Notes under the pieces: generated by a model | The model's database searches: none | What the model saw: the letters and a program-made list of their open reading frames with translations, nothing else | What the model was told of the DNA's origin: nothing | Program-made: the position numbers and the translations under genes | Assembly (NCBI GenBank): GCA_965285935.1 | Contig: OZ260664.1 | Span: 65,844,001-65,908,000, forward strand | Direction of reading: 5' to 3' | DNA from: Ophelia neglecta | Lineage: Eukaryota | Length of the DNA: 64,000 bases | Shown: positions 1-64,000 of the stretch, in pieces | Layout of the letters: each line of letters opens with the position of its first letter | Position numbering within the stretch: position 1 is the first letter of the stretch

Positions 1-3000
1 TAAGGCTATGCTATAGGACATTCTTAACTCCTGGTCTCTTCTGGTGCTGCCCTCTTCCTGTCTGTCCTGTAACTGAGCTGTGACAAGCTGCCAAGTACAT
101 TCAATGGCTGTAGATAATCGGTGCAGAAGTCTGTAAGCATAAAACGCTGGTTGTTATAACCATTGTGACTTAAAAGTGATTTGCATCAATACAATAGGTA
201 TAGAAAAATGCTTGTTAAATGAGACTTCTGGTTTTGGGAAATATATTATTTTATTTTACACACTGTTTTGCCAATATGATCTTCTTTCTATGAAGAAGGT
301 GGGGCAAAGAAATAAAATAGGACTTTAAAAGCCACTAGGTCACTAGTAATTCATTGTAAATTTTTTTTCAGTAAACTCCCTTTGGCCAAATGAACAAAAG
401 TATTTCAGGAACTTTTCAGGGAATCATGATGACATTGTTATGTGCTTCTGATTTAATGCGTTACTGGTACCATTCTTTAAAAGAAAGAAGGTATTAAGTT
501 GAGTTTTAAAACAACTCTGAATTTTTTCAAAGATACAGGTATCTTGGTATGGTATAACCATTAACTTGCTTGTAACTACTTGCATGTAATAAGGCAATAA
601 AATATGTTTAAACTAAAAAAAAAATTAACAGGCAAGTCATTCAATTAAAGACTGTGGTTTGAAGAGGGTATGGCATCATAAGAACACCACTTATCAGCAT
701 CTATAGATAATGCCTATCCAATACATGCACATGTAGATGTTTAGGATAGGCAGTTTCTATAGACGGGTTAATTTACATGTATATGTACATGTATATATAC
801 ATGAAGATGTATTGGTAACCCAGTATGCAAATAAATTAAATTTTCACTAAGGCCCAAAGCAACCGAGTCATGCATACAGCTGACATTGTATTGAGTGGCC
901 ACTAAAGCCAACAGGCTCCAACAACACAACTAACATTTACTAAGTGACAAGAAAAGATGAACTTATAGGTACAGGTTCAGTGAAGGCAAAGGCCATGGGT
1001 GCAATGGGTGAATGAATGAAAGGCAGAGAAATACCTTGCATTCACACTATATAGGCAATGAATAAAAGTGGCTACACTATATCATTTCAAAGTGCTTTTT
1101 CCAATCAAACAAAAACACTGTGCATGGTGACTGCCCTTCACCTGAACCAAGCTGCGGAAAGGAATTTACAATGCAGGTATGGCACACATGAGAGAGTTTG
1201 TGTCCACATGGCATATATGTACATGTATTTCAGCTTCATTTTTCTCTCTGGCATACAAGGAAAATAAGTCTGGTGTTGATTTATATGTAGCTCAAACTAA
1301 ACCATTGTAAGGACTGCTACTGTCTACAAAAAGTATAGGGTAGGAAGTCCTTATAGAGGTACATGAATCTGAAACTCTTGAAAAGGTAGCAAAATCACAC
1401 AACATGGCATCAACATTGTACTCATGCAAGTACTTAGTGGATGTGGAAATGAACTACAAGGATATGACATTTAATATGAATATTCTATTAATTTAACCTG
1501 CAAAAAGATTTATGGCTGGAACTTAAGCAACAGAAGAGATCTTGTTGTTTATCTGACTTGTGAAAACATTAGGGACGAACTAATTTGGAATATGTGGCAG
1601 CAGAAAAGCATTCAAACAAGACGGGCCAAGATATGTACATCACTCAATAGGCCAATACATTAATAGGATTCAATATTATGAGCTTGGTTGAAAATACAAG
1701 CATCATTATGGGAAAGGAGAAGAGTTCTGCGGCCTTGGTAGTGCGAGTATAATATGAGGACAATGAATTCGTTTGTTATCATCCTACTGTCTACCTGGGC
1801 CGGTGCTGCCCTCTTTTCAGGACTGGTCCTGCTTGTGGTGTTGTGTTGCTGGCGTTATAAAGATCGATCACAGGTTGATGGGGAGGCCAAATTTGTTTTG
1901 CCAGAAGACACCCAACAGCTGATTGACAGGAACAGTTTCTTAACAGAGCAAGTCCAGCCTGAATTGACTGCTCAGGGACAGGAGAAAGCCCCCTCCTACA
2001 CAGATTTGAGCTTGTCATCAACCTACTCGAAGGAAGGTCAAGGAGGGGAAGAAAAATCAGAATTACCATTTATGCCCCTAACTCCATTAAGCACCAAACT
2101 CTCTGCCACTGGGGAAAAAGGCAGCCAGATGTCTTTGGACAAGGAGACTGGTTCTCCCCTAGGTCAAATACAGATTAATATTAGATTTGTAATGCCTAAG
2201 AAGATTTTGAAAGTTAAGATACTTGATGCTACCAATCTACCTAGAAAAGGTCCAATTGGCACCAGTAACCCCTATGTTACTGTTTGCCTGATTCCAGGCA
2301 AAACAAAGGTGAAAACCACTATTAAAACCAATGATGTTAATCCAATGTGGAATGAGAAGTTCACTTTCAAAGGAATATCTTATGAAAAGTTACTTTCTAG
2401 AAGTATGCATCTGCAGGTATATGATCACAACAACTATGGCGATGATGGTCATATTGGGGAAGTGCGTCTTCCTCTTTCTCAGGTTGGCATCTCTAAACTT
2501 GCTCAGGGAGTGGGGCTGTGGAAAAATCTGCACAGATTTCTCACAGATAAATCAAACTGCGGTGAATTGCTTGTGTCTCTCAGATATCAGCGAACAACAG
2601 AGAAAATACAACTTTTCCTAATCAAAGGTAAAGACTTTCAGGGATATCAGGGCAGTCTTCCGGATGTTTACATTAAAGTTCTACTGACTTACCGAGGCAA
2701 AAACATTGAGGAGAAAAAATCTCAGGAAAATAAAAAGTCTCCAAATCCTGTGTTTAATGAGACATTTATGTTTAGTGTGCCTCGTTTAAAGCTAGAAGAC
2801 ACTGCCATAAAATTGACTATCAAAGACAATTGCCAGAAAGGAATAAAGAAATTGATAGGAAAAGTTGAGTTGGGGGCGTATTCAGGCAATATTGGAGTAC
2901 AACACTGGAATGCTATGTGTACTAAACCCAACCTGCCAATTGCTCAGTGGCACGAATTGATAAAACCAGTGGAGGAGAAAAATTTACTCTTAGAAACATA

Positions 3001-6000
3001 GCCTTCATAGTCATAATAGATTATTAATATAAGGCAATAAGCCTGTTATGCAAGATAGCCAAACAGAGAAATCATTTTTTGACTTTTCAACTGAAGTCTT
3101 TTAGTCTGAAGGCAAGGGCAGTTGTAGGGCAAAAGACTGAAAAAGACATGGCTGGTACCGAAAAAACAGGAGTTAAGTTTAAATTAAACGGGACAACTAT
3201 CATTGGCCTGATTACATTTTGTGACAGATGTAATAGAATGTTTAAGTAAAAATGGTGACTTAACTAATGATTACTGTTATTGGTAAGACTGCATGCAGGT
3301 AATAATAAATTAATAATCCACGTCATGGAAGACACATGATGTGACTCAATCAGCTTTGTGCTAACCGTTAGGACTTTTTGCTAGCTTATATACCCATGCA
3401 CGAAGAAAGGCATTAAATACTACCAAAAAATGTATAGTGCTAGACCAATAAATACACCCATATTAAGGATTACTTTTGTCATTATTGACCAAAATACAGT
3501 GTCAATACATGGTTTAAGAATGAAATCATGTGAGAGCTCCATGAAATCAACATTAACCTCAGTCTGCAAGTTATGTTAGTCATCTTTCTGGCTAGAATTC
3601 TAGGTCAATCACCTACCAGGAAAATTGGGAGAACCATTTTAGTTTGAGTAAGGGTATACATATCTAGCCAGGAGTGGCCCCTCAGACTGGCTGACTGCAT
3701 GCCTATCACATTGTATACTAAGTGAGAAAGTGTTCTCGGCTCCAGGGGCATTCATTAACAAAGTCCTCCAGAGCTATGTACTGTTGGCCTTTTATTATGA
3801 ATAAGCTTGAGCCTCAAACAAAGTACTGGACACTAAACTACTGTCAATACAGAATTACACCTGATTTTCACCTTCCCTGTTAAGCATCTTGGTGCCAATT
3901 ATTCCTAATTGTGCTTCAGTGCTGAACAATAAGAATAAATATGATTTTTACTCTCACAAACTTTAAGTGTTAATAATTTTGTGGGTGTTAAGTTATCCTC
4001 AAGAGGCTATTGTGAACTGGGGTGGGCTACATCATCAGTTACTGTACATGTCATTAAATTTCATATATTTTATGATCTGAGATCATTTTCTAAAACAAAC
4101 TTGTTTGAAAAATAAAAATAAAAACTTAATAATTATTATCTTTAATATTAAAAACTTCTTTCTTAGAATACTTATTTGCGAAAAAACATCAATAATGTGC
4201 TTCTACATGAGTCACTTTTTAAAAGGTTTGCCGCATCTTTGCGATTTAAAAGCATGTATAGCATTCATCTTTCCACTTTTTTCTTAATTTTTTTCATTTT
4301 TGATACTTTGCAAAATATTGACCTTGTCCCAGGTCGTTTCATTTATTTTTACCCATGTAGAGACACATTCACTCCGCTAAAGCTTAAACTTTCTTTTTTC
4401 TTGCATTCAGTCAATGGCTGGAACATCACCAGAAAGGTGGGGGCAGAGTACATTTAATTTACAATATCAAATCAATCACTTATACACAATCTTGATCTAC
4501 CCTGGCCAGTCAGGGCATGCAGCAGCCTACACACAGGATTCATTCATGAGGTTTGTTTTAAATTAAAATTATTTCGGTATGTCATAGACCGAACATTTTT
4601 GCATAGTACAACTGCACCCTAGTTATGCCTCCCCAAACCTTACAGTTCTACAAGCTACTAGAAACAGGGGGAATTCAACATCCGAGTAACCACTGGAGAC
4701 AGCTCGATGTCCTGGCAAGTTAGCAAATAAAAAACTGTTAATCGGAAGTAACATCCAACCAACTTTTATTCAATATGATCAATCAGAACTAAATAACAAC
4801 TATTAATGTTTTACCTGCTTTTCCACACACATATTCGATCCAGAGCATGGCTCTGCAGGAGCTGGTCCCCACTGTACAATTCATGATAGACCGCTTCCCA
4901 TTCTTGTCTGAAATATATATCAGATGGTTTCATAACCAGAAGGCAAGGAAATGGATGTTGCCTTTAATGAATTAAGAATACATAGTGTCTCCCAATAACC
5001 ACTACTAACTTCCTTTTCCATAAAGGGTTGGCACTAAGTTATTAATATGGCCAGCCTGGCTTGTATTGGGATTAGTAGTTTGAAGTAGTTAGGTTTTCTC
5101 TAAAACTCACTACTCAATAGAAAAAAAGTAGTATGGTAAGGAAACTAGGCAAACTGATGTATTTTAAAGGCCAATTGGGTATTCCATAAGCCAGTATTAT
5201 AACTACATGTAGGTTACGAAACCAGGATCGATAATAAGTTACCAATAACTCCTTTTTTCAGCAGCTATATCCACTTGCCTGGCAAGCAATGCAAAAAAGA
5301 AAACTATACATAAAGCACCTTAACTTTAATAACTTCAAAAGAAATGACAAGTAATTATGATAATAGAGATTTGTTAAGTTATTTAAAAGAGATAGGGTTA
5401 GTTCATCATCTTTCCAAATTTTAGTTGTTTGTCAATTTTCCCATTTTCGAAACAGTTATGTGATACACTGAAGGCGTAATACTTACAAGACTTTATCAGG
5501 GGTAGGGATGTTGAAAACAATAATTAATTAACTATAGCACCATTCATTTTCACAGCATTATTTGATGCTCAATGTGATTTCAGGCATGCATGTACGGTAA
5601 TCATCCCCGACCCTGAACGCACACACGGGTTTGTACCAGCAAGTTAAATTAATATTTATAAGGTAGGCTTAGCTCATGTATAATATATATGTAGCTATTG
5701 CAGACGACTACACCACACAGCTACAGCAGACGACTACCAATTTAATATTATAATATAATGTTACATTGTTATATTTTAATGTTATATTGGTAGTCATCTG
5801 CAAAAGCTATATATATTAAAGAGCTACCTTGTAAATATTTTTTTAACTTGCCGATGCGAACCCCTGTGTGCACGCAAATGAAGGTATATTGTGAATGTGA
5901 ACTTTGACCATTATCGCCCCCAACAGCTTACAAACAGCTTAAATGAGACCTGACCGTATGATTATATTCTATTTGGAGTTAAACAATACGTTGAAATGAT

Positions 6001-6108
6001 AGTTGAATATCGACTGCGACGTGGTGTCTTAACCGATGACACCTTCAAATTTGATAAAAATACCCACTTATTGTACCAACCCACTACACGTTTCGCTGGT
6101 GTTGACAT
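1..6108 (-). CDS. LAS1L: LAS1-like ribosome biogenesis endoribonuclease (ITS2 processing), 5' portion; continues beyond the left edge
   Basis: Three phase-compatible GT-AG exons on the minus strand: 6108-6068, 4907-4815 and 130-<1. They join to MSTPAKRVVGWYNKQEWEAVYHELYSGDQLLQSHALDRICVWKSRLLHRLSTAIECTWQLVTAQLQD...ELRMSYSIAL. This matches the Las1 N-terminal pattern (VVxW..xEW..V...L...ALxRIxVWxSR...ST...ELR..Y..AL). Not in the ORF track because the exons are short. Confidence 0.9.
974..1148. repeat. Short imperfect inverted repeat, possibly a degenerate MITE
   Basis: GGTTCAGTGAAGGCA at ~974 pairs with TGCCCTTCACCTGAACC ending at ~1148. Confidence 0.35.
1754..3001 (+). CDS. Synaptotagmin-like protein (N-terminal TM plus tandem C2A/C2B domains), single coding exon
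   Basis: Uninterrupted 415-aa ORF. Hydrophobic TM segment ending in CCWRY, a linker, C2A (LGQIQ...GTSNPYV...NPMWNEKFTF...VYD), C2B (GELLVSLRY...PDVYIKV...NPVFNETFMF) and C-terminal HW..M...P..PIAQWHEL typical of synaptotagmins. Paralogue identity not assignable. Confidence 0.92.
   Translation: MRTMNSFVIILLSTWAGAALFSGLVLLVVLCCWRYKDRSQVDGEAKFVLPEDTQQLIDRNSFLTEQVQPELTAQGQEKAPSYTDLSLSSTYSKEGQGGEEKSELPFMPLTPLSTKLSATGEKGSQMSLDKETGSPLGQIQINIRFVMPKKILKVKILDATNLPRKGPIGTSNPYVTVCLIPGKTKVKTTIKTNDVNPMWNEKFTFKGISYEKLLSRSMHLQVYDHNNYGDDGHIGEVRLPLSQVGISKLAQGVGLWKNLHRFLTDKSNCGELLVSLRYQRTTEKIQLFLIKGKDFQGYQGSLPDVYIKVLLTYRGKNIEEKKSQENKKSPNPVFNETFMFSVPRLKLEDTAIKLTIKDNCQKGIKKLIGKVELGAYSGNIGVQHWNAMCTKPNLPIAQWHELIKPVEEKNLLLET
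5618..5874. repeat. Long imperfect foldback (palindromic) element in LAS1L intron 1
   Basis: Left arm CGCACACACGGGTTTGTACCAGCAAGTTAAATTAATATTTATAAGGTAG...GCAGACGACTACCAAT mirrors the right arm ATTGGTAGTCATCTGC...CTACCTTGTAAATATTTTTTTAACTTGCCGATGCGAACCCCTGTGTGCACG. Confidence 0.7.
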
Positions 6109-6308
6109 CTTCTTTCTCGCAGGTAGATGTCACCACCTTCATGCACATGAACTGCGAGTAGTTGCCGGAGACAGGAGATTCTGGACATGACAAGTCGAAA
6201 TAATAATTCGACGTGATAAAGAAAACCTGGGGAACAACCTGTTCTAAAAGCTACCAATGCCCATGAAATTCTTCAACGTTAAAATTACCACATTGCGCAG
6301 AGACTACG

Positions 6309-6313
6309 AAAAA
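6309..6313 (-). terminator. RNA polymerase III terminator (TTTTT) of tRNA-Glu
   Basis: AAAAA on the plus strand, 5 nt past the tRNA 3' end. Confidence 0.7.
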
Positions 6314-6318
6314 TGAAT

Positions 6319-6390
6319 CTCCCAGACGGGGAATCGAACCCCGGCCACGGCGGTGAGAGCGCCGGATCCTAACCACTAGACCATCTGGGA
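6319..6390 (-). tRNA. tRNA-Glu, anticodon CTC
   Basis: Minus strand reads TCCCAGATGGTCTAGTGGTTAGGATCCGGCGCTCTCACCGCCGTGGCCGGGGTTCGATTCCCCGTCTGGGAG. Paired acceptor stem, A box, CTC anticodon loop, GTTCGA T-loop, 72 nt, followed by a T5 run. Confidence 0.97.
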
Positions 6391-8269
6391 AGCGGTACTA
6401 GGTCCGGTCTAAAAGCCAACTAAAGCGCTAAAATAGATCTCGTAACAATTGGGGGTGGGGATGGGGGGATTTAAAGGTTACTGTTACCTGCGGTCGCTAC
6501 AAACAGTCACTGCGCTTTATCCACTGCAGGTAAAACGCGTTACCGTCATTAAATAGGTTTTACCAAAAGCGGTTATTTCCGGCGCTAAACTTAACAAATT
6601 ACAAAACATATGAATCATACAAATGGATGTTTAATGTATATAAATCCCTATATAAAGCTGTATCTTATTGTTGATCTTTAAGAGCTGAATGAAAGAAGTC
6701 AAAGAATGAATGTGAAACTGTCAGATATAGTCGCTACAGTAGGCCTGTATCGTACAGAGCTCCACAAGTTTCTCTTTTAGATGCCTAGCTAGTTCTGTTC
6801 CCAATTAGCTGTATTAGCATAATTTTTATACGGTGGCTCATTCGATTGTTTCAAATCAAGTGGAATATCGCCGTGGCAATGCTGTACTTACATACCATTA
6901 AAGAACAGTTTCTATTAAGTGATGGCTTATTTTTTTGCAAAGCATTTCTTTCTTTCTTTTTTCTTTCTTACTTTCTTGCTTTCCCTTTCCCTTTTCCCTT
7001 TCCTTGTAGCCTCTTAGTCTGAGTCGGTAGCAGACCGTACACCATGTGAGCAGGGTAATATTCTTTCTCCCCATTTTCACCATTGCCGGGAAGAAATGAA
7101 ATTCTTACATACATATACATATACATTTGCATATTTCATATGTATACGAATATAGGAATTTAATTTCTTTTTATCGCAATTTATTTTGAAATGAAATAAA
7201 AATTGTGAACTAAAGAATGTGCACAAATTTAAAGTTCATTTTATTTCAAGTGAACAGTGAAAATGGAACTTTAACTTCACGTGAACTGTGATTAAAGTGG
7301 TGATTTAGATTACCTAGCTATCCCTGTGTAAATTTGGCAAGGTGTAATGCATAGAGATCTGGCCACGAATTAACAATACGTTTTTTATAACATGATATTT
7401 TTGCCACATAGTGTTACGTTGAAATGTGTTACATATTGGGTTCCAGTCAAAATGCGAATGTTAACACATTTAAACAAACGCAATATTCCTGGTCACCGGC
7501 GGTACAAAAGTGACTTAATTAAGGTTTTTACCCGCCATATATATGCTCACCATTTTGTCATATGTTGAAATACATGCATGGAAACTGGAACAACCAAACC
7601 AAGTTTAGTGGTTCCAGATGGAAACAAGCTGAAAGAATATAATTCAAGGCGTGACCAGTTTATCACGGTAACTTCGATCACCGTGTTTCTGATCACATAT
7701 AGGCCTATACCAGGAGCATATCCAGCAGTGTGCAATATTTAATTTTATTTTGTATCGTGTAGCAAATCCCGGGAGCAAATCATTGTTGCATATTTCCATC
7801 ATTCAGCCACAGAGTAACAATCTGATTTGAACAGCTATTTAAAAGGCCGTGGAGTTGTTGTATGATCTGATGATAGCGTCATAATAACGTTAGTGTATTT
7901 CATTTTAAAATGTATCCTATATAACTTAACATTTTTGCCCCAAAGTATCAAAGGTAAGCGCGAAGGCCTACTATCGCTGTGTGCGCTTACCTCTCCAAGG
8001 TCTGTGTTTGTTCATGGGGGGGGGGGGGGTCAAAAGTTTTGGTAAGCATAGTCGGGGGGGGGGGGGGGATCATTAATTAAAAAGTTTGCCCCCCCCCCCC
8101 CCCCCCACTTAAAGATGATCACTCCATTAGCAAAACTGATTGATTATTTCTTTATTAGCGCAACATATGCTTCGATTCGGATTATAATATCGGTCACTGA
8201 CTGTTTGTGCAGTATTGAATTTTGTAAAGTTACCACGCGAAGCAGGAGATTTGAAGCCACGCCTTTCAT

Positions 8270-8310
8270 CCAATCAGCGGTGTCGTAAATCTATATATAG
8301 CCTATATATG
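8270..8310 (+). promoter_or_regulatory. Putative SEL1L3 core promoter (CCAAT box plus TATA-like)
   Basis: CCAATCAG at ~8270 and CTATATATAG at ~8291, about 60-80 nt upstream of the ATG at 8352, in a CpG-containing stretch. Confidence 0.4.
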
Positions 8311-8351
8311 CATGAGTGAATTTCTGGGTGAGTAATGCCAGTAAAAACAAC

Positions 8352-11300
8352 ATGGCAAGCGAGTGGGAAGCAAGCGGCATACACGTTCTGTGGATTTTCT
8401 TGTTGTTAGGAAATATAATGGTAGGTTTGGTGTTGATTGTCAACTATAATATTATTGCTGTTCCTGCATATTACACTACAGTGCTAAGAACGAGAGGTCA
8501 TTCAGTTTATTGTTATATTGAAGTATATTTTGTAGCCCCCGTTTCATGCATCGTCTCATATTAAAGTATAGTTCCTTCTGCCTAGCACTCCGCATGAGTA
8601 AATTCCCAGTAAACACTGTTTGGAAACGGATAAGCGTGACATATTTTCAGTTCATTTTTAAAAGCGTGACTCAGGTAACGTTTATTTTTTAAGAAAACAT
8701 GACACACATTAGCCCACATTTATGCTTGATCATAGTGCAAAAGTGCCGCAAATTACCCTCCTTTGGTTGCATATTTACTATTTTCTGTATATATATGTAC
8801 TGTCATAGGTAAGTATCGAACAACAAGCAGACAATGTCATATCAACTGAGGACTTTTTGTTATTCTGAGAATAATTGGATGCCAGTCACCTAAAACTAAC
8901 CATATATACTGCCCTCATTACACTATACAGTGGTCCCTGTTTTGTAGGGCCCCTCCGATGAAGGGCCACCTGCGATGGCAGGACAGTTTTTGAATTCCCT
9001 GTTCTCTCTTTTCCATGCTAAAGTACCTCCGATGAAGGGCCACCAGAAATGTAGGGCCACTTTTCCTGGGATTGAGGGGTGGCCCTACATCGCAGGGACC
9101 ACTGTAATCTGATAATACATGAGTTGAGATCTCTGTAACAGGAAAATACCAAATTAGTTACAATTATTTTGGCTTGAATAGAAGGCCATAGACAGGGAAC
9201 CCAATTGAGATCAACCTTGAAATGAAGCTTAAACTTTAACTCACTATAAACATATACAAGGAAAGTATATTGTAATCTGATAGGCTGTTGTTTGGGGGTA
9301 TTTCGTGGCTTTTAACACTTATATTATCACATAACCATGGTGCCTACTTATGACTTGTGAGTTGAAAGAAAAAGATGAGCGGCACTTCCATTGTGGCCCA
9401 AATATTCTGACCTTTTTTGTTGGGATAAACATACATATTTGCTTTTTTTTTTTGGCTCTGTAAATAGGGGCATACAGATTTAAGGACTGTCTTAGTCTGC
9501 TAAGGAACATCATGAACACATGACAATATTGGGTCACATTTAAGGTCAATAACAGAAATTTATTTCATCTGCAAGATGAATTTGGATCTATGATAGTTCA
9601 TTTGTTTGATGAAAATTGAACTTTATCACTGCCTTTGGCAGGTTGTACATTTCTAAACGTATTTAGTTTCTTTGCCATGGTACTAAAAGCTACATGACAT
9701 ACTGTATATAAATATTCAGTTAGAAAGTCCTTAAATTTTGTATTCAGTTTCTGTGGGAATCCAATAACACTTGCCATATGGTTGGACAGTTATTGTTCAG
9801 TGAAAGTCTGTTTGAAATTGATTAATTCTAAATAAAGAAAGCACATGCTATGTTGATTGAATAGGCCTTAATTCCAAATCAATCTTAAACATCTGCTGTT
9901 TTTAATGTGCCTGATGCAAAGTAAGTCTACCTAATAGATATCTATGTCACATGTTGTCTTTCAGCTTGATCTTTTATATTTAAATTTTGATATGAAATAA
10001 ACTAAAATCAGTTTATAAAATATCAACATATGATTTAGTGATTAAGACAATTTTTAGTTAATTGTGAATTTGTTTTCGAATGCAAGTGTTATAGTGTTAT
10101 ACATGTAGTGGGATATACAGTAACATGAAGTTGATAAACTTAGCACAACATCTATAGCCTGGGACAAGGCCGGTTTTATGCAGATAAAAACCTTATAAAG
10201 TAGGAATCTATGTACTGAGAGTCAAGTCCAAGCCTAACTTACACTGAAATTATAAATGGTTTAAAACAGAGTGGAGTATAACTACAGTGTTACAGAAAAA
10301 TCATGTGCTAAAGAGAGGTGTATTGACTGACATATTTACTTATGAAGGTTTCCATTAGTACTTCTGCTATAGCAGGATGTCTCACTTTTGTCCTGTACAT
10401 ATTACCCAGATGTCTGTCCTTTAGAAAGTCGTAGTAGAAATCCAATATCTTTAATATACTGCTGTAATAAGTATCCCAGCTGTTGTAGAGTCGTTAGAAG
10501 GAAATTCCGGTCTAACACGATTGTAACTATTACACCTTAATCATGTTTAAGAGGGCAGTTCTCTTAATATTTATCACCCCATATTATTAATATTTATTCA
10601 TCAGCAAGTACAATACAGTTTACAGTAATAGGTTAACATTACAAAAACGTAAAAGCCATTCAAAACTATTGAAAATCAACGTATGAGGATCAAACTATAT
10701 TTTAGAAAAGGCAGGGCCATGCCTATTAGGTAAAAGCCTCTTAATCATTGCCGCCAAGGCATACAAATTACTGTATACCTCCTCTGTAGACATACCAAAC
10801 TGTCTGCTTTAGATTATCTTAGCCCACATGATACAGGTCAAGGACATTATACCTTCCATGATTGATGATAATTAATGATTGGCTATTGTTACTGGTCAGT
10901 TATTTACAAACAGTAAAGCATGTCCACTCTCTGTGTATACTCCACAGTTAGATGAATGTTTAATAAAACTTAATGCCATTAAAATACTGCAAACAATTGT
11001 TTCAATGTACTAGTGAATATCCATATGGTAAAATAACTAGGGTTTGTATAGCCATGATTACTGCTCTTCACGAGTACAGTGATGGGTTTGATAAATAAAC
11101 ACTTTTGTACATGCACTAAATAATGTAATATGATAACTTTATTTTATTATATCATCTTTTAGGTCCCTGTCTCAGAAGGAACTGCACATGTCCTATCGAC
11201 AGTAATAAATGAAAACAGTGCCATGGACTTTGTGAGGTTCGTGCAGCCTCCATCTAAGCTTGCACCTAAATTTTATCTGACAGTGGAATACAGTTGTAGC

Positions 11301-14300
11301 AAACCATCTGTTATAGGAATAGAAGTAAGAGTGTGGACCGAGACAAAAAGCCAGCTTCCAGCTTTGCTAAAAACATGGAAATGCGATAAAGCACCTACTT
11401 CGAAGAAAAAAATATTAAATGTTAGTATTCCATTGTGTTTTGTTTATAAACCTGGACATTTCAATCAGTGTTCTGTGTTAGTTCAAAGGAGCATTCTTCT
11501 CGCCTGGATATTGGATCCTGTGGCCTTTTCAGAGGAGAGACATAGGCGGACATTTTACAATAAAGCCGCAGCCAAAGTTCAGCACAATCTGGATATTCCC
11601 TCACCATATGAACTTCCAGAAAAGCCATTGGATAAATGTTTGACTTGGTGGCTCAAGTTACAGACTCTAGTTCCATATTCACCTATTTGTGAATTAGAAC
11701 CAGGTGAGTTTTATAGGGTGAATTATTATACTCACTTTCACATTAATGTTTCCCTTTTCATATCTGCCTAATATTTGGCTCAAAACTACATTTAATGATT
11801 GCTAATAATTTTGCATAGATAATTATACAACTTTATCATTCCATTTGCCAGCAATATTCCCCTACCGCTGTCATCTCAACATATTGACTAGAAGAAGTGT
11901 AATTTATGTTTTGACCCCATTAGTGGCGAGTTCTATAGAAGGAATATCATCATAATTACCATAAATGATCTAATAGAAAACGCGTCTCTAATAAAAGACG
12001 TACTCTTAGTTTTATAAAAAGGTTGGGCCATAGATTCATTTGGATTTTTGTACTTTAAAAGTTTTCTAAAGGAACTTAGTTATTCCAAAACAAGACTAAT
12101 CCCCACATTTGCCACAAAATTTTATTTTTTTCTAATGAAATAGAACAAAAGTGAATCTTCTATTAGAACAAATATGGTAATTTTCTGACTGCGTGAATAT
12201 TAATGTGTGTGCTTTAACAGGTGGTTATTCTTTTTAATAAATTAAATATTAATTTGTGTCAAAGTATGAAACCTGGGCACAATTTTCATGAACATCTATA
12301 CTTTTACATTTTGTTTGTTGATTCAGAGAGGATAAAATTGTTTATTTTAAGTTCAAATCACCACCATTGCAGTTAGATTTACTTCCTTGCTGTAGAGTAT
12401 ATTTCTCATGCTGTTATGTTTCTTTCAGAGGTGTTCCATGCCATAGTATTTCCAGTTGCTTTAAGTGGCCAACAGTATGGTGTACACCGCGTTCTACCAA
12501 CCTATAAAAATGAGAATCTCAATAAAGTACATAGCAGATCAGTAACACCTCCTAACCTTGTGTAGGTAAACTTTTACATGTACTAGCACATATGGTACAT
12601 ATTTTAGTATTGTTTGCAGGATGCCATTATTGCACATCTTTTTAGACCAATGCCATGCAAGTCCTAATTTATGAAGAAATGAAATGAAATATTCCATTCT
12701 TTTATTACAGATTAACTGATATATAATGAAAAATTTGTGTCTGTATTTTAGATTTACAGTATCGATATGGGTGTATATAACCGAGTATTGCCCTAGTGGC
12801 AGGATGTGCAGTGTCCTGCAGAGGATAACCTGGGATGACAGGTTAATGACTCCCCTTGTCTACATCAACAACAAAGGTATACTAGCTTTTGTGAAGGTCA
12901 AAATCTGATATACTCATAATGAGATTTAATGTAATAGATGTAAGATAAATTGAATCAGTGGCAGATCCAGGATTTTAGGAAGGGGCAAATTTTCCAAAGC
13001 TGACCCATGACCCAAGACTAGGCAAAATTAATCAAGTCATCTTGTCATCAAATTTATCATCCTGTATGTCTAATAAGTGAGGCGATTATTAAATACAAGC
13101 ATCTGGTCAAAAAGATTTGTTTAACTTTTTTAAATGTCTAATGCAACTATTTGAAGGTTAAAGTAAACAATTCACTCACAGAAGCGATTTTTTATTTTTG
13201 CAGGAAAGATCCACTTTCAAGTAACAACTTTTAAAGGTGTAGCCAAAGCTTTCCTAGTAGAAAGTATATTGCCAAAAGAACAATGGTGTCGAATAACTGT
13301 CACATATAAAAAGGACCAGGTTTGTATGACGAGAATATTTTCATGAATCCTGTTTTGCAATTTTTAATACAACATCTTTATTGATTCTGTTTATAATACC
13401 TACCTTATGGAATGTTCATAATTAGTACCGGTGAGGTAGGGGTGGGATGGGCATTGATGGTGCGCTATTTTTTTTTTGTTATAATGTCGGGGGGGGGGGG
13501 GGAGGTACCACTTTTTCATTTAGGGTCACCTACTTGCACACCTATTTGCACACAATCCCTGAAGCAATCTTCTTTTTCCCCCTGGCATTCTGCTCTTGGC
13601 CAAAACTGAATGACAAGGTATAAAAAATAGTGTTTATTCTTGTATTAGGACATTGTTTTATTTATTTTTCTGGGTTTACATGCTATCATGTTTTCTCAGT
13701 ACATTACGCAGAATATTAATTTTTGGCAGTATTCAAGATTGCTCCGTTTTGTAGGATCTATTTAATAAAGTTGAGTTGCCACTAATAATTTTTGTACAGA
13801 CCCCCACCCCCCAAAAAAACCCACTAAATAAAGAATGCAAATAATACAAATGATCATTTTAATGTTTATTTCTTCCAATCTCCATTTCAGTTTGACATTT
13901 CCCTGAACTTGAAGGACACACCAACGCCGTCTTGGACTCATATGATTAAGTAAATACATTAAATTATCACTTAAAATGTGTGAATGCATGCAATCTTTAT
14001 TAGTCTACTAATATATAGAATTCCTATAGTCATATTCTCTTTATATTAAGTCATACTGCAATGAATTGATTATTGTAAGGAAGTTGTTAAAATGCCAAAT
14101 CCAACCCAAAGCATCAGCATGAGTTGCAAGAGTTTATCTTAGCCAAATTAAACTCCTGCCTGTTTGTATTTATTAGATTCAGTTAAGAGGTAATCATGTT
14201 GAAAGTTGTCTTCTTATGATATTAACATAATACTTTGTGTCCTGTGTCCAGGCTTGGACGTGAGAATGGTCGACTGTGGTACAATGACAGCCAAGGTCTG

Positions 14301-17300
14301 ACTGTGTTTGGAGGAACTGAAGTTCATGCTGCCTTCAAAGGATACATTGGCATGGCAACCATCTACAGACGCAGATTTGTCCCACCGGAAAAGGTCAGCC
14401 ATCACTGATTTAGTCAGAGTATGAACTTGATCCATGTATATTTGCACACCCTATTCATGCATAATGTAGGCTGCAAATTTGCTGCTTATAAATAATATTT
14501 TCCCTTTTGAGGAAAATGAAAATAGAATTGTATTCAGTACTTTACATGAATGTTGTTGAAAGGAGTGGGTTTATCTGTCTACCAAGGTGAAAATATAACT
14601 GGAAAATCCTGTACTTTTATTATAAGTAATGGTGCATTTTTTTCGTCCAATAGATTCCTTTTCCTGACCCATACCACCCTATGTTTGAACTTGATCTCAG
14701 TGAGAGAGAACATAAATGTAGAAAGTACATTACTTGGATCAAGGGAAGGATTACCAATTATAAACATCTGCTACAATATATCATTGATAAAAGTGAGTTG
14801 TTTTTGTGTTAACTCCTTGTTAGGCATGTCTAGTTCTAATTAATAGTGTGGTTGTGTGATATGGTCCCAAACGTGGTAGCGGGCTCACAGGCAGGTTACG
14901 CTATAAATAGTGACTTGGTTTTTACCTGTCATCTGTTTACAATTGTGTCATAATGAAATACAGTGAAACATCCCGAAACAAAAAAAAAGAAGGTGAGACC
15001 CATTTATAAGGGTGACCTCGGTCGCCGAATTCCGCTATATACATTTCTAAAAATGACCTATATCCAGGTTACATCTGCCCTTTCAGAAAGTTGCAGGAAT
15101 GAGCAGATGGACCTGTTTGGGCTCTATTCTGCTGCCAACTATTCCAGAAGTTGTCCATCATTTAAAGGACCTCGCCCTGGCCAATATAAATTTGTACATG
15201 GTTTGGTGAGAAGATGGGTGCTTGATTCTCACAACTTCACTTTGGCCTCTCTAGGACAAGCAATGTTTGATAATGCCACACATATACTGGTATTTATTAT
15301 AGTATAAACGTTTTCTTGTGAAACATGTTAACACTGGTTGCAACTTTATATTTGAAAAAATCTGGCTAGTGTTTTTATTTAACTTTTATGGATATAGTCA
15401 TAATCAATAGATTCAGTGAGACATAATCCTCATCATCAAATGTGGAATTAGAAGTTTAATATATATTAACTGTTTTAAGAAGGTCAAAAAGAAATTGTTT
15501 GAAAAGTAATCATTGGTTTACTTATTATATTGATTACAATTGTTTATTAATGACTTGATAATATATTATCTAAAATCTTATTAAACATGCAAAATTTCAC
15601 TAGGAAGAGGAGGGACTAACTGCAATGAAAAAGTTGATCTCTCCCCTGAAACAGGCTAGTTGCTATGGCAACCATGATGCCACCTATATGTTGGCAGTGA
15701 TCCTCAGTCAGGGTCTGGTAGTGAAGTCTGATGAAATACAGGTAAGGCAGTAGTATATATAAAGGGGTTCTTGACCCTCTGCTCCTCAGTAGTATAAATA
15801 AAACATAGGCACCAAATGGTTGTTCGGAGTTTGAAAACATGGTTGCCAAGTTAAGTTGATGTTCTAAGTTGTTTCTCTGACATTTTAGTCACTCACTTAT
15901 CTGATGTATGGAGCCCAAGATGGGCACAGACTTTGTTTGATGGCCCTCGGCAACAAACACTACCATGGATTAGATGGAATTCCCATGGACAAGGAACAAG
16001 CTTATGGTGAGCATAATTAACCCCTGCCCTTAGCACTTGCCATAGAGTAATGCACTGTATAGAGAGGCAGTGTGGTAGGGGGATTGTATGCTATGATAGG
16101 GTGGTTCACCTAAGAGGGCTATCTACTATCTGTAGATGCTACCAGTACTTAGGCATATATTACAGTACCACTGCAACGTGAACCTGGGTAGCCGTCAAGA
16201 ATTGTCAAGCAAAACCTGATTTATATATGAACCCCTACAATTCAAGAACCACACTCACCGGCAACTACACTTTATTAATACTGGCATGTAGATAATAAGA
16301 TGAATAGGTAAATTGAAGTAAGCTGGACAATGTACATTATGATGATGTACTCTATTTAAATACTTCTTTTATTACAGTTTATTTCAAGGAAGTCGCTGAC
16401 AAAACTAGGCTAGATCGTGAAGCCCACAAAGAATCTGATGTGAGTACATTCAGTGTGCCATCTTACTTTGCAGAAACTAACATTAAGAAATTATTCAAAT
16501 GCATAAACGTTGAATTCTAACTTGTAACCAACATTCTCCTCCAAATATGCTTATAGCATTAATAAATTGATTTAATGATATCTAATTTTGTTTAAGTCAA
16601 GGAAACAAATTGATTAATTTGTTTGTTCAGGTATTTACGGAGCACATTCGACTGACTGATGACAAAGCTCTGGAACTGTTCACAGAAGAGACTGGTGATT
16701 TGTTCCAGTGGTTTAAGCACCAAGCTGCCCAAGGAGTCCTTAGCGCTCAGGTATGTGAAAACTCATTTTCATGACTCCACCCTACAGACATGGTGTCTAG
16801 TTACTTCACTCTGTGACCAGTTTAATATATTGTCATGAAGCTAGCCATATAGACAAGGCCACAGTGTTACTACCTATAGAGATATATCAGACATGGTGTC
16901 TAGTCACTTCACTCTGTGACCAGTTTAATATATTGTCATGAAGCTAGCTGTATAGACAAGGCCACAGTGTTACTACCTATAGAGATATATCAGACATGGT
17001 GTCTAGTCACTTCACTCTGTGACCAGTTTAATATATTGTCATGAAGCTAGCTGTATAGACAAGGCCACAGTGTTACTACCTATAGAGATAGATCATCTAG
17101 TAGTACAGTTCAGTATCACTAGTGTCACACAAGATTATTATCAAGATGAGTAACATTAGATTCATTGATCGGACTAGCTGAGGGGAAATTGTTTTTATAA
17201 ATCTGTCAGTTTAAGAAGCCATGTGTCACATAAAGTCTTGTGTAAGATAACTTAGCCAGTTGGGGCTAGGTTCATGATTCAACAACAGTAGATTCCTGAA

Positions 17301-20300
17301 TACACACATGAGACAGTTTATGAATATCCTGCCATCAGTAGATTCGTTTTTCCAAATCAAACTGCATGAGCAATGACGTGATGAAACAAAAATGTTTTAA
17401 GTGAACCTGAAAATTATGTGTCTGAGATAAATCCTAAGAACCATGTATGTATTATGTAAGTTCCTTATGCTTCCTTCTATTGCGTGTTAGTTTTTCTAGA
17501 GTTTAGAGATAGTTCATTTATACTTGTGTTTTCAGAAAGACTTAGCTCGTATGATGTTTTGGGGCTCTCAAGGTATCAAACGTGACCTGCGTGCCGCTGT
17601 AGAACAGTACCGTATTGCTGCTGAGGCTGGTGACAATTTGGCTCAGTATGATTACGGAATTGTTCTGCTCCGGGTGAGTACTGTCTTCAATCACCAGTTT
17701 CCATCTGTTTCAGATTTGGCAGGAAAGGATTTCTATAATTAAACCAGTTTTCCCATTTAAAAGAAAACACAACAATGTACTGTATGCCTAAATCTGGGTA
17801 TGCATATAATCTTCATTTAAAAATTACTGGCCAGTTTGCCTAAAACAATGCATGGATATTTATAAAAAGGAAGAATCCAGTTGGAAAGTTACCTAGCTTC
17901 ATTCAATTGACATGGAAATGCATAAGTGCCTTCATTCATAAATATACAATGTACTATTATGAAGATATTTTTAAATTAGGCAAAATCAGAAATGTATAGC
18001 CATGTATCCATTATCTTATATTTTTTGCAATTGAACATATACTTGTACATTGTGATATACATTTAGATATTATAAACAAGAAGCAAAATAATTTGTTGTT
18101 TAACATGTATAAATATACATTTGGATTTCAGGGTCAAGGAACAGAAAAGAATGTATCGAAAGCTTTGCACTACTTAGAAAAATCTGCAGCCAAAGGTAAT
18201 CATTTGGCCCTCAGCGCTCTTGGATGGCATGCCTTGGAAATAGAAGGCAACAGAAGCAAAGCTGCTGGTTATTTAGAGAGGGCCCATGCTCTTGGGAATC
18301 CTGATGCTAGCCACAACCTAGGATCAATGATTATGATGGGGAGGCACCCTAATTATACTACTGGTGACAAGGTGAGAACTGGGGATGAAAAACATGACAC
18401 CACTCCCACACCCACATGTCAATCACTCACTGCTCCTTGATTTCAAACATAATATATTATACACATGTATATTAAATATATATATCTTCATGTGTATTTC
18501 GTCCTACTGAAAACAACTTTATGAAATTAGTGTCATTGTTTGTACTACAATATTCATAGTAGCCGACATTTTGCTTTTTCATAGCACTTTCTAGCTGCAC
18601 AAGTCAGGTTCTGTATCAGCATGTGTTACAATGAGTGTAAAACAGAGTCACTTGCATACCGTATATTAAGATATTATGATACAAGATACCAAGATACAAT
18701 GGTTGATATCATAGCCTATTGTTTTTTTTACTAAGTTATATTTCTTTGCAAATTTGAATACTATACAGTTAGGTTTTTTAAACCACCTCCATTATCATAC
18801 TACCATTTTCCAGTCACTTGTAGGGTCTTAATCCCAGCTTTCACTGTATTCCCTAGTTATTTTCTTGATGAGATATCAAACCATTTCTAAATTAATTGTA
18901 TTTGTTTGATAACTAAAATGCCTATGAATGTACATTTGAACTTACATTCCTTTGCTAGGTTAAAGCATTTGAATACTTTGCGATTGGAGCAAAAAGAGGA
19001 CAACTTGACTCAGGAATAATGGTAGGATTGTTCAACATGAGGGGTCACCCACTAGTTGAAAGGAATCCTAGGCTAGCCGCAGAGTAAGTCAGTTCTTGAT
19101 TTGTCTATACAAAATATATTACAGCAGTTCTAATACCTTACAATGGGACAACAGTTTTTTATTGGTGCTTGTTCAGAATAAAGCTAATATTATTGTCATA
19201 CTTCTGGATTCTGTTATCCCGTGAATCACTGGTCTCATATATATATATTTACTGTGAAACAGCCCATATGTTTGGCCAGTTTATATAAATTGTCCATCCC
19301 ATTTTAAGCATTTTATAGTTATCATATTGGTCCTGCCAACCAGTGTAATACAGGACCCAATAAGGTTGGGAAGTGTCATCAGCTGCAGACATGTCCTAGA
19401 ATGCCCCTAGTATCCATAATCTCATCAATATATTATTTTCGTCCTTTCTTTAGCTGAAAAATGATATAATATTTATTAGTAATAATTTGCTGGCAACATT
19501 TCAGAACTATATTGATTTCTTACCTAATTTAAGTGCAGATAATGCCTAACATTTAAAAAAAAAAGTCTATAGCATGTTATCTTATTTCAGTTGGGCAAGA
19601 TGGGTTTTTGAACATAACCCTGCACTTGGAAAAATACTGGCAAAGGGACTGCGGGCCTATAAAAACCAGAACTGGTGAGTGGAAAATTACTAAACTTAAA
19701 GCAGTTATACCCAACATGACATTCATAGCACTTTAAAACCCCAAATGAAGTATAATTGTTTTTCTATTTTGAGTACCGGGGTAGGCATTTTAGCAGAATG
19801 CTTGAAAGTTAATGCAAAATCTCCTATTTATACTTTTTTCAAAAATGGAGTGGAATACTGTATTCTCTGTTTAAAGCACCCTGGGCACTTAAATATTTGT
19901 ATGACCCAAGAATGCTGAAAGCATCCAAAAACAAGTGAAAAAGGTCAAAATGGAAAGATTTTGTCAGAAAAACAGGAAGGCGGGCCCTTATCAGGGCATA
20001 GTCGTTTATTAAGTCAAATACGGTACTAGTAATGCCTCAACTCCAGCTGTCATTCTGCCTTGGAAATCACATTACTAGTACTACACCAGTGGTCCCCACA
20101 ATGAAGTGACCCAATGATGAAGGGACTCCCTCCGGCCACAGGACATTTTTCTATTCACATGCCCTATCTTTCTATGTTAATGTGCCTCTGATGAAGGGAC
20201 ACCTGCTATATAGGGACACATTTGCTTGGATGCAGAGGTATACCTACATCGCAGGGACCACTGTAGTAGGGAAGTCTTTCCTTTTTATTTCACAGAGCCA

Positions 20301-23300
20301 AAGTATTTTCTTCTATTAGCATTTTCTTCTAAGTTTTCAGGGTCATTAAGCATTTATTCTTTCTCCAGGGAGGATGGCATGAACATGTTTCTGTACCTTA
20401 CTGAGACATTTAGGATCATATCTCTTATACATTGTACAGTCTTTAACCATGGAAAGGTTCTTACAGATACTGTATGTTTATTCATTATCATTGTGACAAA
20501 GGGCTAATAAGAGTAAGCAGTCATTGGAATAAATAAATAAATAACTACCAGGTATGCTTAATTGTGAGATTTATAAGACGCTGTATATTCCTATTATGAT
20601 GTTTTTGTGTATTTTTTTTGTCAATTCTATGGAATAACATTGTTTACTACATTGTTTGGCTTATTCTCACTGAAGGTCTTGTTCTCCTCCACCCCCACCC
20701 CCCCCCCTCCCCCCAAAAAACCCACTAAATACTTGTAGATAAAATGACAGTTATGTCCCAAACAGTTACAGATCATGTATCCAAGGTCTGGCTGGAATTG
20801 CCCAGCTTCCTTATTACATTGAATAAACATAAACAAAATTGGCATAATTTTCAGGATCAAATAATATAAGGTGAAGATGGGTTTCAGCAAATGTTGGTAA
20901 AATTATGGACCATTTCCCCTGTGCATCATCATATAATTGTCACAGTTATTTTGAAATTGAAATGTTTGGTACTATTAGTTGGGAATATACATGTATATAT
21001 TAATTTAAGAGACCATAAATGCCAGAATTGTCATTATGTGTTCTGCTTTTTATAGGCCTGCAGCCTTGGTGTACTACATGATGTCTGCAGACACTGGGCT
21101 CGAAGTGGCCACCTTCAACCTGGCCCATCTTTGTGAAGAAAACAAGGTATAGACAGCTTAACTTATTATAAATACAAAAACTGCTGAATGCTACTAGTCA
21201 AGACTGCACTCATCAAATTCCTAATGAATAAGAGTGTCTATTGAATACCTGAACCAGTAGAATATAAGTTTCAGTTGTGCCTACTGTATTCTACCATCTA
21301 AGGATCCATGCCTTAATAAACACCCACCCTCCTTTTTTCTGAAAATCTTCCTATTTTGGCTTTTTTTGTGGGGAGTTCTCTCATTTTTTTCTTAGGTCAC
21401 TTAAATATCTAAGTGCCCTGGGTGCTTAGTACAGAGAATATGGTAGTCAATTTCCAGGATGCAAGTAAATAGTTATGCCATACATTTAGTGTGCTTAATA
21501 GCGAAAAATCTGTAATATTAAATATTTAATTTGTTTTTTGTTTCAAGGAAGGCTTGTCCGCTTACCTTCAGAAGGAATGTGTCTACAAATATTATAATTT
21601 GTCGACTCAGCGTCGCCATGACATGGTTCACCCATACTGTGAGTCCCCTACTATTGTAAATCCCTATAATTTAGTGCCAGGAATCATTGTAGTGTCCTGT
21701 ACACCAATGTTTCTAAGTATACAGTGCACATTCAGCCAAATGTCATAACATATTGACTTAAATAGTAGTTCTTGATGATTATAAAGCTTTAACTTGTTGG
21801 TCAGTCAGTTTCGTTTATAAATATTGTGTACGCATTGATTTCTATTAACATAGATGTTTAATTTTTAGTAGCAGATGGTCATTTACTATGGAGGGGTGGC
21901 TGAAAATCCTTGGGGGGGGGGGGGGGGAAGAATTGTAACACCATCCCGTGTTGGGTCCTTTCTATGGGGGGAGGGTGGTCATAAAAACCAAATCACCCTT
22001 GAAAATTGATAAATTATATGCCTGAATTTATAAAGAAAAATTGTAAAATTGTTTTGTTCTTCAATTTTTAGACAGAAGTATCAAAAATTTTTGTGCTTCT
22101 TGCTATTATCTTGCTTCATTTGCCTTCCTACAAAACCACTACACATTTTAATGCCTCATTTTGAGGGTGTGCAAATAAAAATGTCTGCTTACGGGGCGGC
22201 AAAGTGGATGGGAGGAGGGGGGGAGGGTCAAAGAATCAGCAGTGTCTCTGAAGGGGGGGTCACAGAATAGGCATACTCTCTGATGGAGGGGGTCATAAAT
22301 TTCACCGAGACTGGAGAAACAATTTGCCCCCCCCCCCTCCCCCTATAGCCTATGACCACCCTTTAATAGTCTAAATTGTTCTTATTAAAGTGGAAATATA
22401 TGTAAATACCTTACTAAAAGTTACTGATACCATGTACATTTTATATAGCATATATCAAAATGGGAGACTACCACTGGTATGGTTGCCAGGGTCACAGGGA
22501 CCCAGTGAAGGCGGCACAGATGTACAGCAATGCTGCCTCTAGGGGAGAACCACATGTATGACTATTATACTGTCTGGCTTAACCTGGAAGCACTGATGTA
22601 CAGCCAGTATCAAGCTTTTATTGATTGGCATCAAAAGAGCTCTGCAAATGTTTAACATTACTCTCGCAAAATCTCATATGCATATCTTATCTATAACATT
22701 TAGTTCACAATTCACAATTTTTTACCAAATAATGGAAACACTACAGTCATAAATAGCAAGGTTGATAAAAAGTGAACTAATTTTTCAGGCCATATTTAAT
22801 CTGGCATTCCTTGTTGAAGAAGGTATTTATATCCCGCCCAGAATATGGAAGAAACTCAGACTTGAGCGAAGGGACTTAGCATCCAATGTGACCCTGCTGA
22901 CTGCATTGTATACTAGGTATATCCCATTTATCACTTGGCCTATCAAAGTTTACCCTTGTTGTATGTGATTACAATGTAATTTCTTTCTCAAAGAAGGGAC
23001 ACTTAGTATTTGGTTATATACAAAACACATATCAATAATGTGTCTTGTATTGGTATTACAAAATTCCTTTGGAAAACTGTTAATTATTTAAATCCAAAAA
23101 TAAGCTATGGTCCAACCTTTTTCTATTATCTAAGGGTGTGTCCCCTATTAGATTTGTGTCTTCTATTAGATCATTTATGGTACGGTTGTAAATGAAGTAT
23201 ATAAACAGATTTTATTTAGGCTTGAAAACTGCTGACCATTTCTTTTATATTGATTGATATTGATTTTATATTTGTATTTTATCAGATGTAAGCAATCCAG

Positions 23301-23799
23301 AAATTCAGAAGCATACCTTCCTTGCTCCTTAGCTTTGTGGAGGATTCAGTTTGTGGAAATTTGGACAAATTATGGATTCTTTGTTAAGGTCAGTTTCAAA
23401 AGGCACCCTAAAAGAGATACATACATAAATGTTTGTTTAATTGATTGCTTAAACAGGTATGATTAAAGAGTAATGTTCTTTGAATCATAGTACTTTTTTA
23501 TAGAAATTTCACCTTATTTGTGTTTTTGTATGAAATTCAAAATAAAGCTTAAGATGTGATAAATGTTACATAAGGGCAAGAAGATAAGCTTTATCATTTA
23601 TGCACAATGCATTTTGTTAAAATACAGGCAAAATCTTCATGGTGTTTTTTAATCTTTTTCTGTTTGATTTAATCTATTTTAGTTTACTTATCTATTTCAG
23701 TTTACTAGTGTCATTGGGATTCTCGTGGGATTCACAATAACAGCCACATCTCTGTATGCCTACTTCCATGGAAACCACATTACCATCAACACTGTATGA
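8352..23799 (+). CDS. SEL1L3: Protein sel-1 homolog 3 (signal peptide, concanavalin/LamG-like region, Sel1 repeats, C-terminal TM), 23 exons, about 1056 aa
   Basis: Phase-consistent exons: 8352-8420, 11163-11703, 12429-12561, 12752-12876, 13204-13319, 13891-13949, 14252-14393, 14654-14792, 15087-15289, 15604-15741, 15889-16006, 16378-16439, 16631-16750, 17536-17673, 18132-18371, 18959-19083, 19591-19674, 21056-21146, 21548-21638, 22449-22555, 22789-22916, 23286-23388, 23701-23799. Motifs match SEL1L3: VEYSCS, FTVSIWVY...C, WYNDSQG..VFGG, LARMMFWGSQG, YDYGIVLLRGQG, YIKMGDYHWYG, AIFNLAFLVEEG, EAYLPCSLAL. AATAAA at ~24892. Confidence 0.93.
8928..9104. mobile_element. MITE, Tc1/mariner-pogo type (family A)
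   Basis: TIRs CAGTGGTCCCTG / CAGGGACCACTG, TA on both sides, internal repeats of CCTCCGATGAAGGGCCACC. Confidence 0.85.
11959..12177. mobile_element. MITE with CCATA...TATGG ends and TA flanks (family C)
   Basis: TA-CCATAAATGATCTAATAGAA ... TTCTATTAGAACAAATATGG-TA. A related end occurs at ~23180. Confidence 0.65.
16785..17090. repeat. Intronic minisatellite, 3 x 103 bp
   Basis: Unit CAGACATGGTGTCTAG...TATAGAGATATAT starts at 16785, 16888 and 16991; copies are near-identical. Confidence 0.95.
19858..20023. mobile_element. MITE with CTGTA/TACGG ends (family B, copy 1)
   Basis: TA-CTGTATTCTCTG...AAATACGG-TA. Homologous to 21284-21443 in the opposite orientation. Confidence 0.7.
20087..20263. 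mobile_element. MITE family A, diverged second copy
   Basis: CAGTGGTCCC...CGCAGGGACCACTG-TA; same length and internal GATGAAGGGAC motifs as 8928-9104. Confidence 0.8.
21284..21443. mobile_element. MITE family B, copy 2 (inverted relative to copy 1)
   Basis: Its reverse complement aligns to 19858-20023 (TATTCTCTGT..AAGCACCCxGGGCACTTA.ATATTT...GGAAGATTTT). Confidence 0.7.
21874..22362. mobile_element. Degenerate G-rich non-autonomous element, possibly a PIF/Harbinger-type MITE
   Basis: GATGGTCAT...ATGACCACCC-TTA ends, with poly-G and poly-C subterminal blocks. Boundaries approximate. Confidence 0.35.
23005..23180. mobile_element. MITE family C, degenerate copy
   Basis: Right end TTCTATTAGATCATTTATGG-TA is the reverse complement of the left end of 11959-12177. 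Left boundary approximate. Confidence 0.45.
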
Positions 23800-26273
23800 A
23801 TGAGACAAGCAGTACCAAATGAAAATTAGATAGGTGTCATGGGTATATATCTGATAAAGTATCAACAGCATAATATTATGCATATATCTATAAGAAAAGG
23901 TTGTCTCTTAAAGAACAGCAAATTTCAGTTCTCTAAGAGTGTCTTGCTGCTAAGGTACGAAAGACTTGCATTTTATGCTGCTTCCAAATATTGTTCAGTA
24001 TTATAATTTAGGAGAACAAGGGTAACATATAATTTGTAAATGTTTGCAATCATTTTGCTTGACTATTTGTTGGCTATTTATTTGTTGTTGTTAATATTGA
24101 ATAGTGGATGGGTCAATATTTGTATAGTTTCAATTAGTTGTCATGAACTCTTGGGGGCTGGTTGTTACAAATTCATTTGTGTATGTTGCTCAGTTCACAT
24201 AACAAACATATCGATATGCCCTCTGCAGGTGAAAATTCCCCAGTAAACATGCCTACTATACCTTCTCATAGGTTCAGGGCACACGTTTCTGAATTTTTGC
24301 ATAAAATTTGTAAAAGTCACCATCTGATATACCTATATGATGTGTAAACTTACGTTAATAAATTGGTAATATTGATGCTATTTATTTACTGAATGAATTT
24401 TAATCTCCTTGTCTTGAGTGCTATTCTGTAAAACATTAATGCATTGGTTTTTCAATTTATTTGTATTGTTTCGATCAGGGTTTACACTACTTGTTCGAAA
24501 ATGTTGTCCATTGTTTAATGGCATGAAATTTTGGGGTCCCAGGGACCATTTATAGGCATTATTTAGTTGCCTTGATAATAATTTGTAAATGAACATTTAA
24601 ACTGTCATAATATAAATGTTCTTACATTTAAAATGTTATGTTCATGCATTTACTGAATAATTGCTTAGAACTTGCCGTCTTGATGGGATTTTAATTTTGT
24701 TTCTAGATATGTATCTGGCATGTCATTATGATCTCTTTTTTTTTTGTCTATTTTTGCTACTATATATAATAGGTTAAGGAGCCCGTAGGACCACTATATA
24801 TAATAGTGCCTTAGGTCTTATGGACCAGTATGGTGAATACTACTGAACCCAGTGTTGCTGTATGGTATATTATTTTGCATTTAATTTATTCAATAAACTT
24901 CAATTATAAATTGTACACAGAATAGTCATATATAGTGTTTTCTTTGACTTGAAGCGCCAAGTCTCAGACTTGTCGATGTAGTAACAAGACTGGACCATAA
25001 ACCATGTTAACATCTCCTGAATATGCGTATACGATCAAGTGAAAATAATTTAGACCTATAGAAATATGCATGAAAGTTTATTTCTAATTTATCCAGGATT
25101 GATTTTTCGGAAATGACTATTCTGTATCCCTTTTTTATAACGTGTATGTATAGGCCTATGGTGTCATTCTTCCATGTGAAACGGAAGAGCATTAATGATT
25201 AATAGGGTTGGTTCTTTTAATTCTGCCATGATATATCCATTTTATGATGTCATCGTATCTGGTGTTTTATATAACCTAAATTCCTGTGCGTTTTGATATT
25301 AAACGTTCATTGTATATAACGGGGACTGGATACCTGGCAGACAAATTTACTAGGCCTACTTATATAGCGCTAAGCGCGCTGAACTGCTTAGCGCTGAACT
25401 TTTTGTGGGGCTCCGTTGCTGGCTTGCCAGCCAGGGCTTTGTCGGAAACATGCATTAACCACTGTCTAACTGGGGGTTTTCCGCCAAAATAACAAATAAG
25501 GATATAGATCAGACTGACCATATGAGATACGGAAGAGCTTCTACGGCTAAGACAAATGGTACATGACGATACTCCGGGCATTCTTCCCAGCCCATTAACA
25601 CACTTATGTTCCCGAGTGTCCATTGCCTAATATGCGCAGTAATTCGTTATTTCAATCATAAATCGTGCATCTCAAAATATTGTTTGGCAAAATAAATGGA
25701 AGGTTGACAATACAAATGGCTTATGCAATGGCTCATCTCTCACCTTCAATGTTAAAGGGTGATTGCTTAGACTGTTGAGAGATGTGGGAAATTGCCCGCA
25801 GATTCATACTTCTGAGTTTGGTTAAATCTGGCTAATATTTTGCAGCTGCATGCGGGTATGCCTGTATGGATAGCTTACATGTCTCGATTTAAGCAAGGCT
25901 TGTGTTCAACAGCATATGCCTCTATTAAAATGTGTCACTATCAACCTCATTGGATAAATAGACACTTGTTATAGCTACCTATTATCCGATTTGCCTTGTG
26001 TGAAGTTTAAGCCTACAACTTTGATCAGTTACTTATTTTGCAAAATTTACTGTAAATTATAGAAAAAGTGAGTTTTGCATGATATTATAAAATACTGCGT
26101 AGCAAGCCATTTACGTTTAGGTGACTATCATTGTTCAGTGCAGGATTAAAATTCATAGCACCTTGCAATATAATTAGTGGAAAAATTGAAACTTGCATGC
26201 GGGTTGTAGTAGCGAAGGCTTGGAAGTGACAGACGAATGTTTGCGAAACCCTAAGATTGTTCGCATTGGTAAC

Positions 26274-29200
26274 ATGAATGACTGCACAAAAGTTAAAGAT
26301 GATTGTGTTGACGAGGAAAAGTGTACACAAGTGGAAAAGGAAAGAGACAACACTGGGGACGTAGCAGACGGAGGCTGGGGCTGGATGTGTGCCCTCGGGG
26401 GGTTCATCATCTCCGTCATAGCCGGCATTGCCACGCAGTGTTTCTCCATATTATTTCTAGAATTCCAGCAGCGTTTTGACTCGACCGCGGCTGCCACAGC
26501 CTGGGTATACTCCTGTAGCATGGCCACCTGCATGCTCGTCGGTGAGATCCTATTCATCTGTTAAATTGTCTTCTTTCCTTTAAAATAACATAATTTTTGT
26601 TGGCACATTTTTGTCCAAATGTGTATGCAGTCGTAATTTTTCAATTTCGTGTATAGCCTATTTATGGTTGGTCATATCTATTATTAAACATAGGATGTTT
26701 TTTTTCGTTATAACGCTGAGCCTTAAAATGACTAAAACATGAAACAAGTTCTTATAATTCTGAATAATGATCAAATTATCAAATTAAATGAATAGTTGAC
26801 ATAAAAACGAGCGCGTGGAATGTAGCTGGCAGTATTCAATAATCAGGCCAATTAGGTTTGTAAATATCATACATATTATATAACAAAAAAGTGATATGAT
26901 AAACGTGACTAGCAGTCTAGAAATAGTGGTAATGTATAAACAGAGTAATTATAGTATTTCAAAAAAAAATTAAGTATAAATAATAGGGTTTTTTTTGCAT
27001 TCGTAAATAAAAAACACAAAACAAAGAAATAATAAAAATGACGGAAAGCTTAGAAATATTGGCAATGATTGCACGAACAGATCTCAATTGTAATTCTTTG
27101 AGGTTTTCTTACCTTTGTGGTAAAACAACGCTTCTCTATTCTCACTTATGCTGAAACTGCTGTGGTGAGTATACTTTTATCCTTATAATGCTCCTAGATA
27201 ACATATTTACCTCTAGCTAAGGAGTCTTAACATAAACATTTTTGTCTATGCAGGCCCTTTCTGTGCTGTGCTTTGCCGGTTACTGACTTGTCGTGTAGTG
27301 ACCATGGTGGGGGGATTATTATGCTGCGCCGCATATATCGCCACAGGGTTCTGTCCTTCTCTCTGGGCCGTCTACCTCGTCTACGGAATCATTGCCGGTA
27401 AGTAGTTTCAAAGTATATATAAGCTATACATTCATGTACAAACCGACAAACGGGGACACAGCTATGCTACCGCGCATGACAATCCGGGACACTCTTCTCC
27501 AGCAGTGTTGCGGATGTTGTTTGTGGTTTCGTGTTGCGGACTCAAAGAGCATCATAAAAGGGAGCTTTAACCAAAGTATCGTATTTGACAATTGGTTTGA
27601 ATTAGATTTGTTACTGTATCATCACCAATGCCAACAACACCATAAGAGGGTCAACGGTCTACATAAATGATTTAAAGTACCCGTTAATTAACATTTATGT
27701 ATATAACTAGATATACTTATATACATTTATTGCTTCCAAGTATGAATAGGCACAATCTCACTGTCATGCTATTTTACACTCATTTGAGATCATATTTGAT
27801 TTTGTTTGACAAAAACATCCTATACTTTAAAATGATAAAGGTTTTTTTTTGTTCACAGGCGTGGGTGCTGGTATGGTTAATCTTCCACCTCTTATCGTGC
27901 TTAATGAATATTTCGATAAGAATCGTGGAAAGGCGACTGCAATGGTGCTGCTGGGCAGAGGTTTGGGCGCATTGGCCTTTGCTCCCACCCTGACCTATAT
28001 TTTCCATGAGTATGGCTTCACTGGTGCCATGACCATATTTGGTGGTATTGCGTTACACGCATGTGTTGCCGGAGCCCTCTTTAGGCCGGTAAGGAGCATG
28101 AAAGCGCTAGAAAGCCCCCCTAATATTCCTGATCCTCATCTCGAAATAAAGGAAGCTGAAATCACAGTGCCCAATGGTAAGGCTTATGAATTAGAAAATG
28201 TTTCAACACCAGGCTCTTGTGGTGACCACGAGGTGGAGAACGGATTTCATAAGCACTATTGTATTCAAGGTCCAAGTAGAGATAAAGACATGCCAAGGAG
28301 ATTTTTGTTCATTGATATGAAGATTAGAACCATGTCTAGACTTAGTTCTAGAATAGATTCAATGTTTCATTTTAGTCTGTTCAAAGACGGTAATTTCAGA
28401 GCTTATGGTCTTCTTGCTTTTGCTCTGTCGCTGAATCTAAGCGCAACCAACGTCTGCATAGCCAGTATTGCCAAGGAGCAAAAATTTTCCGAACGCCAGC
28501 GGGCCCTCCTGGTCTCCTTAATGGGCGGGGTAAGCCTCGTCTCCAGACCAATAGCAGGCATAATATATGACCTTAAGACAATAAGAAAACACAGATGTCA
28601 CCTGCTCTCGGTGCTAGGAGTCGGGGTATCCTTCTGCACCCTGTTTGCCCCGTTTGCTGGATCTGTGCCCGGAGTGTTTGTCACCTGGCTGATGCACGGG
28701 TTCATGTCCTCCTCCTTTACCACCCAGGAGACCGTGGCGCTGTCAGATCTGGTTGGCACCCACCGACAACCTGCCGCCTTAGGCTTAGGTGCTTGTATCA
28801 GGGGCATCGGCATTTTCATTGGACCGACATTCGGTGGTAAGTGAAACTAAATAAAGAAAAAACCCAAGAAAATTCCGCATGAGTTGTTTTCTGAACAAAC
28901 TTGCTTAGATTAAGATTTTATTCTACCGCAATGAATACACGATGACATACCCTTTGCATTAGGACTTCAAGAAATATATTTGATAAGTATTGATTAATAA
29001 TGAAAGTTAGAATCGTTGATTCACCGAGACTTGCTGGAAACTATACTTTTGTAAACAACAGAGGGTAGATTTAGATTTATTTTGTATTGCTAGCTTTTGC
29101 CGGGAAATATCCGTTGTACAACAACGAAAATGCGAATGCTATAACTGGTATTTTATATAATAACATAGGCTATATATGCCTATATAATATACTAGGGAAA

Positions 29201-29586
29201 AATGATCAAATTGAACAATTGCCTTTTAATTGTTCTTAAGGATTAGTGTCAATTAGGCATAATTACCATTATTACGTTTCGGGCAAAAAAATGAGACTGA
29301 AAAGACGCTGCGTGCTTTTATTCCTTCCATGCCTTTATATATTTTCAAATATGTTAATAATCGAATAAAAATAAATAAAATAGATTATGTTAATAATTAA
29401 AACAACAAATATTTCTTCGTCATTTCAGGATACCTACGAGACATATCTGGAAACTACGACGCAACTTTGTTTTTCATCGGAGGAAGTTTACTATTAGCGT
29501 CCGTTGTCTTTGAAATATATTTATTGTGTTGTGCAAAACACGAGAAAAGGACAAAATGCCAGAATATACATTCACAAACGAGATAA
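26274..29586 (+). CDS. Monocarboxylate transporter family (SLC16, MFS) protein, 4 coding exons, about 515 aa
   Basis: Exons 26274-26541, 27254-27397, 27859-28836 and 29429-29586, all joined in phase 1. Motifs DGGWGW, YFDKNRGKATA, GALFRP, a large central loop, and GPTFGGYLRDISGNY. Start placed at the first in-frame ATG; an upstream exon is possible. Confidence 0.9.
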
Positions 29587-30608
29587 TTAAAATTTTGTGA
29601 ACGCATAAATTTAAATATAACATTTAGGCCTAAGCACTTTGCAACTCGACATCCCGTGAAAAAGTTGCAAATATAAATACTACCACATAAATGAACAATC
29701 GAATATTTACATACACCAATGCCAAAAAATTCTTTCATGCATTGATGGTAAATTACTTATTTATTTGACCTTTCATTTGTTAGAAATAACAAAAAAATGG
29801 CACAATAATAATTAAATGTATGATACAAGGAGAAATTGTATTCTCGTGATTGAGCGACAAGCAACAAAGGCGACCATACACAATTTTTTTTTCGGCCTAT
29901 TAATTGGAGTAAGACAACACCTGTGGTCTCCAAGACGGAGTTTGTGGTGCTATCAAATCCCTTAAGGATGTAAGTTCACACTGAGAATAAGGCAGTGCAA
30001 TCTCCGTAATTTTGCTTAATACTTATTGTCATTAGACTGATTAGAAAATGGATTGTCGGTTCAAACAGAGGTTCTTGCAAAATTTTACCGAGTGCCTATC
30101 TTTGCTACGCCGTAAAATTACTTATCCCTGTTGGCCATAGCCACAATTCATTGACATTTTCCTTCATAGGCGCAATAGCAAAGTCGAGTGAATGAGGGAA
30201 CCGGGTGTAGCATTAGTAGGCCTAGCCTTAAGTAATTTTTGGTGTTTTTAAAATATTTCTTCGATATTACTTTTAATACTTTACAGGCCTAGCTATAAAT
30301 GCATATGTGCAGGAATAATGAAATTGGCGTTTAAAAACGTGAATTGGTCCTTTAATTTACACATTTCGGTTTTTGTCTTTAGTTATTTTTTTTAGAGAAT
30401 GGCTCAATACGTCCTTATTTATGAGAATGAAAAGAAACGATTGTGCGACATCTGTAATAACTTTACTCACAATGAAATATAAATATTAGTAATTAAGTAA
30501 AAGCCTTCGTATGCCCTTTCACCGCCTCCCTACCATATTAAGAATTGAATTATATACAGTGCAACGGGTACACCCAATGAAGTAGACAAGTGCTGGGGAT
30601 ATGTACTA

Positions 30609-30786
30609 CAGTGAAACCTGGAAATTAGGAACAGGCAAGGGACTGTTTTTAAATGCCCTGTTTTCTAAGGTGCCCCTAATTTTAAGGTTCTTTTACATAA
30701 AAAACGAAATGTTGGGTCCTAATGTGGCTGTCCCTAATTATCAGGTGACCCTAATTTCCAGGTGCCCTTTAGACCAGGTTTCACTG
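30609..30786. mobile_element. MITE, Tc1/mariner-pogo type
   Basis: TIRs CAGTGAAACCTGG / CCAGGTTTCACTG with TA on both sides, 178 bp. Confidence 0.85.
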
Positions 30787-31214
30787 TAGTATATTATGTT
30801 TTACGAAGGAACCCCGTTTATTTTTGTAGAATACATCCGATACAACTAAGAAACTTTATTGAGTATAACAAATTAGTATCAAATGTTTGGCCTAGAATGG
30901 TCTACCCTGCAGGCTTAAAAGTGAACCGCAGAAAGAGGGAAGTGGGGCTCATTGTGGTACCTTGGTCTAAGGTACTAACTGACCGCGGCCTTTGGCGATG
31001 TCCCCGAGAAACCAGTTCCACATTCTATTGACTAAATATAAATACAGGCGTGCGGGAAGTGACTAACTATTACGTAAGCCACTCTCCGAGCGGCTTACAG
31101 TGTACAACATGCTGCTGACCACCCACACTCCAAACGCACCCTTTGATCTGGGTATCAAATGTAATATTTCTCCCGTTAATATCATATTCAGACAAAAAAC
31201 GTTGAAATCGAAAC

Positions 31215-32470
31215 TGTGATGTTCAATTGGTGTATTATTAAGTTATCCTTCTTTTGCTAATAATGAAATTTAAGACACATCATTCCTGTTTCTGCTAGGA
31301 ACCATCGGATTTGAAGAAAGTTAGTAGGGGACTCGCTTGACTGACCCCCCTATTCAAGTATTTCTTTAGTCGCCTTGTCGTTGCTTTCTTCAAGTCACAT
31401 GCTTCCAGCAGGTGGGTGTATTTTGGTCTTTTTCGTTGAATAATGAGACTGCCTGTGTCATCCGAAGTAAAGGTTGTTCTCCAGAGGGGTATTTTGTATT
31501 TCATTAACTTTTTAAATCACTTCCCAGTTTACGCGAGTTGTAATGTTATTATTTAAGCACAGTTTCACTCAAGATTGTAGAATGCGTTCCGTACCCATGA
31601 GTGTGTATACATATATTGATGAGTTGGCACTTTATGCAAGAACCCCTGATGAAATTGAGAAACTGATTTACAGCCCTAACTTACTTGTCCCAAGGCCTAT
31701 TTCATAACAATAATTGAATATTGGGTTTTTTGACACATTTCGCTTTTATCTTCTCTAAATAATTCAGCAACATACGAATACCTTTTTGTAAACAATGCAC
31801 ACTGAACTGTCGTCGATAGTGTGTACGGATGGCCTAGACGGGTGTGATGTTCAATTGGTGTATTATTAAGTTATCCTTCTTTTGCTAATAATGAAATTTA
31901 AGACACATCATTCCTGTTTCTGCTAGGAACCATCGGATTTGAAGAAAGTTAGTAGGGGACTCGCTTGACTGACCCCCCTATTCAAGTATTTCTTTAGTCG
32001 CCTTGTCGTTGCTTTCTTCAAGTCACATGCTTCCAGCAGGTGGGTGTATTTTGGTCTTTTTCGTTGAATAATGAGACTGCCTGTGTCATCCGAAGTAAAG
32101 GTTGTTCTCCAGAGGGGTATTTTGTATTTCATTAACTTTTTAAATCACTTCCCAGTTTACGCGAGTTGTAATGTTATTATTTAAGCACAGTTTCACTCAA
32201 GATTGTAGAATGCGTTCCGTACCCATGAGTGTGTATACATATATTGATGAGTTGGCACTTTATGCAAGAACCCCTGATGAAATTGAGAAACTGATTTACA
32301 GCCCTAACTTACTTGTCCCAAGGCCTATTTCATAACAATAATTGAATATTGGGTTTTTTGACACATTTCGCTTTTATCTTCTCTAAATAATTCAGCAACA
32401 TACGAATACCTTTTTGTAAACAATGCACACTGAACTGTCGTCGATAGTGTGTACGGATGGCCTAGACGGG
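31215..32470. repeat. Tandem duplication, 2 x 628 bp
   Basis: 31215-31842 and 31843-32470 appear identical by eye; the ORF track shows identical ORFs at 31295 and 31923. Confidence 0.95.
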
Positions 32471-32835
32471 TCATCGAATGTAGGACAGCTCTCGTCAGGA
32501 AAAAAAAGTATCAGAATAAAAGTGTCAGAAAAAAAGGATCAGGATGTAAGGCATCAGGAAATAACTATCAATATGAAAACTACAAATTTAGCCAATGCCA
32601 GTTTTGTATGATTTTTTTCCTTCCGCTTTGTCAATGACTTGTCAAAAAACATACGTAAACCAACACATAAAAAATGCTGGCCCAACATCGGAATTAATGG
32701 TGCAAATTAGGTGATATTTTTTTCGTAGCACTTTTTCCAAATGCTTTTATTCCAAGGGAAAATTGACACTTTTTCGCTACTTTTTCCGGATACTTTTTCC
32801 GGATATTTTTTTCCGATACTTTCTATCCGTGCACC
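32450..32835. mobile_element. Degenerate foldback non-autonomous DNA element with subterminal AAAAAGTATC repeats
   Basis: GTGTACGGAT...AAAAAAAGTATCAG repeats on the left mirror GATACTTTTTCCG repeats...ATCCGTGCACC on the right. No clear TSD. Confidence 0.45.
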
Positions 32836-35800
32836 GGAGTCATCAGATTCTTCATAAATGGTTCTATTTAATGCATATAGATGTTTTGTTCCATCTATAG
32901 GTCCTTTTTTGGCATTTCGAGAGGGTTCCTTGGCTTAAATACAGCAGGAGACGACCTATAGTCAGCAGTCAAATATTTCGAGGAAAGTCTAAATTCTTTA
33001 AATTACAACTTTAACATTTTGAAATAAGTAAGAAGACAATTCTGCGGGAGGCTAGCAGACATACATTGGATAACTTGATACAGTTCGAGCTCACCGTAGG
33101 TAAGTGAAGTTAAACATGTATCTCAGTGTGTTTATTGTTTGTACAAATGATGCTGCTATGTTAACAGACAGTGACGCCTTTCCGATCGGAGGTTTGCATA
33201 GGAGGCCTACAACAATTTTTGAGAAGTGCAAAGAAAATATAATTCATTTCAATAGAAACTGTTTAGCACCATTTTGGGCTATCATTGACAAGTTATCGAT
33301 CGCGAAGTTTAGAAACTGATGCTGATGAGTATGGATGTAAATTGTACGAGATGAATATGTAAAGGTATGGGTTTCACTAATGTGTATAGACACCTTGTAC
33401 ATGTCAATACGCCTGGTAATTCAGTAAATTGCTGTTTCTAAAAAAAATGCTCAGTGTAGGCAAGAATCCATTTAGTCATTTGCTGTGCAAATTCGAACAC
33501 TGTATAAAGTTAAGACCACACACAATAATTGATGTTTCACCTGTAGACCTAGATGTTATTATATCTATTTGATATAATCAAATAGAAATAAAACATTATA
33601 TATATATATCAAAGTAGAATACTTCTAGGGTGGTGTGCTCTATTGGTGCAAATGATGGTTATATTTAACCCCAGTGCCTACACTGCTAAGAACCTTTAAA
33701 TTTGACAAAGTATTAGCGAACAAACATCTGTTCATGCTTGTAGAGTATTTAGAACCACAGCGGTTTAAGAGTGTTAATTTGAAGGGCCCTTTCATCCTGC
33801 TTGATGATTGTTTAACTGGGGTGGCAATCAGAGAATGCTTCCTCGTACGTGCTGTGTCATATCAAATTCAAGGGGGGGGGGGCGAATATTGTTCTGTCAA
33901 ACACCGAATTACAAGTTATTTTTACATTTGCCTACTTAGTAATCAGTATATTTCATCCAGAACATAATTATTTAAATGAAATACAATATTATTTTGTCAT
34001 GAAGACCTATATATATTAATTGGTCGGATCCGTGATGCCACACGTTAATTGCCATAATTATGACACTGGTCAATTCTTTTGCTTGGTCTGCTCAAGGTGT
34101 CTCTCCTGATTACGAATTCGCGATTATAATAGAATTTGTAGACTTGTCTGGATAAGCTGATAAAGAACTACATATGGGTACCATGCAAACCTGATTTATG
34201 TCATAAAAAGCCAATAACCAAAGGCGGCTGGTATATAAGTTCTATCCTAAAATAATTGTCTTCGAGTTTAATTGGGTTCATTTGGCACCTTGAGCCACGA
34301 CTTATCATAAAAGAGGAATAAACGTGTTTTCAAACTCCTAATTTATATTGTTTTATCGCTTAATGGATAAATTAATCGCGAGTTAAAAAATAATAATTAG
34401 GTCTATAATATATATAATAAAAGCTTGCTTTGTTTGCAGATATTTGAAAACAGTTGCACACTTTGTTGTTAGTTGTACATTAAATATGCTTTTTAGGTTG
34501 TAAATGATAATTATAAGTTGCCTGGGCAGGTTAAGGGAATGGTTTATACTGCAGGGTCAGTTTATTCCCTATCAAACATGCATTTGCCTCAAACTCAAGG
34601 GCCGGCCTCAACTTAGTTTAGAATTGAATTGCGTCATTGACAAGGAGCTTAACCTGAGCAGGAGACATATTCAGACGGTGAGAACCAAGTTTATTTGACT
34701 TGTGCTACAATGGACACTAACGTTACTCGAGCGCCACTATGTAAACACGGCTAAAGCGCTTTAAGGCTACTTTCCAAAATTAATCTCCAATATGTGGTGT
34801 AGACCTGGAAAGAAAAGAAACTGTCTCTGAATTACATAAGTGTGCCACTGTACAATAGAAAGGAACAATTCGTTATATGTTGCAAAGTATATGAACATTA
34901 AGGTTCCTATTAATTAGAAAATTCCTTTAGAATTATAAATTATAGAACCATCTTGAATTTGCCATGATATGATTATATTGTAGGCCAGTGACTTGTATAT
35001 AAAATTATTCTTAGTTTGGGCGTTATTCAAGCAGGTTATAAGAAAAGAGGAGAAGTGCTTGGCATTTTTACCAACACCCTTCTACAGGCCTAGCTACACT
35101 CTTAAATGTCCTAAACCTGTCATTCATTCATTATTTTAATACTTTTCCTATACTTGTTCACGAATAATAGTTGCATGCACGATATAACTTGAGGAGGCCG
35201 AAGACTAATTCCTATCAAAAAAGGCTAACGGCAATCGCATTGTACAGAAACAAAGTACTTGTTGTCCGTCTCATTGACCACTGAGCTGCCTTTAAGAATT
35301 ACACCGCTGCAAGAAAAGCTGGTATTCACGAGTAAATAAACAACATAGTATGAAACTATCCAACCAGAGGAGGGGGACTTGACCAAACCACAGAATTTTC
35401 CTTACCGGTGGCCTCCTGTTCAGTGTTAGCAATGTGGTCACATGGGATTTATGTATAAAAGGCTAGACTCGATAAGCAAGGACTTTTGAAGTGTAAGGGC
35501 TTATGGAATAGCGTAGTTGACATAATTAACCTAGATAAATAAAAGCTCACATACATTAAATATTACAGCTGTCTATGAGTTTGTGAAAGATTAATCTGTG
35601 GACTGGTTTTCAGATAAAACTTTACTACAGCATATGGCTCAAAGTTTAGGTCTTCGTTTCTATGTCTTCATGGGTGAATTATAACCTGTTGTGCTTATAG
35701 ACCGCCATAGTTTCGGCTGAGACGAAAAGTGTCCATAGACAAATTAAATGAGCGAATCTTTAAAAAGTAATGACATAAACATTAACGACGCCTATAGTTT

Positions 35801-36042
35801 TTGGGAAAGCCATAATAACGAAACAGATTTTGGGTTTCAGGCAACCTGAAATACATCGCGATAAGGTGGGTAATATTGCTTATTGCGGCAATACATCTCC
35901 TGTATTTATAGTTCGATGTTTAACTTAGGTGAGTTAACAATGGATTATGTGATAATAGTAAATCTAGCTTATTTACATGCTAGTTTCCTGTGTACGTTTT
36001 TGAAGGAATTGACCTAAATATTTCTTATTTGTAATTTGACTG

Positions 36043-36522
36043 GTTGCCACGGTTACTGAAGAATGTCTATTTACGTCGCCATTTTTACATCTAGAATTGT
36101 GTATCGCTTTGTTTTTTAGATTCAAATAAAAATTTAATAGAGTAAGCATTAATACCCAGTCAACCTTAATATTCGAAAAATGTTTTACCTAAAGTTTTCA
36201 GAAGATTCCAAGACTATCCATTCTTCGTCAAGCAAATTTTGTCTGAAACTTTCACTAAATTACATTTTCGTCCAATATGTCTCATGCTGTATACTGTATA
36301 GAAACAAATGGAGGGATTAGCTGAAAAACACTTGAAGGCACATCTTCACTTAAAAGGATCATATTATACAGAACCATTAAAACTGGCCCAAATGCCCAGG
36401 ATATGATTGAAATTATATGTTGCCAAATGGCAATAGGCGTAGTTGCCATAGGAACGGCCATCGACATTTTCAATTGTCATTGCACTTGCGACAATAGTTG
36501 AATAGTAGGTTGCCATGGAAAC
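36043..36522. promoter_or_regulatory. Cluster of RFX X-box-like motifs
   Basis: GTTGCCACGGTTAC (36043), GTTGCCAAATGGCAAT (36419), GTTGCCATAGGAAC (36442), GTTGCCATGGAAAC (36509). Confidence 0.35.
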
Positions 36523-39058
36523 GTTCACTTAGGCCTAAAGTAAAAGTGTACATACATACACCTAACTTTCGCACGGATGGCTCATTAAGTCAATGCAAAT
36601 TCTCATGTAACAACATATTTTGAAAGTCTTCAACATTGCCTCGACTAGCCCTGATTTGGTGTAAAAAAAAGCTTGCAGATCCCTCGTAACGATGTGGTTA
36701 TTTGGTTTTAAATGTATAGGTCAGTACCTGTAAATGGTATAGACATTCCTTGTGTAAAGACCTAGAAGTAAACTCCTTAAATAAATCACTTTTGGCTATT
36801 TGTCCCTCCCTATGTATTCTCTGGACAGTGAGACCATTTAGATCTACAAAAAAGCCGTGTGCAAAACGTTTAATGTCCCTGTTCTGCCTGATTTGTTCTT
36901 CGTTGCCCAGTTGATTGTATTTAGGCCTATATATGAACAGGCCTAAGCTGAAAATAACAGTTCTTTGGCCTATACAGTCTTTAAAATGCCTTATTGGTTT
37001 ATCGGGCGCCTTCGGTATATTTATTTTGCACCTAGACCTAGACAATAACTTGTTTATTTAGACCTTGGTGAAAAAAATAATACAGGCTTACGTTATTTAA
37101 CTCGGGTTTAAACATGTTGGTTTGTTCTAAGGGATTTCTAGTTGTTATTTCAAACTTAGCTGCTAGTTGCCCTTAATTGCTCATGCATAGTTTCTTTCTA
37201 ACTCGTCTTAAGTTCACCTCTTCATAGGCATAATTCTACTGTGTTTGCCTATAGGACAATTGGTATGAATTCTATATGTCCATGCAGAAGTTTGCTTTGC
37301 AAATCAATGTTTAATTCCAATTAGACCATAAAACAAGAGAAATCTTTCTCTGGACTTCATTTGAAGCCTAAAGATAAATTGATTATTACGTCTTCCACCC
37401 ACACTCTAAGAGTTGATTCATTCTAGCAAACCATTCAAGTGTTGAAGACTATGGAATTAGCACCTGCAGTTTCATGCAAACCTTTCTAGTCCTAAATATA
37501 CATGGCACTGGTATCATTGGGTATTGCATTGCAAACATAATGCTTTATGTAACTTGCTCACTGTTGTGCAGCGTTCAGTGCGGCGTTATTGGTTATCGTG
37601 CGGCGAGAGATCACCGCCAAATAAAACAGAAGACAGCATTGGCCTTGCTCTTGCCGTACAATAACACAGAATACCACATTGTCGATCAGCTCGTTCCATG
37701 TAGCAGGGTTGTTGCGCAGTTTGCCTGCACACACGCTGAATACAGACACCTAGGCCTATTTAGGTCTCTCGAAAAATGCTGCTGAATGATCACAGTATAG
37801 TAAGCTTTTTGAACGAAGACGATTGGCTGTGTTCAATCAATGTTTACTTCATTTTTCTACCTGTACCGTCTGGGGTGGTTTAATGGAGACATTTTTCGGC
37901 ATTCAACAATAAACAAAAGACTCTTAAATACAAGAAAGCACTTTTAAAGATGTAGCGAGCTTGCTATTTTCCTTTTTTATAATAAACAACATTCCCTCAC
38001 ATCCGTCAAATAGTGTCGGAGCCATGAAGCACATCATTTCGCGCACATGCAGGTCTACCTAGTAGGCTATACCGAAATAAACCGCCTGTCTTTTTATACG
38101 CAATCAATCAAGAAATTATAAAATCGCACCCCATGTTGCTATATTCCAATTCTTAAAATATAAATGAAACCATTTTTCTTAGCCACGAAAGTAAACACAA
38201 TTTGAGTCTTAAAACCTCCCGTTCTTCGTGTAATCATCCTTTAACGTTGACTCATTGAATGTTATTGTAGTTACCGCAAGTGTGGGTTTTCCAAACTACT
38301 TTATACTTATAGTTGATTATTGTACAAAACCAAACGGTGGATTTTGAAATAGGCTTTTACCACGAATGGGTGGCGGTTAACCATGAGAAAGTTATATCAC
38401 ACGAGCCGTAGGCGAAAGTAATATAAGGTGCACGAGTTCAGCAGTGAGCGCCCGAGGCCCTAGGGATGACCAGTGTGATATTTCACAAACTATACATCAT
38501 GCATTTTTAAATAATATACTTGGATATATCAATATTAATATATAACACCTATTTTCCTACATTTATGCCAAATACAAAGATGACATATATGTTCATATGA
38601 TTATAACAAGCTAAATATAATACACAATAGATAACTAAATAAATAGATAAATAAATAAATATATATATTAGCTATTAAATATTAGATCATTTCATGATTA
38701 TGTGCATAGCCCATATATACGTCATGCAGTTATCATTGAATACTCAAAGTAGGCCTACGTGTTTTGCATTAAATCTGTGCATTTAACGTGTCTAGCAATG
38801 GTGTCAAGGAAATGTATGATTCTTGATATTAGTTATTTACATTTTAATAGTAGTTGTTTTCTTTATTTGAGTATATTTTATCTGTGTTTAAGTTGTATCG
38901 GTTTGTTGTATACTCTGTAACATTTGTACATATAGCGTGCATGTTGTACATGATGCGTCAGAGATGACCCCAATAAGAATATTATTCATTCATTTATTAA
39001 TTCTTTATAACTAACAGATCTTTTATTTCTATAGGGTGCAGCCAGCAGATTAACAAAA

Positions 39059-42000
39059 ATGACAGGACACCTAGGTGAGTATCATAATACCGATACTATT
39101 CGCGAGGGGCATATAATTGGCATGGGTTTAAACTAAGGGTATAAAACATTTTTTTGCTACTTAAATCAGCAGTTTTTTTAGTATATTATTACTTGCTGCA
39201 TATTGTGTGACTTAAAATAAGCATATTTTCAGTATTTCCAGTAGGCGTTGTGCTGCTTCTTGGCACCCTTACAATTTCGGGTAAGTCAGTCGACTTGAAG
39301 CTTCCGATTTGTCAATTTTGATGACATTCTTTTTGTTTATGGTTATTGTTTTTTTCATTGACCATGGTTGTGCCCTTTAACAGAATAACGAGCAATACCA
39401 ATCAACCCTCTTGGATTTATTTATGATTTCAGCCGCCGTGAGCTCGAAAGGTCGAACGTTTTATTTTATGTTCCTGGACATAAATACGGGTACGTCTTTG
39501 GCCACTGGCGGTCCAAGCCTGTATTTCTCATCCAGTAGCTCCTCGGATCTCCGCGCCACTGTCAGCGGACCACGGCTCTCTGCGCCCAGGTCGGTGACCA
39601 TCCCACGAAAAGGCACGGCTAGGGAGAGCTTTGACCGCTCATTGCGTGTTATTACCACTGATGTGACTAGTCAGGGTCTGGTGGCCACCCTAGACAGCTC
39701 GACAGATGCCATCGCTCTGTATGCGTCAAACACTGAGAGATTTTCGAGCGACGGTTTCTTGATTTTCGCCGAGGAAGCATTAGGAAACAATTATTACGTG
39801 ATGAGTTACCGTCCCCAGGGCGGTAGAAAGGCTCAAGTGGGTATTGTAGGAACCCAGGACGCCACCTCGGTGACTATTGAGATCCCCGTGAACGCCGCTG
39901 GAATCCAATTCACCCTGGCCGGTCTAACCTTCCAGGCCGGCTTCGTCGTACAGAGGACAATAAACCGTTTACAGACACTGCTCATCCAAAGCTTTCAAGA
40001 CCTGAGCGGCGTGCGTATCACAACTAGCAGACCGGTGGCGGTCTTTAGTGGCACTAACCATGAGGAGGTCCTTTCCGTCACGGGGTTCCCGGACCACCTG
40101 GTGGCACAGCTGCCCCCCGTGAAGTTTTACGGGACTCGGTACAATCTAGTTCCCCTGCCTGGGCGCACGGAAGGCGACACGGTCAAGGTCGTAGCCAGTC
40201 AGGACGCTACGGCAGTGGTCTTTTCTAGCACCGGATCGACCATCAACCTGAACGCCGGTGGAGTCGGCGAAGTGGAGCTTCGAGCCGATCAAACCCAGTG
40301 TGTCACCGCTAATAAGCCCATACTACTCGTCCAATATTGCCGTACCCCAAGCAGCGATGTTATTGTGGGAGATGCTGTTATGGTTCTGGTACCAGCAGTT
40401 TCGCAATACGGTCAAGATTACACCTTCCAGCCGCCAATCAGCAGCGGAGGAACATTTCCGTGAGTAATATAATAGTTTGGGGCGTGTCAATCCTTGCATG
40501 TGGATCATTTGCAGCTTTGTTTTAATTTAAGTAAACAGTAACTGCCATGTCGTTGATTCTTTTGCAGATTTAATTTCGTTATCCTTGTAGTAGAAGCGTC
40601 GGCAAGGAACTCAATCCGACTAAACAGTCGTTTTGTGTCCGAGTATGGAGTCACGTGGACGGACATCACAGGTTAGTCACGTGGCTTCCAAAATTAATAT
40701 CCCCACACTGACATACATGCCAATATTTAATTTGTTAACATAAATTTCTTCAACAGATTATTCAACATTAAATGTCAGTAATATATATTACGGTCGCTAG
40801 GAGTAAATTTCTGATTCTTCCCTTTGCTCTGAACTCGGGCATAGGGCCAACTCAGCCCATAGGGTACAGTCAAACCATGCCGTTCTTTTTTATCTATAGG
40901 CTGCACGCCGACTTACACAAGCACGCTGCTGTCAATAGGCGGTGAGGACACTTCTGTGGTAGACAGTACAGACCCCGCTATTAGCTTTGAGGTTATCATG
41001 TACGGATACACCAGTGGCGAGTCCTATGGTCTACCAGCCGGTTTGCACTTCAGAGATGCCACAACAGGTAGGGTTCCGCAAACTGTCCAGGTTTTTTTTT
41101 CGTATTTTAAACTAGTCTAAGAGAAATTTAAATTAGTTTGTTTATCATAGTTTGTTTCTTTATGATGCCGCTTAGTTTGTACACTCGTGTATTTGTTAAA
41201 TCTTTACGATAAAGCCTTTCTAATCTAGGCTTGAAAAGAAGTAAGAATAGGCCTAATTTAATAGCAATCAAAATTGATGAATTATATAAGCGTTGCATGT
41301 GCATGATTTTCTTAATGACATCATTGCAGTACCGCCACCATTATCAAGTACACCCAGTATCGCCCCGAGCGTTCCAGGCACCATCAACACTTCCGGAACC
41401 ATCGCTTCCAGTGTAGGGCCAAGTACTGTTCCAAGTGTGGCTCCGAGTGTGGCACCAAGTGCGCTTCCAAGTGTGGCTCCAAGTGTAGCACCAAGTGCGC
41501 TTCCAAGTGTGGCTCCAAGTGTAGCTCCAAGTGTTCTTCCAAGTGTGGCTCCAAGCGTAGCTCCAAGTGTGCTTCCAAGTGTGGCTCCAAGTATCGCTCC
41601 TACTGTTGCAAGCAGTGCTGCACCTAGTGCAGTTCCCAGTAGTGCACCTAGCGTTGCGCCCAGTCAATTGCCGAGTGTAACCCCGAGGGATCCATCGACA
41701 GAAGGTAGGACATTTCTCTAGTGTATTATATAATAATTCTGCCCATATTGCACGACGAACCTTATATTTTCTTTTTGTTGTCATATAAGGCCCAAAAGTG
41801 GAGTCAGTGCCCTGACACCTGTAATTGTGACCTGGTCACATGGTCACAACGGTCTCAGGCCATATATCAACTTTTGAGCCATATCTACTTATAAGGGACC
41901 CAGACATCTACTACCATTTCCATTTATTCGAGTCAAGTCATATCGAATTCTTTTTGTCCCCCCGAGGACAATTTTTTGCAAAGTCCGTTAAAGATACTTG

Positions 42001-45000
42001 TCCAATTTTTATTGCAGGCTGTATGATTGGCACCGCCGGCCGTCAGTTCGCGATGATGTTTTTGCAGAGCACTTCATCTCAAGACCCGATAGATGTATAC
42101 TTGAGTAACACGGCTACCGGCGGCCAGACGGCCATGGTGACTTTGGAATACTCCGGACCCTCTGGAGACCGTCTCTCCCTTGTGGGCACTGTATCTTCCC
42201 AGCAGACGACCGTCGTCAGCCTCCCCGGCTACACCCAGGCTTCCGGCACTGCTATAGAAGACAAGGGGGTTATGGTCAATTCTACCGAGGACATAAGCGT
42301 CTTCGTTCTTAACAAGCAGACGGGGAGCTGTGGGGGATTTACCGCCCTACCCATAGACGCCCTTGGTCAGGATTATATGGCTATCTCCGCCTGGCCTATG
42401 AACATCGGCGTTGACCGCTTTACTGAGATTGGCGTGGTTGCCCTCGAGGATAACACCCAGGTCAACATCCAATTCATAGCTGGGAAGGGGGTGACAATAG
42501 ATTACCAGGGACAAACGTATGGCAGTAATGACCCGGACAAATTACTAAAAGTGATTCTCAGTAGAAACCAGACAATGCAGCTGGTGGCCGAACAGTTTGC
42601 GGCAGACGTCACTGGGACCCACATAAGATCTTCGGCACCCGTCGCTGTCTTCAGTGGTGCTCGCACTGTCGTCATTGGAGGCGGTAATTCTGATCACATT
42701 GTAGAACAGATGAGACCCATATCCTCATACGGTAGGTCATTTCTTTACTAATAATCTTAAATATAATAACATATATAATGTCCAGTTAGCGATGTTCGCA
42801 AAGTTGAAAAATAAATTACCCAATAATTAAATGCATTTCTCTTTAAACGTCATGCAGGCACCCAATTTGCGATGGCTCCCTTTCCTGATCAGGGCCGATA
42901 CGGATTCGTGTTGGTAGCGGCTTTGAACGGAACGACCACCAGTGCCAGTGGCAATATGAAGCTCGACGCCAGTTGGAGCTACCCGACAGACCTGCCTGAG
43001 CAAGTCGCCGGTCCCCTCTTCATTACGTCATCACATCCCATTGTACTCGCACAATATGTCTTAAGTCAGAGCGCGAGTAACCGAGGAGGGCCCAGTATGC
43101 TGGTGGTGCCGAGCGTCAACCAATATCAGAATACCTACTCCGTCAGCATTCCCCGAGGAAGTTACCAGTCCTATCTGATGTTTATCATCCCAAGAAACGA
43201 AGACTCTGGGCTGCTAGTCAACGATGTGCAGGTATAAATGTATTTCATTTCATTTAGTTCTATAACCACTAATTCTACTATTTCAGTTTTTATTTCGTGT
43301 ATAATCGGATACTTGTCACTAACTATGGTTATATAGCGCATGTACATCCCCGCCGACTGATAATGAAGTGGCAGGGTATGATGTTCATCGAAACTGTTGA
43401 GTCGGTTGATTTAAACAAACTTAGTGTGTGAACCTTTACCTAGATTGGACCATATTTCGCATACTCCGCTAACTAAAGGTGATAAGCAATAATTAAGAAA
43501 TAAATTAGGGCCTAACTATATGCTTCCCGTTTGTTTAAATGGCAAAATATGTGCACTATTTCTAGATTACTGGCGTTATATGGGAAGAGGTCCCAAACTC
43601 CTCGCCCCCTATGTGGGCTGGCCACTCCGAGCTTTCCGGGTCGGATTTCGTGGTCGTGAGGCACAAAGACTCCTCGGTCAAGTTTGGAGCTTATATTTTC
43701 TCCAGGGAAGTAAGATCGGAAGGGACAGACACGACCTGCGCAGTAGTCTATCAAGCTGGACCTTGCTTTGAATTCGGCGTCGTAAGTATATAGTCATATT
43801 GATGGATCACTGCAATTATCATATGTCAAATAGAAACCGATAGAATTGTTTAAGATGCTCGTTGTGATTTAGTTTGAAATAACTTCGTACGTGTACTTAG
43901 AAATGACGAAGAAATTATATTTTTGTTAGATATGTTTATTTATATATGACATTTTATGGTAGCCTATTTCTTTCCAGGAAACACCAACATCCCCGAATGC
44001 AGCTTCAACTAGAGCTCCTAGCTTGGCTTCTAGCGTAGTGCCTAGCGTATTTTCAAGTGCATTGTCAAGTGCTATTCCCAACTTATCACCCAGTGCCTCT
44101 CCTAGTATAGGTGCCAGTGTTGTCCCGAGTGTACTTCCAAGTGTAGCCCCGAGTGTGGCACCGAGTGCCGCACCGAGTGTAGTTCCCTCCTCGGCCCGGC
44201 CTCCTAGCGCCAGTCTACCTACATCAGCCCCAGGTCGAGCGGACGACATGGGCACAGGGTTCAGCCTTGTCTTCCCTGGGCTGTCCACTACTGTCGAACC
44301 GGTTAGACTACACATCGGAACGTTAGAGACGGACACTGTAACTGTTACAATCACGTACCAATTAACAGGCGCCACATCGGTTGTATTGACAGAGAGAGAA
44401 GTCCGCAGAAGTTTGGGTGTAATTGTAGAATTGCCGGATGCAGCTAGAAACTTACCAATAAGTGTAAGCTCCAGCGCACCTGTCAGTATCTCAGGGATCA
44501 ACACTGGTTCCTGTAGCGGCTACAAGGCTATACCAGACACCCGCCTCAACAACGAGTACCGCATCACTACCTGGTCCACTATCTCCGGTGGACAGGCAAT
44601 GGTCGGTCTGCTTTCCACCAGGGACACTAATCTTGTAACCGTCAATATCATTGGCTCCGCTGATGACATCATAACTATCAGTGACACCAGCTTCAAGCTT
44701 GGCACCGCCAGCAGGAAGTTTGTATTTGAGATGAGCTCCAACGATTTCATGCCTATCTTCTCCGACGGGGATCTGACTGGTACCTCCGTTCAGACAGAGC
44801 AGGAGGTTGCTGTATTTGGAGGCAACACGGATGCTGTGGTCGGGGAAGACACTTCGCAGACTGGCCAGATGCTTTCCCAGTTTGCTCCGATTACTAGCTG
44901 GGGTACAACATTCATTGTACACAGTGTGCCGGGCAGTCCAAATGTCGGTTACTTTGTCAAGTTCCTGACACTGGAGGCTGACACGGTACTGATTATTCGT

Positions 45001-48000
45001 GAAGGCTTTTCCACTGAGGTTGTCACTATTCAAGGAGCAGACCAGTACGTCCAATATGAAGGCACTGGCGTGATGTCAATCATCGCCACCAGACCCATCC
45101 AGGTCGTCCAATACATTAAGAGTGCAAGAACAGGTTCCTCAGATGACAGCTTCCCAACTGCCGTGCTGATACCCTCCTCCCAGCAGTTCAAAAACTCCTA
45201 TTTATTTAACATTGAGGAGACCGATTCTTTCTCCAGCTACTTGACCCTAGTTGTACCTGACACAGAGAAAAACTCACTCACTTTGAATGGCGCGTTTCTT
45301 CCGGAAGGAATCATCTGGACCAGCGTTCCCGCCCTGAATCCTGCCATGGTAACTTCTGTGATAGCAGCTCCGCCAGGCGATCATGTACTTAGTCACCCTT
45401 CTCAATTTTTCGGAGTGTATGTTTTTGCCGTGTCAGACAGCTGTGCTTATGGTTTCCCGGCAGGCATGTACTTGGATGATTTATCGGTAAGTTTTTATCT
45501 ATATACATTTTATCCTTTCATAACAGTAATGCAGGATAACAGTACTTATGAACGCATAAAGTCATATTTCTCTATTCATATATCCCGCCTGTTATTTCAG
45601 CCAACATCACCTTCCTCGACTACTAGCCCCTCGCCTGCATCATTTCAGCCGACAGTCCAGCCAAGTGCAGTCCCTAGCATTGTGTCAAGCGCAAGTACTT
45701 CAGCCGTCCCGAGTGTTCCATCCTCAAGTGTCCCTAGTTCACCACCTAGTGCAGCCCCTACTGTACCTCCCAGTGCAGTTCCAAGCGTGGTACCAAGTGT
45801 CGTACCAAGTGTCGTACCAAGTGTCGTACCAAGTGACGTGCCGTCATCAGCTGTCTCTACCAGTGTGACGCCTAGTGTATCACCTAGTGCAGCTCCCACT
45901 GCACCTCCAAGCGCTGTACCAAGCGTGGTACCCAGTGTGGTACCAAGTATGGTACCAAGTATGGTACCAAGTGTGGTACCGGCATCAGCCGTCCCTACCA
46001 GTGTGACGCCTAGTGTATCACCCAGTGCAGCTCCCACTGCACCTCCAAGCGCTGTACCAAGCGTGGTGCCCAGTGTGGTACCAAGTGTGGTGTCAAGTAT
46101 GGTACCAAGTGTGGTACCGGCATCAGCCGTCCCTACCAGTGTGACGCCTAGTGTATCACCCAGTGCAGCTCCCACTGCACCTCCAAGCGCTGTACCAAGC
46201 GTGGTACCCAGTGTGGTACCAAGTATGGTACCAAGTATGGTACCAAGTGTGGTACCGGCATCAGCCGTCCCTGTCAGTGTGACGCCTAGTGTATCACCCA
46301 GTGCAGCTCCCACTGCACCTCCAAGCGCTGTACCAAGCGTGGTACCCAGTGTGGTACCAAGTATGGTACCAAGTATGGTACCAAGTGTGGTACCGGCATC
46401 AGCCGTCCCTACCAGTGTGACGCCTAGTGTATCACCCAGTGCAGCTCCCACTGCACCTCCAAGCGCTGTACCAAGCGTGGTGCCCAGTGTGGTACCAAGT
46501 GTGGTGTCAAGTATGGTACCAAGTGTGGTACCGGCATCAGCCGTCCCTACCAGTGTGACGCCTAGTGTATCACCCAGTGCAGCCCCCATTGCACCTCCAA
46601 GCGCTGTACCAAGCGTGGTGCCCAGTGTGGTACCAAGTGCGTTGCCGTCATCAGCTGCCCCTGCCAGTTTAACTCCTATCGTTACGCCAAGTGCAGCCCC
46701 GACCATTCCCGTGACTGTTGTGCCAAGTGTGATGCCTAGTGTGGTCCCCAGTTCCTTAGCCCCTATCACCCCCAGCGCTCCTCCTTTAACAACCGTTGCG
46801 ACAAGCGCGTTACCCAGTGTAGTGCCGAGTGTAGTTCCCAGCGTCGTACCAAGTGTCGTGCCAAGTTTATTGCCCAGTGAAGTCCCTACATCCACACCGC
46901 TCTCCCCTACACTGCCTACTGGACCGATGGCCGACGACTTGGGAGAGGTGTTCTCAGTGGTGTTTCCCGGCGATTCGACTAGTGCCCGTCCAGTGTATGT
47001 TCTTGTGTCCACTCTCCAGATAGGACTAGTTACAGTGACTATTGAAACAGACCCAAGGTCGAGCATAACTGTGTCTGTGACCGCTTTTGTCACTCGTGGC
47101 AGTTCAGCAGTCATAGAACTGGCAGGAAATACCAGGAACCAGCACTTGGTTGTGCGGTCCGATGCCCCAGTCGCTCTGAACACTATCAACCAAGGCTCAT
47201 GTAGTAGTTACAAGTCTCTACCAGTCACAAATCTTGGCAACGAGTATTACATAACCACGTTCCAGCCGTCTAATGGAGGACAGGCTGTTCTAGGTGTCCT
47301 TTCCCTGGAAGAGAACAACATCGTGACAATAGACTTGAAGGGAAACCCGGCAGACCAAGTTACCATTGGACCAACCACATTTACTCTGGGGGACACGTCA
47401 GATAGATATGTTTTTGAGTTAGACGCTAATTCCTATCTAGAGATCCATTCGAACGGGGACCTCAGCGGCTCTTACGTAACATCGGAGGATAGTGTCTCGG
47501 TATTTGGAGGCAATTTGGACACCACTGTAGAAACGGTCACACTAGCGGATCAGATGATCTCTCAGTTTCCACCAATTGACTCCTGGGGTAAACAGTTTGT
47601 TATCGCCGACATACCAGGCACGACAGTTGGCTACTATGTCAAGGTCATTGCCAAGGGACCAAACACACAGATTTTAGTCAGCGATGCCATAAGTATCACT
47701 CCGTTCACGTTAACCAATGCTGGTGTATTTGCCTCATTTAACCTTCGGAGTACTGTGCATATTTCAGCCACCGAACCCATTCAGGTAATACGCTACTCAA
47801 AGAGCCCAAGACAAAACTCCGATGACGTGACCTCGCCAGCAGCCCTGTTAATCCCTCCCGTAGAGCAGTACAAGTCAGACTTCCTGTTTGCTCTACGGGA
47901 TGACAGTAACTACGAGTATTATCTAACAATAATAGTGGACGATGGCGACAAGGCAAATCTCAGATTGAACGATGCTGTTTTGTTGGGACTGAACTGGTCA

Positions 48001-51000
48001 CCCGTTCCCCGGACCACTATGGTGACTGCCACTCTGAGCGCACCGAGTGGCGGCCATGTTCTTAACCTTCCTGGACGACCCTTTATGGCATTCCTCTATG
48101 GCATTAATAGTGGAGACTGCGCTTTTGCTTTCCCCGCAGGAATAGGGCTTCAACAACTATATCAGGTTTGTTACAGGATGTATTAATGTTAATATCAATA
48201 TTAAAATTAATATCAATATTGATATTAATATATATATAATTATTTCTTTTACTTCGGAACACTGATTTTACTAATATGTTGCAACGAGTAATCATCCAAA
48301 CATACCATGATCTCAACGTAATTGTTGTTGTTGATTAATGCAGTATTGGGTGTACATTACATACTTCAGCCTGATACCACTACTTCTACAACGAGAAGTA
48401 CTGCCTCAACCCCTGTGGCCAGCGTGGTGCCATCCGTTGTTCCTAGTGCAGTTCCGTCCGTGGTTCCAAGTCTCATTCCATCCGTGGTTCCAAGCGATGT
48501 CCCAACTGGAACGACTGTACTAAGTGCTGTGCCTTCTCTAGTACCATCAGTGGTACCAAGTGTGTATCCATCAGTTTTACCTTCTGTGGTTCCAAGTGCT
48601 GTACCGTCAGTGAGTCCTAGTGTAGTGCCCTCCGATGTCCCAAGCATTGTGCCATCAGCAGTGCCCAGTGTTAGTCCATCACTGCCACCTTCAACCGTAA
48701 GTGTAATGGAATGTTTAGTTACCTGGGTCGATAATACACGTACAATGTGTGTACAGGGGAGTATTTACCAAGAACGCATGCGCCGTATCAATATTTTAGC
48801 AGATTTATAACCTTTACCGAATGTTAACAATAAGAAGAACATATTTAAATTTCAGTCGACATCAAGTACAAGTACTTCCACCAGGATGACAACTACTGTG
48901 GCTACTCCTTTACCATCGACGGTTTCACCTACTCCTTCTACAAGTCCTAACACGATAACAACAATTTTGCCCATTACAAGCCCATCTATTGGCATCACAT
49001 CAACCCCGACTCCGTCTACTACGACCTCCAGTCCCGCCACCACCACCCTCGCCACCCCAGGTAAATAGTTTCACCATAAATGATTACAAGTATTTGCATG
49101 AACTGAATTAAAAGGGAATCTTAAAATATGTGAAAATAAATTACATTTAAAAAGCTGAACAATGAACATTACATTGTGTACGGGAATTGATAATATTATA
49201 AGATAAAGACATACGATGCCTATGACCATGAATTTAACACTGAAACACTCACATGTGATTTTGGGTCCACCTATCTTTATTTTTGTGCCGTTCTTGTTCA
49301 GTTGGTCCTCACAACAGTGACTTTGGCAGGGAGTTCATTCTGGCTTATCCTGGAGACCCTACCGACTCCAATACTGTCTTTGCATACGTTGCTACCCTGG
49401 AAACGAGTCCAGTAGCTGTCAAGTTTATGGGCACTGCTCCAGACAGCAATCTTGATATAAATATACAGGTAAGTCGTTTAACATTTAATACACAACATAA
49501 AATGTTGCATGTCCGAAGGAAATTTATTCTGAAAAAGGCGAGGCCGCATTTCCAAAAGATTATCATGCGTTTTTGTTTTTATAGGTAACTACCAGTTTTG
49601 GACGGGAGGTATCGTTACCTGGTGATATACGCGGCCAGGTAGTGAAGGTGACCGCCTCTGCTCCAGTCAGTATCAATGCCATCAACAGAGGTTCTTGCAG
49701 TGCTTACAAGTCACTGCCGACAGCCCATGCTGATACCGAGTATCGAGTGATTACTTGGTCCCCCAGTGCCGGAGGTCGCTCCACCCTTGTTGTCGCCTCA
49801 GTCACGGACGGTAACTTAGTGGAGCTGCAGCTCCGAGGTACTACCACGGACATGGTACAAATCGGTAATGCTAGTCCAATCGAGATGGGAACGGGTGTGT
49901 TCCTACTGCCCGCCAATACAGGGGACTTCGTTACCATCTACTCAACGGGTGACATGACGGGCTCCAGTATCACCAGCTCCTCCCCCATAGTAGTGTTTGC
50001 CGGCAATCTGGAAACCTCCATCGGATCAGGCTTACTTACTGATCAGGTTCTCTCACAGTTCCCGCCTGTCAACACCTGGGGCAAAAGTTTTCTAGTTGGC
50101 CCTATTCCTGAATCCTTAACCAATGGCTACATTCTCAAGATCATTGCTCAGGTTGCCAGCACCAGAGTGTCTCTTGTGGAGGGATCAAAGTTAACCGAGG
50201 TCACCATTAGTTCCCCAGCTAGATACGTGTTGTTCGAGGCCAGTGCTGCGTGCTTTATCACAACCAGCAACCCTGTGCAGATAGTACAGTTTGTCAAGAG
50301 TCCCAATGTTGACTCCATTGCCGTTGCAGCTCCGTCTTCCTTGTTTATTCCGCCCATTGAACAGTTGAAGTCAAAATACCTCTTCACGGTCACCTCTGAC
50401 GGCATATACAGAAGGTGTGTGAATGTGATTGTATTTATCTAAGTGAATCTCAACACCATCGACGCTGGTTTATCTGGATCTCCTTCTGGTGTTATTGCCG
50501 AGTTAGAAACATTGGATAAACGATGAAGAGTTCTATATTCATACATACTTATTTAAAATTTTATTTCTAGTTATACTACACTTTTTATGGAGGATGAGGA
50601 CATCCCCGGGTTTCGAATGAACGGAGGACCCATCAAAGGCCCTCTCTGGACGAAGGTTATTGGGAGCAGTCCTCCCATGTCTACCACATCTTTCCCCGCT
50701 CCCGCTGGATCCTGGGTGTTCTCGCACATCGCCGAAAGGCAGTTCGGTGTGTACGTCTACTCCGTCTCTCCCAATGACTGTTCCTTTGCTTTCCCTGGCG
50801 GCATGCACCTCGACCTTATCAACCAGGTAAGCAGAGTAACAGATATTTTAAAGAATTGTACACAATCACAGACCGCATAAATCAGCTTATTTGGATTCTA
50901 GGTCTACGGTTCTTATGGCGGAAGACTACAGATTCCACAAGCAAGCCTTTTTTGCTAGACTTGGCCATGAATGATATATACAGTAGATTTACTAGTCCCA

Positions 51001-54000
51001 TCGATATTCGTTTAAATTATTATTAATCAAAGGGATTAGCTACTTACAAACCTGGTATTAAATTGATGATAATAAAATAGATAACTACGTTGATATTTTT
51101 AGGAGGTAAGCCCGACACTTCCACCTCTCACACCGTCACCAATACCGACTTCACGGACGACTACCCCGATGACGACCACACCACGGCCAAGCACCATTAT
51201 CCCTGCAACTCCTCCCTTCTCAGACGACACTGTCGGTAAGTGTCTTCGAGCTTCGAACAAAATGACTATATGAGTCGACTGTAGAGCAAGGAAGCCAAGG
51301 AAATCTTGTTAAAAGATAAATAATTCGCTAAAGAAATCTAACATGTTTTTGTACCAGGTGGATGTCAAAGAAGCAACATGGGTCGAACCTTCCTACTGGC
51401 TTTCCTGCAAAATGGCAACACCCCGGTTAACCTCGAACTGTATCCGGCAACTGTCAGCTCTCAGGCCATCTCTATCAGCGTCCGATCCCCGAGGTGGGTT
51501 GGTAATTATATATCATTGTAGCTTCCGGTCCTTTTCTACTGGCGTCAGATCCCCGCGCTATTTTGGTCAATGATATATGGTAGTGGCTCCCAGAACATCT
51601 CGTCTGGCGTCATATCCCAAAGTAGACTGTCTTTGGGTGGGTTGCGGCTCCGAGTAAGTATACATCGGGGTCAGATCCCCGAAAAAGCGTCTCTATCGAA
51701 ATACAGATTCTGTAATCAGGGACTTGCTAATGTCCTTAGACCACTGCATGCCAGAGCCAGGTCATCGATATAGGTGATAAGAAGGCATAGGCCTGTTCTT
51801 TGTTAAAATTGTCTCTGCAAGGGCTCCGTGCCTATATGCATTCATATAGTAAAAAGATTTATTTAAAGTTATGTAACTTGCAATTACTGCTGTTATGGAA
51901 TCGCTTACAATATCGGAAAAAACGAGGAACAGTACAGAATGTTGAATGGTACACCTTGTGAAGTAGACCATCTCTTGTTCCCTACAGGTTTACCAGTGAG
52001 CCGGTTAACGCCGATTTCAGTATATCAGCCGGCAATGTGGCTGTTATTTCCGTGCCCGGTGCCATTACTCTGCGCGGCTCTGAGAAGTCCACCAAGGCAA
52101 TAGAGATCCAGGCGTCGGCAGATATAGGTAGGCAAAACAGTGTATGATAACGTAGCTAACTAGTTGGTGCTGAAGACAAAAAACATGATTTGTGTTAATT
52201 TATAGGTCTATTGTAATTTGAATAGGCCTATCTCTGCTTCAAAGATTGCCGCTCCATGATTTATTTTATTTTTGTTTTCCCGCAAATTGTAGATCTACGC
52301 TTATAGGTTTCGATACAGAAAACTATTATTATTTGTAGGAATCTATGGGATGAGTTCTGTGGCGGACTCGTGCGATGGCTACTTAGCGTTCCCAACAGAT
52401 TCACTGGGAACGGAGTATTATGCATTGGCCCACTGGCCCCCGTCAGAGCGGACGCAAATAGGTAGGTAGTAGTGTTTGTGCTGTTTCCACCTTCTGGGAG
52501 TCCGCTTTGCCTTCTTCCGCCCAACTTTTTGGGGTATTAGTAGCAATATTGACGGTTAAGGTGGTATAAGTAGAAACATAAGTAGTGGTATTTTTTTTTA
52601 CATGGCGTACCTATTTTACATAGTAAGCAGGACAAATGAAAAATGCCACTTTCATTCATAATAAGACTATCATTAATGTCCAGGAAAGTAGTACAGAACT
52701 GTGAAAAGGGAAAGCTAAACTTTACACAGCATTGAACAAAACGATCCGGCAATGTACTTATATTAAATATGTATATACACATATGTAGCTGAACACAAGA
52801 ACTACTGGACCTAATTATTTAATCTTAGAAAAGATATTCTGTCGCTTTGTTTATTTTTGATAAATAAAACACGACATATAAAGATATGCGACCACTTGTG
52901 TTGCCATGAAAACACCACCCTGTGTTTTAGTGCCTGTGAACCTAAAATATTCTTTGGGGTTTTGTTCTTTTAAAGGTATTGTTGCAGCGGAGGATGGTAC
53001 TATTGTACAAGTTTACCTACAAATTGGCCGCAGTATACAGGTACAATACGACAGCAGGGTGTATGTCAGCGGAGAAACCATTACGATGTCTCTGAATAAA
53101 TATGACACAGTCGAACTGCAGGACTTCAACGACCTTTCTGGCACCCATATCAAGTACGAAACCTTTACTGGACGCTGCGCAGCGATAAGTGTTAACTTGT
53201 CCTGAAATTATATTATAATTAATAACTTGTGGTCTTAATTCATAGGTCTAAGCTAGTACGTTAAGGCTAATACTTATTTATGCCCTAAAATATACGGTAA
53301 CCCCGCTTTTACCAAGCGACCGTACCCAATTCCGGAGCTTCTTCAGGCACTACCTATAACGGTAAGAACATTCAGAAGTAGAAAAATATAAAACATTGTA
53401 TAGGGCACTAAAGAGAAGTAAATGGCGCCCTTGTCGAAATATTGCTTTGGATTAACCATTTACCAGTAGCTCTAGGAGAGGCCATCGACTGTCTGGTTCG
53501 GCGCGACGCGGAAGTTCGGAAAATTTGGTGCGAATTCGAATGGTTTAGAATAATTACAGCAATAATATTACTATTGACGATCGCAAATAAAGAATTAGAT
53601 CGCCCGTACCACCAACAACTAAAACGACCAGGGTGAAATCTTCAGTTTGTTTTGTCTGTGCTATAGGGTTCTGATAATGAGATTAACCACAATGACCATG
53701 AACCGGCCTTACACACGACACATGTATACAGACCACCTGTCGATATGACTATCGTAAAATAACGCGTCTAAACAGACCACTCCCGTTGTCAGCCCTGTAA
53801 TTTCTATACCCTTGGTGGTCTCAATTCACAGTTTCACTGCAGTTTTTAGTATATTAATTGCGTTTTTTCCAGCTCAACGAAGCCGGTGGCAGTGTTTAGC
53901 GGCAACGTGGAAACCCAAGTGGAGGGAAATGTCTTGAGTGCCGACCGCTCCTATCTGGTGGAGATGATGCCCCCCGTAAACACCTGGGGTACCACCTACT

Positions 54001-56248
54001 TTATAGTGCCGCTTCCTAATAGGTATTTATAAAATCTTTGATCTCATGCCATTTTTCCATATGCCGGTGCATGTGCAATTTCACTTTCCTAGTTGAGAAC
54101 ACCGGTCAAAATTGTCAGTTCAGTTCGAGTAGAAATTCCATCATTATAGGTCACTCTTACCGTTTTGTTCAATTTAAATGCCATACATTTAAGTTGAATT
54201 ACCATTCAGGACTGATGGTGACTTGGTGAAAATAGTGACCAGCCAAGATACCACTCGGGTATCGACTACAGACCAACTTCCGGTAACGGTATTCCTGGCC
54301 GGAGAGACCATATGGACATCACTCAGCTCCAGGTAACTCATTGTAGTTACAAATAGGTCTGACATAATAACCTACTACCCCCTACGAATATATTGAAGCT
54401 TTCTAGAATTGTAATGAATTTAACTGATTCGAATTAAATCGAGTCAACTGTCACGTAGATAGTATTATTACTATTTGTACGGTGGGGGACATACGTTTCC
54501 AAACGCCTAGTTGTAACCACTCTGTGTCTAATTCAGTTTTAATCATCCACTCTTTTCCAGCTCGTACGCGATGGTCACAGCGGACAAGCCGATAATGGTG
54601 ACCCAGTTGGCAAAAAGTCGTCTGGAGGCAGAGACCAACAAAGACCCGGCGATGATGATCATCCCGCCCATGAGTCAGTGGCGACCTCTGTATACATTCA
54701 CCACGTCAATGGCGCTCGCGGACTTCCAACATTTCGCCTTGGTGGTTATTCAAAAGGTAAGAAGCCAGCTGAAACATTATATAGTGCTAGAACCCCCCCC
54801 CCCCCCCCCCGCAGAACCTACAACGGGAACTCCCCTTCTAAACAGTATGGAGCGTACCCCTCCCCCTCGAGGCTAGAAACGTTTTTGTTGCGATTCAGTG
54901 TTTTTGTTTGTTAACTCAAATGGGTGTAACTGCCTAATTAAATGGAATGTTTTAAACAATGAATTTACATAGCACGATTTTGTCGGATTCAAAGTGCTTT
55001 AATGCACTATTACCAAATCTCTTCTCACCAGGACCAGGTCAGTTTTCTGATGATCGACGGACAGCCCGTAGCCCAGGACGGCTGGACATCATTTCCTAAC
55101 AGCTTACCAGAGATGGTCGGACGCTCATTCGAGGTATCTGCTGGCGTGCATCAACTCAGACACAGCCAAGGGGTTCTGTTCGGGGCCTACATATTCGGCT
55201 CTTCTCCGACCAATTGTGCATATGCTTTCGCTGCAGGAACTTGTCTCAACAACAGACTGGTAAGTGATTGTTATGTACTAGCATGCCTGATTGTCTCAGT
55301 CTCAGAACGACCCCGCCCTCACTTCCACAGCCCTGCTGCCGGTCGTATTGAGCTTTTGGATGATGGACCACTTTCACCATGCTGGTGTATTATGGAAGTC
55401 GTTCACCATCATCCAAACCATAAGTGGTCTTTATAAACTTATTGCTAGCAAACAAAAGTTGTTTTTGGTGTAATGACAGCTATTTAAAGCACCTTTAGGT
55501 GCATGGTAGCCATTCAAGGGGATTGAGGGGCTTGGCTTACCGTTGTATTTTGGCCATAAGGGATCATTTGCTGAGTAAGGGCGATCTAAAAACAGTCGTC
55601 AGTATATGAAGTCATAGTTTCAGATTTAAACCAATACAAATAAAATATTGGGAAGAGTATTGTCAAACGGCAGGAAATATATTACGGTAATTGCTAATGC
55701 AGATGGTCTTTCTGTAGCAGCACAGCTCGCAGTATCGGACGGGCGGGTGCGTGTGACCGAACTGGTCGGCAATGAATAATTTTCGAGTGAATTTTTATAT
55801 TTTCATAGTAGATCTATATGCATAATGGAATAATTGATGCTGTTATTCCATGATTCTGGCCGGAAAAACTGTAAATAGCGCCTCTGAATCTCTATTATTC
55901 TCGGATAATCCCACCCTGTGTGTTGCAGCACGACCACAGCAATACAAGATCCGGTCAAGAGACCTTTGCGGATAGCAATATTCGCTGTTGGTAGCCGCAT
56001 TGGATTGAGACTGACATAAGTTATAATGATGTATCATATAAAGTATGATTAATAGTCAAAGATAAATACATTGATGTTTATTTTGTTCATACACAATGTC
56101 CGTGAACAGCCAAATATTATTTTTGTATCTATCTCTGAGTAATTAGAGCAGCGATTTGCAGACGAACTTTGCTGGGTACCTGGCACCTACATGTGCTTGA
56201 CACAGCTATCATTACACCAAAAACAACATTTCTTTACTAACAACAAGG

Positions 56249-56288
<40 letters not shown>

Positions 56289-59162
56289 AACAACAAGACC
56301 GCTTTGATCCATAACCGCCTGCCGAGAAGGTAGACATTTCACCTTTTGGAGTAGTATATCCTATCCAACACATCTATCCAACACATCTAGGCAAATGGCA
56401 ATACCAGCACTGTAGGTTCTTATTTTCACAGGTTATTTGGTTATAAATTCCTCAGCTGAACATCCGATCCTAACCCCCGCCTTTACAAGTCTTTCAACGC
56501 ACGCCTTTGAGCGCGTTAGGGAATTGACGTTTTATAAAAGACATTGTTTACAAATAAAATAAAACATATTAATTATTAAACACCACCAATCCGCTGTTTG
56601 CAAAGTGCCGCCATTTGACCAAGGCATGCTACAGGAAGCGACTGGGGCAGATGCTTGTTCAGTGCCAGGAGATAACTACTCTCCACAGTCAGAATGCTTT
56701 TATGCTACGCTCTTCGGACTCACAGCCAAACGAACGGCTTTTTATTGGTTTAAACATATTTATTTATACATAATTTGGATTTTACAAAAGACGAGGGCAT
56801 AACAAAGGTAATTTCCAAATAAATCATTGAGACAATATTTACAAATATGCGTGAGATAAAAATGAGATGATGAAATGAGATGAGGGAGTTACTATACATA
56901 TAATCTATTGACATTACATGCAATTTGTCTGCTGAGTCCAAAAGACCAAGAAACTGGCAAGTAGACCGGGAGCGATATGATGCGACATGATAAGACAATA
57001 ATAGGAATAATCAATATAGTAATCCAGATTCGGGTTACTAAAGAAAATGAAAGACATATTGAAACAAAATATTTGTGAAATAGCCTACTATTTACAACGA
57101 AATATAACAATAGTCACTGGTTTATAAAAAATGATGCACAACCGATAATAACACAAATACATTAGATAATATTGCTTTTTATTCCTTATAATCAAAAGCT
57201 GTTTTGCAACCCTGGCTTCTCCCACGCTTGCTTCCGACTTTACACAAATTTATGCTTTACCTTTCTTGGCCACGAGTAAGTTAAGCATACTAGTAGGCCT
57301 ATGTTTGTTTTTCTTAAGGGGACAACACTTGCGCCGACTCTCGTGCCGACATCCAACCTACCACCCTCTTTTGTTCCAACATCTTCGACAACCACTCTAT
57401 CTACCACTCCGACAACAACAACAACAACAAGTGAGCACGGTTTTCTCTGTATTTTTAGAACGATTTTTGCCTGGATTCCCAATACCTAAACGCTAAATGC
57501 GATGATAGTCTTCGATTTTGATATAAGCCGTGAATTTAATTTAATAATAAAAAGGAGTTGTGTTTCATTTTACCCCAGAATTAAAATGGTTAGCTTACTG
57601 ACGCAGCAAAGCAACAAAATATTCCCTAAAATGTGTTTTACTCGACATTTCACTTTTCCAGCGCTTCCTCCTAAACAGAACGCAGGCCGGCAATATACTG
57701 TACCATATCCCACGAACAAAGAGGTCATTCTGTTTATCTCAACCCAGGTAGAGAACAGCGTGACTGTGGAAGCATTCTACCCCGGCGGCAGTCAACAAAT
57801 AGTGATCATGAAGGGCGCCTCTGGTCGAATTGACCTCCCTGCTAACACGGCGAACAACGCCGTCGTCAAAATTTCGTCCTCGGATGTTATCAGTATTAAT
57901 TCCTTCACATTGGGTTCGTGCCGTTCATACCTTGCTCTGACGTCCAGCAGTCTGGCTACAGAGTATTATGTAATGACTTGGTCGCCATTCAGTGGGTTGG
58001 GTGAGGCATTTTTTACAATTTCCTCATTTGCAAATGACAATGAAATCGATGTGTTCTTTGGCGGCCCATCAAGTCAGACGATCATCTGGGGGTCACAGAA
58101 AGCTCCAGGTGGCTCAACACGCTCGTTATCCCTAGCCGCAGACGAGACCGTTACCTTCACATCCAGTGGAGACATGACTGGCACATACATCGTATCATCA
58201 GATGCTTTAGCCGTGTATGCCGGCAACACGGATATTAGAATCGGGGTCCAGGGTAGCCTGGTGGACGACGTGGGGTCCCAGTTCCCGCCAACCTACACAT
58301 GGGGTAAACACTTTATCATGACCCCAATCCCTGAGAGCCTTACGGGCTACTACGTGAAGGTGCTGGCTCAAGAGGCAAACACATTGATTGCCTTCTTTGG
58401 GCCTATCTACAAATTTGTGACTATTGGCGAAGGTGATTCTATCGTGATAGACGTGTTCGATAACAGTCCATCTAATCTCATCACAAGCCAACCAGTACTT
58501 GTCGTACAGTACTCCAAGACGCCCAGCGCTCCAAGCGAAAACTCTGCACCATCCGCCATACTGGTTCCGCCGGTTGAGCAATGGAAATTCAACTATGATT
58601 TCATTGTACCGGCTACTGCCGGTTTTAAGGCCAGTATAATGATCGCATGTCCTTCGAACAAGCTAACCGGCATTCAGGTGAATAAATTGGGCATTGGATT
58701 GGATGACTGGCTGCCGATACCGGAAACTGATATAGTCACCAAATCTATACGCGCTCCAGATATTTTCTACAACGTCGAGCACCTGGACGAAATTGAAATT
58801 GGGGTGTTTGTCTACGGAACGCGAAGAAACGACTGCTCTTTCGGATTCCCCGCCGGAATGAGTCTCTTCGATCTGACCAGTCTGGATGTAAGTAGTCAGA
58901 AAATGCACAGATATATCAATACTTGAAGGCGAAAGAACCAGAAGTAGTATAGAACTTTAAAATCGCACTTAAATTTCATATATGACCTGCCGATACGGTA
59001 TCAAAATAAAAATGCTTCTGTTCGTTTCAAAGTGCCATAGGCCTATCGCAAACTGCATATTAATATTTAGTCAATAATATTTTTAGTACGAGACGACCAC
59101 TTCGGAAGCATCAACTACCACCGAGACAACTACCACTACCACTGAACTACCAGAGGAACAAG
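39059..59162 (+). CDS. Giant secreted multi-domain IgGFc-binding (FCGBP N-terminal-like) protein with Pro/Ser/Val/Thr-rich linkers; 3' end not found
   Basis: 28 phase-consistent exons: 39059-39074, 39233-39280, 39433-40459, 40568-40671, 40900-41067, 41330-41704, 42018-42731, 42858-43231, 43566-43781, 43978-45486, 45601-48165, 48370-48696, 48856-49060, 49302-49468, 49585-50414, 50571-50826, 51103-51235, 51358-51493, 51988-52127, 52339-52461, 52976-53153, 53873-54022, 54210-54332, 54561-54756, 55032-55259, 57319-57430, 57662-58887, 59087-59162. Total 11,722 nt, open throughout. Signal peptide MTGHLVFPVGVVLLLGTLTISA. Seven ~400-aa repeats with motifs G+xF..xF, LGxxY, DLSGxxIxSxxPVAVFSG, DHLxxQxPPxxxWG, PIxVxQY, LxPxxxQ, YGFPAG. 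Confidence 0.88.
41330..41704 (+). repeat. Coding 12-bp repeat (PSVA/PSAL tetrapeptides), linker between domains 1 and 2
   Basis: CCAAGTGTGGCT-type units within a single exon. Confidence 0.9.
45844..46670 (+). repeat. Coding tandem repeat, 138-bp (46-aa) unit, about 6 copies, linker between domains 3 and 4
   Basis: GCATCAGCCGTCCCT recurs at 45982, 46120, 46258, 46396 and 46534. Unit ASAVPTSVTPSVSPSAAPTAPPSAVPSVVPSVVPSxVxSMVPSVVP. Confidence 0.93.
53696..53839. mobile_element. Degenerate CAGTG-type MITE remnant
   Basis: Internal GACCACCTG / GGTGGTC repeats and a right end CAGTTTCACTG resembling 30609-30786. Confidence 0.35.
56236..56297 (+). mobile_element. Poly(A)-only retroposon-like insertion with 12-bp target-site duplication
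   Basis: ACTAACAACAAG (56236-56247), then G plus ~37 A, then ACTAACAACAAG (56286-56297); preceded by TTT. Confidence 0.75.
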
Positions 59163-62100
59163 GTAAATGTCCCTAACGTTTTGTATTGCTTTAGCCTATA
59201 GCGTTATAGGGTAAAGTCGTTTAATTTTGCTTGTCTTTAAAATATGCGCGGAATTAGCCTACTCGTTGCAGGAATTAAACCTCCTTGGTGAGCGGAATTA
59301 CCCTATTCTCTGGTTGGAATTAGTTAATGTGCAATAACCCGACTTTACGCTGCGCTGCTTCAAATAAAACTGGTTAGTTTGTAAAGTTTTCAGCGTTATA
59401 TATATATATATAAATTGCGCACTAAGTAATAAATGCTACTTCTAGTGTGAACTAGTGTGAACAGACTTGTGCCTGTGTGGAACGGGGAAGGGTTATTTTA
59501 TTTTGCGCTCACAGGGCAGCTCCGAAAGTCCAGCGCCGTTTACAGTGAACCAGATTAATCATACCGCAAATTCGAATTTTGTGAAACCGGAAGTAGAACG
59601 AAATTGATTAAAATATTTTAAGCAATGAAAGTATTCTTTGGGTTGAATGGGATTGTTTTTGAGACTGTGCATCTACTTATTTTTTTTTTCATATTCAATG
59701 AATTTGCGGCCATTTTATGTTTGTTCTTTTGAGGGTCAATGACAAGAATAACAGCCGGGAAGACACCAAAACGGAATTAACTTACTGGAATTGTCCTAAA
59801 TGGTCTCACTTCAACCTTGTACGTGAAACCGCTGACTTTTCTTATTAACTTAGCCAGGCACACTCATCAGATACACCATTACTATCTATCTATCTATATT
59901 AAAAATTCCCAAAGAGATTAAACAATAAGCCGATAATATCAAGATACACGAGGTTGTGTTGATAGGGAGCAGTTACCTGGTTGCTAGGGCTATACGGGGC
60001 ATGGGATGCAAAGTTATGGGGTGAGTGCATGTTTCCATACTAGGCTGCCCTTGATGGACATAATTTATGTTCTGCCTCCTTGCGCAGCAATGTCAGGGGG
60101 CACAGAGCATCCACCAAGGAAACTGCCACCATTGTTACGTCTGTCTCGCTCAATCCTGAATTTCTGTGCATCTGTTAGTGTTCCGTGTAAATGATAATTT
60201 CGAAATGTTAGAGCAGGTGGTACGTAGAGGCGCTGAGTTATTAAGCAAACACTACTACTAGGCCAAACGTGTACTAAATTACTCAGTGACGGGTTATACT
60301 AAACTGGCAAACAGAAGCCATTAAATTTAGATTGGCCCTGTTAAATAATGGGGTCAGTGATAAAGGCCCCGTGACCGAAAATGCTATTGACCTATAACCA
60401 GTTACCTCTCAACACTTAAACAAGCTCCCAACTAGCTTGGAAAAAAAGACAAAATGTCGTCGTGCCTCGTACTGTCTCTCATTGAGACAAGCTACCAGCT
60501 AGGCGTATAGTCGAGTCGACTCCTAGACATCTTATCGACTTAGTCTTGATACTATGATTTGACTTGATTGACTTCGCTCTCGTACTACACATAACTACCA
60601 TCAGCTTTCAAATTCCAAACGAAGCCTATTGAATAACTTTCCAGAACAAAAATTCCAGAAAGTTAATGAGCCTTAACTTAGTGGAATATGCGGCTACCCA
60701 CAAGAACGAGTACGACCGTCAATCAAATCAGTCAAACAACAATGGTGGAAACGCACCGTTGCTCAACCGTGAGGCATCTTCTTCATTCACAAAAACCTGC
60801 GAACCAAGCCTCGGCAATAACTTTTGTGTTTCTCCACTCTGCTATATGTTTGAAGTTCTATCACCAGGACTGCAGTGCCTGCATCACAGAGCCTGATAAT
60901 AAATTATGTCTATATAGAGCATTACTGCTTCCACAAATAAAACTGTATGCACTATGTGCAGTGTAGTATGTACCTATGTGCATTACATATCTGTCTAGTA
61001 TTAGCCGTCGCCTAGATGAGGTATATGTACATGATCATGTACATGCAAACTGACCGCTATATCTAGGATTTATTGAAATAATTAGTTCAAATTAGGAGAA
61101 ATTGACAACTAACGTTATGATGGATTTAAACATTTTGCATCAAAATTTATTTATTGGCATGTCTATGAGGCGCTATAACGGACAAAAAGGTCAAAATTGA
61201 AAACGTAGGCGCGAACGAATATCGAAGCAAGTTCCCGTGCTCCATACATTTGTCACCTAGATAGTCTATGCCTTGCGCTTACAGATGGAGTGGACGCTTG
61301 TTTAGAGTTCAACAATGTCGACAAAACAGCACTTGATTGCCAGGGGTTTCCTGTCAGATTATTTGCCTACAAGTAATTATACTGTGACAAGAGTTGTCTT
61401 TGTTGAGATCTTATCTGAATTCTATGGCTGACAGAATTGGTTGCCCGTTAAGTCCCCCTTACAATACCCTTAACGTGACTAAATAGGATTATTTCTTTAA
61501 AGCAATCTACTCCGTCATTAGCGTTGACTGCCTTAGAAATACTCTAGCAATTAAGCCCGACTTATCTAACGCTATTTGTAGCGACGCGTCCCAGCGTCTT
61601 CAGACCAGCTGGTTAATAGTGATTACCCTGGATTTTATTATATAAGAAATACCCTTATGAAACCTCCCTCAGTCGGCATTTCTGCTTTTCATAATTCAAA
61701 GCAATTTGTATACACAGAAACTGCCACATTCACATAACATTAATTGACACCTTTTAGTACTTATTATGCAAACCAGCTATACGTACCTATACTACGTGAT
61801 GTTAAATGAGTATGGCCCAAATTATACCTAAGTAAATTGAGAGGTTTGTCCGGACTTGCAACTCTCGGTCATTTCCGCACCGTTCTCCCCAACCCCTTAT
61901 GCAATGTTGTTTATCTAATTCCAATTTTATAATTGTACATGGGATTTAGCTTTTTTCCCATTGAGGTCCAAATCACTTTATGATTTTCATTTTCTCTGTG
62001 TTCTGGCAGAATGTAAGAGTCATATGTGCAGTTTGAACTTTGAAAGGGCTACATTTAGTATACTTCTGGCGCTCTGTTCTCTCGAGAGATAGCATTGTAC

Positions 62101-64000
62101 TATGAAAGTTACTTAGTTCCTTTTTGTAGTTGCTGGCATTCAATCCTTTATATTGCACAGCAAAGTAAAATTCTTTTTAGACTTTTTTTTAAAGATTAGG
62201 ACTTGAGGAGGAGCCGGCTTACATATATGTATATGTAGCTGTGTATATATGTATATGTAGCTATGCTTGTCCTTAACGCAGGTGAGAAGTGCAGTGACTT
62301 CGCAAAATCTACGATCGGATATTTTATTTTAAACAAATACAATAGGCCTAGTCCCACCAAGGCCATAGGGACCTTGCTTTTGACATTTGTGCGCCAAAAA
62401 CTGAAAGCAAACAAATGCATGCGATAAGTTTATTTATGCAATGTTTATATTGAATTTTTACGTATCAGCTCCAATACAAAAAGAATCGAATCCAATTTAT
62501 ATGTATTATATGCAACAATACCCCAATTATGAGTGAATTGGATTTTGAGATCCCTCTTTTAATGAAATACTAAATAGATTTCAGTTTATTACTGACCTCA
62601 ATTTATCCTCTTTTTCTAAAGACCCCCTTCGCGGGCCCAGCGTCCCCCCTTCCCCTCCCATGCGCATCCTTTGGTTTGACACTCTGATATTCCTGTTTGC
62701 TCGTCACGCTCCATGGTCCACGGTCATCGATGTCTTCACTTTATGGCGGTTTCCACAGTATTAAGTGTATAATTATCGATTGTGTGGTACAGTTCCTGCC
62801 CGTTCAGTACCATGCACTCACATCTTACGTCAGCTCGAGGCCAGAAAAAACGCTGTCGGCAATCATTATCGTTATTCTGCGACGTGAAAAGGGTCAATAT
62901 TGGTTCAGCTTAAATATGCTTCGATTAATTACAATTTGTTGAGAGTTTATTCCGTAAAACTATACAAGTGTCATTACAGTTTGAAGTTACTGTGATTAGT
63001 ACATGATTTAAAGTCAAAATGCAAGTTCCATTCTAGTAGTGCTTCTTTCTTGAAGGACACGGGGACTATGTATGATGTGTTTTGGAAGTACAATGAAATT
63101 TGATTCTACTTGAATACCAGTGGTAGTTATTGTCCGTTTTAAATTATAGCTATAACTTGTATATTGTACAGAATAGGCCTAACTGCAACAGTGGCAAACC
63201 CAAAGAACCATGTTATTATAAACTTCTCTACCCTACCGTAGTTTGAAGTAGTATCTGCCACCCTGTTTTGGCCTCGGTGAGAGTTGTCCAACGTTTTATG
63301 GCTCCGAAGTCGTTTTATCTACGTTTGCATAAAATATGCTTAGAAATGAATAGAGGAAGAGGCCTGCAACAAAAGTTAGGCCTACAAAAGCCTGCATATT
63401 TTAGATATCGTTAAAACTGTCAGGTCAAAAGCGTGTATACAAACTATATAATTATGTATTTCCAATTTTGAGTTTTTCCTACAGAATTAAACGTTGTTTA
63501 TATGTGCATCTTCTCAGCGAAGCAGTTTAGCTATAGGTTGTAACAATGAAGTAGGAGTCAACGTTCTATTTGACTTTGTGTGTACGTGGTTCAAAAAAGG
63601 TGTTAGCCTCAATAAACTTTTAGCACATCTAAAGGAGGTTTGCACGACAGAAAGTGTTACCAATAACATAAACATGTATAAAATACCTAGGCCTTCATAT
63701 ACAATTGTTCAAAATGTTTTGATATAACTAAATGATGCCTCTCGGGTGGAAAATTGTTGCATAGGATGCCATATAAATTGTCCAACAAGGCAGAAAATAG
63801 CCACACATCGAAATCTATACCAATCTCCTTTGTGTCTCATTCTGTCAGGCGAAAATCTCTGATGATTTGCAAACTCTATTATGCTATTGTTAGAAAACGT
63901 GAATTGTAGCGGATGTATGCAAACTGAAACATTTAATTTGCTATATGCCTTTTCTGTGCCATCGAGAGTTTGCTTACCTTGCTTAAGGATACTGCTCTAA

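Follow-up and report, generated by a model that had tools for sequence, protein, structure and literature searches.

The FCGBP_N, or IgGFc_binding, domain is abundant among animals and gliding bacteria, and a major protein of human gut mucus carries it. Lang et al. 2016 (PMC4948705) reported that most invertebrates have it unaccompanied by VWD domains, and the IgG binding ascribed to human FCGBP has not been reproducible (PMC11796319). The 64,000 nt stretch of Ophelia neglecta DNA analysed here, referred to as the window, contains a plus strand region in which the domain recurs many times, raising the question of whether it is the repeating unit of one giant secreted protein and, if so, what such a protein might do. 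The region is probably, in our judgement, a single plus strand gene, predicted to span 33.5 kb and comprise 30 exons, with a secreted product of 4,124 aa serving as a scaffold of an extracellular secretion. Its parts are as follows:

39059..39074, plus strand: exon 1, containing the start codon and first five signal peptide residues, ending in phase 1 (donor ACCTAG|gtgagt)
39233..39280, plus strand: exon 2, containing the hydrophobic core of the signal peptide, VFPVGVVLLLGTLTIS, recognised by eye
39433..41067, plus strand: domain D1, three exons (39433-40459, 40568-40671, 40900-41067); PF17517 E=7.9e-47
41330..41704, plus strand: spacer L1, 125 aa of (V/A)APS repeats with a 12/36-nt period and a weak match to the Pfam PT repeat
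42018..43781, plus strand: domain D2, three exons (42018-42731, 42858-43231, 43566-43781); PF17517 E=2.5e-26 and 2.3e-12
43978..45486, plus strand: exon 10, spacer L2 (87 aa) and domain D3; matched by PF17517, 714 bits with the profile built from D3, D4 and D7, 49% identity to the orthologue copy
45601..48165, plus strand: exon 11, spacer L3 (443 aa) and domain D4, the latter matched by profile and modelled
45743-46639, plus strand: internal repeat of spacer L3, 6.5 copies of a 138-nt unit
48370..49060, plus strand: spacer L4, exons 48370-48696 (VPS-type) and 48856-49060 (Thr-rich), both with counterparts in the orthologue
49302..50826, plus strand: domain D5, three exons (49302-49468, 49585-50414, 50571-50826); PF17517 E=4.3e-34, 62% identity to the orthologue
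51103..51235, plus strand: spacer L5, 44 aa, EVSPTLPPLTPSP..., of which the orthologue version is EVSPTVPPLTPVP...
51358..55259, plus strand: domain D6, eight small exons (51358-51493, 51988-52127, 52339-52461, 52976-53153, 53873-54022, 54210-54332, 54561-54756, 55032-55259), with three exon-level PF17517 matches above the cut-off
57319..57430, plus strand: spacer L6, 37 aa, Thr-rich, preceded by an intron of 2,059 nt with an A38 run
57662..58887, plus strand: domain D7, a single exon ending in phase 0; PF17517 E=2e-39
59087..59162, plus strand: Thr-rich exon, YETTTSEASTTTETTTTTTELPEEQ, ending in phase 1 and predicted to be spliced to two exons outside the window
window-equivalent 71748-72056 and 72253-72596, plus strand, outside the window: the two C-terminal exons (C7:65915748-65916596; L007:3748-4056, 4253-4596)

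Homology searches and folding were run exon by exon, and the spliced frame was walked locally for phases and composition. When phases were carried across the 28 exons within the window (39059-59162, plus strand), this walk yielded 3,907 codons without a stop, which bears out, for predicted splicing, the proposal of the sequence-only reading that a single spliced frame of over 3,900 aa starts with a signal peptide. The protein begins MTGHLVFPVGVVLLLGTLTISAAVSS, judged by eye to be a typical signal peptide, and such a peptide is present only once, at the protein start. Each of the exon borders proposed in that reading (39059, 39433, 41067, 42018, 43781, 45486, 48165, 49302, 50826, 51358, 55259, 57662, 58887 and 59162 were scored) proved to be the top-scoring GT-AG site among those of compatible phase, and its expectation of further coding sequence beyond the phase 1 end at 59162 was borne out by the two exons found downstream. 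The complete predicted protein, encoded by 12.4 kb of coding sequence, is stop-free and lacks a membrane anchor; its 29 introns are all GT-AG, with phases consistent throughout. Introns before the last are 108-2,059 nt long, while the predicted last intron extends over 12.6 kb, such that the gene runs from position 39059 of the window to 12.6 kb beyond 59162, or 8.6 kb past the window end. The predicted order of parts is a signal peptide, seven domains of approximately 400 aa with spacers between them, a C-terminal pair of beta domains and a stop codon. Domains D3 and D4, together with the intervening spacer L3, share a single open frame of 1,407 codons (43963-48183), within which the predicted 114-nt intron at 45487-45600 is itself open and in frame, meaning the frame is kept whether or not it is spliced.

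The identity of the seven repeats as IgGFc-binding domains, previously proposed without recourse to databases, was upheld by Pfam: PF17517 was matched in all long plus strand ORFs of the region (E 2.3e-12 to 1.7e-78), and scored above the 25.6 bit gathering score of the family HMM in each domain (D1, 160 bits; D2, 93+47; D3 and D4 together, 264; D5, 119; D7, 136; exon-level matches within D6, 37-40). A profile built from D3, D4 and D7 located seven plus strand copies, at 39693-41067, 42029-43781, 44233-45504, 46927-48183, 49316-50832, ~51358-55262 and 57676-58878, and no further copies within the window. Used alone as a word-search query, D4 matched only one bacterial-type protein. The matches of the whole 1,407-aa ORF in the same kind of search were dominated by PT-repeat proteins.

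The structure model of D4 (pLDDT 93.7) is all-beta and contains four subdomains. Their fold matches, at Z scores of 5-10, are to small beta-sandwiches, to carbohydrate-binding modules and to MG domains of macroglobulins, and are weak (best 9.9); on this model, each IgGFc_binding domain would be a chain of four beta-sandwich subdomains. A beta-helix fold had been considered and was dropped in view of these subdomains. Sequence comparison identified no PDB entries matching the IgGFc_binding domain.

The spacers separating these domains are 25-443 aa in length (938 aa in total) and consist of low-complexity sequence rich in Pro, Ser, Thr, Val and Ala, with internal tandem repeats. Their composition (Pro 4-27%, reaching 20-27% in L1-L5; Ser+Thr 31-57%; no Cys and almost no charged residues) confirms that the P/S/V/T-rich linkers noted earlier are mucin-like. 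The view of the IgGFc-binding domain as the repeating unit of a beads-on-a-string protein also stands, with seven copies carried on mucin-like spacers.

An orthologous gene is carried by ENA contig ERZ25069296:ctg15192, from a related organism, at around 50% amino acid identity. The two are collinear from D3 to the stop codon, with D3-D7 matched one to one, and the orthologue shares the spacer exons, the exon splits of D5 and D6, the phase 1 junctions and the C-terminal pair. Domains at orthologous positions are 49-62% identical, as against 20-42% between positions. The three-exon split of D5 is identical in the orthologue. Among the eight D6 exons, conservation is 31% for the sixth (54210-54332) and 44-74% for the other seven. 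The genome-wide best match of the orthologue's last domain is D7 (51% identity, 434.7 bits; next match 196.6).

It was comparison with this contig that revealed the two C-terminal exons; Pfam analysis of seven ORFs between 59 and 87 kb found no further exons. They encode two copies of a Cys-bearing beta domain of approximately 100 aa, followed by a stop codon. In both species the junction with the Thr-rich exon has the phase 1 donor G|gta and a next exon starting AY, such that the G, joined to this start behind a pyrimidine-rich acceptor, generates an Asp codon. In the orthologue, the open frame of the first C-terminal exon starts from a stop codon lying four codons ahead of the acceptor, and no Met precedes the conserved part; the exon must therefore be spliced to one upstream. 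Two other loci of the genome likewise have this pair 3' of a same-strand IgGFc_binding domain. The C-terminal exons matched no Pfam family at E values up to 10, and Foldseek matched the C-terminal unit to nothing in the PDB. Its structure model (pLDDT 91.5) has a TM of 0.8-0.86, in an Atlas shape search, to unnamed clusters only. Likeness to the DNMT5 insert (best Z 7.7, VIA structure comparison) was not convincing. The domain was present in 0 of 195 fetched homologues. It is a candidate new family, the fold of which recurs in many uncharacterised eukaryotic proteins.

Further evidence on the gene model came from three sequencing runs that hold this stretch, among which RNA runs were looked for and none was found. 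These are genomic DNA from one sample, with contigs running through the introns without joints, and were used for polymorphism. All five frame-breaking indel sites in these runs lie in predicted introns (p about 0.004), and the sole exonic indel polymorphism, 12 nt at 44158 in exon 10, is in frame. Exonic SNPs comprise 13 synonymous and 12 nonsynonymous changes (p 0.003-0.017 against the 25-30% synonymous expected). This pattern fits purifying selection.

It could instead be supposed that the array comprises several shorter genes in tandem, with a spacer and one or two IgGFc_binding domains apiece, or that the C-terminal pair belongs to a separate gene. Tandem paralogues do occur nearby, there being around 20 same-strand copies without such spacers at window-equivalent 87-139 kb, and the last intron is far longer than the others. 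Yet there is no stop between any two domains, phase is kept at all 29 junctions, the only signal peptide lies at the very start, and D3 and D4 fall in one open frame. The orthologue has kept the spacer exons and the phases at which they join, the link from the Thr-rich exon to the C-terminal pair among them, the orthologous C-terminal frame has no start codon of its own ahead of the conserved part, and comparison with the orthologous contig found no other conserved coding segment in the long intron; division into several genes is thus very unlikely. That a functionless repeat, decaying or misassembled, underlies the array is barely credible: the spacer DNA is indeed highly repetitive (138-nt and 12-nt repeats) and D6 is split into eight small exons, but 4,124 codons lack a stop, exons are conserved one by one with the orthologue although introns are not, the polymorphism fits purifying selection, and the stretch is covered by independent contigs from the three DNA runs.

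If one gene is accepted, its product could still act otherwise than as a mechanical gel or glue. A mainly immune scaffold, in which seven lectin-like domains on glycosylated stalks agglutinate microbes in mucus, would be in keeping with the apparent resemblance of the modelled subdomains to carbohydrate-binding modules and to complement or alpha-2-macroglobulin MG domains (Z 5-7.4), with the divergence and individual conservation of the seven domains, as expected of distinct specificities, and with the size of this expanded family, of which the genome holds at least 126 PF17517 matches. However, such fold matches fall within the score range of common arrangements and show no function; no sugar-binding motif was seen to be conserved, and the residues that hardly vary among 40 aligned domains are mostly structural ones (Gly, Pro, Trp and Tyr); and a ligand for the domain is on record in no organism (PMC4948705, PMC11796319). 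We regard this role as unlikely. A catalytic one, with the domains modifying secreted peptides, is suggested by the homologous frog-skin peptidyl-aminoacyl L/D-isomerase (UniProt Q58PK6), the Bombina isomerase being a database match of the frog glue protein PRIT-Dg with an e-value of 2e-101 (PMC11237159). Nevertheless, this isomerase is a single case within amphibians, the aligned domains share no invariant His, Cys or other typical catalytic residue, and there would be no precedent for seven copies of an enzyme on mucin-like stalks, making this highly improbable.

We infer that the protein most likely serves as an O-glycosylated scaffold in mucus, adhesive or matrix. By analogy with the PTS regions of mucins, heavy O-glycosylation and an extended form are probable for the spacers, and the protein would then form a multivalent beads-on-a-string scaffold in an extracellular secretion, whether mucus, an adhesive, or a tube or cuticle matrix. 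Weak but numerous cross-links to lectins and other chains might be formed by its glycans and folded domains, on the model put forward for the PRIT glue proteins of frogs, with the C-terminal pair perhaps acting in pairing or attachment. The seven domains appear to be old and not interchangeable, and a separate partner or mechanical role for each position is suggested by each having its own orthologue in the second species, where the one-to-one match covers D3-D7. A wider proposal is possible, if rather doubtful: PRIT-like beads-on-a-string proteins may be an old and recurrent animal route to secreted gels and glues rather than an amphibian invention, with seven non-equivalent domains, each having its own ligand or mechanical role, kept across species, and a widespread beta domain of approximately 100 aa serving as a pairing or anchoring cap. 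Were this the case, the gene would show the design to be recurrent and would yield naturally varied domains with which binding and mechanics could be studied. It would also give experiments a way into the biochemical function of the FCGBP_N domain, for tandem arrays of which frog PRIT is the sole functional lead so far. The gene is further a lead to candidate components of mucus, tube or adhesive secretions in invertebrates.

With vertebrate FCGBP the gene shares the PF17517 domain, secretion (here predicted) and association with mucin-like material. In FCGBP a single N-terminal copy (or, in some predictions, a pair) precedes as many as 13 VWD-C8-TIL units; here there are seven copies, and no VWD, C8 or TIL was found in any ORF scanned across the gene, in line with the earlier observation that VWD was lacking. 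A genome-wide search for VWD (PF00094) found no match within 11 Mb of the gene, the nearest on the chromosome being over 11 Mb away. Likeness to gel-forming mucins lies in the signal peptide, the giant size and the long, Cys-free, almost uncharged Pro/Ser/Thr-rich stretches between folded domains. VWD assemblies, CysD and a C-terminal cystine knot are absent, however, and the spacers are much shorter than PTS domains, with more Val and Ala and less Thr. Tandem arrays of 3-10 IgGFc_binding copies without VWD also exist among public predicted proteins, for instance in the catshark Scyliorhinus (XP_038671270.1, six copies and a ZP domain), Owenia fusiformis (CAH1792146.1, four copies with CUB/EGF) and the ichthyosporean Chromosphaera perkinsii (EP01135_P001584, ten copies). 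These differ in having interdomain gaps that are short or not PTS-rich (P+S+T mostly <=0.3, compared with about 0.5-0.7 here) and other partner domains (ZP, CUB, EGF, collagen, TSP1), and none has the C-terminal pair.

The closest parallel to the architecture, which the sequence-only reading took to be undescribed, is provided by the PRITs, frog skin glue proteins described in 2024, which have a signal peptide, tandem IgGFc-binding domains with disordered glycosylated repeats between them, and have lost VWD (PMC11237159). PRIT-Dg, which shares the layout of the present protein, is the principal protein of the glue; it is glycosylated and binds a galectin (PMC11237159). The present gene has the features that define the PRIT type, namely a signal peptide (by eye), at least two tandem IgGFc-binding domains and no VWD, as well as low-complexity spacers with internal tandem repeats, which may likewise be disordered and glycosylated, predicted secretion and great length (a transcript of ~10 kb in frog, 12.4 kb of predicted coding sequence here). 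By contrast, the frog repeats carry PG motifs, whereas the spacers here are (V/A)(V/A)PS and Thr-rich without such motifs; frog exons are recently duplicated, whereas these domains are old, diverged and positionally conserved between species; introns interrupt four of the seven; an unnamed beta domain, present twice, closes the protein; and it is only for the frog protein that a glue function and galectin binding have been demonstrated. Membership of the amphibian PRIT gene lineage is unlikely, as that lineage is dated to an early amphibian ancestor, and an independent build is most likely, given that PRITs arose within amphibians from a VWD-bearing gene cluster (PMC11237159). The kind of protein is therefore not new, and the gene is an invertebrate variant of an already described design.

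The host genome of the window is that of an invertebrate, 762 Mb in size, and between 40 and 56 kb the GC content climbs to 0.44-0.52, from about 0.37. All long plus-strand ORFs of this region matched the IgGFc_binding family (PF17517) in Pfam, with E values of 2.3e-12 to 1.7e-78. A profile made from three intact copies and applied to the whole window recovered exactly seven domains, all on the plus strand, with no further copies in the remainder; these lie where the sequence-only reading had placed seven repeats of this domain, and bear it out.

IgGFc_binding domains in the window, as delimited by our own profile
39693-41067, plus strand, first domain (D1)
42029-43781, plus strand, second domain (D2)
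44233-45504, plus strand, third domain (D3)
46927-48183, plus strand, fourth domain (D4)
49316-50832, plus strand, fifth domain (D5)
about 51358-55262, plus strand, sixth domain (D6)
57676-58878, plus strand, seventh domain (D7)

The start codon falls at 39059, and two mini-exons (39059-39074 and 39233-39280), together with the start of exon 3 (39433), encode MTGHLVFPVGVVLLLGTLTISAAVSS, which reads by eye as a typical signal peptide. All frame-keeping GT/AG pairs were listed between each two adjacent coding blocks; the top-scoring pair was always a good canonical site and coincided in every case with the exon borders previously drawn. Walking the exons with carried phases gave 28 exons in the window, comprising 3,907 codons without a stop, and 30 exons encoding 4,124 residues for the whole gene; all searches and folds were run exon by exon, the local frame walk serving as a check of phase and composition only. 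D3, the spacer following it (L3) and D4 lie within a single 1,407-codon open frame (43963-48183), inside which there is a likely 114 nt intron at 45487-45600 (gtaagt...tttcag); as this is open and in frame, the reading frame is kept whether or not it is spliced.

The Thr-rich exon at 59087-59162 does terminate in phase 1, and the coding sequence expected beyond it was found as two further exons downstream, ending in a stop. The top match of an exhaustive protein search was P0044 (50% identity), on ENA contig ERZ25069296:ctg15192, which carries an orthologue. When the tail of this orthologue was compared with the 31 kb after D7 (tblastx), a single conserved stretch was identified, at 71735-72058 and 72327-72596 in window numbering carried on past its end, hence outside the window and within retrieved locus L007. 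In both species, the Thr-rich exon joins the first C-terminal exon through a G/gta donor in phase 1, the latter opening with AY after a pyrimidine-rich acceptor to give an Asp codon; the junction between the C-terminal exons is also in phase 1 (CSC(K/R) G/gt, then ag/C(T/C) GC(T/C), encoding Ala-Ala), and a stop codon directly follows the second C-terminal unit. In the orthologue, the open frame of the first C-terminal exon reaches back only to a stop four codons before the acceptor and contains no Met ahead of the conserved part, which rules this exon out as the beginning of a separate gene. At C7:41.05 Mb (C7 being the window's contig, OZ260664.1) and C5:47.81 Mb, an IgGFc_binding domain is likewise followed by the C-terminal pair in the same orientation. 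The shared junctions, the Met-less frame and the pair's presence at these two other loci therefore extend the gene to C7:65916596, across a last intron of 12.6 kb. The structure as modelled, including the 3' end, is highly probable, and we infer that a single transcript would span the whole gene. Inside the last intron lies a 47 nt satellite (~38 copies, 93% matches, higher-order periods of 93 and 140 nt; window-equivalent about 67.4-69.8 kb, L007:1-1775 and the end of locus L001), which creates spurious open frames of 90-140 codons.

From D3 on, the orthologous contig and the window are collinear, sharing the D3-spacer-D4 open frame, both exons of L4 (one VPS-type, one Thr-rich), the split of D5 into three exons, the EVSPT..PPLTP spacer, the Thr-rich L6, D7 and the post-D7 Thr-rich exon. 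All eight D6 exons are present: the sixth (54210-54332) is 31% identical, the other seven 44-74%. Orthologous domains are 49-62% identical (D3 49%, D4 49%, D5 62%, D7 51%), whereas different domain positions of the gene share only 20-42%, and the orthologue's last domain has D7 as its best genome match (434.7 bits, against 196.6 for the next). On account of this match and the higher orthologous identity, the array is older than the split of the two organisms, each position having been kept.

Variants were drawn from three DNA runs of one sample, whose contigs cover 39000-44900 and run through introns; they represent genomic DNA, not RNA. All five frame-breaking indel sites in this stretch fall in predicted introns, which make up 33% of it (p about 0.004). 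The sole exonic indel, a 12 nt in-frame deletion of one L2 repeat unit at 44158 found in one of the three runs, shows the (V/A)PS repeat to be polymorphic in length. Synonymous changes account for 13 of the 25 exonic SNPs (p 0.003-0.017 against 25-30% expected). Within intron 6, the segment 41758-41954 is a high-copy dispersed repeat, with a contig depth of about 490-1,870 (7-35 nearby) and many contig ends; a perfect A38 run (56249-56286), in the 2 kb intron preceding L6, could have come from the tail of a retroposed element.

The seven spacers total 938 aa (L1 125, L2 87, L3 443, L4 177, L5 44, L6 37 and the Thr-rich exon 25). Pro makes up 4-27% of their residues (20-27% in L1-L5) and Ser plus Thr 31-57%, while Cys is absent and charged residues are very scarce; their most frequent words are VPSV, SVVP and PSVV, and Tandem Repeats Finder gave periods of 12, 36 and 138 nt. 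No comparable P/S/T/V/A-rich stretches occur elsewhere in the 158 kb surrounding the gene. A 514-codon minus-strand open frame opposite L3 (45645-47189) is not a gene, being a by-product of repeat composition, and the same opposite-strand artefact appears when genes are called in prokaryote style on the orthologous contig.

The D4 model, built from a 40-sequence alignment, is all-beta (pLDDT 93.7, pTM 0.91). Its global matches are poor (Foldseek), and four successive parts of ~90-100 residues match small beta-sandwiches in VIA-align, among them TM1070 (Z 9.9), carbohydrate-binding modules (Z 5.3-7.4), as well as MG domains from alpha-2-macroglobulin, TEP1 and C3 (Z 5.6-6.4). No PDB chain with a sequence match to the family was found. 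Invariant residues of the aligned domains are mostly Gly, Pro and Trp, none being of catalytic type. The C-terminal unit, a small beta domain in its model (pLDDT 91.5), matched no Pfam family and had no convincing match among PDB structures. Its shape recurs (TM 0.8-0.86) in unnamed eukaryotic (protist and cnidarian) clusters of the ESM Atlas, where it sometimes adjoins TSP1, EGF or EF-hand domains. The first unit has five conserved Cys, as C-x-C at both ends and one mid-domain. This ~100 aa domain, always a tandem pair, occurs at C7:65915748-65916596 (L007:3748-4596) and in three other retrieved loci (L014, L015 and L016), and is a candidate new domain family.

The genome contains at least 126 PF17517 matches. 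Some 20 more copies are tightly packed on the same, plus, strand at C7:65931467-65982779 (window-equivalent 87.5-138.8 kb); since these lack both P/S/T/V/A spacers and the C-terminal unit, they probably constitute one or more separate paralogous genes. Arrays resembling this downstream one occur at C8:15.996-16.049 Mb, C8:12.98-12.99 Mb and C7:41.86-41.93 Mb.

The domain was defined as FCGBP_N in a study that detected it in 176 invertebrate and 564 bacterial proteins, without VWD in most invertebrates, and whose text mentions at most two copies (Lang et al. 2016; PMC4948705). In human FCGBP its role is unknown, and IgG binding was not reproducible (PMC11796319). The seven domains, spacers and frame of the sequence-only reading stand; its view that the architecture was undescribed does not. 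Public predicted proteins already include 3-10 tandem copies without VWD (exhaustive protein search): six with ZP in a catshark, four with CUB/EGF in Owenia, ten in an ichthyosporean, and MetaClust entries with collagen, EGF or TSP1. Unlike those of the window gene, their interdomain gaps are not PTS-rich, and none carries the C-terminal unit. PRIT, named from frog skin glue, likewise has a signal peptide and tandem IgGFc-binding domains without VWD, separated by disordered, glycosylated repeats; it is the main glue component in the frog and binds a galectin, and the authors of that study trace its lineage back to an origin in early amphibians (PMC11237159). By analogy, the chances seem about even that the window gene encodes a multivalent scaffold, O-glycosylated and belonging to a secretion that serves as mucus, adhesive or matrix. 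Its product is best classed as an invertebrate PRIT-like protein, probably one that evolved independently, and is distinguished by spacers of mucin-like (V/A)PS and Thr type, by seven domains that are old and conserved in position, and by a terminal pair of the putatively new domain.
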